Positions 1 to 64,000 of a DNA stretch of 64,000 nt are shown piece by piece (within the stretch, counting starts at the first letter, position 1; every line of letters starts with the position of its first letter). This DNA is from a virus (lineage: Duplodnaviria; Caudoviricetes). A model generated the notes under the pieces. It was not told where the DNA came from. It worked only from the letters and a program-made list of their open reading frames with translations, and ran no database searches. The DNA lies in the IMG/VR virus record IMGVR_UViG_3300028603_000002, positions 107,909 to 171,908 of that record, one strand, 5' to 3'. The position numbers and the translations under genes were made by a program.

Positions 1-329
1 TATGGAGTTTTATAATAATCAAATTTAGTAGATAATTGATCAATAACTTTCTTCATATTAGGATTCACAATTCTACCCTCAGGTATTGATATATGTCCAT
101 ATTTATGAATTATCATAGATATCATTTTCATCGCATATCCTCTACGTTGATATTCATCTTTAATGTCGATATGTAATTGATTCCACCCCTTCTTCAATCT
201 AAGATTAATATTGCCAATTTGATTTCCATCGTCAGTAAAATCAAATTGAACAAATTCACCATTTGTTGACGATTTAAATTTCAAACCCGATTCGTGAATA
301 AAACGCCTATATATTTCTATCAATTTCAT
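1..329 (-). CDS. GNAT-like acetyltransferase, partial (runs off window start)
   Basis: Manual translation from ATG at 329 (MKLIEIYRRFIHE...HIDIKDEYQRRGYAMKMI...) is open to base 1; QRRGYA matches GNAT motif A. Confidence 0.6.
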   Translation of the reverse strand, partial: MKLIEIYRRFIHESGLKFKSSTNGEFVQFDFTDDGNQIGNINLRLKKGWNQLHIDIKDEYQRRGYAMKMISMIIHKYGHISIPEGRIVNPNMKKVIDQLSTKFDYYKTP

Positions 330-490
330 AAATATTCCTTTTTACCAACAGCCATTAGTTATTTCGTAATATGAAATAAATATAAGGAAGTTATTTGTCC
401 TAATATTTCTGTCGGTATAATGTTTTATGTTAGTTTATGATTAGATTTATATCTTTCAGCTAGTTCTTTTAATGTTCTTTTGTCCATTGC

Positions 491-832
491 TTATATCATT
501 TTAGGACTGTAACTAACATATGATTTATCCATAATTACTTCCATTAACCTCAGATCCTCAATAGATAACAGTCTAAACTGTACTGGGTCTTGGGGTATTT
601 TATGAAGTAAACCATATCTCTCTTTATCATAGTTCAGACATAGTACTCTAACATCGTAACTCGGACCAACATCTAAGTAAAGAGTTCTCCCTACAAAATA
701 TGCTTGCCGCAACTCTTCTAATGATTCGTTATGTTTCCCTGCCAGAAATCTTAAACAATTTGTTATGAATCTATGAGATAAACCCATTGTTCCATACCAT
801 TCAAGTAATTTTCTTTTTTCTTGTATGTCCAT
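491..832 (-). CDS. hypothetical phage protein
   Basis: 113-aa ORF in a co-oriented cluster. Confidence 0.65.
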   Translation of the reverse strand: MDIQEKRKLLEWYGTMGLSHRFITNCLRFLAGKHNESLEELRQAYFVGRTLYLDVGPSYDVRVLCLNYDKERYGLLHKIPQDPVQFRLLSIEDLRLMEVIMDKSYVSYSPKMI

Positions 833-860
833 TATATGCAGTGTTTTATAGGTTACATAA

Positions 861-1046
861 TTAACCTGATAAGTTATAATTTATACTATTATCCTTAAAT
901 GCCTTTCGCAAATGTTTCAAGTTTCTCTCACAATGATTAGCAAACTCCGGGTCCGCGCTCCCGATGCTTGATGCATTCTCTTCTATCATACACACAAGAG
1001 CTTCAAATTGCCTGGGTGTTAGTACCAAAGTTATCTTTTTTGCCAT
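861..1046 (-). CDS. hypothetical phage protein
   Basis: 61-aa ORF with AAACACTATTA leader shared with neighbouring genes. Confidence 0.65.
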   Translation of the reverse strand: MAKKITLVLTPRQFEALVCMIEENASSIGSADPEFANHCERNLKHLRKAFKDNSINYNLSG

Positions 1047-1074
1047 TTCTTAATAGTGTTTAGAAGTTATTGAA

Positions 1075-1302
1075 TTAAGAAGGAATATCATTTCCATCAT
1101 ATTGCTTGAATTGTTTTTGTGTCCATCTTGTTGTGAAATACCCTTTTTTATAATTGAAATGTGATGATCTAACACAAGTACCACTAAACATTTCTCCGTA
1201 CTCTTTTCCTTGTGGAGTTTCATTTAGTTTTCCGGTACATCTGACTACAATCCCATCGCTCTCTACCAAATTGCCTTCCTTAAATAAATTTAATTGTTTC
1301 AT
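1075..1302 (-). CDS. hypothetical protein, paralog of 1693-1986
   Basis: Shared VxCxGK...GxxFSG...KKG pattern; promoter directly upstream. Confidence 0.7.
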   Translation of the reverse strand: MKQLNLFKEGNLVESDGIVVRCTGKLNETPQGKEYGEMFSGTCVRSSHFNYKKGYFTTRWTQKQFKQYDGNDIPS

Positions 1303-1380
1303 CTTTAATAGTGTTTAGTTATCTAATACTTCTTAATTACATAATAAAGATAAGTAAAGTTTTTCAATTATCCAAATGAT
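1297..1380. repeat. ~80-bp promoter+leader module, inverted copy of 3660-3741
   Basis: Reverse complement ACTTATCTTTATTATGTAATTAAGAAGTATTAGATAACTAAACACTATTAAAGATGAAA is nearly identical to 3681-3741. Confidence 0.85.
1347..1378 (-). promoter_or_regulatory. Bacteroidota sigmaA-type early promoter
   Basis: Minus strand TTTG-GATAATTGAAAAACTTTACT-TATCTTTA. Confidence 0.7.
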
Positions 1381-1692
1381 TACGAGAATATTTTCGAGAA
1401 AGATGAGAAAGATGCTATATAAAACAACCCATATAACTTAGTTGTAACAAGAGATAATCTTTATAATGGTATAAGGGTATAGATTCTCATAAATAATCAA
1501 GGAGAATTAAAGTATGTGGGTGATACAGCAAAGTATAGGTATGGTGAGATAGTAAAACTTTAAGTGATGGCATATTAATCAGACATATTCTAGAGCCATT
1601 GAAGTATAAGATCTTGATCAGTAGGATTTAATCTCTTTTCTGAAAGAAGTTGTTTTAATTTAATGCTCATTATTTTCATTCCTTTTATATAA

Positions 1693-1986
1693 TTACTTGA
1701 TTTCTAATTCACCCTCGAATGGGTTGAAACGATCTGTTAAGAATGAAGAAGATCTATGTCCTTTCTTAATATGGGTTCCTTCGGCTCCTACAATAACAAT
1801 ACCACTAAATACAGTTTCACCTCCCCAATTATCAATTTTACCATCACAAAGAACTACATATTGTTTAGATGTAACGTCTGATTTAAATATAACAAATTTA
1901 TCTTTGCCGAATATCTCTTTTATCACTCGGTCAAAATCTGAGGTTGATTCATCTTCTCTTAACAAATCTTTTAGTTTTGTGCTCAT
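1693..1986 (-). CDS. hypothetical protein, paralog of 1075-1302
   Basis: 97-aa ORF; promoter at about 2006-2038. Confidence 0.7.
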   Translation of the reverse strand: MSTKLKDLLREDESTSDFDRVIKEIFGKDKFVIFKSDVTSKQYVVLCDGKIDNWGGETVFSGIVIVGAEGTHIKKGHRSSSFLTDRFNPFEGELEIK

Positions 1987-2005
1987 TACAATTTTCTATT
2001 TTGCA

Positions 2006-2038
2006 ATAAATATAAGGAAGTTATTTCAATTATCCAAA
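2006..2038 (-). promoter_or_regulatory. early promoter
   Basis: Minus strand TTTGGATAATTGAAATAACTTCCTTATATTTA. Confidence 0.6.
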
Positions 2039-2261
2039 TGATAAGTAAAACAAGTTGCATTGAATAACAAAGTACTTTGAAGTACAAAGTGGATATAATC
2101 AGAGGGAAGCAAAAACAATCGTTGGAGGAATAAAATATTTTTTATACATTTATAATCAAATTAACTAAACTAAAAATAATAGTATCATGAAAAAAGACAA
2201 AGAGTAAGATAAAATAACAAATGCAAGTATAAGACCAGGAATTGAAGAATTCACAGTACAC

Positions 2262-2552
2262 ATGCTTTACAACGCATTGAAAGCAATGAAGAAAGATAAA
2301 GAGCGGGAGGAACTAAATTCAATAATTCCAGATAAAGAATTAGATGATGCATTTACAAACACCAATTTCGGAAATATTACAAAAAGAGATGTAGTAAGAT
2401 ATGCACTATTAAAAGCAGCTTGTGGATATTATAGTGGACATACAGCTCAACGTATTATAAATGAATTAGGTTTGTGTAGTAAAGATTTAAAATTAACAAA
2501 GAAAGGTAAAAAATATTTGTATGCATCATTTAGGAATGGAACGAATCATTAA
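2262..2552 (+). CDS. hypothetical protein (possible small winged-helix)
   Basis: 96-aa ORF ending ELGL...KLTKKGKKYL. Confidence 0.6.
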   Translation: MLYNALKAMKKDKEREELNSIIPDKELDDAFTNTNFGNITKRDVVRYALLKAACGYYSGHTAQRIINELGLCSKDLKLTKKGKKYLYASFRNGTNH

Positions 2553-2669
2553 AATAAAGTAGAATACTGAATATGTGATATACGTGTAGAAGAATAAAAG
2601 TATAGTAGTATAAGTAGTTATAAAGGTTAATGGAGTATACTGATATAAGATGTATAGATTAGTAGATTG

Positions 2670-3300
2670 TACCACTGAGCGAAGCGAAGTGTTGAAGTAA
2701 AGTGTATAGGAATAGTTTAAGCAAGTAGAATAAAGTTATTAGGTTTGAAGGTTTGTATACGGAACGGAAGGAACGAAGTGACTGGAGTGGAGTGTATAGA
2801 AGGAATCTATACGATTAATAAAGTTATTAGTTTTACCTATATCCTGGAGATAAGTATAATTAAAGGTCTAGTTAATATTATATACAGGGGTAAGTAAAGA
2901 TTTTAAAAGTACTTTGAAATACAAAGTGGATAATATATGAAAAATAAACTGTAAGGGTTGCTCTGAGTCTTCGCTTGATCTCCACAATTCCCAAACTATA
3001 TTAAACTTTAATCTAATACCAAATCTTAATAAAACCAAATATCCTATTGTTGGGTGTAAAAAATCCGCGGCCTACAAAAATAAGATCAAAAGATTTATAA
3101 ACTTTAATCCACTAAAACCAAATAAAACTAAAGTTTCATAGAAATAAATACTAAACAACTTCACTCCAGTCACTCCAGTCACTTCACTTCACTACACTAT
3201 GTTACGTTTCACTTAGTTCCTTTCGTTCAGTACATAAACCTAGGAATCAATTAAACATTAGTATTTGGTTATCTCCTATGTATTCATTAACTTTATTATC
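2670..3300. repeat. mirror-symmetric non-coding region with imperfect inverted repeats
   Basis: GGTTTGTATACGGAACGGAAGGAAC (2750) versus GTTCCTTTCGTTCAGTACATAAACC (3216); GAAGTGACTGGAGTG versus CACTCCAGTCACTTC. Confidence 0.7.
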
Positions 3301-3318
3301 TAATTAACTAAACATATT

Positions 3319-3483
3319 ATGGATAAATACGAGATTACAGTATGGAGATCTGATAAGGATAATGATCCTTGGGTGGAGTATGTATATGCTGATTCTAAAT
3401 CAGAAGCTTTTAAGAAAGGAAAGGAAATGTTTTATTCATTTCAGGTAGGTAGTATATATGATGTACTTGTAGTGAAAGTTTAA
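3319..3483 (+). CDS. small hypothetical protein (54 aa)
   Basis: Manual translation MDKYEITVWRSDKDNDPWVEYVYADSKSEAFKKG...; below the ORF-track cutoff. Confidence 0.5.
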   Translation: MDKYEITVWRSDKDNDPWVEYVYADSKSEAFKKGKEMFYSFQVGSIYDVLVVKV

Positions 3484-3659
3484 GTGTTCTGGAATGCCCG
3501 TGAGATTGTAACTATTCCCAGAATCTTGTTATCACTTGTTTTCCTTAGTTCTCCTGTGTTTTATTGTATATTGGATACCTTATTATACCTTTGCTGTATC
3601 TCTTATTATACGTTAGTTATACACGTTATACAACTATATGAAAAATAATTGGTTAAAAG

Positions 3660-3691
3660 TTTGGAAATCTGAAAAACTTTACTTATCTTTA
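3660..3691 (+). promoter_or_regulatory. early promoter
   Basis: TTTG-N20-TATCTTTA. Confidence 0.7.
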
Positions 3692-3735
3692 TTATGTAAT
3701 TAGGAAGTATTAGATAACTTAAAACACTATTAAAG

Positions 3736-4083
3736 ATGAAAAAGATATCATTAAAACAAGTAAAACAAATAGCCTCTGAAATTTCAAAGAGGTGGAAATT
3801 TGTTAAACACAGTTCATATTACAACTGTATTGATACTAAAACTGGACAGGAGTCAAATGTGGGAGGAGATTATAATTTTGCCAGTTATCATTTTAATAAT
3901 GCTGTTGAGGCAATGTATTTGAGTATGATTGGTGAGAACGCGTTGTATCTTGATTGGAGTACAGTGGGTGTGAAAGAATCTGAGGAACGCAAATCCTACA
4001 TTTACAAAATACGAAAAGAGATAGTTCGACTTCTTTGTGGTTTTGACTTTGCGGGTTGCGAAGTACTTAATTATCAAAAATAA
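3736..4083 (+). CDS. hypothetical phage protein
   Basis: 115-aa ORF after promoter. Confidence 0.7.
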   Translation: MKKISLKQVKQIASEISKRWKFVKHSSYYNCIDTKTGQESNVGGDYNFASYHFNNAVEAMYLSMIGENALYLDWSTVGVKESEERKSYIYKIRKEIVRLLCGFDFAGCEVLNYQK

Positions 4084-4102
4084 CTTAGTAACATTAAACA
4101 AA

Positions 4103-4318
4103 ATGGCAACAGAACAAAATATAAAAGACGGACACAGATATTTGATACAATTAAGTGTAAAGCAAGATAGCTTTTTGTTTAATATGTGGGATTACGTTGA
4201 AAGTGTAAAAACACTTAAAGAGGCAGAAAAGCTATGTGAAGGACTATATGATAAAAGCGTTCACAAACTTCAAATATGTGATTTAGTAACGAATACTATT
4301 GTTAGAACGTGGACGTAG
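4103..4318 (+). CDS. hypothetical phage protein
   Basis: Track ORF 4037-4318; likely start ATG 4103 (MATEQ) after an A-rich leader. Confidence 0.65.
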   Translation: MATEQNIKDGHRYLIQLSVKQDSFLFNMWDYVESVKTLKEAEKLCEGLYDKSVHKLQICDLVTNTIVRTWT

Positions 4319-4379
4319 CCTTGCAGCTAACATCCATATAAACTGTACATAAAATAGCAGAAATTAAAACAATAACATT

Positions 4380-4913
4380 ATGATAAACAATATAGTCATT
4401 AAAAATGAAACCCGTGAAATGGGGAGGAAAATAATTAAATACTTCAATGATCGAGGTATTGATACACGTATACTTAATGGCACAGCTTGCGCGGAAGAAA
4501 TGCATAACAATATATACTATGGAGTTATTGATGGTTATTTTGATAACTACACCTTAAAATATGTAGAAAGAGCAGGGGCTAAAATAATAACGCTACCTGA
4601 ATACCCAAAAGTAATGAGGGTAGCGCATGATAAATATTCTACCAGAACCCAACGTGTGGTCATAGGTACAGCAGATGCTGGCACCCATATCCAATATGTT
4701 GCATATAGAGATGCAAAAACATTAGATGATATACCATATCCCACTGAATTCAGGCTGTGGGACTATGCGGAAGATATTACAGAAACAGAACCTATCCTAA
4801 TAGGAAATAGAGAAGTAGAAGTAACTGAAGATGGAATAAAGGTAGGTTGTACACAGGTAGACAATGAAACAATAAAAAAGATATATAACTTAAAATTTAA
4901 AGATAATGAGTAG
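4380..4913 (+). CDS. hypothetical protein, N-terminal domain paralogous to 7100-7648
   Basis: Shared RGxDT...YYGVIDGxFDNYTL..VE.A.A.II.LP. Confidence 0.75.
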   Translation: MINNIVIKNETREMGRKIIKYFNDRGIDTRILNGTACAEEMHNNIYYGVIDGYFDNYTLKYVERAGAKIITLPEYPKVMRVAHDKYSTRTQRVVIGTADAGTHIQYVAYRDAKTLDDIPYPTEFRLWDYAEDITETEPILIGNREVEVTEDGIKVGCTQVDNETIKKIYNLKFKDNE

Positions 4914-5154
4914 ACAAACATTCGACACTAGAGTACCTGATATGGTACAAGCAGTACTAAAGAACAATGGTGCAACCTATATAAGGAGATACACCGAACC
5001 AAGAATCAAAGGATATAGAACTAAATGGTGGGGAATAAATAACATCTCCCTTAATGTAGAAGAAAGGATTAAGATGTTACCTGGTATAAAGAGAGTAGTA
5101 AATATACCTGGCAAAGTTCGGTCGCCACAATCATTTGCAGTGTTTTGGGAATAA
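4906..5154 (+). CDS. hypothetical phage protein
   Basis: 82-aa ORF overlapping the previous stop. Confidence 0.65.
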   Translation: MSRQTFDTRVPDMVQAVLKNNGATYIRRYTEPRIKGYRTKWWGINNISLNVEERIKMLPGIKRVVNIPGKVRSPQSFAVFWE

Positions 5155-5201
5155 TTAAACATCCTGTATAACCAATCTGAGATTTCATTTTTATAGTGTT
5201 A

Positions 5202-5240
5202 GCCCTTCATGGTAGAGATATCATGGAGGGTTTTTCTTTT
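5202..5240 (+). terminator. intrinsic terminator
   Basis: GCCCTTCATGGTA-gaga-TATCATGGAGGGT followed by a T-tract. Confidence 0.75.
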
Positions 5241-5263
5241 ATACTAGGATAGGTTATTGTTAA

Positions 5264-5398
5264 GGGGGGGTAATTGTATAAGTATAGGGGGGTATTAAAG
5301 GGGTGGGGTAAATAGGGGTTAAAAAGGGGGGTAGGGGGGTATAGATATTACGTTAAGAGGTGGGGGGTTCTACCTGTTAAAAGCCGGCCCATATGGGG
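5264..5398 (+). other. G-run tract (potential G-quadruplex; possible packaging or terminus signal)
   Basis: Nine runs of 4-7 G in 135 bp of an AT-rich genome. Confidence 0.6.
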
Positions 5399-5469
5399 TC
5401 TTAACGTGAGTATAATTTTTACTATTTCAAAACAACATTTTATTTTTTATAATATGATAATGATTTGTT

Positions 5470-5690
5470 GCTTTACTCCTACTATTCCAGTTACAATCCA
5501 CTTCGCCTCCACTTCGCCTCCGTTACACTCCGGCTCAGTATACATATCTTCAAATCTATTCCACTTTACTCCTATTATCCCAGTTACACTCCGGCTCAAT
5601 ATACATATCTTCAAATCTATTCCACTTCACTCCAGTCACTTTACTCCTATTATCCCAGTTACACTCCGGCTCAGTATACAAACCTTTGTT
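5470..5690. repeat. three imperfect tandem copies of a ~75-90-bp unit
   Basis: CTTTACTCCTA(C/T)TAT(T/C)CCAGTTACA...CTCCGGCTCA(G/A)TATACA at about 5471, 5563 and 5639. Confidence 0.8.
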
Positions 5691-5722
5691 ATACCCGTAG
5701 TACACAAATAAACAATGAAATA

Positions 5723-5755
5723 CTTGTATATCTCAGAAAAATTCATTATCTTTAT
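5723..5755 (+). promoter_or_regulatory. early promoter (near-identical to 17450-17481)
   Basis: TTGTATATCTCAGAAAAATTCATTATCTTTATTATG. Confidence 0.65.
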
Positions 5756-5778
5756 TATGTAAATAAAAAGTAGAAGTT

Positions 5779-6045
5779 ATGACAACTAATTGTACAACTT
5801 GTAGTAATTGCGGGCAGGTTATTGAAAATGTCATTATCATAAAAGGGAAACCTTATGGTAATACATGCGGTGCCAGACTATTAGGATTCAAAGAATTTCC
5901 TACTTGGTTTAAAGGTGGTGATTGGGATATGGCACATAAAGCGCATATCAAGTCACAGGAAGAGCAAAGTCAGTATTTTGAACGTAGACGAGAGATTACC
6001 CGCAAGCATTCTTTTCTGCTCTTGCAAGGTATGAACGATCGTTAA
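5779..6045 (+). CDS. Zn-ribbon protein, probably truncated by the island
   Basis: CSNCG...YGNTCG; the 3' end overlaps a convergent ORF where GC rises. Confidence 0.55.
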   Translation: MTTNCTTCSNCGQVIENVIIIKGKPYGNTCGARLLGFKEFPTWFKGGDWDMAHKAHIKSQEEQSQYFERRREITRKHSFLLLQGMNDR

Positions 6046-6526
6046 AAACTCTACAACCATAAATACCTTCAGTCGTCAACCTCTTAATCTCTTTCCAGGA
6101 CTTCACCCGCACTTTATCGCCGAGTTTAAAATCTGTAGACTGTTCACCTGCTTGTTTACCGTTACAGGACGTATCTGCCGGTGTTGCAAGTAATTGGTCA
6201 AGCTTGGCCTCGATGCGGTTTAGCAAATCCATCAACTCGTCATCTTGCACGGATACGAGGACTTTGGCATCTTGCGGTGCTTCCGCTGGCTCGGGGTATT
6301 TTTCAAAGAATAGAGTGTAATTACCGTCATTAAGGACCGATTTCCAAAATGAATAGTCCTCCGGGGTTTCAAACCAGTCAAATCCGCCATTTATTCTGCC
6401 AGTGGTCCGCCTCTTCTCAAACACGCTCACATCTCTTGGATTACCCTGCGTCACCTGATGCTCTAACATCTTATGAACAATTGGGTCTGCAATGTTTTTA
6501 AGGTCGCCTTTGTATGAACATTTCAT
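5996..6526 (-). CDS. hypothetical phage protein
   Basis: 176 aa; GGFDWFETPEDYSFW and FKLGDKVRVK motifs typical of phage accessory proteins. Confidence 0.7.
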   Translation of the reverse strand: MKCSYKGDLKNIADPIVHKMLEHQVTQGNPRDVSVFEKRRTTGRINGGFDWFETPEDYSFWKSVLNDGNYTLFFEKYPEPAEAPQDAKVLVSVQDDELMDLLNRIEAKLDQLLATPADTSCNGKQAGEQSTDFKLGDKVRVKSWKEIKRLTTEGIYGCRVFNDRSYLARAEKNACG

Positions 6527-6555
6527 TTTGCTTGATTTTTATGTGTGAATTAATG

Positions 6556-7089
6556 TTATTCTTCCTCCTCCCACTCAATCAACGGACAGTGGTCGTCTTT
6601 TAATTTCTTCAGGCCATGTCCTACTGCTTTAAAGCTCTGACCTGCTTTAGATTCGCGGTTCCTCAACTTTTCAGGTAGTGCTTCGAAAAAGAGGTAGCTT
6701 AATAAAACCGTAGCTAATGCCGCTACGGGAACGAGAGCAAATACCAGAGCTGCGGCCCATACTACTTGGGATGCTGTGTTTATATATCCCTGATCTAACT
6801 GAATCAATGCAGGCATAATGGAGATTATCAAATGAGTCAGGCCGATGCCCCATAATGCCTTAGTGCAATACATACTATGCCATGTAGGTTTAGTAGTATC
6901 TTTATCAAAATAAGACAATATATATGCTATAGAATAGTATAACACCCCCGGTATTGCAGTCACTAAGAGAAGTATAATCCCCACTAGCCCTTTCCATGTA
7001 AGGCTACACCAGTTAGTAGGATAAGAGTATGGATTACCTTCAGTAAACTGCCAGGCTTTTACGAATAGGTTGTTTTTACTCAGTTTCAT
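6556..7089 (-). CDS. membrane protein
   Basis: 177 aa with three hydrophobic stretches. Confidence 0.7.
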   Translation of the reverse strand: MKLSKNNLFVKAWQFTEGNPYSYPTNWCSLTWKGLVGIILLLVTAIPGVLYYSIAYILSYFDKDTTKPTWHSMYCTKALWGIGLTHLIISIMPALIQLDQGYINTASQVVWAAALVFALVPVAALATVLLSYLFFEALPEKLRNRESKAGQSFKAVGHGLKKLKDDHCPLIEWEEEE

Positions 7090-7099
7090 AGCGGGGTAT

Positions 7100-7648
7100 T
7101 TAGCTTTTGATTATTACCTGGTCAACGCCCAATTTCTCGGCTATTTCCTCCATTGTAAGCTCCATTATAATTTTGGGCGGAGTGTATTTGTACTCGTCGG
7201 TGTAGAATAGATCGTCAATGCTACCTTTGATGTACTTATCTGCCTTCTCGGGCGCCAAAACTGAATCCCGCGAGATTATTCCGTCCTTTTTGGCAAATAA
7301 ATATAGAAGGTGCTTGTTTTCGCTGACTGAGTCGCGACCATATAACCAACGATACCCCAACTGAATAAGCCTCACCTGAATAGCTCTTGAAAGTTCAGCG
7401 GTAGGCACATTAAACACATAGCCGCCGATTGAAGGTAATTCAATTATTTCAGCGTTGGCTTTCTCTACTTGACGCAATGTGTAATTATCGAATTCCCCGT
7501 CAATAACTCCGTAATACCTGTAGGAATCACCATCAGATTTACAAGAGGTTCCTACAAGGTGGCGTGTATCAAATCCCCGACTTTTCCAATACTCAATGAC
7601 CTTTGCCCCGTGGTCGGGCGTTAGTGCTTCAATTACTTGGTTTTTCAT
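7100..7648 (-). CDS. hypothetical protein, paralog of 4380-4913
   Basis: Shared N-domain; C-terminal ELTMEEIAEKLG motif. Confidence 0.75.
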   Translation of the reverse strand: MKNQVIEALTPDHGAKVIEYWKSRGFDTRHLVGTSCKSDGDSYRYYGVIDGEFDNYTLRQVEKANAEIIELPSIGGYVFNVPTAELSRAIQVRLIQLGYRWLYGRDSVSENKHLLYLFAKKDGIISRDSVLAPEKADKYIKGSIDDLFYTDEYKYTPPKIIMELTMEEIAEKLGVDQVIIKS

Positions 7649-8160
7649 TTTACAAAAGTTTTTGTTCGTTCTAAAATCTCATCCCCCAACATCCTGCGAA
7701 CAATATCGGCAGTTTGGCGTTGGTTGGCCGCTTTGTCTGAGGCAGTACGGTCAGCAGCAGCAGCAGCAGCAGAAGAATTACCACAAACAGCACAATAAGC
7801 AGCATCAGCAGCAGCAGAACGATAACCAACAGTAACAGCAGCAGCAGCAGCAGCACGATAAGCAGCCTGCAACTCTTCCTCCGTAAGCAATCCCTCTCCG
7901 TAGGCAATAGCCGCATCAACACCCTTTATGCTGCGCGCATCTTTCATCAAATGCCTGACCGTGTTCGCACAGTGTCCTGCGCAGCCGACTAATTTACGGC
8001 GATAAACGCCCGCTTTCTTCGCCCACCATAGCAGCCAATCGCCACGATGGCAGTCGGCTAAGGTTTGGGTAGGGGTGCGGTCGCCAAGCCAGTCAATGGC
8101 ATCTTCGCAGGCAGGACCTAAATGGCCTTCGTCTGATAGTAGAAATTCTCTGAATGTCAT
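7645..8160 (-). CDS. Imm5-like / Ala-rich helical phage protein
   Basis: ACEDAIDW...CHRGDWLLW...AAAAA...QTADIVR; GCA repeats encode poly-Ala. Confidence 0.65.
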   Translation of the reverse strand: MTFREFLLSDEGHLGPACEDAIDWLGDRTPTQTLADCHRGDWLLWWAKKAGVYRRKLVGCAGHCANTVRHLMKDARSIKGVDAAIAYGEGLLTEEELQAAYRAAAAAAVTVGYRSAAADAAYCAVCGNSSAAAAAADRTASDKAANQRQTADIVRRMLGDEILERTKTFVK

Positions 8161-8244
8161 AATATAGATTTAATTACAATGTAATTTAGCAAGAAATTCC
8201 ATTTATCACAAATTGTGGGTGCGCAATTTACTATTTAAAATGAT

Positions 8245-8282
8245 AAAAAAGAAGGTACACTACCTTTATAGTTCACCTTCTT
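8245..8282 (-). terminator. possible intrinsic terminator
   Basis: AAGAAGGT...ACCTTCTT imperfect hairpin preceded by an A-run on the plus strand. Confidence 0.4.
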
Positions 8283-8305
8283 GAAAACACGACCCGACAA
8301 AACTT

Positions 8306-8581
8306 TTACAGTCGGAATTGGCCGATGAGTTCATCAGCATGGTGACACTCAGCATGACAGTCGCAATTTCCAACACAGCTGTTTCTTGCGGATAGCCAGA
8401 GATGATTAATCAATGGCAATTGGGAAGATTTCGACAACCCTGATAACAAGTCATTCATGCTAATTACTAACCATGATTTACTATCATGAGTTTGTACATG
8501 AATTTCTTCCACTATGTCGTCATCTAACACAAACTTAATCCTGTTACCATTATCTTTACATTCATAAATTACTTGTTCCAT
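8306..8581 (-). CDS. hypothetical protein
   Basis: 91-aa ORF. Confidence 0.55.
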   Translation of the reverse strand: MEQVIYECKDNGNRIKFVLDDDIVEEIHVQTHDSKSWLVISMNDLLSGLSKSSQLPLINHLWLSARNSCVGNCDCHAECHHADELIGQFRL

Positions 8582-8610
8582 TTCTTTTTGTTACCTTAAA
8601 TTTCAAAATT

Positions 8611-8700
8611 GCCAGTAGGGTGAGGGTCGAACTCACAATATAGCTTCTGAATAAAGTGGGTTGCCAATTATTATCCTTTTCCCTAACGCTCCTAGACCAG
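8611..8700 (-). tRNA. tRNA-like remnant (T-arm only)
   Basis: Minus strand GTGAG-TTCGACC-CTCAC is a perfect T-arm; no convincing full cloverleaf. Confidence 0.25.
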
Positions 8701-8767
8701 TCTTATACTTTGTTACTTGATGCTGGTTTTAATTAAGCCTTTCTAATTAGAACCTTTTGATTATACT

Positions 8768-8800
8768 ATAAATATAAGAAAGATCTTTCAAAGTACCAAA
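8768..8800 (-). promoter_or_regulatory. early promoter
   Basis: Minus strand TTTGGTACTTTGAAAGATCTTTCTTATATTTA. Confidence 0.6.
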
Positions 8801-8842
8801 TTATTTTGAATAAACTTACGTAATCAGTTTGATGGTACAGCA

Positions 8843-8872
8843 CTGGAGCTCCTAAGTGGAGCTCCAGATTTT
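8843..8872. terminator. perfect 10-bp hairpin at the left end of the cassette array
   Basis: CTGGAGCTCC-taagt-GGAGCTCCAG. Confidence 0.55.
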
Positions 8873-9011
8873 AAAAATATATGGTATGGTGCAGAGTTGC
8901 AAACTCTGTTTTGCCAACAAAAGAACTATGGCTAACAGCACCTAACCTCAATAAATTATCACGGTATTCATCGGCTGTAAAGTTTTCAAAGTTTGTGGTT
9001 TCTATATTCAT
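8871..9011 (-). CDS. small cassette ORF (46 aa) reading through an attC left arm
   Basis: Manual translation MNIEPQTLKTF...LRLGAVSHSSF. Confidence 0.35.
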   Translation of the reverse strand: MNIETTNFENFTADEYRDNLLRLGAVSHSSFVGKTEFATLHHTIYF

Positions 9012-9035
9012 TTGTACTAATTTTAAGTTGAAGAT

Positions 9036-9057
9036 GTTAAGCTTATACGGATGTTAG
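9036..9057 (+). repeat. attI-like repeated site, copy 1 of 17
   Basis: GTTAAGCTTATACGGATGTTAG; other copies at 9600, 9959, 10228, 10476, 10826, 11481, 11789, 12083, 12356, 13130, 13390, 13733, 14208, 15611, 16326, 16666. Confidence 0.8.
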
Positions 9058-9284
9058 CAAACATTTTCCAACCCACACCGCACTTGAATATTTCCAAGTT
9101 CCAATTCTCTTTCAATATCTTCAATATCTCTCCAACAATCTACTCCAACTGTATAACTATACCATCCACAAAAATCTTCAATACTATCATCAAAATAACC
9201 TTCTGAATATATTTCATATTCAAAACCATCGACAAATTCTTCTATTGTCGGTATTCTATATCCTTTTCTTAATTCTTCTGCCAT
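9054..9284 (-). CDS. cassette gene, hypothetical
   Basis: 76 aa; stop codon lies inside the GTTAG core. Confidence 0.75.
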   Translation of the reverse strand: MAEELRKGYRIPTIEEFVDGFEYEIYSEGYFDDSIEDFCGWYSYTVGVDCWRDIEDIERELELGNIQVRCGLENVC

Positions 9285-9297
9285 CGCTAAAAACGTT

Positions 9298-9391
9298 TGC
9301 TAACAAGGTATATATGCAATACCCTATTAAGGTTTGTACTAAATTTTAAAGTTTGGTGCAAGGGTGCTGCATATATACCCAACCGTTAGCC
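9298..9391 (+). repeat. complete attC-like site
   Basis: GCTAAC...GGTATATATGCAATACCCT / AGGGTGCTGCATATATACC...AACCGTTAGC (17/19 paired). Confidence 0.8.
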
Positions 9392-9607
9392 ACCATTTGA
9401 CGACCGTTGTACTTCGACTGCAATTTCTTCAAGCAATTCAAGTATTTCATTTGCCCAAGTGTGGTCTATGTTTATTTTTGATACCTGAGTGTCAAATCCG
9501 AGCTTTTTAGCAACATCCATATCGTGTCGCATTTCGCCCTTGAATCTCCTGTATTCTTCTTTTTTCTTTGTGATGAGTTCTAATACTTTTTCCATAACCG
9601 TTATCAT
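9386..9607 (-). CDS. cassette gene, hypothetical helical protein
   Basis: 73-aa ORF. Confidence 0.65.
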   Translation of the reverse strand: MITVMEKVLELITKKKEEYRRFKGEMRHDMDVAKKLGFDTQVSKINIDHTWANEILELLEEIAVEVQRSSNGG

Positions 9608-9622
9608 TTATACAGGTGTTGA

Positions 9623-9913
9623 CTACTCACCAATATAGTGTGTTTCAAAATCATAACCATCATTTACCTTTTGAAGTTTACCTTCGTCAAGATTTATGAT
9701 TTCTCTTATATTTTTAAGTTTAGTGTCAGCAATTTCTTTTGTGTGTATTTCAATATCAATACCTCCAGAACCGTCACCATCAATTTGAATTGGCAATAAT
9801 CTGTTTGCACCAACATCACCACAATATTGTATTTTTCTGAGAGCAATCATAAAATCTTTTAAATCTTCATCAGAAATTGCTGTAATTCGCAAGTCAATAA
9901 ATTTTCGTTCCAT
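9623..9913 (-). CDS. cassette gene, hypothetical
   Basis: 96 aa with a DGDGS motif. Confidence 0.7.
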   Translation of the reverse strand: MERKFIDLRITAISDEDLKDFMIALRKIQYCGDVGANRLLPIQIDGDGSGGIDIEIHTKEIADTKLKNIREIINLDEGKLQKVNDGYDFETHYIGE

Positions 9914-9995
9914 ATTGTCGTTTTAAGTCGTTAAAATTATGTGCGCATAGCCATAACCGTTACCATTTATACGGGTATTGTAGCACATACGCTCA

Positions 9996-10199
9996 CTACT
10001 TTTTCGGTTTCAATTTACCGTCTGCACATTTAGGGCAGTATATTGTTTGATGTTTTGTAATTCTCCACCCTTTTTTACTCCACGCACTGGCAGCATCATA
10101 CGGGTCGCAATCCATTTCTCTTCCAATAGTTCTACACTTATGGCACATTATTGTGTTTTCAGTAGTACAATGTTCGTATAGTTCATGTATTTCATCCAT
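9996..10199 (-). CDS. cassette gene, Zn-ribbon protein
   Basis: CHKC...GW...CPKC. Confidence 0.7.
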   Translation of the reverse strand: MDEIHELYEHCTTENTIMCHKCRTIGREMDCDPYDAASAWSKKGWRITKHQTIYCPKCADGKLKPKK

Positions 10200-10250
10200 C
10201 TCCGTTCGTTTTAAGATGTTAGTAATAGTTTATAAGGGTATTATCGGCAA

Positions 10251-10463
10251 TTATTCCCAAGTAATTTCCACCATTTTTGCATCTTCCATCATTTTCATTA
10301 ATCCGCAAAATTCTCTCCAATGATATTCAGTTATTGTTTCACCTATACTATTACTAAGTTTATTTAAACAGTTGTATATCTCTGTATTAATATAACTACC
10401 GCTAACAACAGGTGTACTTGATGCTTGTGTTTCTGCCATTTGTAAGTTCGGTTCTTTTTTCAT
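10251..10463 (-). CDS. cassette gene reading through an attC left arm
   Basis: PVVSGS is the antisense translation of ACTACCGCTAACAAC. Confidence 0.65.
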   Translation of the reverse strand: MKKEPNLQMAETQASSTPVVSGSYINTEIYNCLNKLSNSIGETITEYHWREFCGLMKMMEDAKMVEITWE

Positions 10464-10508
10464 GTTGATTAGTTGGTTGGTTTATACGGGTGTTATAGGC
10501 AATTGCCA

Positions 10509-10757
10509 CTAAAGTATCTCTCTACATTCGGGACAATAATTTTCAGCAATTTGTTGAACCCATTTTTTATTTTTATGTTCACATCGTGGCAACTGTTCGC
10601 TTTGCCGTACAACATTGTATAAATCCAATTGCTTACGTGCTTCAATCAATTGAGCTTCCAACCAATCCTTGTAGTTGTCGAGGTCAAAGTGTATGTCTGT
10701 TTCACCAACCGTTTCAGGATGGTCAAGTCTAAATTCTTCTTCAAATGTATATCTCAT
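10509..10757 (-). CDS. cassette gene partly encoded in an attC loop, C-terminal Zn ribbon
   Basis: YNVVRQSEQL...CEH...CPEC. Confidence 0.7.
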   Translation of the reverse strand: MRYTFEEEFRLDHPETVGETDIHFDLDNYKDWLEAQLIEARKQLDLYNVVRQSEQLPRCEHKNKKWVQQIAENYCPECREIL

Positions 10758-10803
10758 AATTTCTGTTTTTTAATTCGCCCTACGCATACAATCGACCGTT
10801 AGC
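10605..10803 (+). repeat. large attC-like site containing coding sequence
   Basis: TACAAC-ATTGTAT ... ATACAAT-CGACCGTTAGC arms. Confidence 0.6.
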
Positions 10804-10855
10804 GTTCAGCCTATCGCTGCGGGTAGTTAAGTTTATACGGGTGTTAGGTGTAATG

Positions 10856-11134
10856 TCAACACCATTCTACGCTAATCACTTTTAGTTTACACCCATCAAC
10901 ATCATTTATTACATGCCCTTCCTTGGGGTGAGAGTCTGTAATTGATATTGGTTCATTTGTCGGTTCACACCCCATTTTGAACAATAGTCTTGAACCTTTA
11001 GGTAAAAATGCTTTTGAGGTCTTTGTGATGAACCAAGTTTTTAACTTTTCGTTACCCCAAGCAAATCGAACAACGCTACACCTAACATCCGCTATAGTGC
11101 ACGTATGTTCTGTTGTTTTTGTAATATTTTGCAT
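10856..11134 (-). CDS. cassette gene starting inside an attC loop
   Basis: HTCTIADVRCS is the antisense translation of the attC left arm. Confidence 0.65.
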   Translation of the reverse strand: MQNITKTTEHTCTIADVRCSVVRFAWGNEKLKTWFITKTSKAFLPKGSRLLFKMGCEPTNEPISITDSHPKEGHVINDVDGCKLKVISVEWC

Positions 11135-11199
11135 AACTCAAAGTTTATTTCTGTTTGGATGCGTTATTGAAGCCACGCACCATAGCTTTACCGTTAGGA
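11080..11199 (+). repeat. complete attC-like site
   Basis: CCTAAC..GCTATAGTGCACGT / ACGCACCATAGC..ACCGTTAGG. Confidence 0.75.
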
Positions 11200-11203
11200 G
11201 AAG

Positions 11204-11461
11204 TTAAAGAGAAAACCAATCACTTTCCTCTTGTCTACTCAGAAGCTCCTCAACAGCCTCTTTGGTAGCAGGACAAGCGGAGTAAAAACAATTCTTTGCT
11301 TTCACCTCAAGTTGCTTCAGCTTTTCAAAGTCTCCGTCCACTAATTGAAAAAGAAACAGAGTTTGCTCGTTGCTGTGATTAGTCCGATCGGTTAACCAAT
11401 TAAGTCGTTCTTTATCAAGCTCGTACTTATAGGTATCTTTGCGTCCATACTTCAATTCCAT
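11204..11461 (-). CDS. cassette gene, hypothetical
   Basis: 85-aa ORF. Confidence 0.7.
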   Translation of the reverse strand: MELKYGRKDTYKYELDKERLNWLTDRTNHSNEQTLFLFQLVDGDFEKLKQLEVKAKNCFYSACPATKEAVEELLSRQEESDWFSL

Positions 11462-11511
11462 ATTCTATTAGCTTTACGATGTTACTGTTTATACGGGTGT
11501 TAGACGCAACG

Positions 11512-11769
11512 CTAAGAAACCAACCTACCTTCGACATTTTCTTTCATTTTGATTAACTCATCCCTATAACCAGAACCACCATCTTGGTTGGAATAGGGCA
11601 TTTGCAAGTGTTCATTTATTTTTACCAACAACTTAGCTGTTTTCACTTTGTTATCCTGATGCTGGTCAATCCATTTATTGTATTTACGAATAACTTTGTT
11701 TAGTTTGGTTCTACCTTCTTTCCACCAAGATATACCTACATTTTCATCCCACTCTACTATTTTTTCCAT
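11512..11769 (-). CDS. cassette gene, hypothetical
   Basis: 85-aa ORF. Confidence 0.7.
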   Translation of the reverse strand: MEKIVEWDENVGISWWKEGRTKLNKVIRKYNKWIDQHQDNKVKTAKLLVKINEHLQMPYSNQDGGSGYRDELIKMKENVEGRLVS

Positions 11770-11817
11770 ATTCCGTTCGCTTTACGATGTTACTGTTTAT
11801 ACGGGTGTTGTGTGTAA

Positions 11818-12012
11818 TTAAAGCAAGCCATCGTTATTTTCGCCCATCATCGTATCAACGGCTTTTTCAGCATCTTTAGCCGCACTTTTAAGCAGCTTCT
11901 TTGTGTTTTCAGGTTCGTTTCCTGTGGCTACATCTACCACGTCTTTTACAATTGCAACAGGTGTAAGTGCTGTTTTTACTGCTGCTGAAATTACGTTTGT
12001 TAAGAATCCCAT
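11818..12012 (-). CDS. cassette gene, small amphipathic protein
   Basis: Likely start MGFLTNVISAAVKTALTPVAIVKDVVDV at 12012 (track ORF extends to 12174). Confidence 0.65.
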   Translation of the reverse strand: MGFLTNVISAAVKTALTPVAIVKDVVDVATGNEPENTKKLLKSAAKDAEKAVDTMMGENNDGLL

Positions 12013-12112
12013 TTGATTAAAATTAACTGCTGCCAACAATGTAGTAAGGCACAGGCAGCGTTTGTGCTTATCGCTGTGGGTGGTTGAGTTTATACGAGGG
12101 GTAGGTGTAATA

Positions 12113-12316
12113 CTAAAGATTCCTACTAACCAACCCTGTTCCATTACACCAAGTACAATCTTCTTCATTACCAAAATCGTCTATTTCAATTTTACCGCCA
12201 CCCCAACAAACAGTACATTCCAATAATTCCTTAGTGGAAGTACTGCTGCCAACAGCACCTAAATCGCTATTGGCGGTGCTGTGGTTGTTCTTACTTTCGT
12301 TCTTACTTTCGTTCAT
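12113..12316 (-). CDS. cassette gene, DnaJ-type Zn-finger (CxxCxGxG x2)
   Basis: CTVCWGGG and CTWCNGTG; LGAVGSS comes from an attC arm. Confidence 0.7.
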   Translation of the reverse strand: MNESKNESKNNHSTANSDLGAVGSSTSTKELLECTVCWGGGKIEIDDFGNEEDCTWCNGTGLVSRNL

Positions 12317-12380
12317 TACGGTTTAAGTTTTACCGAGTTTCCTAAATTGAGGGTAGTTATGTTTATACGGGTGTTGTGCT

Positions 12381-12785
12381 TCATGCAAGGAAACTCCCGT
12401 GCTTAATTATGAAGTACAGTTTATTAGGGTCTCCGCCTAAATCAGGCTTGCCCCATCCGATCTCAATTCCTTTGTGTTCCATTTTCAATATCCTTTCCTT
12501 ATCAGTTGATTTTGGATAACCCAATGTCATTGTGTTTGTAAGGAATGGCTTAAAACCAATCATACTTCTTTTCAATTTATCCCCTGCAATACTTGACAGA
12601 TAGGCGTTTATAGATTGTTTGTCCAAGTAATCCCAATCATATCCAGACGTGTACTTAAAAACCTTCTTATAGTCAAATACAAGTCTTTTAAACCAGTAAT
12701 CGTTTATGTCTCGATAATCTTCGGTTTTTACGCCCGATTTGGTCATGTCGAACCATTTTTTTTTAAGTGATAATTGCAAATTCAT
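12381..12785 (-). CDS. cassette gene, ASCH/PUA-like domain protein
   Basis: LSLKKKWFDMTKSGVKTEDYR...TLGY...GKPDLG. Confidence 0.75.
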   Translation of the reverse strand: MNLQLSLKKKWFDMTKSGVKTEDYRDINDYWFKRLVFDYKKVFKYTSGYDWDYLDKQSINAYLSSIAGDKLKRSMIGFKPFLTNTMTLGYPKSTDKERILKMEHKGIEIGWGKPDLGGDPNKLYFIIKHGSFLA

Positions 12786-12807
12786 TTTGTATCAGTTAAG
12801 CACGAAA

Positions 12808-12936
12808 GCACAACAATTGCTATAAAACATAGGGCGTTCGTGCGGTTATTAAAGTGTAGGGTTGTTTTTCAGGTGTTCGGTGTTTTCGAACAATTCGGCT
12901 ATCTATACCCTACGTTTCATGGCATAGCCGTTAGCG
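12808..12936 (+). repeat. complete attC-like site
   Basis: GCACAAC..TGCTATAAAACATAGGG / CCCTACGTTTCATGGCA..GCCGTTAGC (14/17 paired). Confidence 0.8.
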
Positions 12937-12937
12937 T

Positions 12938-13126
12938 TCATTTTGACGACGCTCTCCGTACTTCTTCATTAAGCACATCGTAATTGTCTTTAATGTACGC
13001 CTTTACATCGCCACTGCATTTGTTATTGTCATACAACCAAATCAGATAAGACGCAGGGACATTTATCATTTTATAACCTTGATATTTTCCCCAAGGCATA
13101 GGGCTTTCATCTGTTAAGTTTGCCAT
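12938..13126 (-). CDS. cassette gene, DUF3820-like
   Basis: Likely start MANLTDES at 13126; MPWGKYQG...VPASYLIWL. Confidence 0.75.
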   Translation of the reverse strand: MANLTDESPMPWGKYQGYKMINVPASYLIWLYDNNKCSGDVKAYIKDNYDVLNEEVRRASSK

Positions 13127-13163
13127 TTTGTTTAAGTTTATACTGGTGTTGTAGCACATACGA

Positions 13164-13379
13164 TCACTGCACTTTTGGTCTCCAATGTGTGATTTCGTAA
13201 TCAACATCACCATACTGTCTGTAATCGTAATGTCCAATTCCTGCCTCAATCCACCAAGTATCCCCCAAGTAGTAGCCAACAAGTATCTCATCATTATAGT
13301 CTTGCCTTAGCTCACAATCAATAGGCTCATCGTTTGCGTCTAATTCAGGCAGTCTTTCATTTACATTTATCCAATTCAT
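13164..13379 (-). CDS. cassette gene, DUF551-like
   Basis: MNWINVNERLP...ITHWRP. Confidence 0.8.
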   Translation of the reverse strand: MNWINVNERLPELDANDEPIDCELRQDYNDEILVGYYLGDTWWIEAGIGHYDYRQYGDVDYEITHWRPKVQ

Positions 13380-13417
13380 ATCAGTTCACGTTAAGTTTAT
13401 ACGGGTGTTAGCAGCAA

Positions 13418-13657
13418 TTATGCCCTTTTAGGATAGTGCTTCATACATTTGAAACAAGCCATTTCATCATATAGTGGTTTTAACTCAACATTGCAATCAG
13501 GGCATAACTGTTCGCTTTGCCCTACAACATCATGTATGTGTAAGGCTATGTTTAGTGCTTTATCAGCAAGTTTGTAAACAGTTGTAGTTCTAGCAAGCTG
13601 TTGTGTTTGCATTTGATGTTCCTTTATTTCTTCAAGTATCTTAATTATATCTTCCAT
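13418..13657 (-). CDS. cassette gene partly encoded in an attC loop, Zn ribbon
   Basis: LHIHDVVGQSEQLCPDC...CFKC. Confidence 0.7.
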   Translation of the reverse strand: MEDIIKILEEIKEHQMQTQQLARTTTVYKLADKALNIALHIHDVVGQSEQLCPDCNVELKPLYDEMACFKCMKHYPKRA

Positions 13658-13712
13658 TTCTAATAATGTTTAGTGTGAATATTCGCCCTACATATACACC
13701 CGGCCTTTAGCG
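13519..13712 (+). repeat. large attC-like site containing coding sequence
   Basis: TACAAC..TGTATGTGTAAGGC / GCCCTACATATACA..GCCTTTAGC. Confidence 0.65.
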
Positions 13713-13764
13713 TCCAGCCTATCGCTGTGGGTGATTAAGTTTATACGGGTGTTATGTGCAAGCA

Positions 13765-14154
13765 CTACTGACCTGCTTCTTTATCAAGTTTTTTATAATG
13801 TCGTATAACATACGCAAGTTTATCTCTAAAATTAACCCTTCGCAATTGTTGAATAATGTCGCTGAATTTTTGTGCTTCATTATCAGGTATCATCGAAATT
13901 AGTATATCATCGTGTTCGCAATGTATAGTTTCCATAAAATCATCTTGTGTCAAGCCTTCATCACAATGGTCATACATTTTTAATCTTGATGCTATTTCAG
14001 CACAATATTTGTGAGTTTTCCAGTCGTAAACTTGACCATCGTATTTGTGAGTAGATTTTATATAAGTATCACCTTTAGGTATTCTACACGCACAAAAATT
14101 ACAACTATGTTCTTTAATGGCTTTCGTTTCTTTTGGGTATGTTAATGTTTCCAT
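13765..14154 (-). CDS. cassette gene, Zn-binding hypothetical
   Basis: KAIKEHSCNFC..IPKGDTY...WKTHKYC. Confidence 0.75.
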   Translation of the reverse strand: METLTYPKETKAIKEHSCNFCACRIPKGDTYIKSTHKYDGQVYDWKTHKYCAEIASRLKMYDHCDEGLTQDDFMETIHCEHDDILISMIPDNEAQKFSDIIQQLRRVNFRDKLAYVIRHYKKLDKEAGQ

Positions 14155-14238
14155 ATTTTAATCAAATTTTAGTTGTTAATAACCCGCTACTACATATATC
14201 GGATGCGGTTAAGTTTATACGGGTGTTGTAGGCAAGCT

Positions 14239-14484
14239 CTACTTACATCTGAAGTGAGTGAGTACTGCCATCGGATGTTCATCTTCATATCTACATTCCG
14301 TACCATCATCAAACCTACACAGGCAGTTTCGTTTTGCGTACTCATTGAATATTGATTCATTACCTTCAAATTCGAGCCAGCCACTAACAGCAAATAAATC
14401 CAATATTCTGTCAGCGGTATTGGCAACGCTTTCACCTATTATACACTTGTTTAATAGGTCGATAATTTGTTCTCTTTTTTCCAT
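14239..14484 (-). CDS. cassette gene, hypothetical
   Basis: ILDLFAVSGWL reads through the attC left arm GCCAGCCACTAAC. Confidence 0.65.
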   Translation of the reverse strand: MEKREQIIDLLNKCIIGESVANTADRILDLFAVSGWLEFEGNESIFNEYAKRNCLCRFDDGTECRYEDEHPMAVLTHFRCK

Positions 14485-14503
14485 ACTGTCTTTATTATTT
14501 AAG

Positions 14504-14719
14504 TTAGTTGTAATGTCTCCATACTAAGCCACTCGCCTTTATATTTACCAGTGTAAAAGGGTATATTGCAAAAGCTCTCCAAAAGAAGGAAACTTCGGCA
14601 TCAAGTGCGCTTAGTATCCCGATAGTGGCGTACCACATAATCCATAATCCCACTATAAGCACCACCGCTAACAATCTACGAAATGCATTCCTATTGGTTT
14701 CTTTATAATTTTCATCCAT
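14504..14719 (-). CDS. small membrane protein
   Basis: Two hydrophobic segments; contains CCACCGCTAAC. Confidence 0.6.
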   Translation of the reverse strand: MDENYKETNRNAFRRLLAVVLIVGLWIMWYATIGILSALDAEVSFFWRAFAIYPFTLVNIKASGLVWRHYN

Positions 14720-14766
14720 GATTCTATGTTTTGTGTTTATTTATTAAATTCTATGGTTCAACGCAT

Positions 14767-14997
14767 CTAATACTCTTCCGTTGGCAGAAATACAAGTTGG
14801 CCGTTATCCCATCCGCTCAGGTTAATTTCAATCGGCAAAAGTGACTCCTTGCCGTCATATATGCCGTGCGTGTATTGATGCAAAAACGCTAACTGCTCAT
14901 TCTCTGTCAACTCGCGGGTAACCTTAAACGACCCAGAGCCTATCGTTTCGCCAGTGTCACGTTGGTAAACTTTGAATCTGTATGCAAATCTTTGCAT
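14767..14997 (-). CDS. hypothetical protein
   Basis: 76-aa ORF. Confidence 0.6.
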   Translation of the reverse strand: MQRFAYRFKVYQRDTGETIGSGSFKVTRELTENEQLAFLHQYTHGIYDGKESLLPIEINLSGWDNGQLVFLPTEEY

Positions 14998-15015
14998 TCT
15001 AATTTTTCTCTAATG

Positions 15016-15393
15016 TTAGGCACAAGCACTACCGACACGCTCCAAAATAGCATCTGCGTGACAAGGAGAAGAAAGCGAGCAAAAACACGCTAAATCCTTT
15101 CCTTTTAGTTCGGTAATGCTTGGCGGAGTTGGCAAATAAGGTGCAATTGCTTTTAATTCACCATCAAGCCATCGGCCGTATAAATCAACAATATCTTTTG
15201 TTTCAAATCCACCTGAATAACTCCACATTATCCAAGGGTCTAATATTTTCCGATTAGTCGAGTAGCATTGAATAAAGCCATCATGTGTTAATCGAAATGG
15301 ATTTCCCCATTTAGTAGGTCTCCCTACATACTTTGCGTTTTCGGGCATTCTCCATCCCTTTGTTCGCCTTCTTTGTATTCGTTTCATAATCAA
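15016..15393 (-). CDS. DUF4326-like protein
   Basis: YVGRPTKWGNPF...ELKGKDLACFC...CHADAILE. Confidence 0.85.
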   Translation of the reverse strand: MIMKRIQRRRTKGWRMPENAKYVGRPTKWGNPFRLTHDGFIQCYSTNRKILDPWIMWSYSGGFETKDIVDLYGRWLDGELKAIAPYLPTPPSITELKGKDLACFCSLSSPCHADAILERVGSACA

Positions 15394-15399
15394 AATTTA

Positions 15400-15600
15400 T
15401 CACTTATTTGGTAGTTCTGGCAACTCCGTCCAATGAGAAGGGAACACGCTCTCCCCATTTACTACCCATGTTTTGCCATCTTTGTGTAAATGTCCAACCC
15501 TCATTATAGAGTCTTCACCTGTTTCTTGAAGTATTAGCAACACTTCTACTTCCGTATCGGGGGTATTGTAATTTACATCAAACCAAATTGTTTCATTCAT
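15400..15600 (-). CDS. DUF551-like protein
   Basis: WFDV...P...EVLL...SHWTELPELP. Confidence 0.75.
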   Translation of the reverse strand: MNETIWFDVNYNTPDTEVEVLLILQETGEDSIMRVGHLHKDGKTWVVNGESVFPSHWTELPELPNK

Positions 15601-15638
15601 ATCTGTTCACGTTAAGTTTATATAGGTGTTAGCAAACA

Positions 15639-16028
15639 TTAGGTAAGTGATATGTAATATTTTTTCTTTTGATTTTCGACTGCATCAACAAACCAACTTG
15701 GTAAGTTGTATTCAGTACATATTTTTTCAAACTCTATTTTAGGTAAGTAGCCTTTTGCTCTATCTTCTGCATACATTTTTATATGTAGGTTTACACTACC
15801 TTTCGTCTTTAATAGAGTTTTTAACTTTTCAGGTTCACAAGTTGGTTTTATTACACCATTAGTATCATATAGGTAAAAACATTCCTTTGCGGTTTTACCG
15901 TTTTTATCAAATTGTATCAATTCAATTCCTTTTTTATTATGATAGTATTCAGTACCATCAAAAGAAAAAATATTAGATACAGATAAGTACCAATTATAGT
16001 CTCGCTCAAAGTTTTTGCTGTATTTCAT
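15639..16028 (-). CDS. cassette gene, hypothetical
   Basis: Likely start MKYSKNF at 16028; flanked by complementary cassette ends. Confidence 0.7.
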   Translation of the reverse strand: MKYSKNFERDYNWYLSVSNIFSFDGTEYYHNKKGIELIQFDKNGKTAKECFYLYDTNGVIKPTCEPEKLKTLLKTKGSVNLHIKMYAEDRAKGYLPKIEFEKICTEYNLPSWFVDAVENQKKKYYISLT

Positions 16029-16061
16029 AACGTTTGCTAACAAAGTGTATGTGTAATAAGG

Positions 16062-16277
16062 CTACTTATCTACTACCTTTTCAACTTTCAACTCATAAAG
16101 CTCACCTTTGTATTTAAACTGAACTTTTTCTTCAAGCTGTAAAAGGTGTTGAGCTACTGCGCCAACAGCCGTATCTGTTACATCATGTTTTGTTTGCCCC
16201 CAAGTTCCGTTCTTCAAAACTCTTCCAGCAAATAATCTACTCGTTAAAGGTGAGCAACCTACTTTAAAATCTGACAT
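16062..16277 (-). CDS. hypothetical phage protein
   Basis: VGCSPLTSRLFAG...KHDVTD.AV.AVAQHL, a recurrent phage family pattern. Confidence 0.75.
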   Translation of the reverse strand: MSDFKVGCSPLTSRLFAGRVLKNGTWGQTKHDVTDTAVGAVAQHLLQLEEKVQFKYKGELYELKVEKVVDK

Positions 16278-16354
16278 AATCTTTTTGTTTTAATACTGAC
16301 TACTTTACATTCCATATCAGTTTCCGTTAAGTTTATATAGATGTTGACAGCCAT

Positions 16355-16621
16355 TTATTGAAACCACTGCTTAATCTGTTCTGTTCTTTGTTCGATCATC
16401 TCATTAATCTTTGGCAGCAATGGATAATTAGTTTCGTCAATCCAAACAGTTTCAGACTTACCATCTTTGCCTAATATAACTGTCGGAGTTGCTACAGAAT
16501 AAATTTCTGTTCTTTTAGCGTGGAGTTGTTGCAACTGGTTATCGTTCAAGATCGCTTCTGAAATTAAACGGGGGCGAAGAGCGTATTTATTCAATGTGGA
16601 GTTTTTGTCGTTATTGTTCAT
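16355..16621 (-). CDS. cassette gene, hypothetical
   Basis: 88-aa ORF. Confidence 0.6.
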   Translation of the reverse strand: MNNNDKNSTLNKYALRPRLISEAILNDNQLQQLHAKRTEIYSVATPTVILGKDGKSETVWIDETNYPLLPKINEMIEQRTEQIKQWFQ

Positions 16622-16672
16622 TTCGGTATTTCGTTTTAATCTTCCGCGCTGGCATAGCGGATGACGTTAAGT

Positions 16673-16927
16673 TTATCCGGGGTTGATTGTGTCTTGAAAC
16701 TTCTTCCTCAATGCTGACATCATAGCCTCAATAGCCCTGGGCATTTTTTTCACAACTTCATCTTTTGTTCGGCCCTGAACGACAACACCCTTAAGCTCCT
16801 TAATAATTCCTATGAACAATCCGGTTTTCTCATTATGAATTATCACCCCAGTGAAATTCTTGGTTTGTGCTTGTCTTCCCATGATAAGTGCTTTTGATTG
16901 ATGTATGAAATTAATTAGCTTCCACAT
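16673..16927 (-). CDS. HicB-like antitoxin-fold protein
   Basis: ELKGVVVQGRTKDEVVKKMPRAIE; probable start at 16882. Confidence 0.6.
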   Translation of the reverse strand: MWKLINFIHQSKALIMGRQAQTKNFTGVIIHNEKTGLFIGIIKELKGVVVQGRTKDEVVKKMPRAIEAMMSALRKKFQDTINPG

Positions 16928-17219
16928 GTAGTCCGGATTTTTTGAACTTTTTTATAGCATTCCTGAGATTCAGAGCCGTAATGTAGTAGCACTCCTTCCG
17001 GAGAATTAATTTGTTCCGTTTAACGTAACTCCCAGTTAACGACTCTACCGCTATATCCACCTCCTCCAACGGAGCTTCTGTCACTACCCCATCATCCCAT
17101 TGATACACTGTATGCCCAGGCTTCAGTCGTCGTGTACCGATAAAGCGGACTTTTTTCTCCTCCGCGGGGGTAACAATTTGCTGTTCTTGTTTAATTTGAT
17201 CTGGCTTAATCTCCTTCAT
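16911..17219 (-). CDS. hypothetical phage protein
   Basis: 102-aa ORF. Confidence 0.7.
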   Translation of the reverse strand: MKEIKPDQIKQEQQIVTPAEEKKVRFIGTRRLKPGHTVYQWDDGVVTEAPLEEVDIAVESLTGSYVKRNKLILRKECYYITALNLRNAIKKFKKSGLHVEAN

Positions 17220-17291
17220 TGTTTTCCTTTTTTGTCAATGTAACGTGCAATAATTCATGTTTTCATAATTTTATCTTTTTAATTTGTACTA

Positions 17292-17323
17292 TAAAGATAT
17301 GAAAAATATTTCAAAGTACCAAC
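17292..17323 (-). promoter_or_regulatory. early promoter facing into the island and cassette array
   Basis: Minus strand TTGGTACTTTGAAATATTTTTCATATCTTTA. Confidence 0.6.
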
Positions 17324-17449
17324 TATGAAGCGAAAGATGTTTCTAAATTTGACCCGACCGCGGGAAAATTTATAATATCAGGTACAAAGATAAAATTTAT
17401 TGTGTAATTATCGAAATTTTCAATTCAAATAATTTTCCTACATGTTTAT

Positions 17450-17481
17450 TTGGATATCTCCTAAAAATTCATTATCTTTAT
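17450..17481 (+). promoter_or_regulatory. early promoter
   Basis: TTTGGATATCTCCTAAAAATTCATTATCTTTA. Confidence 0.7.
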
Positions 17482-17502
17482 TATGAAATAAAACAAGAAA
17501 CT

Positions 17503-17718
17503 ATGTATTATGTAGAAACAATGATTGATGGTATACTCCATTACAAAACAACACCGCATGGAAATTGGATACCTATTTCTATAGAAGTACTATCACAAAG
17601 GGTGGTAAAAGCGGAAAAAAGAGTATCATTACTTAAAGATCAATTGCAAGAAGCTAAAAGTATACCCAAACTAACTTCTGAAGCTCTTGGGCAATTATTC
17701 ACTGGAAAATCTAATTGA
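17503..17718 (+). CDS. hypothetical protein
   Basis: 71-aa ORF after promoter. Confidence 0.7.
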   Translation: MYYVETMIDGILHYKTTPHGNWIPISIEVLSQRVVKAEKRVSLLKDQLQEAKSIPKLTSEALGQLFTGKSN

Positions 17719-17719
17719 T

Positions 17720-19549
17720 ATGAATAAAGAAGTATCCAAATTAGTACAAGAAATTACAACTGAAAAACACGGTACTATATCTGTGGGTGGTATATTATAT
17801 CGTCGTGAGGACGTATATAAGATTGTTAAAATTGAAGAAACTGAGTGGGGTCCTGTATGTTATTGTATCGATCCTGATGGTGATGAACATAAAGTGTCTC
17901 GCAGTAGTTTACAAGACTATTATCAATACTATGAAGGTGATTTCGATGATCTGGTTAAGAAAGCAATAGCATTGAAACGAGGAGAATTTGATCTAAGTGA
18001 ATACCAGGAACAGTCTAATTCCGAATCAACTCAACTGATGAAGATAGATAAGAAATCATATGAAGTCTTATTATCTGATGTTAAGCGTAGAAGACATGAG
18101 CTTTCTATAATTCAAGCTCATTATCTCAGTATATTAGAAAGAGAAAAACGTAATTTAAGATCTATTATAGATACGTTTAACAAGAAGATTAATAAGTTAC
18201 GGGAGATTATATGGACTATTGAATTATATCTTGGTATAGAGGAGGATATAGTGCGCATTCAACAAGGAGCACCAGCATCAGACGAGGAACCTATACATTT
18301 ATTACAAGCTAGGCTATACATGGATGAAGAAGTTGGAGATCCAAGTGACGGTGGTCTTGATTTCAAAAATATTGAAGATTTCGATAATTGGATGCTTAGT
18401 AAAAGCAAATTTTATGGATTTGAAAATTACAAATTGATAGTACCATTTCCGAAATGTGTACGTATAATGCGAGTAAGGCGGGATCAAAAGGAATACCATG
18501 ATAATCCATGGGTTAACTTCGAAATGAATATCCCGAACATGGAGACGTATATCATTATACGCAACGGTGAGAATATTTACACCATATCTACAACTATGAG
18601 ATTCGATGAAAAGTTATTTCCTGATTCTGATGAATTAGTGAAAATGTACGAGGAGATGGATAAAGATATCAATAATCCAAATATAATCAGTCGCAGCTAT
18701 GATCCCGAAGAAAGGCATAAAAATAAAATTGATGAATTCATGCATACATACCGTAGAAATATGGTCGTAATGCAAGGTTTGCTTGATCGTACCGAGGTTT
18801 TTGGTAATATGTCGGGTAAAGTATCCTTTATGAATGAAAAGTCTGCAGAAGAAGGCAAAATAGTGTTCTTCTACGAGAATCAAGGCAACCAAATTGAAGA
18901 TGGATCTGTCGATCCATTAAAATGGTTTGAAATCGCCAGTAGTAATCCAGTAGAAGGTCAACGAGTATTAGTCATTACTGAATCGGATTGGAAAACTTCA
19001 GAAGAACGTAATTATCGAATATATAACAGATATTTTTCAAATAAATGGGCATATCCAGATGCCATCCGAAACGGTATATATACCTTACATATAGATAAGG
19101 AACATAGAGAATATGGTGAAAATAAAACTGTACTATATGTTAAATATTTGCCGAATGATGAAGTTTACACTGAGTATGGTAGCAAAGAAAGAACCAGAAG
19201 ATTTAGGTGGCGTCTGCATCCTAAAGAGTGTATTAATTTCGATCTTATATCACATAGAAATATCCAATGGGTAGATAATATGCTACATGATAGGAGAGTT
19301 AGAAAACATTATTCGAGATACATGAATACATTAATTGCTCTGAAGAAATACAAAGATAAAGAGTTAGAAGAAGAGTTACCATTCTGTCAACTCATACAAA
19401 GTTACTATCCAAAATTGGATATTGATGAAATCAGAGATTATGTATTTTGGTGGAAAACTAAGAATAAATGGAAGAGATCATTGACAGTAGATGATCAGAA
19501 AGCGATTCGAATGATTAGAAAGAAAATTGAATCAACCTATAAAACATAA
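17720..19549 (+). CDS. large hypothetical phage protein with coiled coil
   Basis: About 610 aa; likely start ATG 17720 (track start 17687). Confidence 0.85.
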   Translation: MNKEVSKLVQEITTEKHGTISVGGILYRREDVYKIVKIEETEWGPVCYCIDPDGDEHKVSRSSLQDYYQYYEGDFDDLVKKAIALKRGEFDLSEYQEQSNSESTQLMKIDKKSYEVLLSDVKRRRHELSIIQAHYLSILEREKRNLRSIIDTFNKKINKLREIIWTIELYLGIEEDIVRIQQGAPASDEEPIHLLQARLYMDEEVGDPSDGGLDFKNIEDFDNWMLSKSKFYGFENYKLIVPFPKCVRIMRVRRDQKEYHDNPWVNFEMNIPNMETYIIIRNGENIYTISTTMRFDEKLFPDSDELVKMYEEMDKDINNPNIISRSYDPEERHKNKIDEFMHTYRRNMVVMQGLLDRTEVFGNMSGKVSFMNEKSAEEGKIVFFYENQGNQIEDGSVDPLKWFEIASSNPVEGQRVLVITESDWKTSEERNYRIYNRYFSNKWAYPDAIRNGIYTLHIDKEHREYGENKTVLYVKYLPNDEVYTEYGSKERTRRFRWRLHPKECINFDLISHRNIQWVDNMLHDRRVRKHYSRYMNTLIALKKYKDKELEEELPFCQLIQSYYPKLDIDEIRDYVFWWKTKNKWKRSLTVDDQKAIRMIRKKIESTYKT

Positions 19550-19553
19550 TAAC

Positions 19554-19931
19554 ATGAATATACGCATAACAGGATTCATTGTAAGATTTTCTGGAGATGA
19601 ATCTGCAGGTATTTTCCCTCAAGAATGGGAAGTTAAAGGAGATTTTGAGTTTGACACGTTGGAAGACTTAGATCTATTCAAAAATAAGCTGATTGAAGCA
19701 TGGGAATATGCCTCTGATACCCCTATTTCAGTAGAAACATTCGAGGAAATACGAGAAAGAGACATAAAAAGTCGTCCAAAAACCACAGAAATCCCAGAAA
19801 ATGAGTGGGGTGTACATATAACACATTGTTGTGTAGATCATGGATGTAAATATGGGTATGATGACTGCCCTGTTTATTTAGGTATAGTTGAACAGAAATA
19901 TCCTTGTGAAGATTGCAATATTGACTGGTAG
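19554..19931 (+). CDS. hypothetical protein with Cys-rich C-terminus
   Basis: VHITHCCVDHGCKYG..DCPV...CEDC. Confidence 0.7.
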   Translation: MNIRITGFIVRFSGDESAGIFPQEWEVKGDFEFDTLEDLDLFKNKLIEAWEYASDTPISVETFEEIRERDIKSRPKTTEIPENEWGVHITHCCVDHGCKYGYDDCPVYLGIVEQKYPCEDCNIDW

Positions 19932-20013
19932 AACCACGTTTCACCACATTTTCACTGAAAATCTATGACCCCCCCCTATTTCACTGATTTTTGGTAAAAA
20001 ATACCCCAAAATC

Positions 20014-20045
20014 TTTGGTTTTTTGGTGGAAAATACTTATCTTTA
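20014..20045 (+). promoter_or_regulatory. early promoter
   Basis: TTTGGTTTTTTGGTGGAAAATACTTATCTTTA. Confidence 0.65.
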
Positions 20046-20084
20046 TTATGTAATTAATTAGAAACCTATAAAAACACATTAAAA

Positions 20085-20420
20085 ATGAAAGAATTATTAG
20101 AAAAAATCAATGAATTTCACCAGGAATTTCCACATGGTGAATATGATCGTTTTGATCAAGACATCCTAAATAAAAGGATTGGAGAAACGTGGGAGATAGA
20201 AGAGCAGATAGAGGAAGCAGCACAACACTTAAAAAAGGGAGATACAGCATTATGTATAATGCCTGCCGATGTTGTAAAGAAGAGAAGTAAAATTAGGGAA
20301 GTCACAGTAAAATACCATGGAAAGTATAAAAACGATTATAATGATTTCTCGGATTTCATTAGAGTATCAGATGGTAAATATTCATGGTACCAACCTAAGA
20401 ACAAAATCGTTAAAAAATAG
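20085..20420 (+). CDS. hypothetical protein
   Basis: 111-aa ORF. Confidence 0.7.
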   Translation: MKELLEKINEFHQEFPHGEYDRFDQDILNKRIGETWEIEEQIEEAAQHLKKGDTALCIMPADVVKKRSKIREVTVKYHGKYKNDYNDFSDFIRVSDGKYSWYQPKNKIVKK

Positions 20421-20562
20421 TATTATTTAACCTACAAACATAGAGCCCGCGAAAATGAATGGGTGATAAAAGATATCCACACGAAAAAACAGTATGTATG
20501 TTCTACACCATTTTTAAAAGGTGCGGAGATTGTATAATTTGAAAAACTTAAACACATAAAAA

Positions 20563-21135
20563 ATGAAAATTCCAATAGACGTACCAGACGGTACTAAAGG
20601 TGAATGGAGAGTAGAAACTATTGAAGTTCCTGAAAACGATTTCAGTCAAATACTATCTGCTATGAAAACTGGTAGAAGTGTACCAGGTGGAAAATATAAA
20701 CGATTGTTAAGAAATGGCACTTGTGTGATGAGCAATACTCCAAATGAGATCCGTGATTTCATGAGGTTCGTTCTTAAAGCAGAAGGTATTGTATTAGTAA
20801 ATGGGCTTGGTTTAGGTGTGTTATTAAAAGCATTATTAGATAAACCGACTATTACCGAAGTAACAGTAATCGAGAAATCAAAAGATGTTATTGATTTAGT
20901 TGGTCCTACTTATCTAAAAGATGAGAGAGTAGCCATTATACACGCCGATGCTTTTGAGTATAAACCACCAAAGGGGAAAAGATATAATGCTGTATGGCAT
21001 GACATCTGGGATTATATTTGTGGTGATAATGTAGATGAAATGAAAACATTACATCGGAAATATGGGCGACGGTCAAACTACCAGGAAAGTTGGTGTCGAT
21101 ATTTATGTGAACAACAAAACAGAAAAACTTGGTAA
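20563..21135 (+). CDS. spermidine-synthase-like class I SAM methyltransferase
   Basis: VLVNGLGLG, VTVIEKS, IIHADAFEY, VWHDIW. Confidence 0.8.
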   Translation: MKIPIDVPDGTKGEWRVETIEVPENDFSQILSAMKTGRSVPGGKYKRLLRNGTCVMSNTPNEIRDFMRFVLKAEGIVLVNGLGLGVLLKALLDKPTITEVTVIEKSKDVIDLVGPTYLKDERVAIIHADAFEYKPPKGKRYNAVWHDIWDYICGDNVDEMKTLHRKYGRRSNYQESWCRYLCEQQNRKTW

Positions 21136-21350
21136 TTCATAAAGCAGATATCTTAAAACATCTAAGAACAAAATATCCTAATCAAACAGAACAAGAAATC
21201 CAAGATTTCTACAAGGATATATCTTGGGGGTATGCTGGTAAATACTATGCTATAATCAGCATCTTGAAAGATAGAGGTATAGATATTGATTCTGCTTTTA
21301 AATTAGCTGGAACTATTAAAATTCAGGATGATGATGAATATTATAACTGA
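21129..21350 (+). CDS. hypothetical protein
   Basis: 73-aa ORF. Confidence 0.55.
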   Translation: MVIHKADILKHLRTKYPNQTEQEIQDFYKDISWGYAGKYYAIISILKDRGIDIDSAFKLAGTIKIQDDDEYYN

Positions 21351-21355
21351 TATAT

Positions 21356-21388
21356 TTGGTTATATCAAATATATTCCTTATCTTTAAT
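21356..21388 (+). promoter_or_regulatory. early promoter
   Basis: TTTGGTTATATCAAATATATTCCTTATCTTTA. Confidence 0.65.
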
Positions 21389-21411
21389 ATCAAGTAAAAA
21401 CTATAAAAATC

Positions 21412-21705
21412 ATGAATGCATTAACAATTATTCAAGATGGCAAAATGGTTAAGTTAAATTCTAGCGCCTTAGAAAAAATTGCAGAAATTTATCGTGCCAT
21501 TAACCATGGGTGCAGACAACGCATGCTCAATTTGCTAGCGAAGGAAGGCTCAATGATCGTAACTGACATATATGTTAAGTTACGGCTTGAACAATCAGCA
21601 GCCTCACAACATTTAGCTATACTTCGAAGAGCAGGTGTTGTTCAAACAGAAAGAAGAGGTAAAAACATTTACTATTCTCTTAAACAAGAAGCAATGCAGA
21701 TTTAA
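21412..21705 (+). CDS. ArsR/SmtB-family winged-helix transcription regulator
   Basis: RAINH..RQRML...VTDIYVKLRLEQSAASQHLAILRRAGVV..ERRGKNIYYSL. Confidence 0.9.
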   Translation: MNALTIIQDGKMVKLNSSALEKIAEIYRAINHGCRQRMLNLLAKEGSMIVTDIYVKLRLEQSAASQHLAILRRAGVVQTERRGKNIYYSLKQEAMQI

Positions 21706-21717
21706 CATTGAACAAAT

Positions 21718-22044
21718 CTAATACAGATTTTCACTAAATAAATAATCCGTTTCATCTTCAATTTGCCCCGCGTCAAAAGCAATCTTCCCTCCTTCCTCTC
21801 TATCTACGAATCTATTCTTATTTGTTAGAAACCCTTGAACGGTTTCTCCGACGCTGTTAGGGCCGAATGTAACAGTTCTTAATCCAGATAGGCATTTTGT
21901 TACCCATATGCAATTTGAATGCCTCCAACCGCATACTACAACCCCTACATCACAATTAAATGGTATAGCTCCACGGTGTGGTTCGGATACTTCCAAATCT
22001 TTATACCAGATAGCTGCACAAAGGATGTATTCTATATCCTTCAT
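21718..22044 (-). CDS. hypothetical phage protein
   Basis: ILCAAI...G.RH..C...QGFLTNKNRFVDREE...LFSENLY. Confidence 0.8.
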   Translation of the reverse strand: MKDIEYILCAAIWYKDLEVSEPHRGAIPFNCDVGVVVCGWRHSNCIWVTKCLSGLRTVTFGPNSVGETVQGFLTNKNRFVDREEGGKIAFDAGQIEDETDYLFSENLY

Positions 22045-22346
22045 GCTCTTACTTCTTTGTTTTGCTTTGTAAAATCTTCTAATCTTTTCAATAGATCCAA
22101 TGGTATATCCTTCATAAACACATATCTTAAACTATCATATGGCATTTTATGAAAATCTCCAATTATATCATCCGTTGGTATTGGATGTAGATAACATATA
22201 TCACTATCTATTGCATGTTTTTTATCTTTGGCTGTTATTCTCGGCAATTCAATTACATCCTTTAACCAAAAATCTAATTTTGTCCAATTACCATCCATAT
22301 TCATAATAGCTTTCTTTACAACTGGAAAATACAATGTCTTGACCAT
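22041..22346 (-). CDS. hypothetical protein
   Basis: 101-aa ORF; promoter at about 22370-22402. Confidence 0.7.
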   Translation of the reverse strand: MVKTLYFPVVKKAIMNMDGNWTKLDFWLKDVIELPRITAKDKKHAIDSDICYLHPIPTDDIIGDFHKMPYDSLRYVFMKDIPLDLLKRLEDFTKQNKEVRA

Positions 22347-22402
22347 TTCTTCAAATGTTTTAATTCATAATAAAGATAATGAAAATATCTTATATTTCCA
22401 AA

Positions 22403-22687
22403 TTATTTAGATCTTTCTGCCACTACTTCTAACTTCTGGTTTATCTCATCAATTATCTTTTGCCGGCGGGCGTTTAAATGTTCCGGATAACAATCGACCT
22501 TATTGGTTAACCGTCTATATTTACCTCCGAATCCCAAATGACCACAAAATCTCCACTCGCTGCATGGATTTTCTTTACTATGATGATGAACGAATCCATA
22601 TCTGTCTTCTTCATTGGCTCCGCCAATCTCAACTAATATATCATATACCTTATGTGCGTGTAATTCTGTCATATTTTTATTTTTCAC
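22403..22687 (-). CDS. hypothetical phage protein
   Basis: EWRFCGHLGFGGKY. Confidence 0.75.
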   Translation of the reverse strand: MKNKNMTELHAHKVYDILVEIGGANEEDRYGFVHHHSKENPCSEWRFCGHLGFGGKYRRLTNKVDCYPEHLNARRQKIIDEINQKLEVVAERSK

Positions 22688-22998
22688 ATCATTATACCAA
22701 AATACATTTTATCATCTACATTTGGATCTTCTAAAATTTCTCTTGCTGAATACAAAACCATTCCAGGCAAGTATTGATAATACACTTTGTCATAATAGAT
22801 ATTATCATAATTAGAATATCTGCCTACTTTCAATAATTTCTTTATGACACTATCTTTCTTTTTCTTTAAGATAAAGACCATTCCATTTCTGGTAGTATTC
22901 TGATACTGGAATGAATATCCATTACTGTTAAGAATTAGATCATTCTTTTTTAGATCTTTATAAGGACCATAGTAAATAACATTATCTGTCATTTCCAT
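22684..22998 (-). CDS. hypothetical protein
   Basis: 104-aa ORF in an overlapping operon. Confidence 0.65.
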   Translation of the reverse strand: MEMTDNVIYYGPYKDLKKNDLILNSNGYSFQYQNTTRNGMVFILKKKKDSVIKKLLKVGRYSNYDNIYYDKVYYQYLPGMVLYSAREILEDPNVDDKMYFGIMM

Positions 22999-23503
22999 CT
23001 CCTTGCAAGGTTCCTCTTTCTTTTCTTGATTGTAGTTTTTCTATATTATTTTGAGCTACTGTTAACATATCGATATTATCACTATTCATCCTATGCCATA
23101 TTAAAATAAAACAATTACGTAGAAAATCGGCAACTTTTTCTTTCTTCTCGAGTGTAATACCGTCTCTTTCAATCTTCTTTATTACTCCTGCAAACTTACA
23201 TATTTCTTTTTGAATATTACCAAAAAATCTGCTATAATCGAAGTATTTTGTATTATTATAATTAAATACAGCATCAATATCTAACATTAAAACATGACAT
23301 AATTCAGACATGTACCACAATACATCACCTGCTTCTTTTTTTCTATTATTATGACCCTCAGGTATAGACCATACGTCTAAAATTTCACCTAATTCTTCAA
23401 TTAATCCCAATGCAGCGTACGCAGAACCCAATTTCTCGGGGTATATAGCTGTTTCTCTTGCTAATTTGCAATAGTCATGAAAGTTCTCTATTTTCTTCAT
23501 CAT
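22982..23503 (-). CDS. MazG-like nucleotide pyrophosphohydrolase
   Basis: ALGLIEELGE...KEAGDVLWY...NIEKLQSRKERGTLQGDGNDR. Confidence 0.85.
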   Translation of the reverse strand: MMKKIENFHDYCKLARETAIYPEKLGSAYAALGLIEELGEILDVWSIPEGHNNRKKEAGDVLWYMSELCHVLMLDIDAVFNYNNTKYFDYSRFFGNIQKEICKFAGVIKKIERDGITLEKKEKVADFLRNCFILIWHRMNSDNIDMLTVAQNNIEKLQSRKERGTLQGDGNDR

Positions 23504-23939
23504 GTTTAATTTTTAACAATTCAATTATTTTTTCAAATGTTTTATCATATAATTCTTTTAGAGTATATACAACATCTTCTTCCAAATGTTCCATATAATC
23601 ATATTTAGTATTATCCCCAGTTAATCCATATATTTTAAAACAGAAATAATTTATTTCATTAAATCTTCTATTAGATTCATATTCTATTGTTATTCCATTC
23701 TCGGTTTCCAACCATATTAATATCTGCCAATAAGTTGGTGCGGCACATTTATTAAGAAATTCTTTGTGATTTTTCGATATCAGTGAATTTTTAATACCGA
23801 GATTATTACCACCAATCCCAGATAACCAACCATTTCTCCACGCAGTAAAACACGGATAATCGAATCCTAATTTAGCAAATTCCATAGCTAATTGTGGAGG
23901 TATAAATTCATCTGTTAATTGATATACATTCATTGACAA
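23475..23939 (-). CDS. hypothetical phage protein
   Basis: LA..FAKLGFD.PC...APTYWQ...WL family pattern. Confidence 0.75.
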   Translation of the reverse strand: MSMNVYQLTDEFIPPQLAMEFAKLGFDYPCFTAWRNGWLSGIGGNNLGIKNSLISKNHKEFLNKCAAPTYWQILIWLETENGITIEYESNRRFNEINYFCFKIYGLTGDNTKYDYMEHLEEDVVYTLKELYDKTFEKIIELLKIKHDEENRELS

Positions 23940-24214
23940 AAATATTTTCTTATTTTTATTTGCAATTCAGAATATCTATCTTGATGTGCAACTGCAACTT
24001 CATCCCTAGCTTCGTACATATCATTATACATTTTTGCAATATCGGGGCGTGTATTTAGAAACTCTTGTAATTCTTCCATTTTTTGTATAACATTTTCTAG
24101 AGAATCTAACCAATGCTTATACTCTACCATGAAATTCTTTACTTCAAATTGCTTAGTTATTGGCATACTTTCTAATTTGGATTTAAAATTAAAGATTTCC
24201 TGGGAAATAACCAA
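23930..24214 (-). CDS. hypothetical protein
   Basis: 94-aa ORF; start uncertain. Confidence 0.55.
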   Translation of the reverse strand: MVISQEIFNFKSKLESMPITKQFEVKNFMVEYKHWLDSLENVIQKMEELQEFLNTRPDIAKMYNDMYEARDEVAVAHQDRYSELQIKIRKYFCQ

Positions 24215-24457
24215 ATATTCAATACTTTTTAATGATGTTAAAATTATATATATTTAATATAGCAAAGTTAATAAAAAGTTTTCTGGAAGTATAGGTAGTT
24301 GATAAATATTCGTCTGGATTCGCCAGAGTAAGTGTAAGACGGCTTCATTGCCACAACTCACCATGGCGGCGTAAGATTCACATCCTTAGAAATGTGAGTA
24401 TGTCAAAAAACATTTCTAATTACAAAATTTAGACTAAATTTTTATTATGGGTAAACA

Positions 24458-24466
24458 ATATTTATA
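24458..24466 (+). promoter_or_regulatory. putative late promoter ATATTTATA
   Basis: ATATTTAT(A/T) also occurs at 27970, 29219, 37126, 45846, 54003 and 60262, just upstream of late genes. Confidence 0.55.
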
Positions 24467-24471
24467 TACAG

Positions 24472-25200
24472 ATGAGTTCACAAAAAATCATAAAGAATCT
24501 AGTATATCTAAATGAGTTCTTAACAGAATGTTCATGCAAAAATAAACACTTTCCCGAACCTACATTACATATTCCCAATGGTTATAAATCATATATTTCT
24601 GAATACATTAAAGAACATGGATTAGCAGAAGTACATACTAAATGGTATAACTATTTACAAAATGATAAACTATCAGAAAATAAAATCAATAATGTAATTG
24701 ATCATTATTTCAAGGATATTCTGGGTGAGGCTACTTATAAAGATTTAAGACGTGATGCACCGAATTATCTAAATATTAGAACTAAATCAAAGAAAACTAA
24801 AGGTTCTCGATACCAAGATATTGATGAAAATGGTATTGTTAGATTTAGAACTCCATCCCATACAGTACCTGGAAGAATATATACTCAATTTGTAAAGCTA
24901 TTAGATTTGGATGATATAATTAGACAATATTCTGCTAGCAGAACTCCAATACAGATAGCCAGAATGGCATTAGCAGGTGATATTGAAGTACATTGCACTG
25001 ATCCATCCTGGAAATATTGGGGATTCCAGTATATTGGTTCCCAGAATAACTATGCTCTAAACAATGAGCCGAGAATACCTAAGATCAGGAATCCAAGACT
25101 ACAAGGATCTGTTTGTAAACACTTGGATAACGTGTTATTCATACTTCCATTCCAGTCAGCTGTAATAGGAAGAGACTTACAAAAATTAGGTATATTGTAA
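24472..25200 (+). CDS. SWIM-type Zn-finger protein
   Basis: IEVHCTDPSWKYWG...NP...GSVCKHL. Confidence 0.7.
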   Translation: MSSQKIIKNLVYLNEFLTECSCKNKHFPEPTLHIPNGYKSYISEYIKEHGLAEVHTKWYNYLQNDKLSENKINNVIDHYFKDILGEATYKDLRRDAPNYLNIRTKSKKTKGSRYQDIDENGIVRFRTPSHTVPGRIYTQFVKLLDLDDIIRQYSASRTPIQIARMALAGDIEVHCTDPSWKYWGFQYIGSQNNYALNNEPRIPKIRNPRLQGSVCKHLDNVLFILPFQSAVIGRDLQKLGIL

Positions 25201-25277
25201 AATGAAAAGTGGTATTCATACTGCATTCAATTTAAATACCACTATCACAAAGTGAAAAAACCAAAACCAAACTCAAC

Positions 25278-25568
25278 CTATTTGAGTTTATCTTTAATTT
25301 CTTTTATAACATCGTCTTCATTATTACTAGCAAGATATATCCAACTTACAGCCCCATTGCTAAAATTAACACCATCCCAAGATCCTTCTGTATCTTTATA
25401 TGCAATAGGCATTTTTTGAACTTCCACTCTTTCAGCTATTGATATGTATTCTAATACATTCTCCATATCATTAGTAACACTCATTGTTGGATTAGAATCG
25501 TCGTATTGATCAATTATCAATAAAACACCATCCTTAATTTTGTAGGTAAATTTGCTTCTAGGTTTCAT
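25278..25568 (-). CDS. hypothetical phage protein
   Basis: MSVTNDMENVL...YKDTEGSWDG. Confidence 0.75.
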   Translation of the reverse strand: MKPRSKFTYKIKDGVLLIIDQYDDSNPTMSVTNDMENVLEYISIAERVEVQKMPIAYKDTEGSWDGVNFSNGAVSWIYLASNNEDDVIKEIKDKLK

Positions 25569-25710
25569 GTTAGTTCTTTTAATTTTTTAAAGGTAACATT
25601 TAATTTTGTAATTTCCAAATTTTTTACCCTCCTCTTGAATATTGTTCGGATGCAGTGCATTTGTCTTTAGCAAATGGGTAGTTCACAATGTTGGAATTTT
25701 TCAAAATTAG

Positions 25711-26025
25711 TCATAATATATCTCTTTCGTACAGCAGCAGTACAGGTCCTTTAATTGTTGAATTTGGTTCATCTACAAGCTGGAATATTTCTGGAATGAA
25801 CCAACCAGGGGTAGACTTGTATCTCATATAATAATTAAATCGTTTCAAAAATTCATCTCGGATATTCCCATTGCTAATCTTACACCATCCCTCTGGATGT
25901 AGAAATTGTCTAACTTGGGTAGATTCGATTCCTAATCTGTCTCCAAGTTCAATTATACTAATTGTTCTCAGGTCTTCTTCAGAAAGATTTTCACTTACTT
26001 CTCGTTGTTTCTTTTGTGTTATCAT
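25711..26025 (-). CDS. hypothetical protein
   Basis: Likely start MITQKK at 26025 (track start 26067). Confidence 0.6.
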
Positions 26026-26956
26026 ATAATTTATCTTTGAAATATTCGCATGTCGATTGTAGCCCATCTATCAAATCTACTTTTGGTTCCCAATCCAATA
26101 CTTTCTTAGCAAGTCTGATATCAGGCTGTCTTTGCATTGGGTCGTCAATTATATCATGATATACTAAATCTATATGTTCTACGTCTAATAATAATCCCAA
26201 TTGATCTATTAGATCCATTATTCGATATTCCGCTGGGTTGCCAATATTAATTGGACCTACAAATGGAATAGATTTCTGCATATATTTAATGATACCATTT
26301 ACAGTATCAGTTATATAACAAAATGATCTAGTTTGTTTTCCATCATTATGTACTGTAATTGGTTTTCCTAATAACATCTGATTGATAAAATTTGGAATTG
26401 CTCTTCCATCATCAACTCTCATATGCGGGCCATATGTATTGAATATACGAACTATCCTGACATCCAAACCATGCACACGGTGATAAGCCATTGCCATTGC
26501 TTCCTGGAATCTTTTAGCTTCATCGTAAACTCCTCTTGGTCCAATTGGATTTACATGTCCCCAATAATCTTCAGACTGTGGATGTTTTTGTGGATCGCCA
26601 TACACTTCACTTGTCGAAGCAATAAGAATAGGTATTTTCTGTTTCCTTGCTAATTCTAAAATATTATATGTACCTGCTGATCCCACTCGAAGTGTTTCAA
26701 TAGGCATATTTAGATAATCGGCGGGAGAGGCTGGCGAAGCAAAGTGTAAAATGTAGTCAGCTTTAACAAACGGCAATCGCTCAGATATATCATGATCGAT
26801 AAATTGAAACCAGTTGGAATCTGTTAAACATTGTATGTTATCTCCATTGCTGGTACATAAATTATCCATACAAATGATATGGTGTCCATCATCATGTAGA
26901 TACCGACAAAGGTAACTCCCTATAAACCCAGCGCCACCAGTAACTAATATTCTCAT
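25991..26956 (-). CDS. UDP-glucuronic acid decarboxylase (UDP-xylose synthase)-like NAD-dependent epimerase/dehydratase
   Basis: [62 protein letters not shown]. Confidence 0.9.
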
Positions 26957-27441
26957 AGTTCAAATTCGCTTAAATGTTTGATTCTTCTATTCCATTGAAA
27001 TGTTTGGTTACAATCAGCGTCCCATACATATGACTTAATTCCAACTTCATCTAATTCGAGTACAGTTTGTGGTTTATCGTCGATAAAGTGTGTAATCCCA
27101 AGTTCTTTACATATATTTACCTTAGATTCATTGTAAACAGTAAAAACTGGTTTAGTTGGTAGTTTGTTCATCCCTATTGCTTGTTCACTTATCTCGCTTG
27201 GTATTGGTCGAGCAGTAACATAGAAATCAAACTTGAAATCTTCAATACCAATATTATCATTTACAGGCATTGACAACCAAAACTTTGGATCATGTTTAAC
27301 TATATGAAAGTTATCGTCTATAAAGGGAACATCCCAATATGTAGGTGGGGTGTATTCATATCCTAACCATCTATAGAAATGACGCATAAAATCGAATACG
27401 ACATCATCAAGATCTAATCCTATCTTTATCTCCATGCTCAA
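26953..27441 (-). CDS. HAD-family 5'(3')-deoxyribonucleotidase-like protein
   Basis: [12 protein letters not shown]...VTAR...K...FIDDKP. Confidence 0.8.
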
Positions 27442-27554
27442 AAATTTTATATAAAAATAAGGGTTTTTGAGGATATAACAAAATTTTTTATGAAAATTTC
27501 TTGAATATAAAATATTTTACTTATATTTATGGCCAGATTATTTCATAACTAAAC

Positions 27555-27890
27555 ATGTTTTGTATGAATACGAAAACTAAAGTACATGAGGATGGTAGCG
27601 CAACCATCTCTTATCAGTTTGGCCGTATTGCATTAACCACTGAACAAGGTTATCGTTGTAATGTTCGGCGCTCCATTAAGAATATGGAGAAATTTTTGGA
27701 GGGTAAAAAGAATTATAAAGTAACACTGGATCGTTGTAGACCCGACCCAGAAGGTTATATTTGTGTTCTAGTTATTCGCAATAGAATGGGTTATCCAATT
27801 TGTTGGAAATGGTATAAATCTATACCAGCAGCTCAACGAGCTTTTCAAACATTAATTGATAAGTTAGTTGATATTAGAAACTCTAATTAA
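27555..27890 (+). CDS. hypothetical protein
   Basis: 111-aa ORF with upstream promoter and downstream terminator. Confidence 0.7.
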   Translation: MFCMNTKTKVHEDGSATISYQFGRIALTTEQGYRCNVRRSIKNMEKFLEGKKNYKVTLDRCRPDPEGYICVLVIRNRMGYPICWKWYKSIPAAQRAFQTLIDKLVDIRNSN

Positions 27891-27914
27891 AGAAAACAAC
27901 CAAGATTTTTTAAG

Positions 27915-27950
27915 ATGAGTTGGATATTAATTTATCTAACTCATTTTTAT
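27915..27950 (+). terminator. intrinsic terminator
   Basis: ATGAGTTGGATA-ttaatt-TATCTAACTCAT followed by TTTT. Confidence 0.7.
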
Positions 27951-27996
27951 GTAAATTCCTATCATTTTAATATTTATAACAAAGATAGGAAAAGTT

Positions 27997-28692
27997 ATGA
28001 CATATGAAACAGAGTTTTACAAACTTCTCGAAAATGAATATTTAGATGTTAATATAATTGATACTGAAAAAACATATAGAAGAAAGAATTTCGGTATAAA
28101 AAGATTATATAGATTGCTTGCATTGGATGATCTTAAAATTCAAGTCCTAAATTATAAAACAATTATAAAGAAACATTCAATAGGCGGATGGTGCTCATTA
28201 GAAGCATTTGAATGTCTGAAAAATCTGCATGTTAACAATCTATCTTGGATTGGTAATACAGCAAAATTAATTTCTTGTAATACATTTGAAAAATCTATTC
28301 TTCTTGATGATGCCGCTGTGGTTAAAAAAAATACAGATGAATTACATTTATTTAATGTCTATGCAGCAAATTACGCCAGGATTGATGGTGGAAATATTAA
28401 TTCATCTGAATTCTATGATAAAACAACAGTGTATTCTGGTACGTTAGTGAAAGTTCAAATGTACAATGCATCATTGATAAAAAATTCTACAGTAACAAAT
28501 ACTATATTACATGATGGATCATACATTATGTCTTCCGAAGTATTAGATTGTACTTTAAAGGATACTGCATCAATTATTAATGGAAAACATGAAAATTGCA
28601 TTTACTCAGGAAATCATGTAGCTAAAGAAAATAGTAGAAATCAGACATTACATGAAGAAAGTGTAATACTAGAAATTAAAACTGGTAAATAA
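27997..28692 (+). CDS. hypothetical protein with beta-helix-like C-terminus
   Basis: 231 aa; LYRLLAL..IGGW...SWI and short beta repeats. Confidence 0.7.
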   Translation: MTYETEFYKLLENEYLDVNIIDTEKTYRRKNFGIKRLYRLLALDDLKIQVLNYKTIIKKHSIGGWCSLEAFECLKNLHVNNLSWIGNTAKLISCNTFEKSILLDDAAVVKKNTDELHLFNVYAANYARIDGGNINSSEFYDKTTVYSGTLVKVQMYNASLIKNSTVTNTILHDGSYIMSSEVLDCTLKDTASIINGKHENCIYSGNHVAKENSRNQTLHEESVILEIKTGK

Positions 28693-28701
28693 CTTACATA
28701 A

Positions 28702-29202
28702 ATGTCATGGAGTTTATTTCATACCAAAATGTATGCGCTTATTGGAAAACAACACGTTTCCAGATTTGAATTCAGTTTAACTTTAGCAACTGCTTATCAC
28801 GAATGTGTACTCCGACATTATGATGCTTTTACTGCAGGAGGTGTAGTTATTAACACCGCGCCTAAAATACAAGCACTTTATCAGGGTATATTGCAGATTG
28901 CTGAAATGAATAGAAAGTCTCATAAGGATGTTAATTTCGTTCAGCAAATTGAGCCATATATCTATGTTTACTGGACAGGTGCTGTTATTATCGGACCTAC
29001 TGGCATTGTTAATGTTACCTCACCTGGATCTTGGGTATCTATTCACATCAAACAAAATTTTGATTTTAATGTTATACTTTATGCCTTTGAGTCCGCCGCG
29101 AGGATACATCTGGCAACATTAACAGGTATATACACCTCTACAGTAATACAACCTCCAATTACTACTCCGTGGAGCGGTGCTTCACTTCAAACTTTTCCAT
29201 GA
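28702..29202 (+). CDS. putative virion/baseplate-associated protein
   Basis: MSWSLF...YWTG...PG...HL.TLTG...PWSG. Confidence 0.65.
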   Translation: MSWSLFHTKMYALIGKQHVSRFEFSLTLATAYHECVLRHYDAFTAGGVVINTAPKIQALYQGILQIAEMNRKSHKDVNFVQQIEPYIYVYWTGAVIIGPTGIVNVTSPGSWVSIHIKQNFDFNVILYAFESAARIHLATLTGIYTSTVIQPPITTPWSGASLQTFP

Positions 29203-29242
29203 GTTCATAGTCTCAACTATATTTATTAATAAATACGAAGTC

Positions 29243-30127
29243 ATGGATTGGAGAAAGCAACCAACATCAATAATTAAAGACGCTCAGAGGAATTTAGGAT
29301 TGCCAATTACTGGTAATAAAGATCCTCTTACTGAAGCAGCTATTAGAAATTTCCAACATAAAAATAAACTTCCTGTTACTGGAGAATTAGATTCTAGGAC
29401 ATTAAATTTATTATTAAATGAAATTGAATTTACTAGTGATGCTTCAGAGAACTTTGAATCTTTTATGATTCATTATCCATTGCCCAGAAATGAATACATT
29501 ATAGGTCCAACTCATAAAGAATATCTATTCTTACATCACACTGCTGGTTGGAATGATCCGTATAAACAAGTAGATGGGTGGGCAACGGATTCTAGGGGTC
29601 CAATAGGAACTGGATACATTATTGGTGGTACTAATATTAAAAATGGTGATGATACTTATGATGGAATTGTATTAAAAACAATGTCAGATAATGATTATGC
29701 ATGGCATCTTGGCCCTGTAGATAAGTTCATGCACAAACACTCAATAGGAATAGAAATTTGTAATTTTGGTTTTCTAACAAAGAAAGGAAATAATTACTAC
29801 ACTTATGTGAATCAATTAGTACTACCAGAACAAGTATTAGATCTTAAATCATCCTTTAAAGGACATAGATATTGGCATAAGTATACTGATAGACAAATAT
29901 CAATCCTTAAAGATTTAATTTTACATTTATGTAACAAACATAATATTGATTATACAGTTGGATTAATAGATAGATTAAAACAAATGAATCCAATCGATGC
30001 TTTTTCTTATTATGAAGCTGCAAAATCAGGTGAAGTGAAGGGTATGTTGAGTCATACTAATGTACACACAGGAAAATTTGATATTTTCCCTCAAGAAGAA
30101 ATGATAGATATGTTACTTTCACTTTGA
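29243..30127 (+). CDS. endolysin: peptidoglycan-binding domain plus N-acetylmuramoyl-L-alanine amidase
   Basis: TEAAIRNFQ..NKLPVTGELD..T; LHHTAG, AWHLG, SIGIEICN, SH...KFD; likely start 29243 (track start 29177). Confidence 0.85.
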   Translation: MDWRKQPTSIIKDAQRNLGLPITGNKDPLTEAAIRNFQHKNKLPVTGELDSRTLNLLLNEIEFTSDASENFESFMIHYPLPRNEYIIGPTHKEYLFLHHTAGWNDPYKQVDGWATDSRGPIGTGYIIGGTNIKNGDDTYDGIVLKTMSDNDYAWHLGPVDKFMHKHSIGIEICNFGFLTKKGNNYYTYVNQLVLPEQVLDLKSSFKGHRYWHKYTDRQISILKDLILHLCNKHNIDYTVGLIDRLKQMNPIDAFSYYEAAKSGEVKGMLSHTNVHTGKFDIFPQEEMIDMLLSL

Positions 30128-30177
30128 AAATAAGAAAGTTTTTTTTATATTTAATTCTTAAAATAAATTTATAAGCC

Positions 30178-30960
30178 ATGATTAATTTAAATGATTTTTT
30201 AACACCAAAAAAGAAAAATCAAATTGACGATGATGGGGATATTCTAATCTCTGAAGAGCAAGATGATACAGAAGATACTAATATATCTGAAGTTGATGAA
30301 AAACCAAAAATAGAAAAAATAGAAGATAATACTGAATTAAAACCAATTCAAGAAATACCTCAATATTTAATAGATGATCCTATAGCAATGGGATATGAAG
30401 ATGAAGTATTTCAGGATTCTATTTATAATTTTTCCTTGTCAGGGGTGTTGCCATTATCAGGTGAAGTATCAATGTTAGATATTGGTTGTGGAAGGGCTGA
30501 TATTACAGACTATATTAGTAGAAATTTCATTATAGAATTAAATTATACAGGTATAGAGTTAAATCAAACAATAGCCAAAATTCCAGAAACTAAATACCCG
30601 ACGTTTTTCAATCAAAAAGATAAGTATAAAATAATTAATGATGAATTTTTAAATTATGATTTTAAAGATAATCTTTACGATTGGGTCATTTGTATTGGTT
30701 CATTAAATTTACTATACTATGAAATCAAAATAGATAAATGGCAATACATCAATAATTTTATTTCTAAAGCATTAGATGTTTGTAAACAAGGTGTTGTATT
30801 AACATTAATACATGATACCGGCGGACAGGAGAATTTTGTATCTTATCCAATTCCTAATATGGCAGATGAAGTATTAAAATTCAAACGTCCATTTACAATA
30901 CAAACATCAGAGATATCAGACATTTACAGAGTTATCATTAATAAACAAGTAATTTTATAA
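30178..30960 (+). CDS. class I SAM-dependent methyltransferase
   Basis: SMLDIGCGRAD...YTGIE...YDWVICIGSLN. Confidence 0.8.
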   Translation: MINLNDFLTPKKKNQIDDDGDILISEEQDDTEDTNISEVDEKPKIEKIEDNTELKPIQEIPQYLIDDPIAMGYEDEVFQDSIYNFSLSGVLPLSGEVSMLDIGCGRADITDYISRNFIIELNYTGIELNQTIAKIPETKYPTFFNQKDKYKIINDEFLNYDFKDNLYDWVICIGSLNLLYYEIKIDKWQYINNFISKALDVCKQGVVLTLIHDTGGQENFVSYPIPNMADEVLKFKRPFTIQTSEISDIYRVIINKQVIL

Positions 30961-30963
30961 ACA

Positions 30964-31341
30964 ATGAGTATAAATCAACGCTTCGGAATAGACCAGAAAA
31001 GAAAAGGAAAGTTAAGTAAATACTTTCAATCTATTGATTTTGAGTTGAATGATAGATTAACAAATACTATTATCAGACAACGACAAAATGATACTAAGAT
31101 AGGTATTTTATTTGTTGGTAATTTTAAGACTCAAGTTTCAATTAATGAAATTGATAATATAATTGAATCATTGAATGAATCTATTAGTAATTATTCGACA
31201 GTAAAAAATACTAAGACGAAAATTTACGGAACTTATTCATTAGATTTATCAAAATCAGAAATATATAGATTAATTGAAACATTAAGCAATGCTAAACAAG
31301 TTTTTATGAAAGCATACTCAATGGGCAGATATAGACGATGA
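30964..31341 (+). CDS. hypothetical phage protein
   Basis: 125-aa ORF. Confidence 0.75.
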   Translation: MSINQRFGIDQKRKGKLSKYFQSIDFELNDRLTNTIIRQRQNDTKIGILFVGNFKTQVSINEIDNIIESLNESISNYSTVKNTKTKIYGTYSLDLSKSEIYRLIETLSNAKQVFMKAYSMGRYRR

Positions 31342-31763
31342 TGTTAAAACCAGAATCATTTGTACTTTATTCGATACTTTCAGATCGAGATAAAATTAGT
31401 TATATCTCAGATCTATTTAATGCTGAGGATGAAAAGCATAATGATATAACTAATAACTATATGCAGGATTATATGAATATTTTTCCATATGAAGTTAACC
31501 CGTATGTTAAAATACATATCTACTATTTAGAACAATTTGATTCTGTTTTACATATTTTCGACCAGGGTAAATTACTACACTTTAATTCAGATAGATTAGT
31601 GTCAATTAACTATTATTTAACTCAGTGTTATAGTTTAGGTTATATTCTTACAAGAAATTATGAATATAAAAAAACCAAACATAATAAAGATAAATTTCAT
31701 CTTAGGTACTACCGCGCATATAATTTGCTGGGTAGGGCAACTTCCAAGTTAGAAATGAACTGA
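31338..31763 (+). CDS. hypothetical phage protein
   Basis: 141-aa ORF. Confidence 0.7.
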   Translation: MMLKPESFVLYSILSDRDKISYISDLFNAEDEKHNDITNNYMQDYMNIFPYEVNPYVKIHIYYLEQFDSVLHIFDQGKLLHFNSDRLVSINYYLTQCYSLGYILTRNYEYKKTKHNKDKFHLRYYRAYNLLGRATSKLEMN

Positions 31764-31799
31764 ATTTTTAATTTTAACGCGGTTTTCCGCTCTTCTACT

Positions 31800-32009
31800 A
31801 TGTTTTTAGTAAAAACTGGACCCTTATTATACGACGTCAGAAAACAACTCGTTAAACCGGAGTTAAATGAGCCGGATTTGAAATTGTATTGTGAATATGT
31901 GAAATTAAAGTTTTTTTGTGATGCTGTCTTTACACATGATAAACACTTGTTATGTTGTATGTTGGTTGAAGAGGCAGAAATACTTTCTTCTACTGGGGAA
32001 GAAGAATAA
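31800..32009 (+). CDS. hypothetical phage protein
   Basis: 69-aa ORF. Confidence 0.65.
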   Translation: MFLVKTGPLLYDVRKQLVKPELNEPDLKLYCEYVKLKFFCDAVFTHDKHLLCCMLVEEAEILSSTGEEE

Positions 32010-32474
32010 TTTTATTAAACATTAATTTTTAATATGTTATACATTAATTTAAAAAAAATATCAAATTTACTGAAAAATAATTTAAAAAATATTTGGTTAT
32101 CTGAAAAAAAGTCTCTAACTTTAAGGCCTTATAAAGGTTAAAAGGTTAAAAGGTTAAAAGATATAAAGGGTATAAAGGGTATAAAGATTTAAAAGGTTAA
32201 ACATTAATTATTATTAAATAAAATATTTAAATAAATATAAAAAAGTAATATTAAGAAAGATTAGATTATATATTAAAAATAATTAGTAATTAATAAAATA
32301 TATATAATAATAAGTATAATATATAAAAGTATTATACTTTTTTTATGATTAAATATAATAAAGTTAATAGAAATTATATTTATATATAGTAAAAATAATG
32401 TTAAAAAATAAAACAAATAATTGTTTATTAACAGTATATACATTAATAAGTGTATTAATATATAGGACATAAAA
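32010..32474. other. extremely AT-rich intergenic region with short tandem repeats (candidate origin)
   Basis: (AAAGGTTA)x3 and (ATAAAGGGT)x2 at 32131-32200; very few G or C bases over about 450 bp. Confidence 0.4.
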
Positions 32475-33509
32475 TTGAAAAAAGTACTTCCATACCTTAT
32501 ACTCCTTTCCGCTTTAACTATTTCATGTTGTGTAGCTTATTATAGTGTATATGGGCTTAGTAAAGTATTTTCAGGAGCATCTATAGCAGCTATAACCTTA
32601 ATGTCTTGTTTAGAATTTAGTAAATTAGTAATAGCTACTTCTTTACATACATACTGGAATAAGTTAGAAATATTATTCAAAATATTCTTTACATTCGCTT
32701 TAATAACTTTAATGGTTATAACTAGTGCTGGTGTATATGGATTTTTAAGTCATGCTTATGAAATTACTGCAAGTCAAAATAAATACATTGAAGAAAATAT
32801 AAAAATTCTAAGTGTTAAGAAAAATAGATTTGAAGAGCAAATTAATGATTTTGATATTGAAAAAAATTCCATCATACCCAGTATAGTAGAATTACGTACG
32901 CAATTATCTAATCCAAATCAAGTACAGTATGTAGATAGGAAAACAGGACAAATAGTTACTACTAGTAGTTCCTCAGGTAGAAAAGCAGTAGAAAGTCAAT
33001 TACAGGATGCAATTGAAAGAAGAAATGAAATATCAAAAAAAATAGAATCATTAACTGATAGTGTATCCAGATTAGAAATACAAATAATTGAAGATGAAAA
33101 TTCCAATTCAGCAGCCGCAGAGTTAGGACCTTTGAAATACATTTCTAGAATTTCTGGAAAAAGTATTGATGTAGTTGTAAATTATTTTTTAATTTTAATT
33201 GTTCTTATTTCAGATCCATTAGCTATCTGTTTAATTCTTCTTGCTAATAAAACAGGAAAGTTTATAAAATCTCCACCCAGAAAAGAAGTAGAAGAAGTTA
33301 TACCTGTTAAACAGGATACGGCGGTTAAGGAATCAGAAACAGAAACAGTATCAACATCTCCGAAACTGAAACAAAAACCTGAAGAAAAAGTTGAAATTAA
33401 AATCAATAAAACATTTGATGATACTGTAAGAGAAATTGAAGAAGAAATACAAGAGAGTAAAAAGAGAGAAAGAGATAAATTTGAACCACACCAAAATTTT
33501 CATAGGTAA
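32475..33509 (+). CDS. membrane protein with coiled coil
   Basis: Three N-terminal TM segments, coiled coil, ELGPLKY, C-terminal TM with DPLA. Confidence 0.8.
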   Translation: MKKVLPYLILLSALTISCCVAYYSVYGLSKVFSGASIAAITLMSCLEFSKLVIATSLHTYWNKLEILFKIFFTFALITLMVITSAGVYGFLSHAYEITASQNKYIEENIKILSVKKNRFEEQINDFDIEKNSIIPSIVELRTQLSNPNQVQYVDRKTGQIVTTSSSSGRKAVESQLQDAIERRNEISKKIESLTDSVSRLEIQIIEDENSNSAAAELGPLKYISRISGKSIDVVVNYFLILIVLISDPLAICLILLANKTGKFIKSPPRKEVEEVIPVKQDTAVKESETETVSTSPKLKQKPEEKVEIKINKTFDDTVREIEEEIQESKKRERDKFEPHQNFHR

Positions 33510-33952
33510 TGGATATCTACAATGATCAAAATAAAAATCCTGAAATAAAGGAAATAACAAATTCAACAATACAATATGCAATTGTACCCATATATCTTCC
33601 CAGATTTAATTTTACTGAAATTGTAGAAAAATACTATCAAAAAGTAGAAGAATCATTAAATGGAAAACATGAACTTCAAACATATATACAACTTTTTGAT
33701 AATCCATTAATTGGGTATGAAATCGAAGAAAGTGAATTGCATATGTTAATTCGCTTTTTTAATAGAAGAGAAATTACGTTTATAGTTTGCAGTAATTTTG
33801 GAAAAAATATTATAGAATTTTTAGAATATTCAAAAAATAAATTATATTTTTATGATGGAGTACGATTTTTTGAATTTAATGGATTGGAACAAATGTGGAG
33901 AAATTTAGACGATGCAATGTTTTCAAAGTATGAAATAAATTTGTATGAATAA
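33509..33952 (+). CDS. hypothetical protein
   Basis: 147-aa ORF in operon. Confidence 0.7.
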   Translation: MDIYNDQNKNPEIKEITNSTIQYAIVPIYLPRFNFTEIVEKYYQKVEESLNGKHELQTYIQLFDNPLIGYEIEESELHMLIRFFNRREITFIVCSNFGKNIIEFLEYSKNKLYFYDGVRFFEFNGLEQMWRNLDDAMFSKYEINLYE

Positions 33953-34625
33953 GAAAGAAAGTTTGGAATTAATCAAAAAGAATTGGGAAAAGTGGAATGG
34001 TATAATTGATACTTTCCTTAAAAGCAGAGCAAGTAAGTTACATGAAATGTATGAAGACTTAGGTGTTGAAAGGGTAGTAATGGCACCTGCTAGTTCATAT
34101 GAATTTTTCCACAGTGCCTGGCCTGGTGGTTACATCGATCATGTTTTAAGAGTAATTCAATTTTCTTTACATATACACCAAACATATGAAAAGCTAGGAC
34201 TTAGTATAAAGGGGTATACAGTGGAGGAATTGGTTTTCGCTGCTATGCATCACGATTTTGGTAAAATGGGGTATCCTGGCGAAGGAAACGAGCATTACAT
34301 CGAAAATACAGATGAATGGTGGAGGACGAACCGCGGAAAAATGTATGACGTCAATGAAAATATTGCTAATATGTCCATCCCAGATAGATCAATATATTTG
34401 TTACAACATTATGAAATTCCAATAAGTCAAAATGAATTTTTAGCAATAAGAGTTCATGATGGGCCGTATGAAGAAGCAAATAAACAGTATTGGGTTTCAT
34501 TTTCTACAAATAGTAAATTCAGAAATAATCTCCCATATATCTTACACCAAGCCGATGTAATGGCTTATAGATATGAGTTTGAACAATGGGCAAAAGAAAG
34601 TAAGAAATTTAGATTGGATGAATAA
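33945..34625 (+). CDS. HD-domain phosphohydrolase
   Basis: APAS...HSAWPGGYIDHVLRV...HHDFGK...HDG...HQAD. Confidence 0.85.
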   Translation: MNKKESLELIKKNWEKWNGIIDTFLKSRASKLHEMYEDLGVERVVMAPASSYEFFHSAWPGGYIDHVLRVIQFSLHIHQTYEKLGLSIKGYTVEELVFAAMHHDFGKMGYPGEGNEHYIENTDEWWRTNRGKMYDVNENIANMSIPDRSIYLLQHYEIPISQNEFLAIRVHDGPYEEANKQYWVSFSTNSKFRNNLPYILHQADVMAYRYEFEQWAKESKKFRLDE

Positions 34626-34627
34626 TC

Positions 34628-34966
34628 ATGGAAAGTATAATAGCAGTTTTAATAATCATTATTGGAGTATTAGTTTATATTTCGTTTAATTTATACTTGA
34701 AATTTAATAAGCTAAAGCATGAATTAACAGTATACGTAGATTCAGAGGATAGAATAATAACTTTACTGGATTTTCTATTAAGCTTTCATACTAAGACTTT
34801 AAATGAATTAAAGAGAGTAGATAGATTAGGTTCATTTGAAGCAGATGATGAAGTTGGGTTTACTTTTAAAGCAATAGTTGCAGCTATTGAAGGTATTAAA
34901 CAACAAACTAAGATAATAAAGAAGAATTTACAAATAGATGATAAAAATGTTTCGGAGGAAAAATAA
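34628..34966 (+). CDS. membrane-anchored hypothetical protein
   Basis: N-terminal TM segment; GSFEADDEVGFTF. Confidence 0.75.
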   Translation: MESIIAVLIIIIGVLVYISFNLYLKFNKLKHELTVYVDSEDRIITLLDFLLSFHTKTLNELKRVDRLGSFEADDEVGFTFKAIVAAIEGIKQQTKIIKKNLQIDDKNVSEEK

Positions 34967-34969
34967 TAA

Positions 34970-35704
34970 ATGGCCCGTGGAAGGAAGAAGAAAAAAATGT
35001 ATTTTGATGTAGAGGTTGAAGAAGCGATTATTGAATATAACTCAATAACAGATAATTTTAGGAAAGAAAGATTATTTAATGACATAATTCACCCGGCATT
35101 AAAAAAGTTAAGTGAAAACTTAATACACAAATATAAATTCTATTATTACGATACAACATATCGCGATCTAAAACATGCAACAATTGCTTTTGTTCTTAGT
35201 AAGTTACATATGTACACCGAAGGGAAAGGAAAGGCATTCTCATACTTCTCTATTGTTGCAAGAAATTATCTTATAGTACAGAATAGAGCAATGTTTAAAT
35301 CAATATCAGAAAAGGAAGACCTTGCTGTTATTGACGATGAAAGAAATCTTAATGTAGAAATAAATGAAGAGGAGAGAGCAAGCGAGTTAAAAGATTTTAT
35401 TGATTTATGGGTAGAATGGATGGATTCTACATTAGAGGATCATTTTACAGAGAGTGAAATGAACATAGCAGATTCAATTATTGAGCTATTTAAAATACGT
35501 GAAAATATAGAAATCTTTAATAAGAAATACTTATACATTCTAATCCGAGAACGAACTGGTAAATCAAATACCCAGAATATCACGTCCGTAGTGAATAAAG
35601 TTAAAAATATTTTCTATAAAATGTATAAAATATATTTGAATACTGGGAAAGTAGACTTTGATGAATATTTATTAGTAAAAGAGGAAGATGACGATGGACT
35701 TTAA
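34970..35704 (+). CDS. phage late-transcription sigma factor (gp55-like)
   Basis: YFD...AIIEYN...KLSENLI...GKAFSYFSIVARNYLI sigma region-2-like motif; sits ahead of the structural module. Confidence 0.7.
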   Translation: MARGRKKKKMYFDVEVEEAIIEYNSITDNFRKERLFNDIIHPALKKLSENLIHKYKFYYYDTTYRDLKHATIAFVLSKLHMYTEGKGKAFSYFSIVARNYLIVQNRAMFKSISEKEDLAVIDDERNLNVEINEEERASELKDFIDLWVEWMDSTLEDHFTESEMNIADSIIELFKIRENIEIFNKKYLYILIRERTGKSNTQNITSVVNKVKNIFYKMYKIYLNTGKVDFDEYLLVKEEDDDGL

Positions 35705-36068
35705 AGATATTAAGATTTTTAGTGATAAGGGGAAGGATGTAACATTAGAGGATGTATTCAAAGATATTTACAATAACTCCAAGAAAAGAAATAAGAAATT
35801 ATTAGACTTGCTTACTGACCTTGAAGACAGTATTGAAACAGATAGAGACAGATTATTAATGATTCCACTATTACAGAAATATATGGAATTGGGTGCTGTT
35901 ACTGATGACAAATTGATAAAAATGGTATTAGCAATACAGAAATTTATAGATTCTAAAAAGAGTAATATTTCGGAAGGAGAAGATCTTAATATTCCAAGAG
36001 AAGAGATTGAAGAATTATTAAAAAATGTAACTAATGGTAAAATCATTGGGCTTGAAGGCAACAAATAA
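35688..36068 (+). CDS. hypothetical helical phage protein
   Basis: 126-aa ORF. Confidence 0.75.
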   Translation: MTMDFKDIKIFSDKGKDVTLEDVFKDIYNNSKKRNKKLLDLLTDLEDSIETDRDRLLMIPLLQKYMELGAVTDDKLIKMVLAIQKFIDSKKSNISEGEDLNIPREEIEELLKNVTNGKIIGLEGNK

Positions 36069-37126
36069 TGTTCATTGGCGAAGTTATCGAAACAAAAAAG
36101 GCATTCAAACCTAAACAAAAGGATGATGAGGGTAATGTATTACCATTGGGTTCTATACAAATACGAATTGGATCAGAAGATCATTTAGGACAAGTTAAGA
36201 ATATATGGGCAAGACCCGCTGAATTTAGTTCGAGAAGAATACCACTAATAGGTGAACATGTAATTGTATTTACTGCACCTACACACGACAATTCCAACGA
36301 AGCAGTTAAAGCCGTTGGATATTTTTATTTTCCCCCCATTAATGCTACAGATGATTTAACGTTCCATCATTATCCTAAGTTATGGAAGAGAAGTAAAAAT
36401 ACTTCTGGGGGATCAGCACCCGGTTCTCGGTTAGCGGATCAAAAAATACCAGGATATACGTTTCCAAAGAAACCCAAATCAAGTAAGAATCTTCAAATTT
36501 TTGAGGGTGATGTTTTATATGAAGGTAGATTCGGCCAAAGCATTAGATTTGGGAGTACAGTAGTAGGTAATACAAGTGTATATCAAGAGAAACCATGGTG
36601 GAAAGGTGGTAGCAATACAGATCCATTAATGATAATGAGGGTTAAGAAACCTGGCGGGTTGGGTTCTGGGCTAAGTAATATAAGCAACTCTAATTATACA
36701 ATTGAAGATATTGATGGAGATGAAAGTAGTATTTATATGACCTCCACCCAGAAACTAATAAAATTAAAATCTGCATTTTCAAGTAATAGAGATTCATTAA
36801 GATTAGGAACATGGAGTTCTGGGGCTCAAATAGTATTAAATTCAGATAGAATTGTATTAAATGCAAAAAAAGATATGGCATTTGTATTATCTAAAAACAA
36901 AACAATTATTGCTGGAAAAAAGGTGTTATTACAAAGTCAGAAACATAATGTTGATCTAGATGATTTAATGGAATTCATTAAGAAGTTTCTCCAAATGGTA
37001 ACTGACTTAACTAAAGGGGTTAAACAGTTCTCGACCGCTGCAGGACCAACATTAGTTTCAACTAACATGGCACAATTCATTAAACATAATAGCGTAACGT
37101 TTAACACGAAGTTTAAGAAGCCGTAA
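36068..37126 (+). CDS. baseplate hub/spike (gp5-like) protein
   Basis: PLIGEHV OB-fold-like segment; EGDVLYEGRFGQSIRFGST; IVLNSDRIVLNAK. Confidence 0.65.
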   Translation: MFIGEVIETKKAFKPKQKDDEGNVLPLGSIQIRIGSEDHLGQVKNIWARPAEFSSRRIPLIGEHVIVFTAPTHDNSNEAVKAVGYFYFPPINATDDLTFHHYPKLWKRSKNTSGGSAPGSRLADQKIPGYTFPKKPKSSKNLQIFEGDVLYEGRFGQSIRFGSTVVGNTSVYQEKPWWKGGSNTDPLMIMRVKKPGGLGSGLSNISNSNYTIEDIDGDESSIYMTSTQKLIKLKSAFSSNRDSLRLGTWSSGAQIVLNSDRIVLNAKKDMAFVLSKNKTIIAGKKVLLQSQKHNVDLDDLMEFIKKFLQMVTDLTKGVKQFSTAAGPTLVSTNMAQFIKHNSVTFNTKFKKP

Positions 37127-37153
37127 TATTTATATTTATACATGGAGTAAATT

Positions 37154-37570
37154 ATGGATAGACTAGAAAAATTAATAAGAAAGATAATGAGAGAGGAATT
37201 AGCAAAAGCTATTCTAATTCTTAAGAAAGAAATGAAAGAAAATAGAGGTAGTACTCAATTATCTGAAGTTTTCTCACGTCGACCAAAACCAAAGAGACCG
37301 GTACCTATTGAGAAAAGAGATTATGGATCTAGTGTTCTAAATCATTTATCTGATATGATGGCAGATGATTATAGTAACATGGATGATGTATATGAAGATC
37401 CCAATTTTATATATGAAGATATAACTGAAGAAATTGCACCACAACCAGTGCAAATTTTTGAAGGTAATGATCCAATTAGTAATATGTTGAATAAATCAGT
37501 GAGTAAGAAGAATTTTAAAGAAGTGTTGAAGAGAGCAGATGGATTTGCTAAAAATATGAGAAATCAATAA
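37154..37570 (+). CDS. hypothetical late protein
   Basis: 138 aa, after an ATATTTATA motif. Confidence 0.75.
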   Translation: MDRLEKLIRKIMREELAKAILILKKEMKENRGSTQLSEVFSRRPKPKRPVPIEKRDYGSSVLNHLSDMMADDYSNMDDVYEDPNFIYEDITEEIAPQPVQIFEGNDPISNMLNKSVSKKNFKEVLKRADGFAKNMRNQ

Positions 37571-37590
37571 TATAATGGAGATAATGTTGA

Positions 37591-39468
37591 ATGTCTGAAC
37601 ATAAATTTAACAGGCAAGTAAAATATATTAATCGTGATTTTGCTGAGTATAGGCAACTGCTTGTTAACTACGCAAAGAATTATTTTCCGAATACATATAA
37701 GGATTTTAATGAGTCATCTCCCGGTATGATGTTCATAGAAATGGCATCTATGGTTGGGGATGTAATATCATTCTATGGAGATGTTCAATTACAAGAAAGT
37801 TTTTTACATACAGTGGATGAAAGAATTAACCTTTATAACCTTGCTCAAGGAATGGGTTATAAAGCAAAAACAACAGTTCCTGCAAGTGTAAAATTAGATA
37901 TATTTCAATTAGTACCTAGCATCGGTAGCGGTACAAATACAGAACCAGATTATAGATATGCTTTATTTGTTGAATCTAATATGGAATGTCAAACTCAAGA
38001 TGGTATTAGATTCAGAACCGTAGAGCCAGTAGATTTTAGAAATGATAGTGCGCTAGATCCTAGAACAGTAAGCGTATATTCAACAACATCAGATGGTGCG
38101 ATAGAATATTACTTATTAAAGAAACAAGTAAATGCAGTATCTGGAGAAATAATGACAAGAACGTATGAATTTGGCGATCCAAAAATATACGATAAAATTA
38201 CTCTTCCAGAAGATAATGTTACTGAAATAATTGATATAATTGATTCCGATAATAACAAATGGTATGAAGTAGATTATTTAGCACAAGAATTAGTTGCTAC
38301 AGAAGTCCGAAATATACCTGCAAACGATCCTGTGCTAAGCAAACATAGAGATAGTGTCCCATTCTTACTGTGTTATAAACAAACTGAGAGACGCTTTGTA
38401 ACAAGGCTTAGACGGGATGATAGAACAGAAATACAATTCGGCGCAGGGCTGAGTCAAGAAGCGGATGAAGAAATTATACCGAATCCATTTAATGTTGGTT
38501 TAGGCATTGATTATTTTGCAAGAGTGACTGATGTAAGCGTCGATCCGAAGAATTTCTTATATACTAAAACATATGGAAGTGTACCAGCTGATACTACATT
38601 AACTGTAAGATATGGATTAGGATCTGGATTAAGTGATAATGTAAATTCAAATACAATTACTCAAATTGTAAGCATTGATACAAAATCTCCATTAGAATTA
38701 ATTGATCCAACAATACTTGAAACAATTAGAGATAGTATAACGATTAATAATCCTGATCCTGCTTATGGTGGTATGAATAGGAAACCAATTGATACAATAC
38801 GTCAGGAAGCAATGGCTAATTTCGCGGCTCAAAATAGATCAGTTACTAAAGAAGATTATATACTGAGATGTTATACAATGCCCGCTAAATTTGGAGCAAT
38901 AGCTAAAGTATACGCTGAACAAGACCAACAATTATCTAGATGGAATGATCTTGAAAAGATACCTAATCCATACGCAATTAATTTGTATGTTTTGGCATAT
39001 GATGGCAATAAGAATTTGGTTACAGCAAACGAAGCTATAAAAGAAAATCTAAGACAATACTTGCGACAGTATAGATTAATGACAGATGCAATAAACATTA
39101 AAGATCCATTTATTGTGAATATTGGAATAGAGTATGATATAGTCACCCGCCCAGATCAATCTAGCGATGTTGTTTTATCGAGATGTACTCAAAGATTACA
39201 AGAATTATTTGATAATGATAGAATGCAGATAAATAGACCAATATTCATAAATAAATTGTATACTGAATTAGATAAGATTGAGGGAGTACAAACTGTACAA
39301 GATATTAAGATTGTAAATCATTATAATATCAATCAAGGTTATTCTGGTAATGTGTATGATATAGAAACTGCAACGAGACAACAAATTCTATATCCCTCCG
39401 TTACTCCATGTATTTTTGAAGTTAAATATCCTAATACTGATATCCGGGGACGCGTAAATGACATTTAA
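37591..39468 (+). CDS. baseplate wedge subunit (T4 gp6 / baseplate J-like)
   Basis: YINRDF...YFPNTYKDFNESSPGMMFIEM...AQNRSVTKEDY...FGAIAK. Confidence 0.85.
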   Translation: MSEHKFNRQVKYINRDFAEYRQLLVNYAKNYFPNTYKDFNESSPGMMFIEMASMVGDVISFYGDVQLQESFLHTVDERINLYNLAQGMGYKAKTTVPASVKLDIFQLVPSIGSGTNTEPDYRYALFVESNMECQTQDGIRFRTVEPVDFRNDSALDPRTVSVYSTTSDGAIEYYLLKKQVNAVSGEIMTRTYEFGDPKIYDKITLPEDNVTEIIDIIDSDNNKWYEVDYLAQELVATEVRNIPANDPVLSKHRDSVPFLLCYKQTERRFVTRLRRDDRTEIQFGAGLSQEADEEIIPNPFNVGLGIDYFARVTDVSVDPKNFLYTKTYGSVPADTTLTVRYGLGSGLSDNVNSNTITQIVSIDTKSPLELIDPTILETIRDSITINNPDPAYGGMNRKPIDTIRQEAMANFAAQNRSVTKEDYILRCYTMPAKFGAIAKVYAEQDQQLSRWNDLEKIPNPYAINLYVLAYDGNKNLVTANEAIKENLRQYLRQYRLMTDAINIKDPFIVNIGIEYDIVTRPDQSSDVVLSRCTQRLQELFDNDRMQINRPIFINKLYTELDKIEGVQTVQDIKIVNHYNINQGYSGNVYDIETATRQQILYPSVTPCIFEVKYPNTDIRGRVNDI

Positions 39469-39548
39469 CAACTACATACAAAAAACAATTCACAGAAGAA
39501 GAAGTAAGAAATGTAAGTAAGGTGCAAAGTTACATTTATGTTTAAAAG
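39458..39548 (+). pseudogene. collapsed remnant of an LRR-family gene
   Basis: 5' end like 54495 joined out of frame to the 3' end like 56085-56120 and 53926-53963. Confidence 0.75.
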
Positions 39549-39563
39549 AGAAGATGGAGAATA

Positions 39564-40697
39564 ATGTATAAAATAATCTATCCACAACAAGATGCTACAA
39601 TATATGAACTTCATGTAGAACGAAATACTGGAGCAGATCAGATACTGCAATTATCTAAGATTACTGCAGGACAGTATATTGAGGATATACTACATAGTGG
39701 TGAGATATATGCGGATACTTATGCTTCAAGAATATTAATGAAATTTAATACTACTGAAGTATCAGAAAGTATTTCAAGTGGTGATGTAGGTAAAGATGTA
39801 ACATTATTTCTAAAATTGTATGCTAGCGAAGCAGAAGAATTACAAATTAATTATACAGTAGAATGTAGAGCAATTAGTGGATCTTGGTTAAATGGTACTG
39901 GATATTATGCTAATTCACCTCAAATTACTAATGGAACAAGCTGGAAATATAGAAAATCAAAAACTGATGGTACTGTTTGGAATACAGGTAGTTATGCAAC
40001 TGGAGTTACTGGTTCGTGGAGTACTGTTGCAGGGGGCGGTAATTGGTATACAGGAAGTAATTATGTAGGACAACAAACATTTGATTATGAATTGCCAGAT
40101 ACAAATATCAATATTACAACCTTATTTAAAGAATGGATAAGTGGAAGTATACCAAATGATGGTATGATTATAAAATTTACAGAGGCTGAAGAAAAGAGTA
40201 CAAGTATTTTAGGTAGAATAAACTATTTTTCAAAAGATACACATACAATATTTGTTCCAAGAATTATAATGTATTGGAATAGTTACGTTGGTAGTGGAAC
40301 TGGGAGTATTACTCAAATTGATACATCTGAAGATTATGTTGTATATTGTAAAAATCTAAGAAAGACATACAGGGGAAATGAAAAAGTTAAATTAAGAATT
40401 GGATCGAGACCTAAATATCCGACAAGAACGTATTCAACAGCAAGTGCTTATACAAAAACATATAGATTGCCCACTGGAAGTTATTACGCTATCCAGGATA
40501 TTGTTACAAAGGCAATGGTAGTAGATTTCAATACAGTAGGTACTAAGTTAAATTGTGATAGTAATGGTAATTACATTGATTTGGATGTTAATAACCTGAT
40601 GCCGGAGAGATATTACAAATTTATAATTAAGATAGAAGATTCAGGTGATATAAAGTATATAGATGATGGTTTAATTTTTAAAGTAGAAAGAATATGA
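39564..40697 (+). CDS. virion structural protein (DNRLRE-like)
   Basis: YPQQDATIYE..NTGADQIL...SRILMKF...PNDGMIIK...YFSKDTHTIFVP. Confidence 0.7.
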   Translation: MYKIIYPQQDATIYELHVERNTGADQILQLSKITAGQYIEDILHSGEIYADTYASRILMKFNTTEVSESISSGDVGKDVTLFLKLYASEAEELQINYTVECRAISGSWLNGTGYYANSPQITNGTSWKYRKSKTDGTVWNTGSYATGVTGSWSTVAGGGNWYTGSNYVGQQTFDYELPDTNINITTLFKEWISGSIPNDGMIIKFTEAEEKSTSILGRINYFSKDTHTIFVPRIIMYWNSYVGSGTGSITQIDTSEDYVVYCKNLRKTYRGNEKVKLRIGSRPKYPTRTYSTASAYTKTYRLPTGSYYAIQDIVTKAMVVDFNTVGTKLNCDSNGNYIDLDVNNLMPERYYKFIIKIEDSGDIKYIDDGLIFKVERI

Positions 40698-41086
40698 AGT
40701 ATTTAATGTTAATAATTTTTGTGTTGGGTTCAATAACAATGTATTCCCAGGATGACAGTACTAAAGTAGCTAATAAAGATTTGATTAAAGCAGCTGAAAC
40801 TATTAAAAAACAAAGAGATAGTATTGTTAATATGAAGAAACAACTTCTTGAATTTCGATATCAGACTGATATGGTAGAACAATTGCGGTTGAGAGATAGT
40901 ATGTTAATAGCAACATTATTTATGAAGACTGAATTGCAGGACGGAATAGTAATTCGTTATGATAAGATTGTAAAGAATATAAGCAAATCAAATGTATGGT
41001 ATGAAAATAAATATGTTTGGTTTGGAGGAGGAGTCGCATTAACATATCTGGCATCTGTAATTGTGAAAAATTCTGTGGGTAGGTAA
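40694..41086 (+). CDS. secreted or membrane coiled-coil protein (possible spanin-like)
   Basis: Signal-like N-terminus, coiled coil, WYENKYVWFGGG plus a C-terminal hydrophobic segment. Confidence 0.6.
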   Translation: MKYLMLIIFVLGSITMYSQDDSTKVANKDLIKAAETIKKQRDSIVNMKKQLLEFRYQTDMVEQLRLRDSMLIATLFMKTELQDGIVIRYDKIVKNISKSNVWYENKYVWFGGGVALTYLASVIVKNSVGR

Positions 41087-41173
41087 ATGACATTTAACAA
41101 TTACATACAAAAAATAATCTTAGAAGAAGAAGTAAGAAATGTAAGCAAGGTGAAAAGTTACATTTATGTTTAA
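41087..41173 (+). pseudogene. in-frame collapsed LRR-family mini-gene (28 aa)
   Basis: MTFNNYIQKIILEEEVRNVSKVKSYIYV is the N-terminus of 54495 fused to the C-terminus of 52392. Confidence 0.8.
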
Positions 41174-41183
41174 AAGATAAAAT

Positions 41184-41999
41184 ATGATCATTAACAATAT
41201 AGAATACAAGATTAAAGAACATGGAGTTAGTAAACTAGTAACAGATGTAACTCCAAAAGAAGGGCAAACTTTTGAAGTTGAAACCCAATTAGAAATTAAT
41301 GCGAAAACATATGAATTAAGCTCCAGAAATGGTTCAGGTGTTTATATACTACCACTTGAAAAAGATAAGGTATGGTTAAACTTCATAGCTGAAAAAATTA
41401 TAATAACTGATAGTGAATTAGAAAAATTGGGAAACGAATTTGAATATTTCATTGATGATTTAGATGACTTGGAAGTTATTGAAGAAGATATATTAGTAGC
41501 AGATGGTCAATTCTTTAGATGTGTTGGTTCAGGTACTACATTAAAGAAAAAAGAAGATATGACGTACTATATCTTACTAGGTGGGAAAGCAAGAAAAATA
41601 CCAAACTATAAAACATTAGAAGTAATGCTAGCAGAAAGAAATCAGACATTAAATAGCGTAAGAGTTCTCGAAAAGGATCAGTGTGATATAATCCCTGATG
41701 GTGAAGATATGCCTGATAGAGCATCACAATGGAAAAAAGAACATGAAGATCAAACTAACCTAGAAAAATTAAAAGAATTAGAAAATAATGCTAAAGAAGC
41801 TGGTGAAATGATGGAAGAGGCAAAGGGTGAAGCAAATAAACAAATAGAAGCTGTTAAGGAACAAGCAGCGGCGGCAAAAGCAGAAGCCGAAGCGGCGAAG
41901 GCGGAAGCTAAGGCAGCAGAAGCAGCAGCCGCAGCAGCACAGGCGGAAGCAGAGGCGAAGAAAGCCGAATATGAAGCACAGATAAATAGTGGAACTTAA
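41184..41999 (+). CDS. hypothetical structural protein with Ala/Glu/Lys coiled-coil tail
   Basis: AAAAKAEAEAAKAEAKAAEAAAAAAQAEAEA. Confidence 0.75.
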   Translation: MIINNIEYKIKEHGVSKLVTDVTPKEGQTFEVETQLEINAKTYELSSRNGSGVYILPLEKDKVWLNFIAEKIIITDSELEKLGNEFEYFIDDLDDLEVIEEDILVADGQFFRCVGSGTTLKKKEDMTYYILLGGKARKIPNYKTLEVMLAERNQTLNSVRVLEKDQCDIIPDGEDMPDRASQWKKEHEDQTNLEKLKELENNAKEAGEMMEEAKGEANKQIEAVKEQAAAAKAEAEAAKAEAKAAEAAAAAAQAEAEAKKAEYEAQINSGT

Positions 42000-44900
42000 T
42001 GTCTCTATCAAGATACGAAAATATAGAATCAATATTAAATTTAAATGAACCACAATATGGTTCGTTATATAGAGGCATTGATCTATCTTCTGTTGTGCAT
42101 GAAAAGTATATTCCAAATGATTCAAAGATTGTTCAAAAACGTGCAGAAATGCACATATATACTTTCAATGGGGATTACCTTGCTAGCAATTATGAAGCTG
42201 AATATCTAATAAGAGATGAATATACTAATAGTTTTTTAGTTGATATAAAAAAGGCATTTCAAGATTCTGGGATAATCAATGGTAGTTTTCTTGTAACAAT
42301 AGGAATTTTTGAAGATATATTAGGGACACCACAATCCCCAGGATGCAGGTTAGTAGAAATAAGCCCGGAACAGGACGAGTTAAGATTACAATTAGTTGAT
42401 CAATCTAAATCAACAGAATTAGCTAATTTTAAGAAAGTAGTTGAAGCATTACAAGGTGCTAATATACTAAATCAATTAGTTGTTAATTTCGGAAAGAATA
42501 AAGTTCGAAAGATTCTAAATATAAAGTTTGATGATAAAAACATTTATATCAAACTATACAAACCATTTATAGACGATATCTTTGAAAAGGAATTATGTTT
42601 CTTCTCAATAGAGTACATTGATCCTTATATAGATACTGTAATACTTGCATCTCCTGTAGATGGTGGGGAAGTAACTATACTACAACATCCTAATTTCCAT
42701 TTAGATGTTGATGAATATGTAAGTAATTCAACTGTTTATAAATCTTGGAATGAATTACTCGATGCCGATGCGCCAACTACTCAACGAATAATAGATAGTT
42801 TCTTATCAGGTAGTGCAACAGCTACATTAAATGTAGATTATACTGACTTCAATAATTTCATATTCTATTCATCAGCAAAGGAAAGAATAGATAATTTCAA
42901 ATATAAGTTAGAATTATTTGAAGGATACCAAAAAACAATCACTACATTAAATCAGTCTACTGCTAGCAGTACACCGTGGGTTGCTGATTCTATCACAATT
43001 AATCAAAAAAGAATTGATGTATTAAAGAGTACATTTGATCCATTTGAAAGATGGTTGTATTATCATGGAACAAGCAGTTTATTTACGCATGATAGATCGG
43101 GTTCATTAACGCCATGGCCAAAATATATAGAAAATGGAAAATATGTACCACATCATACTACAAGTAGTATAGCAACAACTTGGTACAATAAAAATATATT
43201 CAGTGCTAGTGCATATGATGCTAGAAATTCTAATAGGTTATATTGGAGTATTCCTGAGCATGTAATAATGGATGAAAACAATAGTGATTATACACTATTT
43301 GTTGAAATGGTTGCTCAACACTTTGATAATATCTACATGTATGTTAATGCGTTAACACAAATACATGAAAAGGATGAACACCCAGAACGAGGTCCTTCGG
43401 GAGAATTATTATACCACATTGCAAAAAGTTTTGGTTGGAAATTACAAAATACAAGAGAATTAAGTAATCTATGGCAATATAAATTAGGTACAGATCAGAG
43501 CGGCAGTTGGTCAAATACAGGCAGTTTACAAAGTACTCCAAGGGAAAATCAAACATATCAAGTCTGGAAGAGGATTGTAAATAACTTACCATATCTCCTA
43601 AAAACAAAAGGTACTGGAAGAAGTGTAAAGGCAATGATGTCTATATACGGGATTCCGAATACATTAATATCAATTAAGGAATATGGTGGCCCAAGTGTAT
43701 CGCAAAATAAACCTTCTATAATTGAAGATAGATATTATTACAAATTACATTTTAGTGGTTCACAATACATTGAACTACCCAGAAGAGTTGTACCTGCATC
43801 AAGTGGCAGTTGGCAAGGAGTTCAAAGAGTATCTGATAGTGTAATATTTAGATTTAATACTAACCACAGTTCTAGTGTTAGTATGAGTTTATGGGCTATT
43901 GAAGATGGTTCAAATAGATCTGTTAATTCAAACTTAGAAGTAGTACATATATCAAACAAACAAAATGGAACAATTAGTTACTCAGGAAGCAATGCTTATG
44001 GTTATTTAAGATTTAAATCAACTGCAAAGAGCGGAAGTGTTATAGTAAGCAGCAGTGTAGAATCTGCCTACTATCCATTCTTTGATAATGATTCATGGTC
44101 AGTAAAGATAGAAACAACTCCAAGTCTAAATGAACATAATACAAGTGGCAGTGTATTAATTGATTTTGGTAAAATGAGTGATTGTTTGTATGGGAGAATA
44201 ACTCATACAGGTAGTTTAGTATGGAGTAGTAGTTTTGATGTTGCTGAACAATGGAGTGCTAAATCATCTTCATTATCTTCATCTGATTATATTGTATTAG
44301 GTGGTACGACTGGAAGTAATTCTAATAGATTCGTTGGTAATATTGATGGTTATAAAGAATACTTTACAAAGATAGATAAGGAGATATTTCATCAGCATAT
44401 TCTTAACCCTGCAGCATACTTTACAGAATCACCATCAGGAAGCTATTATAATTTACATCGTTATTTCCCCTTAGGATTGGATGTACAGCGTTGGAATCAT
44501 AGTACCTATACTCAGGTATCAAGCAGTCACCCAAATAGAAATATAAGCTTCGATACAACCGCCAGTTTCTATAATTTCACTGGATCACAAGAAGTACAAT
44601 ATACATCAGCAGTAGAAACATTCTATGTATATGTTCCAACATTAGGTGGTAATGTTCTAAGAGGTGAAAAAATAAGACTCGAAGAGAATAAATTAAGATA
44701 TGATTTATCTCCTGATTCAAGAAGTGAATTATCACAATTCGATAAGTCTACAACAGATACAAATAGATTAGCAATTGTATTTGCACCATCAGACCATGTG
44801 AATAGGGACATATACAACCACATGGGATTTGATGAGCTAGATGATTGGATAGCTGACCCTGAATATGAATTTTTAAGAGAGTATTCGGAATTAAAAAGAT

Positions 44901-45823
44901 TCGGAAGAGAATACTGGCAAAAATACACGCAGAAGAATGATATAAATGCGTTCATTAGAATCTTCAGTGTTTTTGATTACACATTCTTCGAACAAATAAA
45001 ACAATTAGTACCTGCAAGAGCGAATCTAATAACTGGTATATTAATTGAACCAAATATTTTAGAAAGAAGTAAAGTAAAGTTAACAAGTTTACCAAGCATT
45101 GAAACTCCTTCATATGAGAAGGAAATAAAACTATACAACCTAACTCAATCTGGTGAATACCCAGTATACGAGGGAGAATTAGCTAAGACAGGATCATTCC
45201 ATATAGATGATTGTTATTATACAGGAAGTCTACAAACAACAAGAAGTTTATACATAGATGATTGTTATTACACATCGAGTTTACAAAGTACACATAGTGT
45301 ATTTATGGATGATTGTGGATACAGTGGTAGTATAAAGAGATTCTATTCAATGAGCGCTTGTAGCAGACATCATTTTGATGCTACCGATATATGTGGTTGT
45401 GGTTTGGGTGATACTATTAATATGATCATCATCAAATTCTCAGGTTCACAAGGAGAGACAGGATCTATTATTGATAAACATTTGGTGTATGGTCATGGAA
45501 CACCAAAGTATTATAAAGTAATAGAACATTATGAAGCACAAGGTGCATTTACAAGTCTATATCAAAAGCATTGGATGACACATGTTTCAATGAGTTATAA
45601 AAAATACTATTCGAGGAGTTTAGAACCAACAAGTTACCAAATAGAAGAGGATAGCAGTAGGAATAATTCAAGGTTCTTAGGATCAAAGATAAGTAGCCCT
45701 GATATCAATGTAGACAGCAAGGATACAGTTGATGGAAGTCCTGTTGTGCAGGTTTGGGAAGTGAATCCAAACAATATTTATATTAGTGACGAGGATGTTG
45801 AAGGTAATTTGATAGTAGAATGA
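41999..45823 (+). CDS. large baseplate wedge / tail protein (gp7-like)
   Basis: 1274 aa; FVEMVAQHFD...WKRIVNNLPYLLKTKGT.RSVKA...YG; VPARANL.TG..IEP.ILER. Confidence 0.75.
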   Translation: MSLSRYENIESILNLNEPQYGSLYRGIDLSSVVHEKYIPNDSKIVQKRAEMHIYTFNGDYLASNYEAEYLIRDEYTNSFLVDIKKAFQDSGIINGSFLVTIGIFEDILGTPQSPGCRLVEISPEQDELRLQLVDQSKSTELANFKKVVEALQGANILNQLVVNFGKNKVRKILNIKFDDKNIYIKLYKPFIDDIFEKELCFFSIEYIDPYIDTVILASPVDGGEVTILQHPNFHLDVDEYVSNSTVYKSWNELLDADAPTTQRIIDSFLSGSATATLNVDYTDFNNFIFYSSAKERIDNFKYKLELFEGYQKTITTLNQSTASSTPWVADSITINQKRIDVLKSTFDPFERWLYYHGTSSLFTHDRSGSLTPWPKYIENGKYVPHHTTSSIATTWYNKNIFSASAYDARNSNRLYWSIPEHVIMDENNSDYTLFVEMVAQHFDNIYMYVNALTQIHEKDEHPERGPSGELLYHIAKSFGWKLQNTRELSNLWQYKLGTDQSGSWSNTGSLQSTPRENQTYQVWKRIVNNLPYLLKTKGTGRSVKAMMSIYGIPNTLISIKEYGGPSVSQNKPSIIEDRYYYKLHFSGSQYIELPRRVVPASSGSWQGVQRVSDSVIFRFNTNHSSSVSMSLWAIEDGSNRSVNSNLEVVHISNKQNGTISYSGSNAYGYLRFKSTAKSGSVIVSSSVESAYYPFFDNDSWSVKIETTPSLNEHNTSGSVLIDFGKMSDCLYGRITHTGSLVWSSSFDVAEQWSAKSSSLSSSDYIVLGGTTGSNSNRFVGNIDGYKEYFTKIDKEIFHQHILNPAAYFTESPSGSYYNLHRYFPLGLDVQRWNHSTYTQVSSSHPNRNISFDTTASFYNFTGSQEVQYTSAVETFYVYVPTLGGNVLRGEKIRLEENKLRYDLSPDSRSELSQFDKSTTDTNRLAIVFAPSDHVNRDIYNHMGFDELDDWIADPEYEFLREYSELKRFGREYWQKYTQKNDINAFIRIFSVFDYTFFEQIKQLVPARANLITGILIEPNILERSKVKLTSLPSIETPSYEKEIKLYNLTQSGEYPVYEGELAKTGSFHIDDCYYTGSLQTTRSLYIDDCYYTSSLQSTHSVFMDDCGYSGSIKRFYSMSACSRHHFDATDICGCGLGDTINMIIIKFSGSQGETGSIIDKHLVYGHGTPKYYKVIEHYEAQGAFTSLYQKHWMTHVSMSYKKYYSRSLEPTSYQIEEDSSRNNSRFLGSKISSPDINVDSKDTVDGSPVVQVWEVNPNNIYISDEDVEGNLIVE

Positions 45824-45870
45824 TATTTATTTATAGATGTAGTTAATATTTATTAGTAGGAATACATGAA

Positions 45871-46182
45871 ATGAAGAAGAAACATATACTTGCTGAGAAT
45901 TATGAAAGGTTCTTTAAAGATAGATTAGTGGAAGAAGGTCAGGTCCATGATTTTAAAAAAGTTGTGTTAAGTTTTTTAGAATATCCTTGGCAAGAAGATA
46001 TAGAAATTGAAATAGTTGAAATGATATCTGAGTATGAACAAGAAATTAAAACATCGAGTTCCGCATTTGTCAAGAGTTATTTGAAAAGATTTATTGAGGA
46101 AAATGATTTATTATCTGCAAGATATATGCAAACAATGAGTGATAAATTTATAGATGTATTGAATTATTTTGAAAATGCGTAA
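45871..46182 (+). CDS. hypothetical late protein (possible head-internal)
   Basis: MKKKHILAENYERFF...LVEE after a late-promoter motif. Confidence 0.65.
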   Translation: MKKKHILAENYERFFKDRLVEEGQVHDFKKVVLSFLEYPWQEDIEIEIVEMISEYEQEIKTSSSAFVKSYLKRFIEENDLLSARYMQTMSDKFIDVLNYFENA

Positions 46183-46268
46183 AGTATTATAAAATAGTTA
46201 ATATGTTTATATATAATAGAAAAAATAATATAAAAGACTAAATAGTTGAAAATTAAAGGATTACATAT

Positions 46269-46964
46269 ATGGGATATCTTTCGAATGCGTCTATAACAAT
46301 TGACGCCATTTTAACAAGAAAAGGCAGGGAGCTACTGGCACGCGGTAGAAACGAGTTTAACATTGCATTTTTTGCATTGGCAGATGATGAAGTAGATTAC
46401 AGTTTATGGAACCCGGATCACCCTCTTGGCAGTGCTTACTACGGAACTGTAATTGAAAATATGCCAATTACAGAAGCAGTTCCTGATGAAACAGTATCAA
46501 TGAAATATAAACTGGTAACATTACCTAAGAAAACTATCAGAATACCAGTTGTATCTGTTCCAAATACTGCAATAACATTAACAGCAGGACAAGCAGATAC
46601 AGTACGACCACAAACTATAAACTATTCAGATGGTAATAGTACATATGGTTATACTGCAGTATTGGCTGATAGCGATGTATGTATATTAGAAGTAGTGGAA
46701 GCTGCTAAAGGACAAATAGGTGATCCGAATACAATACCTTCACCAATTAGCGAATCTGAAGCAGGACAAGCAGTAACAGTCTCAGGAAGAGAATTTAGAG
46801 TAAGAGCTAAAGGTGCAGTTACAGCAACTAAATCAACAACATTAACAATATATGGAAACGAGACAGGTGGATCAGTTGTAGTTAATATAACAGTTAAGAA
46901 ACAAACATTAAATACAACACCTAATGTTCCGATAACAGGACAGCCTCCAATTTCATTACCATGA
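46269..46964 (+). CDS. virion structural protein (baseplate/tail associated)
   Basis: MGYL...DAILTRKGRELLA...FALADDEVDYSLW...GNETGG. Confidence 0.75.
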   Translation: MGYLSNASITIDAILTRKGRELLARGRNEFNIAFFALADDEVDYSLWNPDHPLGSAYYGTVIENMPITEAVPDETVSMKYKLVTLPKKTIRIPVVSVPNTAITLTAGQADTVRPQTINYSDGNSTYGYTAVLADSDVCILEVVEAAKGQIGDPNTIPSPISESEAGQAVTVSGREFRVRAKGAVTATKSTTLTIYGNETGGSVVVNITVKKQTLNTTPNVPITGQPPISLP

Positions 46965-47029
46965 TGATAGGATATTAAGATATGAAAATTACAATAATGC
47001 AATAAAATAAAAAATGAGAGAATATATAT

Positions 47030-48553
47030 ATGCCATTTGTATTTAACAACACACCAGGACAATATAATCCTGCTAATACATTAGCAACAGTGGATGCTAG
47101 TATTATATCAAAATTACAGGATGCTGGATATCAATTAACACCAGTGGGTGCCGGGGTTGATAATTTAAGAAACACACAAGGTGCTAGAAAAGAATTATTA
47201 CCTGGAGCATCTGTTCCTGGTTATCAAGATTCTTCTGGTAATTTTTATGTTGTGGATGAAAGAAATACAATACACGATGTAAGAACATTGCCGGTACCAC
47301 CAACAATGGGAATACCAGATGGCCCAACAAGACCACCTATATCAAACCCATTGCCGCCTTCTCCTGGCCCAATAAGCCCAACACCACCACAAGGCCCACC
47401 TCCTGGAGGAACTATTGGTAGTGGTAAGATATACTCGAGATTTGAGTCGGGAGACATTATTCCTAATCAACAAGAGACGGTAACAAGGGCATTATGGTCA
47501 AATAATGTAGGAAATCTATTAACATTCTATACATCATCAGCACAAACAGCAACACAGAAGAGATATTATTATGAAATCTTTAATAGTGCATCTACAGCTT
47601 GCGGAGCGGAAGCACAATTTTCAGTTGCGTATGGTCACAGATTAGGTTCTGGTTCAGCAGATGAAGGTGGGCAGGTTAATGACACTCCATCCAGAGCAAT
47701 ATATGGGCAGTATCGTGGATTGTGTTTAGATGGAGATACAAAGAAATTTGTTATTGATGGTTCTTCTACTGATCACATTTATGTAATTAATGTGAATAGA
47801 GCAAGAATGCGTGAATATTTAGATGAAGGTAATATTGAAGTTAATATTGCTCATTTATCTGGTTCACAGTATGTTGCTGGTGGTAATGCAAACGATACAC
47901 ATACTGGATCTGCAGTAAAATTAGCTGGTAATAGTAGAGTGATACGATTAATTGATGATAGTAAAATTAACTCAGCTACTGTAGGTACATCTGGTGAAGT
48001 ATATAACATGGTATCTGGAAGTATTGAAGATGGTGTATATAATTCATCTAATCCACATATCTATGGATTAATGTATAGAAGATTAGGTATTATTGTTTTC
48101 GATGCAAATAAATTAAACTTAAGTGCTAGTTTTGCGACAGTAACAGGATCAGAAGTGGCAGGGGATAATGCATTTAAGTTATATACAGCAATGTCGGGCG
48201 CAGCATTATTTACAGATGCTAGCGGAGACAGATTAGGATTCCAAGGAAGAAGCGCAGAGAAAGTTAAATCAACTTATTACTTTTGTAGAATTAAGAATAG
48301 TGAATATAACTTCTCAAATAATCCAACATTTATTACTGGTAGTGAAGGTGATTTGGCACAACCAACATTTATCAACGATCCTAAAGTTTATATAACAACA
48401 GTAGGATTATATACACCAAGAAAAGAATTAGTTGCAATAGCAAAAATAAGTAAGGCATTGAAGAAGAGCTTTACAAAGGAAGCACTTGTGCAAGTAAAAT
48501 TGGATTTTGTTTGGGTTATTGGAATGATGAGTTTCTTGGGAATGGCATTATAA
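47030..48553 (+). CDS. virion structural protein, paralog A
   Basis: Pro-rich linker; YFCRIKNSEYNFSNNPTF...VYITTVGLY...ELVAIAKISK. Confidence 0.75.
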   Translation: MPFVFNNTPGQYNPANTLATVDASIISKLQDAGYQLTPVGAGVDNLRNTQGARKELLPGASVPGYQDSSGNFYVVDERNTIHDVRTLPVPPTMGIPDGPTRPPISNPLPPSPGPISPTPPQGPPPGGTIGSGKIYSRFESGDIIPNQQETVTRALWSNNVGNLLTFYTSSAQTATQKRYYYEIFNSASTACGAEAQFSVAYGHRLGSGSADEGGQVNDTPSRAIYGQYRGLCLDGDTKKFVIDGSSTDHIYVINVNRARMREYLDEGNIEVNIAHLSGSQYVAGGNANDTHTGSAVKLAGNSRVIRLIDDSKINSATVGTSGEVYNMVSGSIEDGVYNSSNPHIYGLMYRRLGIIVFDANKLNLSASFATVTGSEVAGDNAFKLYTAMSGAALFTDASGDRLGFQGRSAEKVKSTYYFCRIKNSEYNFSNNPTFITGSEGDLAQPTFINDPKVYITTVGLYTPRKELVAIAKISKALKKSFTKEALVQVKLDFVWVIGMMSFLGMAL

Positions 48554-48581
48554 ACATTTTAAAAACGTGAGACGTATATAA

Positions 48582-50717
48582 GTGGCATTCACAAATAAAA
48601 GATTTCCGACTCAATGGGAGAGAATAGGTGCTAGAAATAGGTACTTAAATGACCCGACATTAGAGCCTGTAGGTGGGGAGTACCCAACAACTACTACACC
48701 CAATACTCCTGGATTAGGTACCGACGGTCCAAGAGGTCCTGAAGGATCATTACCTGAAGGTCCAAGAACTCCGGTTGGTCCTGGAAATCCTGGTGGAACA
48801 ATACCATCAGGACCTTTAACACCCGAAGGTTGCGGTCCATGTGAGAAACAAGTCGTTGTAGAAAGATATGGAAAATATTTTTATGAATGTCAGCCAGTTA
48901 CTTGCCCTCCTGGAACATATTTAGATCCTTATACTTGTGATTGTTTAGGTGCTCCTTGTTTACCAATGGATTGTGGACCTGGTACATTCTGGGATCAAAA
49001 CCAATGTAGATGTATATCAGCACCTTGTTTGCCAGTAGATTGTGGACCTGGCTTTACGTGGGTTCAAAGTCGCTGTGAATGTATAAGTGATAAACCGGAA
49101 TGTCCTAAATTAAGTGATTTTGGTAGAGTACTAGCACCAGCTGGAGAGAAATATAGAGATTCTATTAACAAAATGTTAGGGCAGGGAACTGGTACTAGAT
49201 TTGCTCAATTAAATGAAGCATTTAAATCTGAGTTCATATCAAGAATGAGTTCAGCGGATCCTAATTCAGATTATAGATTCGAATGTACTAACTATACTAT
49301 ATATGAATTCTTATGTAGCGATATTAATGTTAGATACACAAGAGTACCGGGTAGTAATCATGTAGTTGCTAAATTTGCGATTACTTCATTAGCCGATGTG
49401 TATTATGTTACTGATGGTGGTAGATTGTGTAAGTTAGTTCCTGCACCTAAAGGGTCAACACCCAAAGTTCCTAAGGGTGAAACACCTAAAGAAAAGGAAT
49501 ATGAGAAACCACATGGTGATCCTACATTACCACCGTATAATAATCCGGGCACAGATGATCTCCCACCACCAACTGGAGGACCTTTATATCCACCAGGAAG
49601 ACCAGTACCTCCAGGAGGTCCATTAGGAAGTGGTAAGATATTCACACGAATACCTCTTGATGATATGATCAAGAATAGACAAGAATGTATAACCAGAGGG
49701 CTGTGGTCAGGAAATGTAGGAAACTTATTAACATTTCATACTTGTAGTACACAACATACAGCAAGTGGCAGATCACATTATGTTATTTATAGTAAGAAAT
49801 GTGATGCATGTGCTGCATACCCAGAATTTGATATTGCTTATGGTCATGATGAAGGAAGTGGAAGTGTAGATCTTGGTGGATTTGATGATGAAACACCTTC
49901 AAATGCTATATATGGTCAATATCGTGGTTTATGTTTAGAAGCAAATGAGAAGAGATTCACAATAGGTGATAAAAAAGCACATCATATTTATGTAATTAAT
50001 GTGCGAAAAGATAGAATGAAGGATAAATTAGATGAGGGTAATATTGAAATTAACCTTGCTCATTTATCAGGATCAGAATTTATTGCAGGTGGCGGACCGG
50101 CATCAGCTCATACAGGAAGTAATGTAAAATTATCAGGAACTGGAAGAGTACTTCGATTAATAGATGATAGTAAGATTAATCCGGCAACTATTACAAGTGC
50201 TGGTAGTATTTATAATGTTGTATCTGGAAGTATTGAAGATGGTGTATATAATTCATCTAATCCACATATCTATGGACAACTATATACTCAATTAGGAGTT
50301 ATTGTTTTAGATGCAGACAGGTTAGATTTATCAGCATCATTTGCTACAGTAGAAACTGTGGAAACTAATGGTGATAATGCAATGAAATTATTTACTGCTA
50401 TGTCAGGTGCTGCATTATTAACTGATGCAAGTGGTGATAAATTAGGATTCCAGGCAAGACATAAAGATATACAGTATAATTCTTATTACTTTGTTCGAGT
50501 AAAAAATTCAGATTATAATTTTACAAATAATCCAACATATACAACAGGAAGTGAAGGGATGATTAGTGCTAAACTTGTTGGACATGAGAAAGTATATATT
50601 ACACAGATTGGTTTATACAATGATAGAAAAGAATTATTAGCAGTAGGTAAAATAAGTAAACCGAAATTGAAATCATGTACTAGCGAAGCATTGTTTTGCG
50701 TAAATCTAAGATATTAA
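48582..50717 (+). CDS. virion structural protein, paralog B with Cys-rich insert
   Basis: C-terminal ~370 aa highly similar to 47030-48553; CPPGTYLDPYTCDC-type repeats. Confidence 0.75.
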   Translation: MAFTNKRFPTQWERIGARNRYLNDPTLEPVGGEYPTTTTPNTPGLGTDGPRGPEGSLPEGPRTPVGPGNPGGTIPSGPLTPEGCGPCEKQVVVERYGKYFYECQPVTCPPGTYLDPYTCDCLGAPCLPMDCGPGTFWDQNQCRCISAPCLPVDCGPGFTWVQSRCECISDKPECPKLSDFGRVLAPAGEKYRDSINKMLGQGTGTRFAQLNEAFKSEFISRMSSADPNSDYRFECTNYTIYEFLCSDINVRYTRVPGSNHVVAKFAITSLADVYYVTDGGRLCKLVPAPKGSTPKVPKGETPKEKEYEKPHGDPTLPPYNNPGTDDLPPPTGGPLYPPGRPVPPGGPLGSGKIFTRIPLDDMIKNRQECITRGLWSGNVGNLLTFHTCSTQHTASGRSHYVIYSKKCDACAAYPEFDIAYGHDEGSGSVDLGGFDDETPSNAIYGQYRGLCLEANEKRFTIGDKKAHHIYVINVRKDRMKDKLDEGNIEINLAHLSGSEFIAGGGPASAHTGSNVKLSGTGRVLRLIDDSKINPATITSAGSIYNVVSGSIEDGVYNSSNPHIYGQLYTQLGVIVLDADRLDLSASFATVETVETNGDNAMKLFTAMSGAALLTDASGDKLGFQARHKDIQYNSYYFVRVKNSDYNFTNNPTYTTGSEGMISAKLVGHEKVYITQIGLYNDRKELLAVGKISKPKLKSCTSEALFCVNLRY

Positions 50718-50720
50718 TGA

Positions 50721-52391
50721 ATGGCTGTACCAACTACATTTGCACCAGTAAAACCTGGAGATTTTACATTACGTCCTGTAATTGTACACAAAAGATTTGT
50801 GTTTGGTAATTCATTTGTTAGTACTACTGGATCTGGTTATAATCTTCAAGATGCAGTATATTCAAGAATAAAAACTCCATTTGGATCAAATAAAGCCTTA
50901 AACGATCCAATTAATAGCATAGACAATAGTTACCAACATATTATATGGAATAGTATAAATCATTTATATTATGAGCATCCTTATGACCCTGGTAAAACGT
51001 TTGAACACACAAACAGAAGATTCACGTATAAACATTTAGGATTATCTGCTAGCATATTAAGTGTTCCATATTTTGACTACGGTGAGAAAATTAAACCAGG
51101 ATCAGTAGAAATAACATCAAGTGGTTATTTCATTAATGATGATGGAAATGGAAACTTATACGATTCTACAATCACAACTTCATCATATGCACATAGATGG
51201 GCAGTAGTTGGTTATTGGGGATTTAATGAAGTATTCAGAAAGTTTAAGAGAAGTACTGGATTAATAAGAAAAGGTGTTATAAACTTTAATTCTCATATCT
51301 TTGAACCTAATATTGAATGTGGTGTTAAGAATGTATGGTTTAAACCTGGAGTACCAATTAATAATACTGGTTCTGGTATTCATGCTCAGTTTGATGGACA
51401 GTCTTATATAATGACACATAATAGAGATGAATTTAACTTTACAACTGAAGAAGATTATACTATTTCATTCTGGCTTAAGTGCCCTGTATCGCAAAGTAAT
51501 ACAGGTAGTACGACTAATGGTATCATAACCAAGAAAGGATCGTTGTACGGTAAGGTATTAGGTACAGGAAGGAAGTTAAATCATAATGGAGACTTCATAG
51601 TTACTAAATTTGTATCATCATCATTGCATAATAGTGCTACTGACATATATCCATATGATTTTGAAATAGCAAACCAATTACATCCCACTCCAGGAAAACT
51701 ATTTTTTAAGAGATCTGATGGTACTAATTCTATTACATTACAAAGTTCAAGTAGTTTAAATGATAATACTTACCATCATATATGTGTAACAAAATCAGGA
51801 TCATTAACTACATTATACGTTGATAAGGTAGCAGAATCTTCTGGTAGTGATGTAACGAATGATCCTGTAAATAAAAATGTAATATTATTTGGAAGCGATA
51901 ATTTAGATTTTAAGAAAGGATTTTCTGGAAGTTTAGACGAGATTAGATTTTATGATTATGCAGTTAACCAAAATACTGTTAATACATTAGGTGATAATAC
52001 CGGAATGAGCTTATATCAGACTGCTGTTATTGGTAATTGTTTTTATAGAATGGGACATGCAGTAGTATCTCCTTTAGATCCAAAATACAATAAGATATTT
52101 AAAAATACATTTACCTTTAGATATAGAGGAACACATACAATCTATCAGTATGAAGCATTATGCAGAGTAAAGAAGGGAAGTTTCAATTTAACAATGAATC
52201 CGAGCGCAAGAAGATCATTTAAATCAGACTTATTGAATAATGATATGACTGGATCTTTATTGGCACCATATGCAACTACAATTGGGTTGTATAATGCAGA
52301 TGGAGATTTAGTAGCAATTGGTAAATTAGGACAACCAATTCAAATGAGAGATGATGTGGACATTAATTTTTTAGTTCAGTGGGATGCATAG
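50721..52391 (+). CDS. virion structural protein with LamG/ConA-like domain
   Basis: YTISFWLK...YHHICVTK...LYVD...FSGSLDEIRFYDYA; C-terminal PYATTIGLYN...VAIGKL. Confidence 0.8.
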   Translation: MAVPTTFAPVKPGDFTLRPVIVHKRFVFGNSFVSTTGSGYNLQDAVYSRIKTPFGSNKALNDPINSIDNSYQHIIWNSINHLYYEHPYDPGKTFEHTNRRFTYKHLGLSASILSVPYFDYGEKIKPGSVEITSSGYFINDDGNGNLYDSTITTSSYAHRWAVVGYWGFNEVFRKFKRSTGLIRKGVINFNSHIFEPNIECGVKNVWFKPGVPINNTGSGIHAQFDGQSYIMTHNRDEFNFTTEEDYTISFWLKCPVSQSNTGSTTNGIITKKGSLYGKVLGTGRKLNHNGDFIVTKFVSSSLHNSATDIYPYDFEIANQLHPTPGKLFFKRSDGTNSITLQSSSSLNDNTYHHICVTKSGSLTTLYVDKVAESSGSDVTNDPVNKNVILFGSDNLDFKKGFSGSLDEIRFYDYAVNQNTVNTLGDNTGMSLYQTAVIGNCFYRMGHAVVSPLDPKYNKIFKNTFTFRYRGTHTIYQYEALCRVKKGSFNLTMNPSARRSFKSDLLNNDMTGSLLAPYATTIGLYNADGDLVAIGKLGQPIQMRDDVDINFLVQWDA

Positions 52392-53987
52392 ATGGAAAAC
52401 ACATTAAAAGATATAATTCTACAAGAAGCATTCTTAATGGAAGCGCTCCCATTAAGTACTGCGAAGCAGTACGTATCTATAGAAAGAAATCCAAAGATTC
52501 AACAAAGATTAGATGATATATTTGAAAAATTATCAAAGATTCCGAATGCTAAAGCATCGAGAAACCAAAACAGAATCTACATTCCATTAAAGAAAAAAGA
52601 AAATGGAGAAAAAAGTGATATTGAAAATGAAATATCACAAATTCTACAACAGAATAACTATGAATTATCAGACTATAAGAAAGGTTTAGTTAAAGACAAG
52701 TATGGAAGAGAGACTAAGATTGGTAAAGTATTAACCAAACTCAATAAACAAGACTTATTAAACAAATTCAATACTGACAAGAAAAGAGAATCTTCAAAAA
52801 ATGTAGATTCATATCTAGTTTTCTCAAAACATCCGTATGATGTAGCAGGAAGTGCTACAGATAGAGGATGGTCTAGTTGCATGAATATTTTTAGTGGAAG
52901 TAACAAAAAATACATTCATTATGATATAAAAGAAGGAACAATAGTCTGTTATTTAATCTCTAGCAATGATTTAAATATAAACAAACCAATAGCAAGACTT
53001 TTAATTAAACCATTTATTAATGTAAGAGATAAGGATGATGTTCTATATGTTCCCGAAGATAAAATCTATGGAACTGCTCCTAATACATTTAAGGATCAAA
53101 TAGTAAAAATATTCGAAAAATTTCAAAATGAAAAATTAGGATCATTTAAATTAGTAGATACGTTATATTGTGATAGCAAAAGTGAAGTAACAATATTAGA
53201 TCCTAAAATTCGACAATATTTCGATGGAAAAAAGAACCCGGGAACCAAAGAGGAAGTACAGAAAATAATTAATATTTTAGGTATCGAAAATTACAAAATA
53301 AATGAAGACCTAAGTGTTGATGTAAATGAAGATGTTAATATTAGCGAAAAGAAGCTAAAAACAATTCCCATAAAATTTGGTAAAGTAGGTGGAAATTTTG
53401 ATTGTCGCTACAACAATCTAACATCCTTACAAGGAGCACCAGAAAGTGTAGGTGGAAATTTTTATTGTTACAACAACAATCTAACATCCCTACAAGGAGC
53501 ACCAGAAAGTGTAGGTGGAAATTTTGATTGTTACAACAACAATCTAACATCCCTACAAGGAGCACCAGAAAGTGTAGGTGGATATTTTGGTTGTTCCAAC
53601 AATAATCTAACATCATTACAAGGAGCACCAGAAAGTGTAGGTGGAAATTTTGCTTGTTACAACAACAATCTAACATCCCTACAAGGAGCACCAGAAAGTG
53701 TAGGTAGAAATTTTAGTTGTCGCTACAATAATCTAACATCCCTACAAGGAGCACCAAAGGAAGTAGGTAGAAGTTTTGCTTGTTCATACAACAATCTAAC
53801 ATCCCTACAAGGAGCACCAGAAAGTGTAGGTAGACATTTTGATTGTCGCTACAACAATCTAACATCCCTACAAGGAGCACCAGAAAGTGTAGGTGGAAAT
53901 TTTTATTGTTACAACAACAAAAAGAAATTCACAGAAGAAGAAGTAAGAAATGTAAGTAAGGTGAAAGGATCCATTTTTTATGATTAA
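52392..53987 (+). CDS. leucine-rich-repeat protein, copy 1
   Basis: N-domain plus 8.5 copies of the 21-aa VGGNFxCxNNNLTSLQGAPES. Confidence 0.85.
   Translation: MENTLKDIILQEAFLMEALPLSTAKQYVSIERNPKIQQRLDDIFEKLSKIPNAKASRNQNRIYIPLKKKENGEKSDIENEISQILQQNNYELSDYKKGLVKDKYGRETKIGKVLTKLNKQDLLNKFNTDKKRESSKNVDSYLVFSKHPYDVAGSATDRGWSSCMNIFSGSNKKYIHYDIKEGTIVCYLISSNDLNINKPIARLLIKPFINVRDKDDVLYVPEDKIYGTAPNTFKDQIVKIFEKFQNEKLGSFKLVDTLYCDSKSEVTILDPKIRQYFDGKKNPGTKEEVQKIINILGIENYKINEDLSVDVNEDVNISEKKLKTIPIKFGKVGGNFDCRYNNLTSLQGAPESVGGNFYCYNNNLTSLQGAPESVGGNFDCYNNNLTSLQGAPESVGGYFGCSNNNLTSLQGAPESVGGNFACYNNNLTSLQGAPESVGRNFSCRYNNLTSLQGAPKEVGRSFACSYNNLTSLQGAPESVGRHFDCRYNNLTSLQGAPESVGGNFYCYNNKKKFTEEEVRNVSKVKGSIFYD
53385..53918 (+). 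repeat. 63-bp tandem repeat (8 full + 1 partial)
   Basis: gta ggt gga aat ttt NNt tgt NNc NNc aac aat cta aca tcc cta caa gga gca cca gaa agt. Confidence 0.95.
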
Positions 53988-54024
53988 ATATATATCATAC
54001 CAATATTTATAAATAAAGAAAATT

Positions 54025-54498
54025 GTGGCAATAAAATACTACCCAGAAGATAGTGGTGAAGGATATGGTACATTAGGAATTAAATTTCCAATGAATGCTA
54101 ATAAAGCAGTTAGTAATTCAGGTGGATTTAACATGTCCAGAACTACTGAAGAACAGGCAGTGAGTAATTATATTAATTTACTTCTTACATTTCCTGGTGA
54201 AAGATATATGCAACCAGATTATGGTATAGGAATACAAAGAAGATTATTTGAACAAAATACAGAATTATTTAGAGCTACAATAAGAGAAGATATTCTATTT
54301 GCTTGTAATATATGGTTACCGTATATAATCAATGATGAAATTAGAATTAATGCGGACGAACAAATACCAGGATTAGCAGGTAATGTAGAACATGGAGTAA
54401 GAGTAGAGATAATGTTTAGAGTTACAGAAAGTGGTGCAAATAGACGAATTACTTTATTCACTGCAGATGGGATTGTTAAAGGATTGGAAGTAGAATGA
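54025..54498 (+). CDS. baseplate wedge gp25/GPW-like protein
   Basis: NYINLLLTFPGERYMQPDYGIGI...LFE...WLPYI. Confidence 0.85.
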   Translation: MAIKYYPEDSGEGYGTLGIKFPMNANKAVSNSGGFNMSRTTEEQAVSNYINLLLTFPGERYMQPDYGIGIQRRLFEQNTELFRATIREDILFACNIWLPYIINDEIRINADEQIPGLAGNVEHGVRVEIMFRVTESGANRRITLFTADGIVKGLEVE

Positions 54499-56156
54499 AC
54501 TTATCAAATTACATACAAAAAATAATCTTAGAAGAAGCATTCTTAATGGAGGCACTTCCATTAAGTACTGCGAAGCAGTACGTATCTATAGAAAGAAATC
54601 CAAAGATTCAACAAAGATTAGATGATATATTTGAAAAATTATCAAAGATTCCGAATGCTAAAGCATCGAGAAACCAAAACAGAATCTACATTCCATTAAA
54701 GAAAAAAGAAAATGGAGAAAAAAGTGATATTGAAAATGAAATATCTCAAGTTCTAAGTCAAAATAACTATGAATTATCAGACTATAAGAAAGGTTTAGTT
54801 AAAGACAAGTACGGAAGGGAGACTAAGATTGGAAAGGTTCTAACAAAACTCAATAAACAAGACTTACTAAACAAATTCAATACTGACAAGAAAAGAGAAT
54901 CAAGCAAGAATGTAGATTCATATTTAGTATTCTCAAAACATCCGTATGATGTAGCAGGAAGTTCTACAGATAGAGGATGGTCTAGTTGCATGAATATTTT
55001 TAGTGGAAGTAACAAAAAATACATTCAGCATGATATTAAAGAAGGAACAATAGTCTGTTACCTAATCTCTAGCAATGATTTAAATATAAACAAACCAATA
55101 GCAAGACTTTTAATTAAACCATTTATTAATGTAATAGATAAGGATGATGTTTTATATGTTCCCGAAAATAAAATTTATGGGACAGCACCAAAAACATTCA
55201 AAAATCAAATAGTAAAAATATTTGAGAAATTTCAAAATGAAAAGGTTGGAAAGTTCAGGTTAATAGATACGTTATATTGTGATAGCAAAAGTGAAGTAAC
55301 AATATTAGATCCTAAAATTCGACAATATTTCGATGGAAAAAAGAAACCGGGAACCAAAGAGGAAGTAGAAAAAGTATTAAATATTCTTGGTATCAAAAAT
55401 TACAAAATAAATGAAGACTTAAGCGTTGATGTAAATGGAGATGCTGATATTAATGAAAAGAAGCTAAAAACAATTCCCATAAAATTTGGCAAAATAGATG
55501 GAAATTTTAGTTGTCACAACAACAATCTAACATCCCTACAAGGAGCACCAGCAAGTGTAGGTGGAGGTTTTGATTGTCGCTACAACAATCTAACATCCCT
55601 ACAAGGAGCACCAGCGAGCGTAGGTGGAGGTTTTGATTGTCGCTACAACAATCTAACATCCCTACAAGGAGCACCAGCGAGTGTAGGTGGAGGTTTTTAT
55701 TGTTCCAGCAACAATCTAACATCCCTACAAGGAGCACCAGCGAGTGTAGGTGGAGGTTTTTATTGTTCCAGCAACAATCTAACATCCCTACAAGGAGCAC
55801 CAGAAAGTGTAGGTGAAGATTTTAATTGTTACAACAACAAACTAACATCCCTACAAGGAGCACCAGAAAGTGTAGGTGGATATTTTGCTTGTTACAACAA
55901 CAATCTAACATCCCTACAAGGAGCACCAGAAAGTGTAGGTGGAAATTTTGCTTGTTACAACAACAATCTAACATCCCTACAAGGAGCACCAGAAAGTGTA
56001 GGTGGAAATTTTAGTTGTTTCAACAACAATCTAACATCCCTACAAGGAGCACCAAAGGAAGTAGGTAGAAGTTTTGCTTGTTCATACAACAAAAAACAAT
56101 TCACAGAAGAAGAAGTAAGAGCAGTTTGCAAAGTAGGTGGAACCGTAACAGTTTAA
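54495..56156 (+). CDS. leucine-rich-repeat protein, copy 2
   Basis: Near-identical N-domain to 52392; 9.5 copies of the 21-aa repeat. Confidence 0.85.
   Translation: MNLSNYIQKIILEEAFLMEALPLSTAKQYVSIERNPKIQQRLDDIFEKLSKIPNAKASRNQNRIYIPLKKKENGEKSDIENEISQVLSQNNYELSDYKKGLVKDKYGRETKIGKVLTKLNKQDLLNKFNTDKKRESSKNVDSYLVFSKHPYDVAGSSTDRGWSSCMNIFSGSNKKYIQHDIKEGTIVCYLISSNDLNINKPIARLLIKPFINVIDKDDVLYVPENKIYGTAPKTFKNQIVKIFEKFQNEKVGKFRLIDTLYCDSKSEVTILDPKIRQYFDGKKKPGTKEEVEKVLNILGIKNYKINEDLSVDVNGDADINEKKLKTIPIKFGKIDGNFSCHNNNLTSLQGAPASVGGGFDCRYNNLTSLQGAPASVGGGFDCRYNNLTSLQGAPASVGGGFYCSSNNLTSLQGAPASVGGGFYCSSNNLTSLQGAPESVGEDFNCYNNKLTSLQGAPESVGGYFACYNNNLTSLQGAPESVGGNFACYNNNLTSLQGAPESVGGNFSCFNNNLTSLQGAPKEVGRSFACSYNKKQFTEEEVRAVCKVGGTVTV
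55494..56090 (+). repeat. 63-bp tandem repeat (9 full + 1 partial)
   Basis: Same unit as 53385-53918. Confidence 0.95.
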
Positions 56157-56164
56157 AAATTTAA

Positions 56165-56196
56165 TTTGGTTATAACCTAAAAAGATATTATCTTTA
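56165..56196 (+). promoter_or_regulatory. early-type promoter ahead of primase
   Basis: TTTGGTTATAACCTAAAAAGATATTATCTTTA. Confidence 0.65.
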
Positions 56197-56200
56197 TTCC

Positions 56201-57130
56201 GTGTTATACGAACTTAAGAAATATCTTGGTATCATCCTCGGTGATTATTATGAAAGAAAGGCAGATGAAATGGTTTTCTATTGTCCGTTTCATAAACACC
56301 ATCATAAGAAATTAGAAGTTAATGTAAGAACAGGATTATGGCATTGTTGGATATGTCATCGAAAAGGTCGTAGTATTATCCAATTATTACGAAAATTAAA
56401 AGTTGATAATAAAACTCTACAAGAAGTAAAGAAATTAACGAAGACAAATGAATATGTCGATGCTACTAAACAAAAATCAAAACAAGTAATATCCCTCCCC
56501 AAAAATTTTAATAGTTTAACGAAAGAATCAGATGGTATATACTACATGAGAAGTATGCGCTATCTTGAGAGTAGGGGTATTAGTTATTCTGATATTATAA
56601 AATATAATTTAGGATATTGTTATCAGGGCGAATATGCGGAAATGATAGTAATACCAAATTATGATAAACGAGGGCTATTAAACTATTATTCAGCCAGAGC
56701 ATTTGTTCAAAATAAATACGAAAAACATAAAAATCCAATAGTAGATAAAAATATTGTTGGATTTGAATATTTTTTAAATTGGGAAGAACCACTGTTTATA
56801 GTTGAAGGAGCAATGGATGCAATAACATTGAAACATAATGCATCACCATCATACGGATCATCATTAAGTAAAAATTTATTAATTGAAATTTATAATGAAT
56901 TGGTAAATGACATTTATATTTGCCTAGACCCAGATGCAATGAGACATATACTAAAATACGCAGAATATTTTTTAAGCAATGGATTTGGTACTTATTTAGT
57001 AGAAATACCTAAAGGAGAAGATATTAATTCTTTAGGATATGAAGAAACAATGAAATTAGTAAGAGGTACCGAATTATTAGATGATAGTATGTTATTTGAA
57101 TACAAATTAAAATATGAATTAAATGATTGA
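56201..57130 (+). CDS. DNA primase (Zn finger + TOPRIM)
   Basis: CPFH...WHCWIC; YLESRGI; IVEGAMDAI; CLDPDA; EDIN. Confidence 0.9.
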   Translation: MLYELKKYLGIILGDYYERKADEMVFYCPFHKHHHKKLEVNVRTGLWHCWICHRKGRSIIQLLRKLKVDNKTLQEVKKLTKTNEYVDATKQKSKQVISLPKNFNSLTKESDGIYYMRSMRYLESRGISYSDIIKYNLGYCYQGEYAEMIVIPNYDKRGLLNYYSARAFVQNKYEKHKNPIVDKNIVGFEYFLNWEEPLFIVEGAMDAITLKHNASPSYGSSLSKNLLIEIYNELVNDIYICLDPDAMRHILKYAEYFLSNGFGTYLVEIPKGEDINSLGYEETMKLVRGTELLDDSMLFEYKLKYELND

Positions 57131-60100
57131 CAAGATTTTTCATTTAGCTGATTTACATATTAGGCTATTTAAGAGACATGACGAATACCGGGAAGTATTC
57201 AAAACAGTTCTACAACATATTTCGGAGAATAAAACAGATAATTCTGTTATAGTTTTAGCAGGGGATATAGTACATTCTAAAACAGAAATGACACCTGAAT
57301 TATTCTCAATAGTACAAGAGTTTTTCGTTCAATGTGCAGCAATATTACCAACTATAATAATAACAGGTAATCACGATGCAAATCTTAGAAATAGAAGTAG
57401 ACTTGATGCTATAAGTCCTATAATTGATGCACTCAATAATGATAATTTACATTACTGGAGAAATTCTGGAGTATATACATTAGGTGGAATTAACTGGCAT
57501 GTATTTTCGCTATTGGATGATCCTGAAAATTGGCCTGTTAATGTTAATGTGAACACATATAATATAGCATTATATCACGGACCATTAATAGGTTCTAAAA
57601 CAGATACAGGATTTACAATTGATACTGGAAATGTAGGAGTTGGAACATTTAAACATTTCGATCTTACATTATTAGGTGATATACATTTAAGACAATTCAT
57701 GAACGGTGAAAAAACCATCGCCTACCCAGGATCATTAATACAACAAAACTTTGGTGAAGTATTAGATAAAGGTTTCTTAGAATGGGATGTAAAGAATAAA
57801 AAATCAACATATATACCAATAGAAAATGAGTATGGATACTATACATTCCAAATAGTAAATAATGAACTACAATCAATAAACGAAACATTACCAAAAAAGA
57901 TACGAGGTAGAGTTGTACATATTAATAGTGACTTAGAGGAAGTAGCAAGAATTGTAGAAGAATTAAAATCAAAATATACATTTGTAGATCTTCATGTAAG
58001 CAAAACAAATAATTCATTAATCGACATTGATATAATAGATAAGAGGATATTAGGTGATATTAGAGATATTGCTTATCAAAATAACTTGTTGGAAACATAC
58101 TTGAAAGAAAATACTTTATTAAAAGATGATAGTATTTCCAAGTTAATTGATATTAATACAAATTCAAATGGGGAGGTATCAGAAGAGTTATTGGTAAGAA
58201 ATGTAATTTGGAAAATGAGAAGATTTAAGTTTTCAAATATGTTTTCTTATGGAGCAGATAATGAAATTGATTTTGAACCATTTAGTGGAATATATGGAAT
58301 CTTTGCGGCAAATGCCTCTGGGAAGAGCACATTGCTGGATAGTATTTGTTATTGTTTATTTGATAAATGCTCCAGAACTTATAAAGCTGGTGATGTATTA
58401 AATAATCAAGAAGAAGAATTTTATTGTGAATTAGAACTTGAATTATCTGGAGATATATATCTAATCGAACGACATGGGAAGAAACAGAAAAATGGTAGTG
58501 TAAAAGTAAATGTTAATTTTACTAAAAATGGATCTGAATCATTAAATGGTGAAAATAGAAACCAAACTAATGAAAACATTAGAAAGTATTTTGGTACATA
58601 TGATGATTTTGTGTTAACAGCATTCGCATCACAAAATGACGATCAAAGTTTCTTAAATAAAACACAAGCAGATAGAAAGGAATTGTTACATAAGTTTTTA
58701 GATCTATCATATTTTGAAAAGTTACATGATATAGCAAAGGAGCTGCACCGGGAAAAGAAAACTTTATTAAAACAACATGAGAATGAAAATTATATTGAAT
58801 CAATTGAAAATCTAGAAATAGAAGAAAAAACATTAAATGTTGAATTAACAGAAGTAGTAAATTCAATAAGTGAATCGAGAATAGCAACAGATAAAAAAAT
58901 AGCCGAATTGCAAGAGGTAGAAAAGCTAATCAAAGAAATTAAGATAATCAATATAAGAGAGGTAAAACAAAATATACAAGAATTTACAAATAATACAACT
59001 AAACTGGAAGAGGAGATAAAAGAATATGAAGAGAGAATACAAGCTGGGAAGTTATTACAAACTAATACGGAAGAAGAGATAGCTTCATATAAGTTTGAAA
59101 TATCTAAAGAGGATTGTAAGGAAGAATATGATGAAGCAAATTTACAACTTAGTACTTTATTGAATAAACTACGAACATATGAACATGAAATTGCTAGTTA
59201 TCAAAAACTAATAGAACAATTAGAAACTTATGAATATGACCCTAATTGTAAATACTGCGTGAACAATAAATTTGTAAAATCGGCATATGAAGCTAAAGAT
59301 AAACTCCCAGAAACAATAAAAAAATTAGAAGAAACAAAGGAACTGATTGAAAAATATAAAGTAAGTAGAGAAGAATGCGAGATTATTTTAAATCAATACA
59401 AGGAATATGAAGAGAAAGTAGCTCAGTTAGAAAAGATAAACAGTATATTTGAATTATTAGAATCTAAAATAGCTACCAATAAATCTAAGATAGAAAACAA
59501 TAATTTTTTACTGAAGGAAAGTAAGAAATTAGAAGAAGAATATTGGAAGACTGAAGCACAAAAATTAGAAAATGATAAAATAGAAAAACAAATAACTGAA
59601 ATAAAAAGTGAATGTGTTGAATTACGAAAAGAAACACAAAGGTTGGAGGAATTAGAAAAATCATTTATATCTAAAATATCAGTTATTGAAAATAAAATTA
59701 AGGAACTTAAAGAACAATATGACAAGTACTTAGAACTAAGTTCTGAAATTGAATTGTATGAAACTTATGCTAAAGCGGTATCGAGAGATGGCATACCGTA
59801 TTTTGTAATGACTAAAGTATTACCATTAATACAAACTGAAGTAAATTCAATATTAGATAATATTGTAGATTTTAAAATTATATTGGATACTGATGAAAGC
59901 AATAATGTATTTTGTTATATAACTTATGATGGTGAAGATAAATGGTTAGCAGAATTAGCATCAGGCATGGAACGCTTTGTTATCTCGACGTCCTTAAGAG
60001 TTGCGTTGATAAACATTACCTCGTTACCTAAAGCAGATTTTCTCGCGTTAGACGAGGGCTTTGGGGTGTTAGATGCGAATAATTTACAATCTATCTATTC

Positions 60101-60242
60101 ATTATTTGATACATTGAGAGAACAATTCCAATATGTATTATGTATCAGCCATATTGATTCAATGAAAGATGCCGCCGATAAACTAATAACAATTACTAAG
60201 GAAGATAATTACAGTAGTGTCTATGTTGATTCTGCAGCGTAG
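57123..60242 (+). CDS. fused SbcD/Mre11 nuclease and SbcC/Rad50 ATPase (gp47-gp46-like)
   Basis: ADLH, AGDIVH, TGNHD, LGDIH; Walker A ANASGKST; Zn-hook CKYC; ASGME; Walker B LALDEGFG.LD; ISH. Confidence 0.9.
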   Translation: MIDKIFHLADLHIRLFKRHDEYREVFKTVLQHISENKTDNSVIVLAGDIVHSKTEMTPELFSIVQEFFVQCAAILPTIIITGNHDANLRNRSRLDAISPIIDALNNDNLHYWRNSGVYTLGGINWHVFSLLDDPENWPVNVNVNTYNIALYHGPLIGSKTDTGFTIDTGNVGVGTFKHFDLTLLGDIHLRQFMNGEKTIAYPGSLIQQNFGEVLDKGFLEWDVKNKKSTYIPIENEYGYYTFQIVNNELQSINETLPKKIRGRVVHINSDLEEVARIVEELKSKYTFVDLHVSKTNNSLIDIDIIDKRILGDIRDIAYQNNLLETYLKENTLLKDDSISKLIDINTNSNGEVSEELLVRNVIWKMRRFKFSNMFSYGADNEIDFEPFSGIYGIFAANASGKSTLLDSICYCLFDKCSRTYKAGDVLNNQEEEFYCELELELSGDIYLIERHGKKQKNGSVKVNVNFTKNGSESLNGENRNQTNENIRKYFGTYDDFVLTAFASQNDDQSFLNKTQADRKELLHKFLDLSYFEKLHDIAKELHREKKTLLKQHENENYIESIENLEIEEKTLNVELTEVVNSISESRIATDKKIAELQEVEKLIKEIKIINIREVKQNIQEFTNNTTKLEEEIKEYEERIQAGKLLQTNTEEEIASYKFEISKEDCKEEYDEANLQLSTLLNKLRTYEHEIASYQKLIEQLETYEYDPNCKYCVNNKFVKSAYEAKDKLPETIKKLEETKELIEKYKVSREECEIILNQYKEYEEKVAQLEKINSIFELLESKIATNKSKIENNNFLLKESKKLEEEYWKTEAQKLENDKIEKQITEIKSECVELRKETQRLEELEKSFISKISVIENKIKELKEQYDKYLELSSEIELYETYAKAVSRDGIPYFVMTKVLPLIQTEVNSILDNIVDFKIILDTDESNNVFCYITYDGEDKWLAELASGMERFVISTSLRVALINITSLPKADFLALDEGFGVLDANNLQSIYSLFDTLREQFQYVLCISHIDSMKDAADKLITITKEDNYSSVYVDSAA

Positions 60243-60287
60243 ATAAACACATTAACCAACAATATTTATATAAAAAGGGAGGCCCAA

Positions 60288-63200
60288 GTGCTTCAAAATA
60301 ATGGTAGGCGTTTACATCTTGCAGAAAATTATTCACAAACAGCAATAATTGACACTGATCCTAATAGTGATTATTATTTCAGTATAGTTGAATTTCCAAA
60401 TACATTTTATGTAGGTAAAAATTCAATACGAATACAAGCTAATAATAAGACGCTTGCTGTTGGTTCCCCTCTATACATAGAGATTTTAGATAGCAATAAT
60501 AATCCTATTTATTACGAAGTTGTCAATTCCTTAAATAAGGATAAGACTCGAACTATTGTTGTTCATATCTATCCAAATATTCCTGAAGGAGCATTGTATT
60601 TGTATATTGCTGGACGAGCTACAATAAATAAATACGATGGTAGAAAATTACCATATTCAAAAACCAAAAGTTCGGAAAATTATTTTGGTATTCCAAATGT
60701 GTTGTGGAGTAGAAAGGCAACTGTTGCAACAACCAAACAAAACAATTCCGAAATAATATTTACAAAATCACCGAAGATTGATTTTGAAGAAGTATTAGAA
60801 CCGTACAGAAAATTTGTTGATACTAGAATAAGGAAGTTGGAAAGTAAAGCCGGAGCGCAATCCAAAATTTATTTGTCCTATAATAATACCACAAAACAAT
60901 TTACTAAGAAGGAATTAAATAAATTTGATAGGGAGTTTAATGATTCCTATAGCAAATTAATCATCAATCCTGAATTAACTAAAGCTGGAAGTGGATATAC
61001 TAAACCACATGAAATCCTTCCTGAAAAAGATTCCCTTCCTGTAATTTATACATCCAATTTTAAATTATCACCTTCTATGGAAGGAGGTGAAATAATAATT
61101 AGAAATATATCATTTGGAAATCAGTTACCAAATGATTCAGCAGCTGGTACTACATTCGCTCCAAATGATTTTAGTGCTAGTATTATTGAGGTTATTAGTG
61201 AGAACAGCGCCAGAATATCCCAACCATTCGTATATACAAAAGATTACACGACAACAGCTGGTGAAAAAAGAACTGTAAAATTAACGACTATATCAGATAA
61301 TAGTAATTTCACTGCTAGTTATTTTGAACATAAAAATTTCGGGTTAACAAAGGCAACTGAATCCTATGTCAGAATGGAATTTTCTGATATCGAGCCAATT
61401 GTTGGATCAGTAGATAAAATACATATTAAATATAAACCAATCGGATCCGCGGGTGAGTATTTTGATGTTGGAGAATTTAATATAAATGAACAGAATTTAT
61501 TCGTTGATAGAAGAATAACTGAGTTTAGCAATCATGACGGAATTCAATTTAAACAAATTGGATACCCGGAAAACAATACTGATATTTCAACATATTGGTC
61601 AGGAAGTTCTATTGGTAACAACTTAAACCCAGTATTACAGCAAAACAATGCACAATTAAGAAATTCAATTAAAGTTACATATGATAATAATAGTAGTATA
61701 ACTAATGGAGTTGTATTACAACCATTATCAATTGGAGTAACTTGCAAAGCAGACACAGAATATAAATTAAAATTTACTTATTATATAGATAAAGAAAATA
61801 TTGGTGCAGTAAAATTACCACAGCTTGATGTATATGTATCTGGTTCTCAAATATTTTCAAAAAATAATAGTAGTAAAAATACAGAATCTTCAATACAAAA
61901 ATTAGTATTGGGAAGTTATTTAGGAAGTATAAATTACGAATCTGGTAAATTCGGAACAAAAGAATTTTTCTTTAAGACGTTGGGTGGTGATAAAACAATT
62001 GTACCAAAATTTGTTATTCGTTCTGGGGTATGGAGCATTGGTCAAATAGAAATAATTCCAAGAAAGGAATTAGGATTTTCTCCAAATCATGTATTATTTA
62101 ATATCCCGGTAAATCAATTCCGTCGAAATACTGAATTAATAATTAATGTAGATTATCTAAATAATGAAAATAAAAAATCCAATTTTAGTAGTAAGATATA
62201 TGGAGCAAACTTTACTGGTAGCAATGTAGTAGTAGAAGGATACGACAATTTCTTCAGTGGAAGTTTTATAGGAAATTTTAAAGGTAGTTTTCAGGGTACA
62301 GTTTCATTTACTGGAAGCTTTGATGGCACAGGTTCATTTACTGGAAGTTTTGATGGGAATGGATCGAAATTAAAAGATTTGGAATGGACAAATATTAATA
62401 ATAAACCTATATTATTATCGGGATCTGGTCAGATAGCGAGTGATATATCAGGTTCATTCAGGGAGGTATCTAGTTCATTACAAGACAGGATAAGTGATAA
62501 TGAAACAATACTTAAGAAAACATTACTATCAGGATCTGAACAAATAGCGAGTGATATATCAGGTTCATTTACTGAAGTATCTAGTTCATTACAAGACAGA
62601 ATATCTGACAATGAAACAATACTTAAGAAATCATTATTATCAGGATCTGGTCAAATAGCAAGCGACATATCAGGTTCATTTACTCAGGTATCCAGTTCAT
62701 TACAAAATAGAATATCTGATAATGAAACAATTCTTAAAAAATCATTATTATCAGGGTCTAAACAAATAGCAAATGATATATCAGGTTCATTTACTGAGGT
62801 ATCTAGTTCATTACAAGGTAGAATATCTCAGGTATCTAGTTCATTACAAAATAGAATAAGTAATAATGAAACAATACTTAAGAAATCATTATTATCGGGA
62901 TCTAGACAGATAGCAAGTGATATATCAGGTTCATTTACTGAAGTATCTAGTTCATTACAAGGCAGAATAACTCAAGTATCTAGTTCATTACAAGACAGGA
63001 TAACTAATAATGAAACAATTCTTAAAAAATCATTATTATCAGGGTCTAAACAAATAGCAAATGATATATCAGGTTCATTTACTGAAGTATCTAGTTCATT
63101 ACAAAATAGAATAAGTAATAATGAAACAATACTTAAGAAATCATTATTATCGGGATCTAGACAGATAGCAAGTGATATATCAGGTTCATTTACTGAAGTA

Positions 63201-64000
63201 TCTAGTTCATTACAAGGCAGAATATCTGACAATGAAACAATACTTAAGAAATCATTACTATCAGGATCTGAACAAATAGCAAATGATATATCAGGTTCAT
63301 TTACTGAAGTATCTAGTTCATTACAAAATAGAATAACTCAAGTATCAAGTTCATTACAAGGCAGGATAACTAATAATGAAACAATACTTAAGAAATCATT
63401 ATTATCTGGATCTGGTCAAATAGCAAGTGATATATCAGGTTCATTTACTGAAGTATCCAGTTCACTACAAAATAGAATAACTCAGGTATCCAGTTCATTA
63501 CAAGGTAGAATATCTGATAATGAAACAATACTTAAGAAATCATTATTATCTGGATCTGGTCAGATAGCAAATGATATATCAGGTTCATTTACTGAGGTAT
63601 CTAGCTCATTACAGAATAGAATATCTGATAACGAAACAATTCTTAAGAAATCATTATTATCTGGATCTGGTCAGATAGCAAGTGATATATCAGGTTCATT
63701 CAGGGAGGTATCCAGCTCATTACAGGGTAGAATAACTAATAATGAAACAATACTTAAGAAATCATTATTATCTGGGTCTGGTCAAATAGCAAATGATATA
63801 TCAGGTTCATTTACTCAAGTATCTAGTTCATTACAAGGCAGGATAACTAACAATGAAACAATTCTTAAGAAAACATTATTATCAGGATCTGAACAAATAG
63901 CAAGCGATATATCGGGTTCATTTACTCAGGTATCCAGCTCATTACAAAATAGAATATCTGACAATGAAACAATTCTTAAGAAATCATTATTATCAGGATC
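60288..64000 (+). CDS. large virion structural / fibre-like protein, partial
   Basis: GTG 60288 after AGGGAGG; translates MLQNNGRR...FPNTFYVGKNSIRI...; the repeat region is in the same frame; no closed plus-strand ORF in the track here, consistent with it running off the window. Confidence 0.75.
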   Translation, partial: MLQNNGRRLHLAENYSQTAIIDTDPNSDYYFSIVEFPNTFYVGKNSIRIQANNKTLAVGSPLYIEILDSNNNPIYYEVVNSLNKDKTRTIVVHIYPNIPEGALYLYIAGRATINKYDGRKLPYSKTKSSENYFGIPNVLWSRKATVATTKQNNSEIIFTKSPKIDFEEVLEPYRKFVDTRIRKLESKAGAQSKIYLSYNNTTKQFTKKELNKFDREFNDSYSKLIINPELTKAGSGYTKPHEILPEKDSLPVIYTSNFKLSPSMEGGEIIIRNISFGNQLPNDSAAGTTFAPNDFSASIIEVISENSARISQPFVYTKDYTTTAGEKRTVKLTTISDNSNFTASYFEHKNFGLTKATESYVRMEFSDIEPIVGSVDKIHIKYKPIGSAGEYFDVGEFNINEQNLFVDRRITEFSNHDGIQFKQIGYPENNTDISTYWSGSSIGNNLNPVLQQNNAQLRNSIKVTYDNNSSITNGVVLQPLSIGVTCKADTEYKLKFTYYIDKENIGAVKLPQLDVYVSGSQIFSKNNSSKNTESSIQKLVLGSYLGSINYESGKFGTKEFFFKTLGGDKTIVPKFVIRSGVWSIGQIEIIPRKELGFSPNHVLFNIPVNQFRRNTELIINVDYLNNENKKSNFSSKIYGANFTGSNVVVEGYDNFFSGSFIGNFKGSFQGTVSFTGSFDGTGSFTGSFDGNGSKLKDLEWTNINNKPILLSGSGQIASDISGSFREVSSSLQDRISDNETILKKTLLSGSEQIASDISGSFTEVSSSLQDRISDNETILKKSLLSGSGQIASDISGSFTQVSSSLQNRISDNETILKKSLLSGSKQIANDISGSFTEVSSSLQGRISQVSSSLQNRISNNETILKKSLLSGSRQIASDISGSFTEVSSSLQGRITQVSSSLQDRITNNETILKKSLLSGSKQIANDISGSFTEVSSSLQNRISNNETILKKSLLSGSRQIASDISGSFTEVSSSLQGRISDNETILKKSLLSGSEQIANDISGSFTEVSSSLQNRITQVSSSLQGRITNNETILKKSLLSGSGQIASDISGSFTEVSSSLQNRITQVSSSLQGRISDNETILKKSLLSGSGQIANDISGSFTEVSSSLQNRISDNETILKKSLLSGSGQIASDISGSFREVSSSLQGRITNNETILKKSLLSGSGQIANDISGSFTQVSSSLQGRITNNETILKKTLLSGSEQIASDISGSFTQVSSSLQNRISDNETILKKSLLSG
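62412..64000 (+). repeat. 111/144-bp coding tandem repeat (~13.5 units)
   Basis: LSGSGQIASDISGSFTEVSSSLQNRISDNETILKKSL with an optional 11-aa TQVSSSLQGRI insert. Confidence 0.95.

Follow-up and report, generated by a model that had tools for sequence, protein, structure and literature searches.

A probable orphan array of integron-like gene cassettes in a T4-type phage of Bacteroidota

Introduction

The minus-strand array of small genes described here is probably an orphan array of a phage-borne, integron-like cassette system that is widespread in Bacteroidota phages and is not a true integron; we put the probability of this reading at about 0.68. The window, by which we mean the whole stretch of DNA analysed, comprises 64,000 nucleotides of one IMG/VR virus record (IMGVR_UViG_3300028603_000002, positions 107,909 to 171,908). 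Established are the sites that punctuate the array, the family to which these sites belong, the link of that family to a recombinase in related phages and the cassette-sized differences found at a TAAC box in those relatives. An initial annotation of this DNA had proposed an integron-like platform for shuffling phage accessory genes. At the family level this idea stands, given recombinase-linked arrays and breakpoints at TAAC, but for this particular phage it does not carry over as worded: the enzyme of the relatives is not IntI, 24 sites are linear, the window holds one solid hairpin and no recombinase is present. We found no published description of such a phage cassette system in the literature.

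The array and the phage that carries it

The phage genome is complete (direct terminal repeats, CheckV estimate 100%), and its owner is a T4-type phage of Bacteroidota. Since it is T4-type and measures 171.9 kb, the earlier label of jumbo phage was wrong. It encodes a RecA/UvsX-like protein and an SbcC-like gp46. The array, previously described as about 25 small genes, is real, and we count 27 minus-strand ORFs in it. In Pfam searches of these ORFs, clear matches were obtained for DUF7446 and DUF4326, while DUF551 and QSregVF_b were only just over their cut-offs; UPF0150, a double zinc ribbon and Anti-TRAP/DnaJ-type zinc fingers stayed below them, and the remaining ORFs had no family in this search. 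A promoter had been suggested at about 17300, which is plausible given the promoter-like site at the array head. The opposite end is closed by a likely terminator, occupying the place where relatives have their recombinase gene.

8871..17219, minus strand: cassette cargo, 27 ORFs of 46-134 aa (ORF list)
17284..17322, minus strand: promoter-like site of Bacteroidota type, TTGG..N..TATCTTTAT, at the array head (repeat D13)
8843..8867, minus strand: likely terminator closing the array, perfect 10-bp hairpin CTGGAGCTCC-ACTTA-GGAGCTCCAG
8761..8800, minus strand: second promoter-like site of Bacteroidota type, outside the array, opening the next operon

A simple site repeated along the array

The commonest junction in this phage is a simple, hairpin-less site that reads AATTGCnnnTAAC^ACCCGTATAAAC in the window (here and below, a caret marks the point directly after the TAAC box) and has the consensus aTTGCnnnT-AACACCCGTATAAAC-TTAAC over 24 genome copies. 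Allowing up to three mismatches to AACACCCGTATAAAC, 16 minus-strand copies lie between 9041 and 16345; a 17th, at 16671-16685, has four mismatches, and on the plus strand a single copy is found at 4329. The 17-copy conserved site reported earlier is therefore confirmed (17 minus-strand copies in 9041-16685), as shuffling the whole window yields 1.69 +/- 1.31 matches and none of 100 shuffles reaches the observed 18.

All 24 copies in the genome are intergenic and point in the direction of the downstream gene. They form two clusters of opposite orientation, the plus-strand cluster having six further copies just ahead of the window (genome 104794-106845). The sites sit 8-90 nt ahead of start codons, contain TATAAA and are absent between tightly coupled genes. 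They make up a third promoter-like class, confined to the two arrays, beside a Bacteroidota-type class and one found upstream of structural genes. The simple sites probably also act as promoters, and their near-identity within one enzyme-less genome is explained by a role in expression no less well than by one in recombination. Junctions with the simple site alone fold no better than shuffles, and the exact 15-mer is absent from the 80 recombinase loci of relatives discussed below. The copies in the window, all located by motif scan (the leader repeats by repeat search), are the following.

9041..9055, minus strand: simple site (AACATCCGTATAAGC), with TTTGCT ahead of it
9606..9620, minus strand: simple site
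9965..9979, minus strand: simple site, then GGTAACGG
10228..10242, minus strand: simple site
10480..10494, minus strand: simple site, exact 15-mer
10831..10845, minus strand: simple site, exact 15-mer, then a repeated leader of ~60 nt (10758-10830)
11487..11501, minus strand: simple site, exact 15-mer; site and leader 93% identical to the copy at 11795
11795..11809, minus strand: simple site, exact 15-mer
12088..12102, minus strand: diverged simple site, 3 mismatches
12361..12375, minus strand: simple site, exact 15-mer
13136..13150, minus strand: simple site, ATG 9 nt further on
13395..13409, minus strand: simple site, exact 15-mer; full form AATTGCTGCTAAC^ACCCGTATAAAC
13739..13753, minus strand: simple site, exact 15-mer, then a repeated leader
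14213..14227, minus strand: simple site, exact 15-mer
15616..15630, minus strand: simple site
16331..16345, minus strand: simple site
16671..16685, minus strand: diverged simple site, 4 mismatches
4329..4343, plus strand: isolated simple site, upstream of gene 4380..4913

Hairpin junctions and their family in other phages

Besides the simple sites, the array contains a few junctions of other kinds.

9285..9400, minus strand: canonical hairpin site, fold z -4.26, 135.8 bits and E 1.4e-29 against covariance model R1
12786..12937, minus strand: degenerate hairpin-type junction, fold z -2.09
11135..11203, minus strand: junction with CTAACGG and without a significant hairpin, fold z -0.48
16028..16061, minus strand: hairpin-site remnant, right arm only (..ACACTTTGTTAGCAAACGTT ATG; repeat D16, inverted repeat I6)
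15015..15018, minus strand: minimal junction, TAAC box GTGCTTGTGCCTAAC^ATTAG over the stop codon of the DUF4326 gene
14503..14506, minus strand: minimal junction, TAAC box ACAACTAAC^TTAAAT

The canonical hairpin runs from TAAC (9388-9385) through two 19-bp arms (9379-9361 and 9325-9307), separated by a loop of 35 nt, to GTTAGC (9304-9299), after which a leader extends up to the ATG of gene 9054..9284; an 18-mer of its arm is found exactly in 25 IMG/VR contigs. The second clear hairpin of the genome lies just ahead of the window (genome 105787-105960). The degenerate junction starts with CTAACGG, pairs imperfectly over ~14 bp around a ~70-nt loop and ends in GTTG instead of GTTA. At the remnant, model R1 gives a weak match (window 16014-16134, 18.4 bits, E 0.55).

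Three attC-like hairpins had been proposed, of which the one at 9298-9391 is solid, whereas that at 11080-11199 fails to fold significantly and overlaps into an ORF. The third, at 12808-12936, has a modest fold, but model R1 does not match the junction at E up to 1. That the junctions are GTT-cored is in itself trivial; what carries meaning is the box ATTGCnnnTAAC. The plus-strand CCGTTAG noted earlier, which reads CTAACGG in gene sense, is both genuine and oriented: the two arrays hold 12 of the 35 genome copies of TAACGG, all 12 in sense and 0 in antisense.

Model R1 was built from 19 copies (alignment A1), 18 of them from other phages, and it places the hairpin at 9298-9391 in a large family on IMG/VR phage contigs. 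The copies share an ATTGCnn(A/C)TAACGG box, and the module is conserved as far as the ATG even though the genes that follow are unrelated. The model also matches copies whose stems are quite dissimilar, in arrays of 5-7 per locus. Family members share a layout in which ATTGCnnnTAAC is followed by a 5-nt bulge, a covarying ~20-bp stem, a loop and finally GTTA, always in sense orientation. A survey of 222 distinct sites gives a 5' spacer of 5 nt in 179 of them, a 3' spacer of 1-2 nt and 20 bp as the most frequent stem length; stems span 17-22 bp and loops 30-80 nt. At almost all of stem positions 1-14, each of the four Watson-Crick pair types is represented, although the hairpin finder picks paired stems, so that this diversity alone is not independent proof of covariation. 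Judging by these sequence patterns, the hairpin structure is under selection. On the gene-sense strand, G.T pairs outnumber A.C mismatches by 393 to 26, a bias equally expected of an RNA hairpin.

A recombinase at the end of related arrays

In related phages the hairpins keep company with a tyrosine recombinase of the Xer/IntI clade (~265 aa), encoded at the 3' end of the array in the same direction as the cassette genes. PF00589 is present in 8 of 20 hairpin-carrying records, and in seven of these eight it follows the last hairpin at a distance of 0.25-1.7 kb, in the same strand. Relatives of the recombinase were found in 241 IMG/VR contigs, and hairpins were counted at 80 loci: 266 sense-strand hairpins lie upstream of the gene and 6 downstream (8.18 vs 0.14 per 10 kb). 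Where at least 1.5 kb of upstream DNA was available, 56 of 59 loci had at least one hairpin, and control loci totalling 447 kb had 4. Gene order conserved in a single phage lineage could account for part of this association. The related recombinases score ~150 bits against the IntI subfamily model, whose cut-off is 265, and match it in two stretches only; being under the family cut-off, they are not IntI.

Among the proteins of this phage, only two, both from the plus-strand array, have homologues inside arrays at recombinase loci, and homologues of gene 13765..14154 occur on two hairpin-carrying contigs (L074, L078). The complete genome itself lacks recombinases of both the tyrosine and the serine type as well as any Y1 transposase, and a tblastn search of the whole genome with the family recombinase gave no remnant. 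It follows that cassette exchange in this phage is only putative, and that its array is probably an orphan or dependent on the recombinase of another phage.

Cassette gain and loss at the TAAC box

Comparison of related contigs places gene gain, loss and replacement at the TAAC box, the counterpart of the plus-strand CCGTTAG of the initial annotation. Most resolvable breakpoints between near-identical relatives that differ by whole cassettes fall exactly at this box. The clearest pair (L129 and L130) is 99-100% identical except for three events, all six junctions of which lie at TAACG(G); in one of them, two cassettes are inserted at a site 59 nt ahead of the recombinase ATG. Two further sets (L155/L157 and L182/L183/L200) add junctions at TAAC^. 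The cassette junctions of relatives have only TAACG(G), 5-6 nt, in common.

Among cultured phages, the Polaribacter phages Freya_1, Freya_6 and Freya_10 encode a recombinase that is 38% identical and annotated as an integrase, and the strains differ by 0.9-4.1 kb upstream of its gene. The boundaries of these differences are AATTGTTGCTAAC^ACCCCTATAAC and CAATTGTTACCAAC^..CA(C/T)GTATAA, with AATTGCTGCTAAC^ACCCGTATAAAC as the window counterpart; the simple site of the window closely matches the one adjoining the Freya integrase, where the strains differ by cassettes. Contigs from three other metagenome runs carry single genes of the window array in other orders (in run X4, for example, a contig connects 15020 with the 10845 site). 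Roughly one in two of the joint ends listed falls no more than 10 nt from a site, a figure drawn from short contigs at 85% likeness and a multi-copy site, too coarse to fix the exchange point; some of these joints may be alignment artefacts.

How the system may work and competing readings

In the cassette system that we propose, a unit would consist of one to five small early or accessory genes and end in the box ATTGCnnnTAAC, with strand exchange directly after TAAC. In relatives, the next unit would usually open with a folded site on the gene-sense strand, comprising a 5-nt bulge and a ~20-bp stem that varies between sites and encloses a 30-80-nt loop, with 1-2 nt between the returning strand of the stem and GTTA. 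The ~265-aa recombinase, encoded at the array 3' end behind the last simple site, would perform the exchange, presumably on folded single-stranded DNA rather than on RNA alone, and that last simple site would be the entry point for new cassettes. In this phage, 24 units open with the simple site TAAC^ACCCGTATAAAC(TTAAC), of the type upstream of the Freya integrase, and two clearly keep a hairpin. Here the simple site may double as the promoter and leader of each cassette, and the array, built by this mechanism, may now be frozen or served by the recombinase of a co-infecting phage.

The main competitor would give the sites a regulatory role and nothing more: a phage-specific middle-mode promoter in the case of the 29-nt site, terminators or insulators in that of the hairpins, much like the PeSL/PmSL cassettes of T4-type phages. 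Shuffling would be left to the phage's UvsX and gp46/47 homologous recombination between repeats, with no dedicated enzyme. We consider this unlikely. The recombination proteins of this T4-type phage, the missing recombinase, the gene-directed placement of the TATAAA-containing site, its restriction to two arrays as a promoter-like class of its own and the conservation of the hairpin module to the ATG of unrelated genes all speak for it, as does the same indel pattern at promoter/stem-loop motifs in the PeSL papers (PMC2839356, PMC4122927). However, the shared 5-6 nt of TAACG(G) are too short for repeated targeting by homologous recombination, and regulation alone leaves unexplained a 58-fold hairpin enrichment upstream of one recombinase family. 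The site also has neither sigma-70 nor Bacteroidota promoter geometry, the gap between TTGC and TATAAA being only 10 nt, and loops of 30-80 nt are unlike those of terminators.

That the hairpins act only as RNA, in RNase III-type processing or stabilization between early cistrons, with the recombinase adjacent through inherited gene order, seems improbable to us. The G.T excess, the sense-only orientation and stems of 17-22 bp, which suit double-strand-specific RNases, agree with such a role, but it does not account for the conserved TAAC/GTTA boxes, the TAAC breakpoints or the cassette insertion at the recombinase-adjoining simple site, and the simple sites of this phage do not fold. We give almost no credence to a true integron array of attC sites served by a host IntI. 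The AAC/GTT cores, one attC-sized imperfect palindrome and small co-oriented ORFs do recall one, yet most junctions are without a palindrome, the genes are reversed relative to the site and the relatives' recombinase lies at the far array end. On its defining enzyme this reading is already contradicted, by a genome without IntI and by related recombinases with the size, score and two-stretch match given above.

Comparison with known systems

The proposed phage system resembles integrons, especially sedentary chromosomal ones, in its small co-oriented genes, in sites where only the AAC/GTT box is fixed, and in an imperfect palindrome between boxes with an asymmetric bulge and variable stem and loop. 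In phage relatives, an Xer/IntI-clade tyrosine recombinase adjoins the array, and a single short core is the place at which entire cassettes enter, leave or change order, with insertion at the recombinase-adjoining simple site. Unlike integrons, the phage system has a ~265-aa enzyme below the IntI cut-off with a two-stretch match to the model, located at the array 3' end and co-directed with the cassettes. Exchange is at the 5' box (TAAC^) on the gene-sense strand, which puts each hairpin ahead of its gene. The G.T bias suggests that it is also this strand that folds. The hosts are phages, and many sites (nearly all in the window) are hairpin-less and probably promoter-bearing. CALINs, clusters of attC sites without an integron integrase, offer a parallel to window sites in a genome without a matching recombinase; the latter are mostly simple rather than attC hairpins, and lie in a complete lytic-type T4-like phage rather than a bacterial chromosome.

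The PeSL/PmSL elements of T4-type phages (Arbiol et al. 2010, PMC2839356; Comeau et al. 2014, PMC4122927) share the phage type, a hyperplastic region of small ORFs, reiterated intergenic modules made of a stem-loop, a promoter-like motif and the next gene's start, and insertions, deletions and replacements between relatives at these modules. PeSLs have sigma-70-like -35/-10 boxes, or else a MotA box, together with short stem-loops and a Shine-Dalgarno site (PMC2839356, PMC4122927). In contrast, the site of the phage system is without such geometry, stems are 20 bp with long loops, junctions have 5-6 nt in common and relatives encode an array-end recombinase. We know of no dedicated recombinase for PeSLs. 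Xer modules (pdif on Acinetobacter plasmids; the CTX-type folded attP with XerCD) likewise combine an Xer-type enzyme with short sites that bound a module or fold as single-stranded DNA. These use host XerC/XerD and dif-like 28-bp sites or a single integration site, whereas in the phage system the enzyme is phage-encoded (in relatives) and the sites are reiterated in long arrays.

Phage genome and host signals

We favour the reading that the array of small genes at 8871-17219 (hereafter the minus-strand array) belongs to a phage integron-like cassette system and is without a recombinase of its own, whether by loss or from the start. This system is a category defined in the present analysis, by an Xer-like recombinase together with TAAC...GTTA sites.

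The virus record is complete (171,908 bp, direct terminal repeats), the window being part of it. Its Pfam matches include a gp20 portal, a gp23 capsid protein, a T4-type terminase, a tail sheath and a family B DNA polymerase, and it also codes for a RecA/UvsX-like protein and an SbcC-like nuclease. From these T4-type structural and replication genes we conclude that this is a T4-type myovirus of 172 kb and not a jumbo phage, as the initial annotation had it. The remark that no integrase lies in the window can be extended to the complete genome, which has no tyrosine recombinase, serine recombinase or Y1 transposase (no PF00589 match) and in which tblastn found no remnant of the recombinase that relatives carry.

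Only 23 of 205 genes have a Shine-Dalgarno motif, and about 19 promoter-like sites of the form TTTGG-N19-TTATCTTTAT(TATG) occur genome-wide, which we take to correspond to the Bacteroidota promoter type (-33 TTTG / -7 TAnnTTTG). Together, these two features point to a Bacteroidota host. One such site heads the minus-strand array, where a promoter at about 17300 had been proposed to drive the genes; the position agrees, and the promoter is one predicted from sequence. A separate motif, ATATTTATTA, stands upstream of many structural-region genes, including the tail sheath gene, and may be the late promoter of this phage. A scan for sigma-70 promoters gave no enrichment (33 found, 37.7 expected), and neither did a terminator scan. 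There was no match to Sigma70_r2, and Rfam returned nothing at E up to 1 in window positions 1-20000.

Promoter-like sites and site clusters (window coordinates unless marked genome)
8761-8800 (~8800): promoter-like site (TTTGG type), starts the operon next to the array
17284-17322 (~17319): promoter-like site (TTTGG type), heads the minus-strand array
17449-17481, 1376, 2038, 3264, 3660, 20014, 22402, 56165: further Bacteroidota-type promoter-like sites, with more genome-wide
genome 103950: promoter-like site (TTTGG type), heads the plus-strand array
genome 104.8-106.8 kb, plus strand: plus-strand array just before the window, AACACCCGTATAAAC cluster
genome 116.9-124.6 kb, minus strand: minus-strand array, AACACCCGTATAAAC cluster in opposite orientation
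genome 112237: single further AACACCCGTATAAAC copy
16671, minus strand: 17th minus-strand AACACCCGTATAAAC copy, 4 mismatches

Array genes and their simple sites

The minus-strand array holds 27 minus-strand ORFs of 46-134 aa. Most have no Pfam match; those above or near cut-offs are DUF7446, DUF4326, DUF551, QSregVF_b and zinc ribbons. The DUF551, DUF4326 and zinc-ribbon cargo first described is recovered, and the ASCH domain is not: Pfam at E up to 0.01 did not reproduce it for gene 12381..12785.

These genes are interspersed with a simple (hairpin-less, or linear) repeated site. With up to three mismatches allowed, its motif AACACCCGTATAAAC is matched 18 times across the window, compared with 1.69 +/- 1.31 in shuffles. 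Sixteen of them are on the minus strand between 9041 and 16345 and, with the copy at 16671, they make up the 17-copy conserved site noticed in the initial annotation. All 24 copies in the genome are intergenic and run in the same direction as the downstream gene. The conserved block reads aTTGCnnnT-AACACCCGTATAAAC-TTAAC and contains TATAAA, 10 nt from TTGC; its distance to the following start codon is 8-90 nt, and no copy stands between tightly coupled genes. TAACGG is a second oriented element, with 12 of its 35 genome copies within arrays, all 12 in sense orientation. The simple site is a third promoter-like class besides the TTTGG type and ATATTTATTA, and is confined to the arrays. A T4 late promoter was considered and rejected, as TATAAATA has no strand bias and the simple site is absent from structural regions.

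Several further repeats were observed in and near the array. Before four genes, the simple site is followed by a ~60-nt leader, TTAACTACCCRCAGCGATAGGCTG..CGCTAACGG..GTAGGGCGAAT (copies at 10758-10830, 13658-13738, 12013-12087 and genome 105110-105170). A possible outer stem shows a compensatory change between two of these copies (CCCACA/TGTAGGG and CCCGCA/TGCGTAGGG). At least two of the four genes may be related, since zinc-ribbon genes 10509..10757 and 13418..13657, otherwise diverged, have 25 nt in common at 96% identity (10591-10615 and 13506-13530). The stretch 5996-8160 contains four tandem minus-strand genes of 171-182 aa with no Pfam match and raised G+C (0.44 vs ~0.32), one of which is 52-56% identical over ~70 aa to the plus-strand gene 4380..4913.

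Hairpins in this genome

Three complete attC-like hairpins had been proposed. Compared with shuffles, one folds far better (9285-9400, z -4.26), one modestly so (12790-12939, z -2.09) and the third no better (11135-11210, z -0.48). Among junctions with the linear site only, three of four have z between -0.6 and +0.3 and the fourth, 16622-16690, has z -1.45; three junctions with the simple site and the repeated leader range from -0.02 to -1.8. The suggested check with a covariance model, built here from an alignment of 19 hairpin copies, recovers the first hairpin strongly and, elsewhere in this genome, only two matches.

Covariance-model matches and inverted repeats in this genome
9285-9400: canonical hairpin, 135.8 bits
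genome 105787-105960 (= L112:1501-1674, a locus in this genome): second match, plus-strand array, E 6e-7
16014-16134: weak match
9052-9067 with 9290-9305: inverted repeat bracketing gene 9054..9284
15627-15646 with 16023-16042: inverted repeat bracketing gene 15639..16028

The inverted repeat, TGTTAGCAAACGTT ... AATGTTTGCTAACA (16-20 nt), thus brackets each of two different genes; on the upstream side it is the right arm of a hairpin site, on the downstream side the box of the site that follows. In long-loop hairpins (L112:1501-1674 and L090:792-958, the latter in another viral contig), the loop contains, behind the leader AACTTTAA(A/G)ATTAG.., the start of an ORF that continues across the right arm and GTTAG box, so that site and gene 5' end can overlap. 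In the wastewater metagenome run X6, part of the canonical hairpin (9296-9354) reaches a summed depth above 12,000 over 24 or more contigs with different flanks, which implies either that phages with this hairpin are very abundant there or that the element is very numerous.

A hairpin family with a recombinase in other phages

Exact copies of the arm 18-mer GGTATATATGCAATACCC are present in 25 IMG/VR contigs. The 19 copies align over ~115 nt, with flanking genes that vary between copies and a common layout: ATTGCnn(A/C)TAACGG, TT, a 19-bp arm, a 37-nt loop, the second arm, TTGTTAGCAAACG, ~10 nt and ATG. With the covariance model, these loci yield many additional copies, with stems of quite different sequence and the layout unchanged. 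They form gene-hairpin-gene-hairpin arrays, for example six in 2.6 kb (L090) and seven in 3.3 kb (L089). Two other identities for the module were discarded. An invertible promoter (inverton) would need duplex site pairing, for which 30-80 bp between arms seems too short, and the loop has the same orientation in 19 of 19 copies; a MITE-like mobile element is at odds with a module that, in all aligned copies, has a constant spacing to the ATG that follows and overlaps with the preceding stop region.

A structural scan (TAAC, short spacer, at least 14 paired positions, loop of 15-130 nt, return arm, short spacer, GTTA) supplied 222 distinct sites. Of these, 179 have a 5-nt spacer behind TAAC and 199 a spacer of 1-2 nt ahead of GTTA; stem length is 17-22 bp (mode 20), and loop lengths fall mainly into the ranges 30-39 and 60-79 nt. 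Each of the four Watson-Crick pair types is represented at nearly all of the first 14 stem positions, although the scan itself selects paired stems, so the weight of the argument lies in enrichment and fixed geometry and not in pair diversity alone. On the gene-sense strand, G.T pairs outnumber A.C mismatches by 393 to 26. This excess, with the fixed stem geometry, indicates that selection acts on the fold of the gene-sense strand, whether in single-stranded DNA or in RNA.

A PF00589 protein is encoded in 8 of the 20 hairpin-carrying records, and in seven of these eight the last hairpin is followed by this gene, on the same strand and at a distance of 0.25-1.7 kb. The recombinases (264-277 aa, 34-71% mutual identity) have XerA, IntI and XerC/D as best model matches, all under curated cut-offs; the IntI subfamily model TIGR02249 gives 147-157 bits (cut-off 265) in two stretches. 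Searching with a recombinase alignment revealed relatives in 241 IMG/VR contigs, of which 80 recombinase loci were covered by the structural scan. In these 80 loci, sense-strand elements number 266 upstream and 6 downstream of the recombinase (8.18 vs 0.14 per 10 kb), and antisense elements 8 outside the recombinase gene (11 in total). At least one element is present in 56 of the 59 loci with 1.5 kb or more of upstream DNA, with a maximum of 13 per array; the control, 447 kb of unrelated viral loci, had 4. Beside these genes we also observed, in one relative (L115:2680-3333), a gene between last hairpin and recombinase that matches Pfam ART-PolyVal, an ADP-ribosyltransferase, and in another a DNA methylase gene after the recombinase.

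Cassette movement in relatives

Two contigs from different metagenomes, L129 and L130, are 99-100% identical but for three events. A 383-nt unit is found in one contig only, with junctions that share only TAACGG; one unit replaces three, both boundaries being at TAACG; and two additional units have been inserted at ..TTTCTAACG^TGGGGTTAG.. (^ marks the exchange point), 59 nt before the recombinase ATG. Comparisons of L155 with L157 and among L182, L183 and L200 supply more TAAC^ junctions, and in this set one unit, internal in one contig, adjoins the recombinase in two others. The initial annotation had suggested looking for gain, loss or reordering at G^TT in related phages: such changes do occur, with most breakpoints at TAAC^; in the L155/L157 and L182/L183/L200 comparisons one breakpoint is at GTTA^, and for three other ends the nearest TAAC box is 34-159 nt away. 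Repeated use of a 5-6-nt core and insertion beside the recombinase gene are the behaviour of a site-specific system; a shared core this short, reused, would not fit homologous recombination.

Recombinase relatives are also present, annotated as integrase, in cultured Polaribacter and Cellulophaga phages. Freya_1, Freya_6 and Freya_10 share identical sequence from the integrase on and have 0.9-4.1 kb of differing DNA ahead of it, with boundaries at AATTGTTGCTAAC^ACCCCTATAAC and CAATTGTTACCAAC^(T/G)T(A/T)CA(T/C)GTATAA; the window counterpart is AATTGCTGCTAAC^ACCCGTATAAAC. L130 also has a hairpin-less site, TAACGGTTGAGTATAAAT. Hairpin-less sites are thus used in enzyme-bearing arrays, and the window array is almost wholly hairpin-less. 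As a side observation, the integrase starts between position 83 and 4180 of the records of these Polaribacter phages (L202-L204: Freya_10, Freya_1 and Freya_6), and the deposited genomes start exactly at AACACCCC, the exchange point.

The window array as a probable member of this family

In the window, co-oriented small genes lie between sites with the box ATTGCnnnTAAC, which forms the 5' half of the linear site and is the same as the family box. The consensus of the 24 sites fits the upstream consensus of the 222 hairpin sites ('..aATTgc..aTAACGg'), and the linear site is the simple form of the relatives' site. The full arrangement (TAAC, 5-nt spacer, ~20-bp stem, loop, stem, 1-2 nt, GTTA) is present at 9285-9400 and its fold is absent from most junctions. 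The ~265-aa Xer/IntI-clade recombinase expected at the array 3' end is absent from the complete genome; where relatives have this gene, a perfect 10-bp terminator-like hairpin at 8843-8867 closes the array.

Direct counterparts of the array are scarce. No cultured phage matches 8800-17400 by megablast, and the exact 15-mer gives 51 single matches in IMG/VR (chance level, none with a recombinase, the TTGC box upstream only in the contig L012). The 20-mer has no match in metagenome contigs. The neighbouring 620-aa gene has relatives at only 33-42% identity, with no array alongside. In the 80 recombinase loci, AACACCCGTATAAAC at up to three mismatches occurs at chance level only, and array proteins are seldom shared with the arrays there (two weak matches for the plus-strand array, none inside an array for the minus-strand array).

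Single genes do recur. At 72-88% amino-acid identity, they are found in otherwise unrelated phage contigs; a DUF551 homologue (L064) has decayed site remnants on both flanks, and homologues of gene 13765..14154 lie on the hairpin-carrying contigs L074 and L078. Contigs from four further metagenome runs (landfill, sludge, bovine, wastewater), compared with 4000-20000, carry single array genes in other orders, with joints that include 9064>13147, 13418>15396, 13418>14209, 10845>15020, 13379>11467 and 14227>9966. Of 24 joint ends listed, about 20 are within 8 nt of an intergenic stretch (~23% expected) and 12 within 10 nt of a site (~10% expected); the contigs are short and matched at 85% likeness on a multi-copy motif, so that modularity is visible and the exchange point is not fixed. 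Joints of other runs also end at 13505, in the 25 nt shared by the zinc-ribbon genes. Separately, a 480-nt X6 contig (depth ~950) matches 14231-14405, the 3' part of gene 14239..14484, over 175 nt with 2 differences; the match breaks off at 14231, 4 nt away from the site 14213-14227, and the contig continues after the stop with CTAACGGCTAC.., a hairpin-type start.

For this phage, the main rival is a purely regulatory reading, in which PeSL-like modules are shuffled by UvsX-dependent recombination (PMC2839356, PMC4122927). The setting agrees: the phage is T4-type, and its small ORFs form a hyperplastic region. The module itself differs: PeSL/PmSL consists of a short stem-loop, a sigma-70-like promoter (-35, N17, -10) or MotA box, a Shine-Dalgarno site and ATG, whereas here TTGC and TATAAA are 10 nt apart, sigma-70 promoters are not enriched and Shine-Dalgarno sites are rare. 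Moreover, the regulatory reading cannot explain the data from relatives. Expression nevertheless enters the cassette-system reading that we prefer, as 24 near-identical sites in an enzyme-less genome suggest that the site also serves expression; we infer that it may act as a promoter too. A more speculative extension, which we consider rather unlikely, is that the 24 hairpin-less sites are live substrates and that this T4-type phage trades cassettes with co-infecting phages that carry an Xer-like enzyme. If so, very different Bacteroidota phages would share one open pool of early/anti-defence genes, and each cassette would have its own promoter inside the recombination site, unlike integron cassettes.

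Comparison with known systems

Integrons are the textbook bacterial device for gene capture and shuffling, defined by IntI and its special domain. The present system works alike, yet it belongs to phages and has no IntI. The proposal of an integron-like array for phage accessory genes accordingly stands at the level of the family, as a cassette system in relatives, and not as an IntI-based array, the sites in the window being mostly linear. In an integron, attI and the cassette promoter sit beside a divergent intI at the array head, whereas relatives have the recombinase at the array 3' end on the same strand, and the array head in the window has a Bacteroidota-type promoter-like site and no recombinase gene. 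Every integron cassette ends in attC; the window has one strong palindrome and one weak. The exchange point and the gene orientation are mirrored between the two systems, a large number of the phage sites are linear, and the IntI-specific extra domain contrasts with relatives' enzymes that fall well short of the TIGR02249 cut-off. By a strict definition (IntI beside the array, an attC per cassette, attI and promoter by a divergent intI), the window has none of the three features. The relatives' arrays do have the attC-like palindrome architecture (R''/R' boxes, unpaired spacer, variable centre).

A full-text literature search found no paper on a phage-borne system of this kind, and the phrases 'phage integron', 'integrons in phages' and 'viral integron' did not occur in the literature retrieved. 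Small early phage genes are a class that includes host-takeover and anti-defence functions. Folded-site arrays run by a simpler Xer-like enzyme in phages would show that gene capture arose or spread beyond IntI, and would mean that phages own a platform for swapping such genes. To this the window adds that the system reaches T4-type phages, that the hairpin-less site form can dominate an array and that arrays persist without the enzyme. With defined sites and cultured Polaribacter and Cellulophaga phages that carry the recombinase, folded-DNA recombination without the IntI domain becomes directly testable.

Follow-up and report, generated by a model that had tools for sequence, protein, structure and literature searches.

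In phage T4, middle promoters combine a MotA box with a -10 element and involve sigma appropriation by MotA and AsiA, and late promoters consist of an 8-bp TATAAATA box that lies before late structural genes and is read by gp55. Bacteroidota hosts use an unusual sigma factor, and to our knowledge the transcription programme of the T4-like phages of this phylum is essentially unstudied. T4-type phages are also known to carry promoter-early stem-loops (PeSLs), mobile regulatory cassettes in which host sigma-70-type promoters are fused to a stem-loop terminator, and for which indels between sister phages as well as mini-circles have been shown (PMC2839356, PMC4122927). The sigma-A promoters of Bacteroidota have a -7 box TANNTTTG, in which the T residues from -8 to -6 are near-invariant, preceded by a -33 TTTG about 19-21 nt upstream of this box (PMC6847099).

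Here we describe a repeated intergenic element in a 64,000-nt stretch of phage DNA (the window), which forms part of the complete 171,908-bp genome of a large T4-like myovirus of Bacteroidota in which T4-like hallmark genes are present. We read this repeat as a lineage-specific intergenic control signal of the phage, most probably the promoter of a second, non-host class.

The genome contains 24 copies of the motif. Seventeen of these had been listed in an original prediction made from the sequence of the window, and all 17 are present at an offset of at most 1-5 nt; that list was nevertheless incomplete, as it missed a plus-strand copy within the window (4328-4348) and six further plus-strand copies just ahead of it (genome 104793-106850). 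With a 20-mer and up to three mismatches, 10 copies are seen where 0.01 are expected, and the remaining listed copies are degenerate, yet aligned in register. This census rests on a fixed-consensus scan, an iterative position-weight matrix having been dropped after it drifted into a 63-nt coding repeat; the latter repeat is found at 53-56 kb. A scan of the whole genome had been proposed along with the original prediction, and in it the copies are not scattered: all 24 fall in the small-gene region at genome 104.8-124.6 kb, a span of less than 20 kb, with none elsewhere in the 172 kb. Every copy is intergenic and, on either strand, points the way of its neighbouring genes, which form two opposed arrays. 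In the 27-gene array of the window (Table 1) the motif fills 17 of the 26 junctions, and the other nine work without it. The isolated plus-strand copy has two host-type promoter-like sites upstream of it (3264, 3660). Pfam searches of ten flanking genes in the region returned nothing. Other assemblies of the phage, including the ENA contig L123, are collinear with this one.

Table 1. Features of the small-gene array and its surroundings (window coordinates).
Feature	Position	Strand	Basis
Isolated motif copy before 177-aa plus-strand gene (4380-4913)	4328..4348	+	
Next host-type promoter-like site, beyond array end	8769..8800	-	
Perfect 10-bp hairpin, 3 nt past stop of last array gene	8843..8867	-	Read from sequence
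Array of 27 small genes, 46-134 aa	8871..17219	-	ORF list, sequence, gene calls on collinear ENA contig L123
Gene content of array: DUF4326, DUF551, UPF0150-like, several function-unknown PHROGs, many ORFans	8871..17219	-	Pfam, PHROGs
Last motif copy of array; upstream gene stops at the TAA of this copy	9036..9056	-	
Motif copy, TATAAATGATAAC variant; ATG 5 nt downstream	9601..9621	-	
Motif copy, chimeric: upstream half like copy 13131, downstream half like 9601	9960..9980	-	Repeat family D12
Motif copy, degenerate	10223..10243	-	
Motif copy; ATG 11 nt downstream	10475..10495	-	
Motif copy (consensus), subfamily-A leader	10826..10846	-	Repeat family D6
Motif copy	11482..11502	-	
Motif copy; motif and leader up to ATGGAA common to copy 11482	11790..11810	-	Repeat family D11
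Motif copy, degenerate, subfamily-A leader	12083..12103	-	
Motif copy	12356..12376	-	
Motif copy; ATG 4 nt downstream	13131..13151	-	
Motif copy (consensus); ATG 10 nt downstream	13390..13410	-	
Motif copy, subfamily-A leader (about 60 nt)	13734..13754	-	
Motif copy, then short CCGC/GCGG hairpin leader	14208..14228	-	
Motif copy; ATG 10 nt downstream	15611..15631	-	
Motif copy	16326..16346	-	
Motif copy, degenerate (GGATAAAC); stop codon of 84-aa gene inside copy	16666..16686	-	
Host-type promoter-like site (Bacteroidota -33 TTG / -7 TATCTTTA), array head	17293..17322	-	Repeat families D9, D4; PMC6847099 consensus
Divergent host-type promoter-like site for plus-strand genes from 17503 onward	17449..17480	+	

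Since the array genes lie on the minus strand, the motif reads YAACACCCGTATAAACTTAAC in the direction of the genes, and its full 28-nt consensus is TTGC-N3-YAACACCCGTATAAACTTAAC, that is, a TTGC block, a 3-nt gap and a 21-mer. The invariant letters of the 21-mer are the ATAA within TATAAA, and TTGC precedes TATAAA by 9-13 nt. Conservation is one-sided and block-like, ending abruptly before variable leaders of 3-95 nt that run to the next ATG. The stop codon of the upstream gene abuts the TTGC block, 0-13 nt from the 21-mer, and this stop-to-motif distance is tighter than the distance from motif to start. An abrupt loss of conservation after the final GTT of the plus strand, claimed in the original prediction, does not hold, as the weaker TTGC block (GCAA on that strand) comes 3 nt further. 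No inverted repeat is found in or adjoining the consensus; the motif is linear and most junctions are without a hairpin.

The phage also carries a separate class of host-type promoter-like sites (-33 TTTG / -7 TANNTTTG), with 17 in the window against 4.7 expected, and one such site heads each of the two arrays, in the array of Table 1 about 75 nt before the first gene. The 28-nt motif does not fit a Bacteroidota sigma-A promoter, as its TTGC is just 9-13 nt upstream and AAA replaces the near-invariant TTT of the -7 box, nor does it fit a sigma-70 promoter. Because the arrays are headed by this separate class, the motif is best placed as a second class of signal within operons of early type, the location also of the middle promoters of T4. 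The original prediction had offered, as its alternative, a promoter element for each gene, and this is the option favoured by the orientation and placement of the copies, by the separate host-type class and by the promoters found at equivalent junctions in a relative (see below). We arrive at a probability of roughly 55% for a main reading in which the motif would belong to a second, middle-like class of promoters specific to the phage, and in which its copies would also serve as homology patches for PeSL-like modular shuffling. In this scheme TATAAA would be a -10-like box, with the conserved block ending at about -1 and TTGC near -28; the motif stands ahead of most of the small accessory genes in two convergent arrays; each array would first be switched on by its ordinary host-type head promoter, after which a candidate phage factor would re-program RNA polymerase such that the motif is read. 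General recombination at motif copies might swap, duplicate or delete gene modules.

We infer the promoter activity of the motif, its timing and its reading factor from this arrangement, and several features stand against them: TTGC is too close to TATAAA for the standard -35/-33 contact, the host -7 box is not matched, the motif keeps a tighter distance to the preceding stop than to the following start, and nine junctions do without it. Searches of the genome for possible readers of the signal likewise gave no match for Sigma70_r2, for T4 gp55, sought both by its protein and through two PHROGs, for MotA and AsiA (PF09158 and PF09010) or for T7 RNA polymerase; the sole gp55-like candidate in the genome is weak. 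A T4 late promoter was also considered, as TATAAAC matches six of the eight positions of TATAAATA, and was rejected, since no copy of the motif precedes structural genes; TATAAATA itself is not enriched in the genome. Read in the other direction, the motif might be an antisense host-type promoter: the opposite strand carries TAAGTTTA, which resembles the -7 box TANNTTTG and fits TANNTTTA, a variant used by the phage's own host-type class, so that antisense RNAs fired into each upstream gene could shut the array off. We regard this as very improbable: some 10 of the 24 copies do not have the TA of that box, which about 14 retain, and the best-conserved letters are elsewhere; Flavobacterium promoters hardly ever have a G at -9 (PMC6847099); and a conserved -33 partner is missing.

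A signal acting in RNA has to be weighed as well. A terminator scan called no terminators inside the array and showed no enrichment of terminator-like sites, and with a single host-type promoter at each array head the motif is certainly transcribed. The hairpin just past the last array gene may be the array's terminator, but it is without a T run and was not called by the scan. Carried within long early mRNAs from the head promoters, the motif could be bound or cleaved by a phage protein so that each cistron is processed, stabilized or translationally controlled, with RegA/RegB-type control in T4 as a likeness. Its strand-specific position between cistrons and its tight distance from the upstream stop fit such a role, but for a nuclease or operator site one would expect something shorter than a conserved linear word of 28 nt, and a motif-to-ATG distance that varies from 3 to 95 nt argues against a direct part in initiation. 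Moreover, no conserved fold is seen, shuffled sequence folding just as well as the longer leaders in single-sequence folds (z -0.2 to -1.6), and Rfam gave no significant match. On balance we consider an RNA-level signal unlikely.

The original prediction itself took the repeat for an attI-like site with crossover at GTT, and this reading is not supported. The array layout, with one site per junction, does recall an integron-like cassette system of attI/attC type whose recombinase acts in trans or has been lost to leave an orphan array; the 3' end ACTTAAC fits RYYYAAC, a short hairpin ending in GTT follows the motif in two or three copies (14208, genome 106830), and an identical 25-nt copy is found on one unrelated metagenome contig (L138, Ga0209307_1056825). 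However, the complete 171,908-bp genome yielded neither tyrosine nor serine recombinases (PF00589, PF00239; E <= 0.1), with positive controls; an attC site is an imperfect inverted repeat (R''-L''...L'-R') folding into a hairpin, but here most junctions are hairpin-free and several leave only 4-11 nt between motif and ATG; the site is co-oriented with the genes; and it is highly conserved between variable flanks, the opposite of attC. The supposed attC-like arms at 9959, 14208 and 16666 turn out to be one of several leader subfamilies, with short hairpins whose fold energies are at the level of shuffled sequence. Homologues of the cassette gene at 13765-14154 (74-88% identical, on four other phage contigs) have the motif on neither side, such that the motif belongs to the resident genome and not to the gene. 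We therefore hold an integron-like site to be very unlikely. We likewise give very little weight to the proposal that the 28-nt word is the recognition site of an undescribed phage gene-capture system, in which a trans-acting recombinase would insert and excise single genes at a linear, non-hairpin site; were it true, both arrays could be seen as orphan libraries of cassettes and L138 as a second platform.

Recombination between copies, as opposed to cutting at a fixed GTT, does seem to occur. Copy 9960 has the context of 13131 on its upstream side and that of 9601 and genome 106415 on its downstream side, copies 11482 and 11790 present the same motif and leader before unrelated genes, and one leader subfamily is found in both arrays. 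In within-genome comparisons the similarity between copies breaks variously inside TATAAA, at the 5' motif edge or 25 nt upstream, with no single crossover point apparent, which looks like homologous exchange with variable junctions. With 24 near-identical 28-nt copies close together, it is plausible that these act as homology patches for general recombination.

Flavobacterium phage vB_FspM_immuto (MW353176) is a relative, with a major capsid protein 50% identical, and in its small-gene array (60-76 kb) the equivalent junctions carry a host-type promoter element, in at least 20 copies. The motif is at control level, and so absent, in immuto, Mel-JY01, LR756508 and five IMG/VR relatives; a repeat survey of the relative G001 yielded just an unrelated three-copy repeat, and loci around distant homologues of a neighbouring 620-aa gene have host-type promoters only. 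An exact-motif scan of IMG/VR gave single, chance-level matches only and an exact 20-mer scan of metagenomes gave none, while the TTGC-extended pattern returned two single metagenome matches, one of them probably real. As the motif was not found in the arrays of relatives, a conserved transcription machinery receives no comparative support.

If the motif is a promoter, it would constitute a second temporal promoter class in T4-like phages of Bacteroidota and would point to a phage factor that retargets the host polymerase. Together with immuto, it shows that T4-type hyperplastic regions have kept their 'one signal per small gene' design in a distant host phylum, with the signal itself replaced. 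A word of caution also follows, in that integron-looking phage arrays can be regulatory repeats.

Among known systems, integron attI/attC sites and CALINs share with this phage the one-directional arrays of small, promoterless-looking genes, the repeated site at each junction and an AAC/GTT-type terminal triplet, but the phage array is without an integrase, most of its sites are hairpin-free, its site does not travel with the gene, and here it is the site that is conserved and the flanks that vary. T4 middle promoters are likewise a second class, located ahead of early genes within early transcription units, and likewise pair an upstream TGC-containing box with a TA-rich -10-like box; they differ in that no MotA/AsiA homologue was found here, the two boxes of the motif are about 6-7 nt closer together and the host sigma is of Bacteroidota type. 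The immuto array also has one conserved element per junction with the TTGC block first, but that element is a plain host-type promoter, in which TTGC is followed by about 19 nt, often hairpin-forming, and then TATATTTAG, whereas the 28-nt motif has 9-13 nt and TATAAAC. PeSLs, finally, are host-type promoters with a stem-loop, in contrast to the 28-nt motif, which fits neither a host (Bacteroidota) nor a sigma-70 promoter, is without a stem-loop and coexists with a separate host-type promoter class at the array heads. Like PeSLs, however, it is a short intergenic element with dozens of copies in hyperplastic regions, where a T4-like myovirus carries small genes, is placed just past the stop codon of the gene upstream and ahead of an ORFan, and has mosaic flanks that, in both, point to recombination between copies.

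The motif repeated at the small-gene junctions of this phage is best read as a promoter that is specific to the phage and belongs to a second, middle-like class, its promoter activity being our inference; its many copies would double as recombination patches. All 17 minus-strand copies listed in the original prediction were recovered by a fixed-consensus scan plus alignment, and that list is extended by seven copies it lacked, one in the window and six just upstream (see table). The resulting 24 copies all fall at genome positions 104.8–124.6 kb, and a whole-genome scan found none elsewhere in the complete genome. Read in gene direction, the motif is TTGC-N3-YAACACCCGTATAAACTTAAC, with ATAA invariant within TATAAA; its 20-mer occurs 10 times with at most three mismatches, versus 0.01 expected. 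Orientation is uniform, as every copy (24/24) is co-directed with the surrounding genes: the 17 minus-strand copies sit among minus-strand genes in an array of 27 small genes, and the + strand copies in a + strand array of 14.

The source record (171,908 bp, of which the window is the final 64 kb, 107,909–171,908) has direct terminal repeats and is rated complete. It codes for a large terminase, portal, gp23-type major capsid protein, tail sheath and baseplate wedge, as well as a family-B DNA polymerase and a ribonucleotide reductase. In its capsid protein the phage shares 50% identity with Flavobacterium phage vB_FspM_immuto (MW353176; hereafter immuto) and 54% with ‘Microcystis’ phage Mel-JY01, with remoter matches in Rhodothermus phage RM378 and among classical T4-like phages; short DNA matches come from Cellulophaga phages. 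Together, these hallmark genes and matches indicate a distant T4-like myovirus, very probably infecting a marine member of the Bacteroidota. Two further repeats were also seen: approximately 17 copies of a 63-nt, leucine-rich-repeat-like coding repeat (TAACATCCCTACAAGGAGCAC) inside two large + strand genes (53419–56052), and a CAG-rich 9-nt periodic repeat on the + strand (7743–7883) opposite minus-strand gene 7645–8160.

At the junctions, the upstream gene's stop codon lies 0–13 nt before the 21-mer, adjoining the TTGC block (in four copies it is the motif's own TAA), and the next ATG follows the motif after 3–95 nt. Within the minus-strand array 17 of 26 junctions carry the motif, and five tightly packed genes in a row (14239–15600) have no copy. 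The leaders fall into subfamilies (see table), of which the ~60-nt element, judged by its positions, is therefore found in both arrays. A role for the motif at the RNA level, in polycistronic early transcripts, is a serious rival to the promoter reading; the leaders all had folds no stronger than those of shuffled sequence (z −0.2 to −1.6), and an Rfam search gave no match. Among junctions without the motif, 9307–9379 (−) holds a 12-bp inverted repeat whose arms match perfectly (GGTATATATGCA / TGCATATATACC) around a 49-nt loop, and two (9294–9304 and 16031–16041, −) carry GTTAGCAAACG, which may represent inverted motif remnants because it is the reverse complement of the motif's TTGC-TAAC start.

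The motif had originally been proposed to be an attI-like recombination site with crossover at GTT, which now seems unlikely. Specifically, no PF00589 or PF00239 recombinase was found in the complete genome, with controls positive, and a hairpin is missing at most junctions. Homologues of cassette gene 13765–14154 (74–88% identical) are common in phage contigs of quite different kinds, and none is flanked by the motif, which therefore belongs to the resident genome and, unlike attC, not to the gene. Moreover, the borders of similarity between copies vary in position: copy 9960 matches 13131 over ~25 nt upstream and through the motif up to TATAAA, while its remainder matches 9601 and genome 106415; copies 11482 and 11790 have the motif and entire leader to ATGGAA in common, followed by unrelated genes. 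Such mosaic flanks appear to be the pattern made by homologous exchange between dispersed repeats, not by site-specific crossover at a single G/TT.

Repeat searches recovered a separate family in the same genome, consisting of TTTGG, ~20 nt, then TTATCTTTATTATG. In the window, TTTG-N18-21-TANNTTTA is found 17 times versus 4.7 expected, a pattern that agrees with the Bacteroidota promoter consensus of −33 TTTG and −7 TANNTTTG (PMC6847099). These host-type promoter-like sites are abundant and located at operon heads. Since one precedes the first gene of each array (see table), each array appears to be an operon headed by a host-type promoter, in which the motif is an internal signal of a different kind; on the promoter reading it would be a second-class promoter embedded within early operons. 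The motif cannot itself be a host-type −7 box because AAA replaces the almost invariant T-8 to T-6, and its TTGC is located just 9–13 nt upstream. Neither sigma-70-type sites nor intrinsic terminators are enriched in the array. Beyond the array's end, ~8610–8720 (−) holds a tRNA-like T-arm (GTGAG TTCGACC CTCAC) and an acceptor-like end, at which neither ARAGORN nor Rfam made a call. Intergenic positions 5471–5708 (+) hold three tandem-like copies each of 51-nt and 29-nt units, spaced 61–93 nt, directly preceding a host-type promoter-like site (repeat copy 5721–5767); these could be iterons or regulator sites.

Coordinates of motif copies, leader subfamilies and host-type promoter-like sites (window positions unless marked genome)
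Feature	Position	Strand	Remark
Additional motif copy	4328–4348	+	in window
Six additional motif copies	genome 104,793–106,850	+	just upstream of window
Leader subfamily, element ~60 nt	10826, 12083, 13734, genome 105094		in both arrays
Leader subfamily, short CCGC/GCGG hairpin type	14208, 16666, genome 106830		
Leader subfamily, ‘TGRTAACGGTTATG’ type	9601, 9960, genome 106415		
Leader subfamily, ‘GTGAACNGATATG’ type	13390, 15611		
Host-type promoter-like site	17293–17322	−	directly before first gene of minus-strand array
Host-type promoter-like site	genome 103,931–103,990		directly before + strand array
Host-type promoter-like site	8769–8800	−	next after hairpin ending minus-strand array
Host-type promoter-like sites	1345–1376, 2007–2038, 22371–22402	−	
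Host-type promoter-like sites	3264–3295, 3660–3691, 17449–17480, 20014–20045, 21355–21386, 32092–32123, 56165–56196	+	
Perfect 10-bp hairpin	8843–8867		at end of minus-strand array

As to what might read such a promoter, no Sigma70_r2 domain, MotA, AsiA or T7-type polymerase was found in the phage genome, nor was T4 gp55, searched as protein and as two PHROG profiles. An immuto ORF matches the T4 gp55 late-sigma profile weakly (E 0.008), and its homologue here, the 244-aa gene 34970–35704 (+; 37% identity, E 1e-39), is a candidate, on that weak gp55 match, for a divergent late sigma factor. A late-promoter role for the motif is unlikely because it is absent before structural genes. Separately, several structural genes have ATATTTATA 13–27 nt ahead of their start codons (24458, 27970, 32376, 37126/37132, 54003 and 60262, +), and this sequence may be a late-gene signal of the phage; eight of its nine occurrences are on the + strand, and the raw count (9 versus 6.5 by chance) is not above chance.

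A parallel comes from immuto, whose small-gene array (record 60–76 kb) has one conserved element at 20 or more junctions, each directly preceding a small + strand gene. In this element TTGC is followed by ~19 nt, often forming a hairpin, and next by TATATTTAGGTA and a conserved leader (e.g. MW353176 60001–80000 segment, 7898–7952); it thus amounts to a host-type promoter plus stem-loop, that is, a PeSL (promoter-early stem-loop), as described for T4-type phages (PMC2839356, PMC4122927). The junction type in our phage is equivalent, but built on a different sequence word. The exact motif was not found in immuto, Mel-JY01, a 484-kb relative or five IMG/VR relatives, and an exact-motif search of IMG/VR gave single chance hits only. 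A 25-nt stretch at the very end of metagenome contig Ga0209307_1056825 (1355–1379, −) is identical to window copy 13734, TTGC block included, and is followed by a hairpin and T run; the contig otherwise has nothing in common with the phage genome. On the promoter reading, the motif system would be a variant of the PeSL idea, one that dispenses with both the host promoter and the stem-loop.

Follow-up and report, generated by a model that had tools for sequence, protein, structure and literature searches.

Several small genes in a phage gene array are bounded by sequences in which the start of a unit is the reverse complement of its own end, raising the question of whether these genes move as site-specific cassettes through circular intermediates. 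We examined this in a window of 64,000 nucleotides, the terminal part of a complete 171,908-bp phage genome. We put at roughly 0.7 the probability that the interval 9053-16041 belongs to an integron-like system of site-specific gene cassettes, widespread among Bacteroidota phages, and is one of its arrays without an integrase.

Results

Array A is punctuated by a 20-nt motif

The interval lies in array A, whose small genes are spaced by a 20-nt motif (Table 1). The only Pfam matches in the array were DUF4326, DUF7446, DUF551 and QSregVF_b, and no homologues of its cargo were found in the related loci examined. The complete 171,908-bp genome encodes no tyrosine or serine recombinase, and the TIGR02249 and PF00589 profiles gave no match across its whole length. 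The Bacteroidota promoter consensus is TTTG / TAnnTTTG, and read from this consensus the two family D16 sequences are probably promoters of the Bacteroidota type. The short ORF-less unit belongs to a family with similar copies ending at 12099 and 13750 and another in the mirror array.

The phage carries about 22 copies of the motif (16 + 6). In gene sense it reads TAAC^ACCCGTATAAAC (the caret marks the cassette boundary) and lies 11-29 nt upstream of the next ATG; it has a TATAAA-like core and is unlike the Bacteroidota-type promoter copies. It matches the integrase-proximal site of the Freya phages, AAC^ACCCCTATAAC. Most junctions in 9053-16041 are this non-palindromic simple site and not an attC, and we read the motif copies as putative attI-like simple or half sites. 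Each of the four hairpin cassettes described below directly follows a motif copy, as expected if they had been inserted at the motif.

Table 1. Array A, its motif copies, cassette arms and palindromes, in window coordinates except where genome is stated.
Feature	Position	Strand	Description	Basis
Array A	8871..17219	minus	~27 small ORFs, 46-134 aa, mostly ORFans	ORF lists
Promoter-like sequence, Bacteroidota-type	17284..17322	minus	head of array A	repeat family D16
Second promoter-like copy	8761-8799			repeat family D16
Terminator-like hairpin	8843-8868		end of array A	sequence
ORF-less unit	10798..10842		45 nt, between two junctions	repeat family D4
Motif GTTTATACGGGTGTT, core of 20-nt GTTAAGTTTATACGGGTGTT	9041..16345	plus	16 copies, starts 9041, 9606, 9965, 10228, 10480, 10831, 11487, 11795, 12088, 12361, 13136, 13395, 13739, 14213, 15616, 16331	
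Mirror-array motif copy	4329..4343	minus	mirror-array genes on plus strand	
5 further motif copies	genome 105095-106831		just upstream of window	
Cassette 1 stop-proximal arm GTTAGCAAACATTTT	9053..9067		pairs 14/15 with 9290-9304	
Cassette 1 ATG-proximal arm	9290..9304		R''-like, AAC end; within conserved left flank of pal1 family	
pal1, attC-like imperfect palindrome	9305..9385		stems 9307-9325 / 9361-9379; last base is G of GTTAGCC; attC-like span 9298-9392 (95 bp)	
Cassette 2 stop-proximal arm GTTAGGTGTAATGTC	10843..10857		10/10 exact with 11077-11086	
Cassette 2 second arm	11072..11086		inside ORF 10856-11134, in frame (GTT = Val)	
pal2, weak attC-like palindrome GCTATAGTGC / GCACCATAGC	11087..11193		last base is G of GTTAGGA; attC-like span 11080-11200 (121 bp)	sequence
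Cassette 3 stop-proximal arm GTTGTGCTTCATGC	12373..12386		pairs with 12800-12814	
Cassette 3 ATG-proximal arm	12800..12814		GCACAAC end	
pal3, interrupted palindrome (GCTAT..ATAGGG / CCCTAC..ATAGC)	12815..12929		precedes GTTAGCG; attC-like span 12808-12936 (129 bp)	sequence
Cassette 4 stop-proximal arm	15628..15641		arm type as cassette 1; 13/14 with 16028-16041	
Cassette 4 ATG-proximal arm	16028..16041		no palindrome after	

Four cassettes are bounded by inverted arms

Four array A genes are bounded by 14-15-nt GTT...AAC arms flanking segments of 250-440 bp, and in three of them an attC-like palindrome then follows. All four pairs fit the rule of the family: position 11 is G in the ATG-proximal arm and A in its partner. 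In cassette 1, the A lies in 9053-9067 and the G in its partner, giving a G·T on the minus strand. The cassette 2 arms match at 13/15 overall, with G/A at position 11, and the repeat search returned this pair as 15 nt at 93% (10838-10852 / 11077-11091); the ORF is in a different frame from the ATG at 11087. In cassette 3, nine exact pairs are followed by a 1-nt bulge and further pairing beyond, in the 'TCG versus CA' bulge-plus-wobble pattern of the family, and the ATG-proximal arm complements its own cassette start, not the adjoining GTTAGCG. The ORF in all four cassettes, and in nearly all of those in relatives, lies on the strand opposite the R''-to-R' reading and points away from its own palindrome.

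The phage's two arrays (21.3 kb) contain three GTT-anchored 15-nt inverted repeats, counted at two mismatches or fewer, against 0.23 expected, and none of 200 dinucleotide shuffles reached three. When 20 unit starts were compared with 20 unit bodies, at least 12/15 matches were found for 3/20 own-cassette and 9/380 other-cassette combinations, so that pairing was better within a cassette (permutation p ~0.017; summed score ~0.04) in this ungapped matrix, which missed pair 3. The original prediction had named six own-end pairs. Its four strong pairs lie where it placed them and are non-random; the two weaker ones, 10240/10392 (11/15) and 14225/14374 (10/15), are at the background level of the matrix. 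Of the approximately 20 GTT-to-GTT units in 9053-16041, only four have complementary ends. The pairs are only partly cassette-specific, as had been proposed, because pairs 1 and 4 share the arm GTTAGCAAAC.

The palindromes resemble attC sites to differing degrees

The attC architecture R''(RYYYAAC)-L''-variable loop-L'-R'(GTTRRRY), of 57-141 bp, is found in pal1, pal2 and pal3, all with AAC...GTT ends; pal1 fits it clearly, pal2 and pal3 less well. The palindromes have no T-run, and a search of Rfam, which holds no attC model, gave no match. Joined to its own cassette start, pal1 was predicted to fold into a single hairpin of -24.9 kcal/mol, compared with -18.3 with the resident neighbour. Its L stems, GGTATATATGCA / TGCATATATACC, are perfectly paired, and the extrahelical L-box bases that guide strand choice in integrons are absent from pal1; its asymmetry lies instead in the G·T/A·C positions and in spacers that differ in length (2 and 5 nt). 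For pal2, addition of its own start gave a whole-site hairpin with a small gain (-15.0 vs -13.9), and the minimum-energy fold of pal3 did not form the long-range stem. Folding of circularised units, proposed as a check on the pairs, thus favoured cassette 1 alone, with clearly one hairpin and a clear energy gain from its own end; the gain for pal2 was small, the cassette 3 stem did not form and cassette 4 has no palindrome.

Arms covary and cassettes end at GTT in related phages

The pal1 sequence (9307-9379) recurred at about 95% conservation in another 20 viral contigs and in 4 MAG contigs, and in approximately 17 of 21 elements the complement of its flanking arm lay 177-350 nt away, across one ORF. 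Related loci contained 60 GTT-anchored inverted repeats against 2.0 expected in shuffles (maximum 5). Among 66 unique oriented pairs, chosen at two mismatches or fewer, which inflates identity figures, positions 4-10 and 12-14 were freely variable yet matched in 59-66 of 66, and matching fell to 13-19 of 66 beyond position 15. A G/A difference at position 11 was present in 66/77 unique pairs. The mismatch threshold accounts neither for the abrupt stop of pairing at position 15 nor for the constant wobble. An arm's own partner outscored all other partners in 40/48 cases, and 39 cores were found among the 48 pairs.

Two pairs of loci, one sharing an ORF between L014 and L023 and the other sharing a different ORF between L025 and L021, have the same arms and pal1 throughout. 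Cassette homology in both begins at GTTAGC and ends at CCGTTA, with unrelated flanks, and these loci and the Freya junctions locate the crossover to the GTT triplet, at triplet-level resolution. The pal1 palindrome covaried with the arm on its R'' side (10.45/15 identity) but not with the start of the next unit (7.96/15). In L057, one cassette ORF is inverted and the arms keep the polarity of the array; the asymmetry therefore resides in the DNA array and not in that gene's mRNA. Contigs from other metagenomes contained different units joined at motif copies, although these joints were taken from contigs whose sides were often short. Neither a circle nor an excision junction was observed. A sister site in the Polaribacter phage P12002L (30003-30058) has been published as attC1, predicted by HattCI, and P12002L_attC1 was the one of six sites without a verified IntI1 recombinant (PMC9892861).

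A XerA-like recombinase adjoins the arrays of relatives

A tyrosine recombinase of 265-277 aa adjoins the array in 9/9 relatives examined (L007, L008, L009, L020, L021, L055, L056, L057 and Freya), always at the same end and with the same polarity; L011 carries a truncated copy. In L055, a Mesonia prophage, the recombinase and its small ORFs have the terminase gene on one side and the portal gene on the other, away from the prophage ends. Scores against TIGR02249 were 135-170 bits, under the 265-bit cut-off. The enzyme aligns end to end with XerA (4a8e, 5hxy), whereas it aligns with IntI4 (2a3v) in two pieces with about 47 residues skipped. The relatives' recombinase is XerA-like, without the IntI-specific insertion, and is not an integron integrase.

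The relatives include the cultured Polaribacter phages Freya_1-10, whose differences are whole cassettes joined at AAC^. Compared with Freya_1, Freya_10 carries an additional 4,921 bp with 12 genes immediately before the recombinase gene, and the junction falls exactly behind AAC; Freya_5 to Freya_9 are intermediate between the two. Danklef has some cassettes in common with Freya at 97% identity.

Discussion

Proposed mechanism

A cassette on the window's plus strand would begin with G^TT and about 12 cassette-specific nucleotides and contain one ORF (usually on the opposite strand), followed by the reverse complement of the start ending in AAC, a 2-4-nt spacer, an imperfect palindrome, a spacer and G. 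Once the DNA is circular or single-stranded, the arms would pair as a 15-bp stem and lengthen the palindrome into one attC-like hairpin, in which an unpaired spacer separates the R stem from the L stem; integration would split this hairpin at GTT, leaving a cassette start complementary to its own far end. The catalyst in relatives is likely the compact XerA-like tyrosine recombinase from the array end; its proposed role is to bind both arms, R and L, and to cleave the gene-sense ('bottom') strand at AAC^. The gene-sense strand is the one with G·T where its complement has A·C. The 20-nt motif may be the duplex simple-site counterpart, attI-like and composed of an R arm, a spacer and an L half-box. 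Since the phage has no recombinase, its arrays would be either relics or served in trans, perhaps by a co-infecting phage or prophage. We infer catalysis by the relatives' enzyme, single-strand folding, circular intermediates and action in trans.

The core of the original prediction, a site contiguous only in the circle and split at GTT, draws support from direct observations: the repeats and covariation of their arms, the exact GTT boundaries, the cassette differences between Freya isolates and the synteny with a recombinase. Its reading as an attC needs qualifying, given a phage without recombinase, an enzyme in relatives that is XerA-like, a reversed ORF layout and junctions that are mostly simple sites.

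Comparison with integrons and alternative explanations

The arrays share with integrons the R''(..AAC)-spacer-L''-loop-L'-spacer-R'(GTT..) layout, the cassette boundary at GTT, a cassette start complementary to its own R'', a better-folding strand that is the 'bottom' strand and, in relatives, an array whose neighbour is a divergently placed tyrosine recombinase. Unlike integrons, the relatives' recombinase is XerA-like and lacks the approximately 47-residue IntI insertion, which in integrons reads folded attC sites. Further differences are the 15-bp R stem in which position 11 is always G·T, the absence of extrahelical bases from the L stems, the ORFs that read away from their own site, towards the recombinase gene, and an attI-like simple site repeated about 22 times in a phage without recombinase. 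The nearest described parallels are integron cassettes with attC and the CALINs (attC clusters lacking integrase) that Qi et al. (2023; PMC9892861) treat in virulent phages. A CALIN comprises at least two sites recognised as attC by the IntegronFinder or HattCI models and no neighbouring IntI. The window phage has no integrase, and the family member P12002L_attC1 was called attC by HattCI (PMC9892861).

It is unlikely that the arms act mainly in RNA, with the sequence just upstream of a start codon in the polycistronic mRNA pairing with that at the stop codon, so that a 15-bp helix with a conserved G·U closes the cistron, for processing, stability or translational control, and with the palindromes as intercistronic hairpins. 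Such a role would fit the wobble, which in 54/60 pairs takes the form of G·U in the gene sense and A·C on the opposite strand and has the same bias inside the pal1 stem, and the placement of the 5' arm 0-10 nt upstream of the ATG and of the 3' arm over the stop codon. However, the L057 ORF is inverted inside arms of fixed polarity, the 5' arm falls within the coding region in some units, cassette homology stops exactly at the arms with unrelated flanks beyond, a recombinase is linked to the arrays, and Rfam has no match. An RNA role is compatible with the DNA model but leaves mobility unexplained.

The promoter-early stem-loops (PeSLs) of T4-type phages (Arbiol et al., 2010, PMC2839356; Comeau et al., 2014, PMC4122927) are likewise short conserved intergenic elements among small ORFan genes, linked with the gain, loss or substitution of individual genes among related phages. 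They consist of sigma-70 promoters and terminators that recombine by homology, and they yield mini-circles and modular shuffling (PMC2839356, PMC4122927). By analogy, the motif would be a phage promoter, the palindromes terminators and the inverted ends a by-product of homologous shuffling; we consider this quite improbable. The motif does contain TATAAA and precedes 16 window start codons by 11-29 nt, and the metagenome contigs join different units at its copies, but it is unlike the TTTG/TAnnTTTG promoter type that heads the array. Exchange occurs at a 3-nt core, GTT/AAC, between unlike palindromes of different families with no homology there, a dedicated recombinase is linked, and promoters and terminators give no role to the fixed wobble or to arms that covary across a gene. 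That the four genes are MITE-like miniature transposons, mobilised by a transposase encoded elsewhere, is very improbable: terminal inverted repeats of 14-15 nt do surround 250-440-bp segments, and two elements have the same ends and different cargo, but target-site duplications were found at 0/4 elements, every element keeps to the register of the array grammar, and a sequence-specific transposase would not tolerate arms that vary this freely (39 cores in 48 pairs).

For the preferred reading, an integron-like cassette array, another parallel is the CTX phage attP, a folded single strand on which the Xer-type enzyme XerCD acts at a hairpin mimicking a duplex core site (see also PMC3442271). 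There one strand pair is exchanged and replication resolves the junction, and the mechanism proposed here would be the same. The whole CTX genome integrates at the host dif via host enzymes, whereas in the phage arrays single genes would move within or between phage genomes by a phage enzyme.

Implications

We hold at about even odds, as one joint claim, that phages of Bacteroidota, ranging from siphoviruses of 44 kb to jumbo phages of 180-640 kb, have a distinct analogue of the integron, with a compact XerA-like enzyme without the IntI insertion, duplex simple sites and hairpin sites whose 15-bp R stem contains an invariant G·T; that it serves to capture single accessory genes and exchange them between phage genomes, with the window phage needing a recombinase in trans; and that the integron principle either arose here independently or persists here in a pre-IntI stage.

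Integrons are seen as a bacterial apparatus centred on one specialised integrase, and to our knowledge phages have so far been reported to carry only a few stray attC sites. Here, integron logic appears regular in many Bacteroidota phages, with single-gene cassettes, a site completed in the circle and an array beside a simpler Xer-like recombinase. The Polaribacter phages Freya_1-10, which already vary by whole cassettes, offer a system testable in culture. If true, this would provide a concrete mechanism for the fast turnover of small accessory phage genes, many of them likely directed against host defences, and a natural comparison for the evolution of integron integrases from Xer recombinases.

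Inverted Arms Frame Four Units of the Array

Array A consists of about 27 small minus-strand ORFs in succession, running from 17219 down to 8871. The original prediction held that cassettes here begin with the reverse complement of their own ends, and four strong pairs of such arms (GTT...AAC cassette ends of 14-15 nt) were found at exactly the predicted coordinates, confirming the inverted-end observation for four units. Two weaker pairs that had also been proposed scored no higher than background. When GTT-anchored 15-mers were matched to a complement at 120-700 nt with at most two mismatches, three were observed in the phage's own arrays against 0.23 expected, a number reached in 0 of 200 dinucleotide shuffles. 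In a permutation test on the window alone, own-end pairing exceeded other-end pairing with p of about 0.02-0.04. The pairs had been described as cassette-specific, which is true in part: pairs 1 and 4 have one arm sequence in common.

An imperfect palindrome follows three of the four pairs, each ending in the G of another GTTAG. When cassette 1 was circularized in silico, pal1 and the arms formed a single hairpin of -24.9 kcal/mol on the minus strand, compared with -18.3 kcal/mol with the resident neighbour. Cassette 2 gained little folding energy and cassette 3 none, and minimum-energy folding barely recovered the long-range stem of cassette 2 and did not recover that of cassette 3.

Coordinates of cassette features and carriers of the array-linked recombinase (window positions unless marked G000:C1, the whole genome record)
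Feature	Position	Description
Pair 1	9053/9290	complementary at 14/15
Pair 2	10843/11077	10/10; 13/15 over the full arm
Pair 3	12373/12800	nine exact, one-base bulge, further pairing beyond
Pair 4	15628/16028	13/14
pal1	9305-9385	imperfect palindrome after pair 1
pal2	11087-11193	imperfect palindrome after pair 2
pal3	12815-12929	imperfect palindrome after pair 3
ORF-less unit, ~45 nt	10798-10842; 13706-13750; about 12055-12099; G000:C1:105093-105140	motif + TACCCGCAGCGATAGGCTGAACGCTAAC
Array-linked recombinase		carried by related loci L007, L008, L009, L020, L021, L055, L056, L057 and by Freya

The Arm Rule Is Conserved in Related Loci

Stems of pal1 separated by a 30-60-nt gap were found, about 95% conserved, in 20 other IMG/VR contigs (7-640 kb) and also in four MAG contigs; three of the seven pal1-pattern matches among genome contigs (L026, L027, and L030) were rejected as unrelated palindromes. 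In about 17 of 21 elements, the 16 nt left of pal1 have a reverse complement 177-350 nt away that starts with GTT, and a single small ORF is spanned between the two. The sequence of this flanking arm varies among contigs and its pairing is retained. A blind scan of the pal1 loci returned 60 arm pairs against 2.0 expected, with units forming arrays of up to 14 in a row.

Across 66 unique oriented pairs, all four letters occur at positions 4-10 and 12-14, where the arms agree in 59-66 of 66, and agreement falls away past position 15. At position 11 the start-codon-side arm has G, and the complement of its partner has A; the gene-sense strand therefore carries a G·T wobble at this point and the opposite strand an A·C mismatch, a rule that all four window pairs obey. 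Read in gene sense, the array follows a regular grammar: 5' arm, 5-10 nt, ATG, ORF, stop, and a 3' arm ending in AAC, after which come a GGTTG-like spacer, a palindrome (of diverse families, with TATATAC-like stems), TT, and the next 5' arm. Loci reached through the neighbouring 620-aa gene were only 33% identical and uninformative; these relatives have a different repeat that is sense-oriented and Bacteroidota promoter-like.

Summed contig depth over 9002-9669 was 5-40x that of the flanks in four metagenomes (e.g., 657 at 9318 in X1), an excess explained simply by the occurrence of pal1-like sequence in numerous other contigs; for metagenome contigs on the array, uncovered stretches and joints with sides of <30 nt were excluded as evidence. 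A loose end in this interval (AACGTTATGTGAGATGCTCGG...) is identical to the pal1 flank in a Weeksellaceae MAG contig (L029). The binning of pal1-bearing contigs with Weeksellaceae and Kaistella hints at a Flavobacteriales host for the window's phage.

Different ORFs Occupy the Same Site

Several comparisons support mobility of the DNA at a fixed point. Arms and pal1 are the same in four related loci, of which L014 and L023 have one ORF in common and L025 and L021 an unrelated one. Within both couples, homology runs from GTTAGC to CCGTTA, between flanks that are unrelated. Pal1 co-varies with the AAC-ending arm beside it (mean identity 10.45/15) rather than with the following unit (7.96/15, the background value), and therefore the cassette is the GTT-to-GTT unit of the original prediction. 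The accompanying claim, that the site is whole only in the circle and is split at GTT, was right in kind, the circle being a predicted form. In L057, one ORF is inverted with the polarity of the surrounding arms unchanged, indicating that the asymmetry belongs to the array.

Cultured Polaribacter phages show the same organization. Freya_1 to Freya_10 (43,978-48,920 bp) possess an array-linked "integrase," and directly before this gene Freya_10 exceeds Freya_1 by 4,921 bp, which hold twelve small genes; the junctions lie right past an AAC that ends a 3' arm. Between these two stand Freya_5 to Freya_9, and Danklef, a sister species, has some units in common with Freya at 97% identity.

A Xer-Like Recombinase Is Linked to the Arrays of Relatives

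Directly past the last AAC of the array lies a tyrosine recombinase of a single family (265-277 aa); neither the array end at which it sits nor its strand relative to arm polarity varies. Its alignment with archaeal XerA is collinear; against the integron integrase IntI4 the enzyme gave two aligned blocks only, with about 47 IntI residues skipped, and it scored under the cut-off of TIGR02249. A homology search with the recombinase yielded 5,886 matches at E<=1e-20. In the Freya publication the integrase gene (QQV91304) is interpreted as pointing to temperate potential, and cassettes are not mentioned (PMC8776804). We consider a mere lysogeny integrase less likely, because in a Mesonia prophage (L055) the enzyme sits within the structural module, between the terminase and portal genes, an odd place for such an integrase, and because it also occurs in a 180-kb contig (L056) alongside genes for DNA polymerase B and chaperonin. 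There, array and recombinase are flanked by DNA polymerase B on one side and a 244-aa gene on the other; in the window's phage the homologues of these two genes abut directly, with no array between.

In three relatives, a protein of 233-246 aa follows the recombinase (L033:2073-2813, L035:328-1062, L056:10807-11541), with a PolB-like 3'-5' exonuclease domain in one of the three; its homologue in the window's phage (G000:C1:51637-52338, 28% identity) is directly adjacent to the DNA polymerase gene. In a 640-kb viral contig (L011:121-900), a pal1 cassette is directly followed by a recombinase gene lacking the N-terminal domain, whose frame begins at the catalytic domain right past the AAC junction, an arrangement that insertion of a cassette into, or beside, a truncated gene could have produced. 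In a 112-kb contig, a gene for a reverse transcriptase (RVT_1, L057:13154-14089) lies 2.3 kb past the array-linked recombinase.

The Window's Phage Carries an Orphan Array with a Private Motif

The window is the final 64 kb (G000:C1:107909-171908) of a complete virus record that includes baseplate and tail genes of phage type. Neither a tyrosine recombinase, an integron integrase nor a serine recombinase was found in the whole 171,908-bp genome, and the array is an orphan in this phage. An Rfam search of 8000-18000 matched no family.

The 15-nt core of a 20-nt motif, GTTTATACGGGTGTT, occurs in 16 plus-strand copies between the ORFs of array A and in six further minus-strand copies in the mirror array around the window start (genome 105095-112251), whose genes lie on the plus strand. 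In gene sense, each copy reads ...TAAC followed at once by ACCCGTATAAAC, with the next ATG 11-29 nt on. The exact 20-nt motif had no match in other viral contigs, nor did the array match cultured phages by megablast, which makes the motif sequence private to the window's phage. All ten recombinase-proximal sites have the pattern AAC, then N2-5-(G)TATATA, which is the palindrome's first half without its partner; beyond the last AAC, Freya has ACCCCTATAAC. Given this pattern, the window motif may be read as a duplex attI-like simple site; a copy immediately precedes each of the four hairpin-type cassettes. It is also possible that the motif acts as a promoter. The motif recurs in an ORF-less unit with four copies, each between two junctions, possibly an empty cassette or else a recombination scar.

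In two mirror-array units just upstream of the window (G000:C1:105933-106095 and 106668-106833), the ATG-side arm lies in frame within the ORF, 60-80 nt past the start codon (GTT AGC AAC AGT, V-S-N-S; GTT AGC ATT AGT, V-S-I-S), and the opposite arm codes for a C-terminal Cys and the stop codon (TGC TAA C). In-frame ATG-side arms were also seen in L019 and window cassette 2, which suggests that N-terminal extensions are gained in frame at the junction. An alternative start codon of cassette 2 at 11087 was rejected as out of frame.

Other repeats were also observed. At 5471-5708, a 61-93-nt repeat (GTTACACTCCGGCTCA..TATTCCACTTTACTCC) stands in three tandem copies amid overlapping plus-strand ORFs, and a CAG/CAA-rich repeat of 9-nt period at 7742-7864, within the ORF 7645-8160 region, probably represents low-complexity coding sequence. 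Two sequence pairs of 39-47 nt, 85-87% identical, lie at gene-block borders (5721-5767/17447-17493 and 8761-8799/17284-17322); both resemble duplicated promoter regions of the Bacteroidota type (TTTG ... TATCTTTA).

Relation to Known Systems

Phage attC clusters without an integrase have been reported (Qi et al., 2023), and one of these sites, P12002L_attC1 (P12002L 30003-30058), belongs to exactly the window's family; it is the one site without a verified IntI1 recombinant in that study. The closest phage analogue is the PeSLs of T4-type phages, in which genes are shuffled at intergenic repeats; PeSLs, however, work by homology. An incomplete literature search found no description of the linked Xer-like recombinase or of the array grammar, and an earlier description is possible.

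Integron attC cassettes have the same architecture and own-end rule, but the phage system differs in its enzyme, its lack of extrahelical bases, its long R stem with a fixed wobble, and its gene orientation; strictly speaking, it is not an integron. The cargo genes of the window have no homologue in any related locus compared; what the window and these loci have in common is the site, not the gene.
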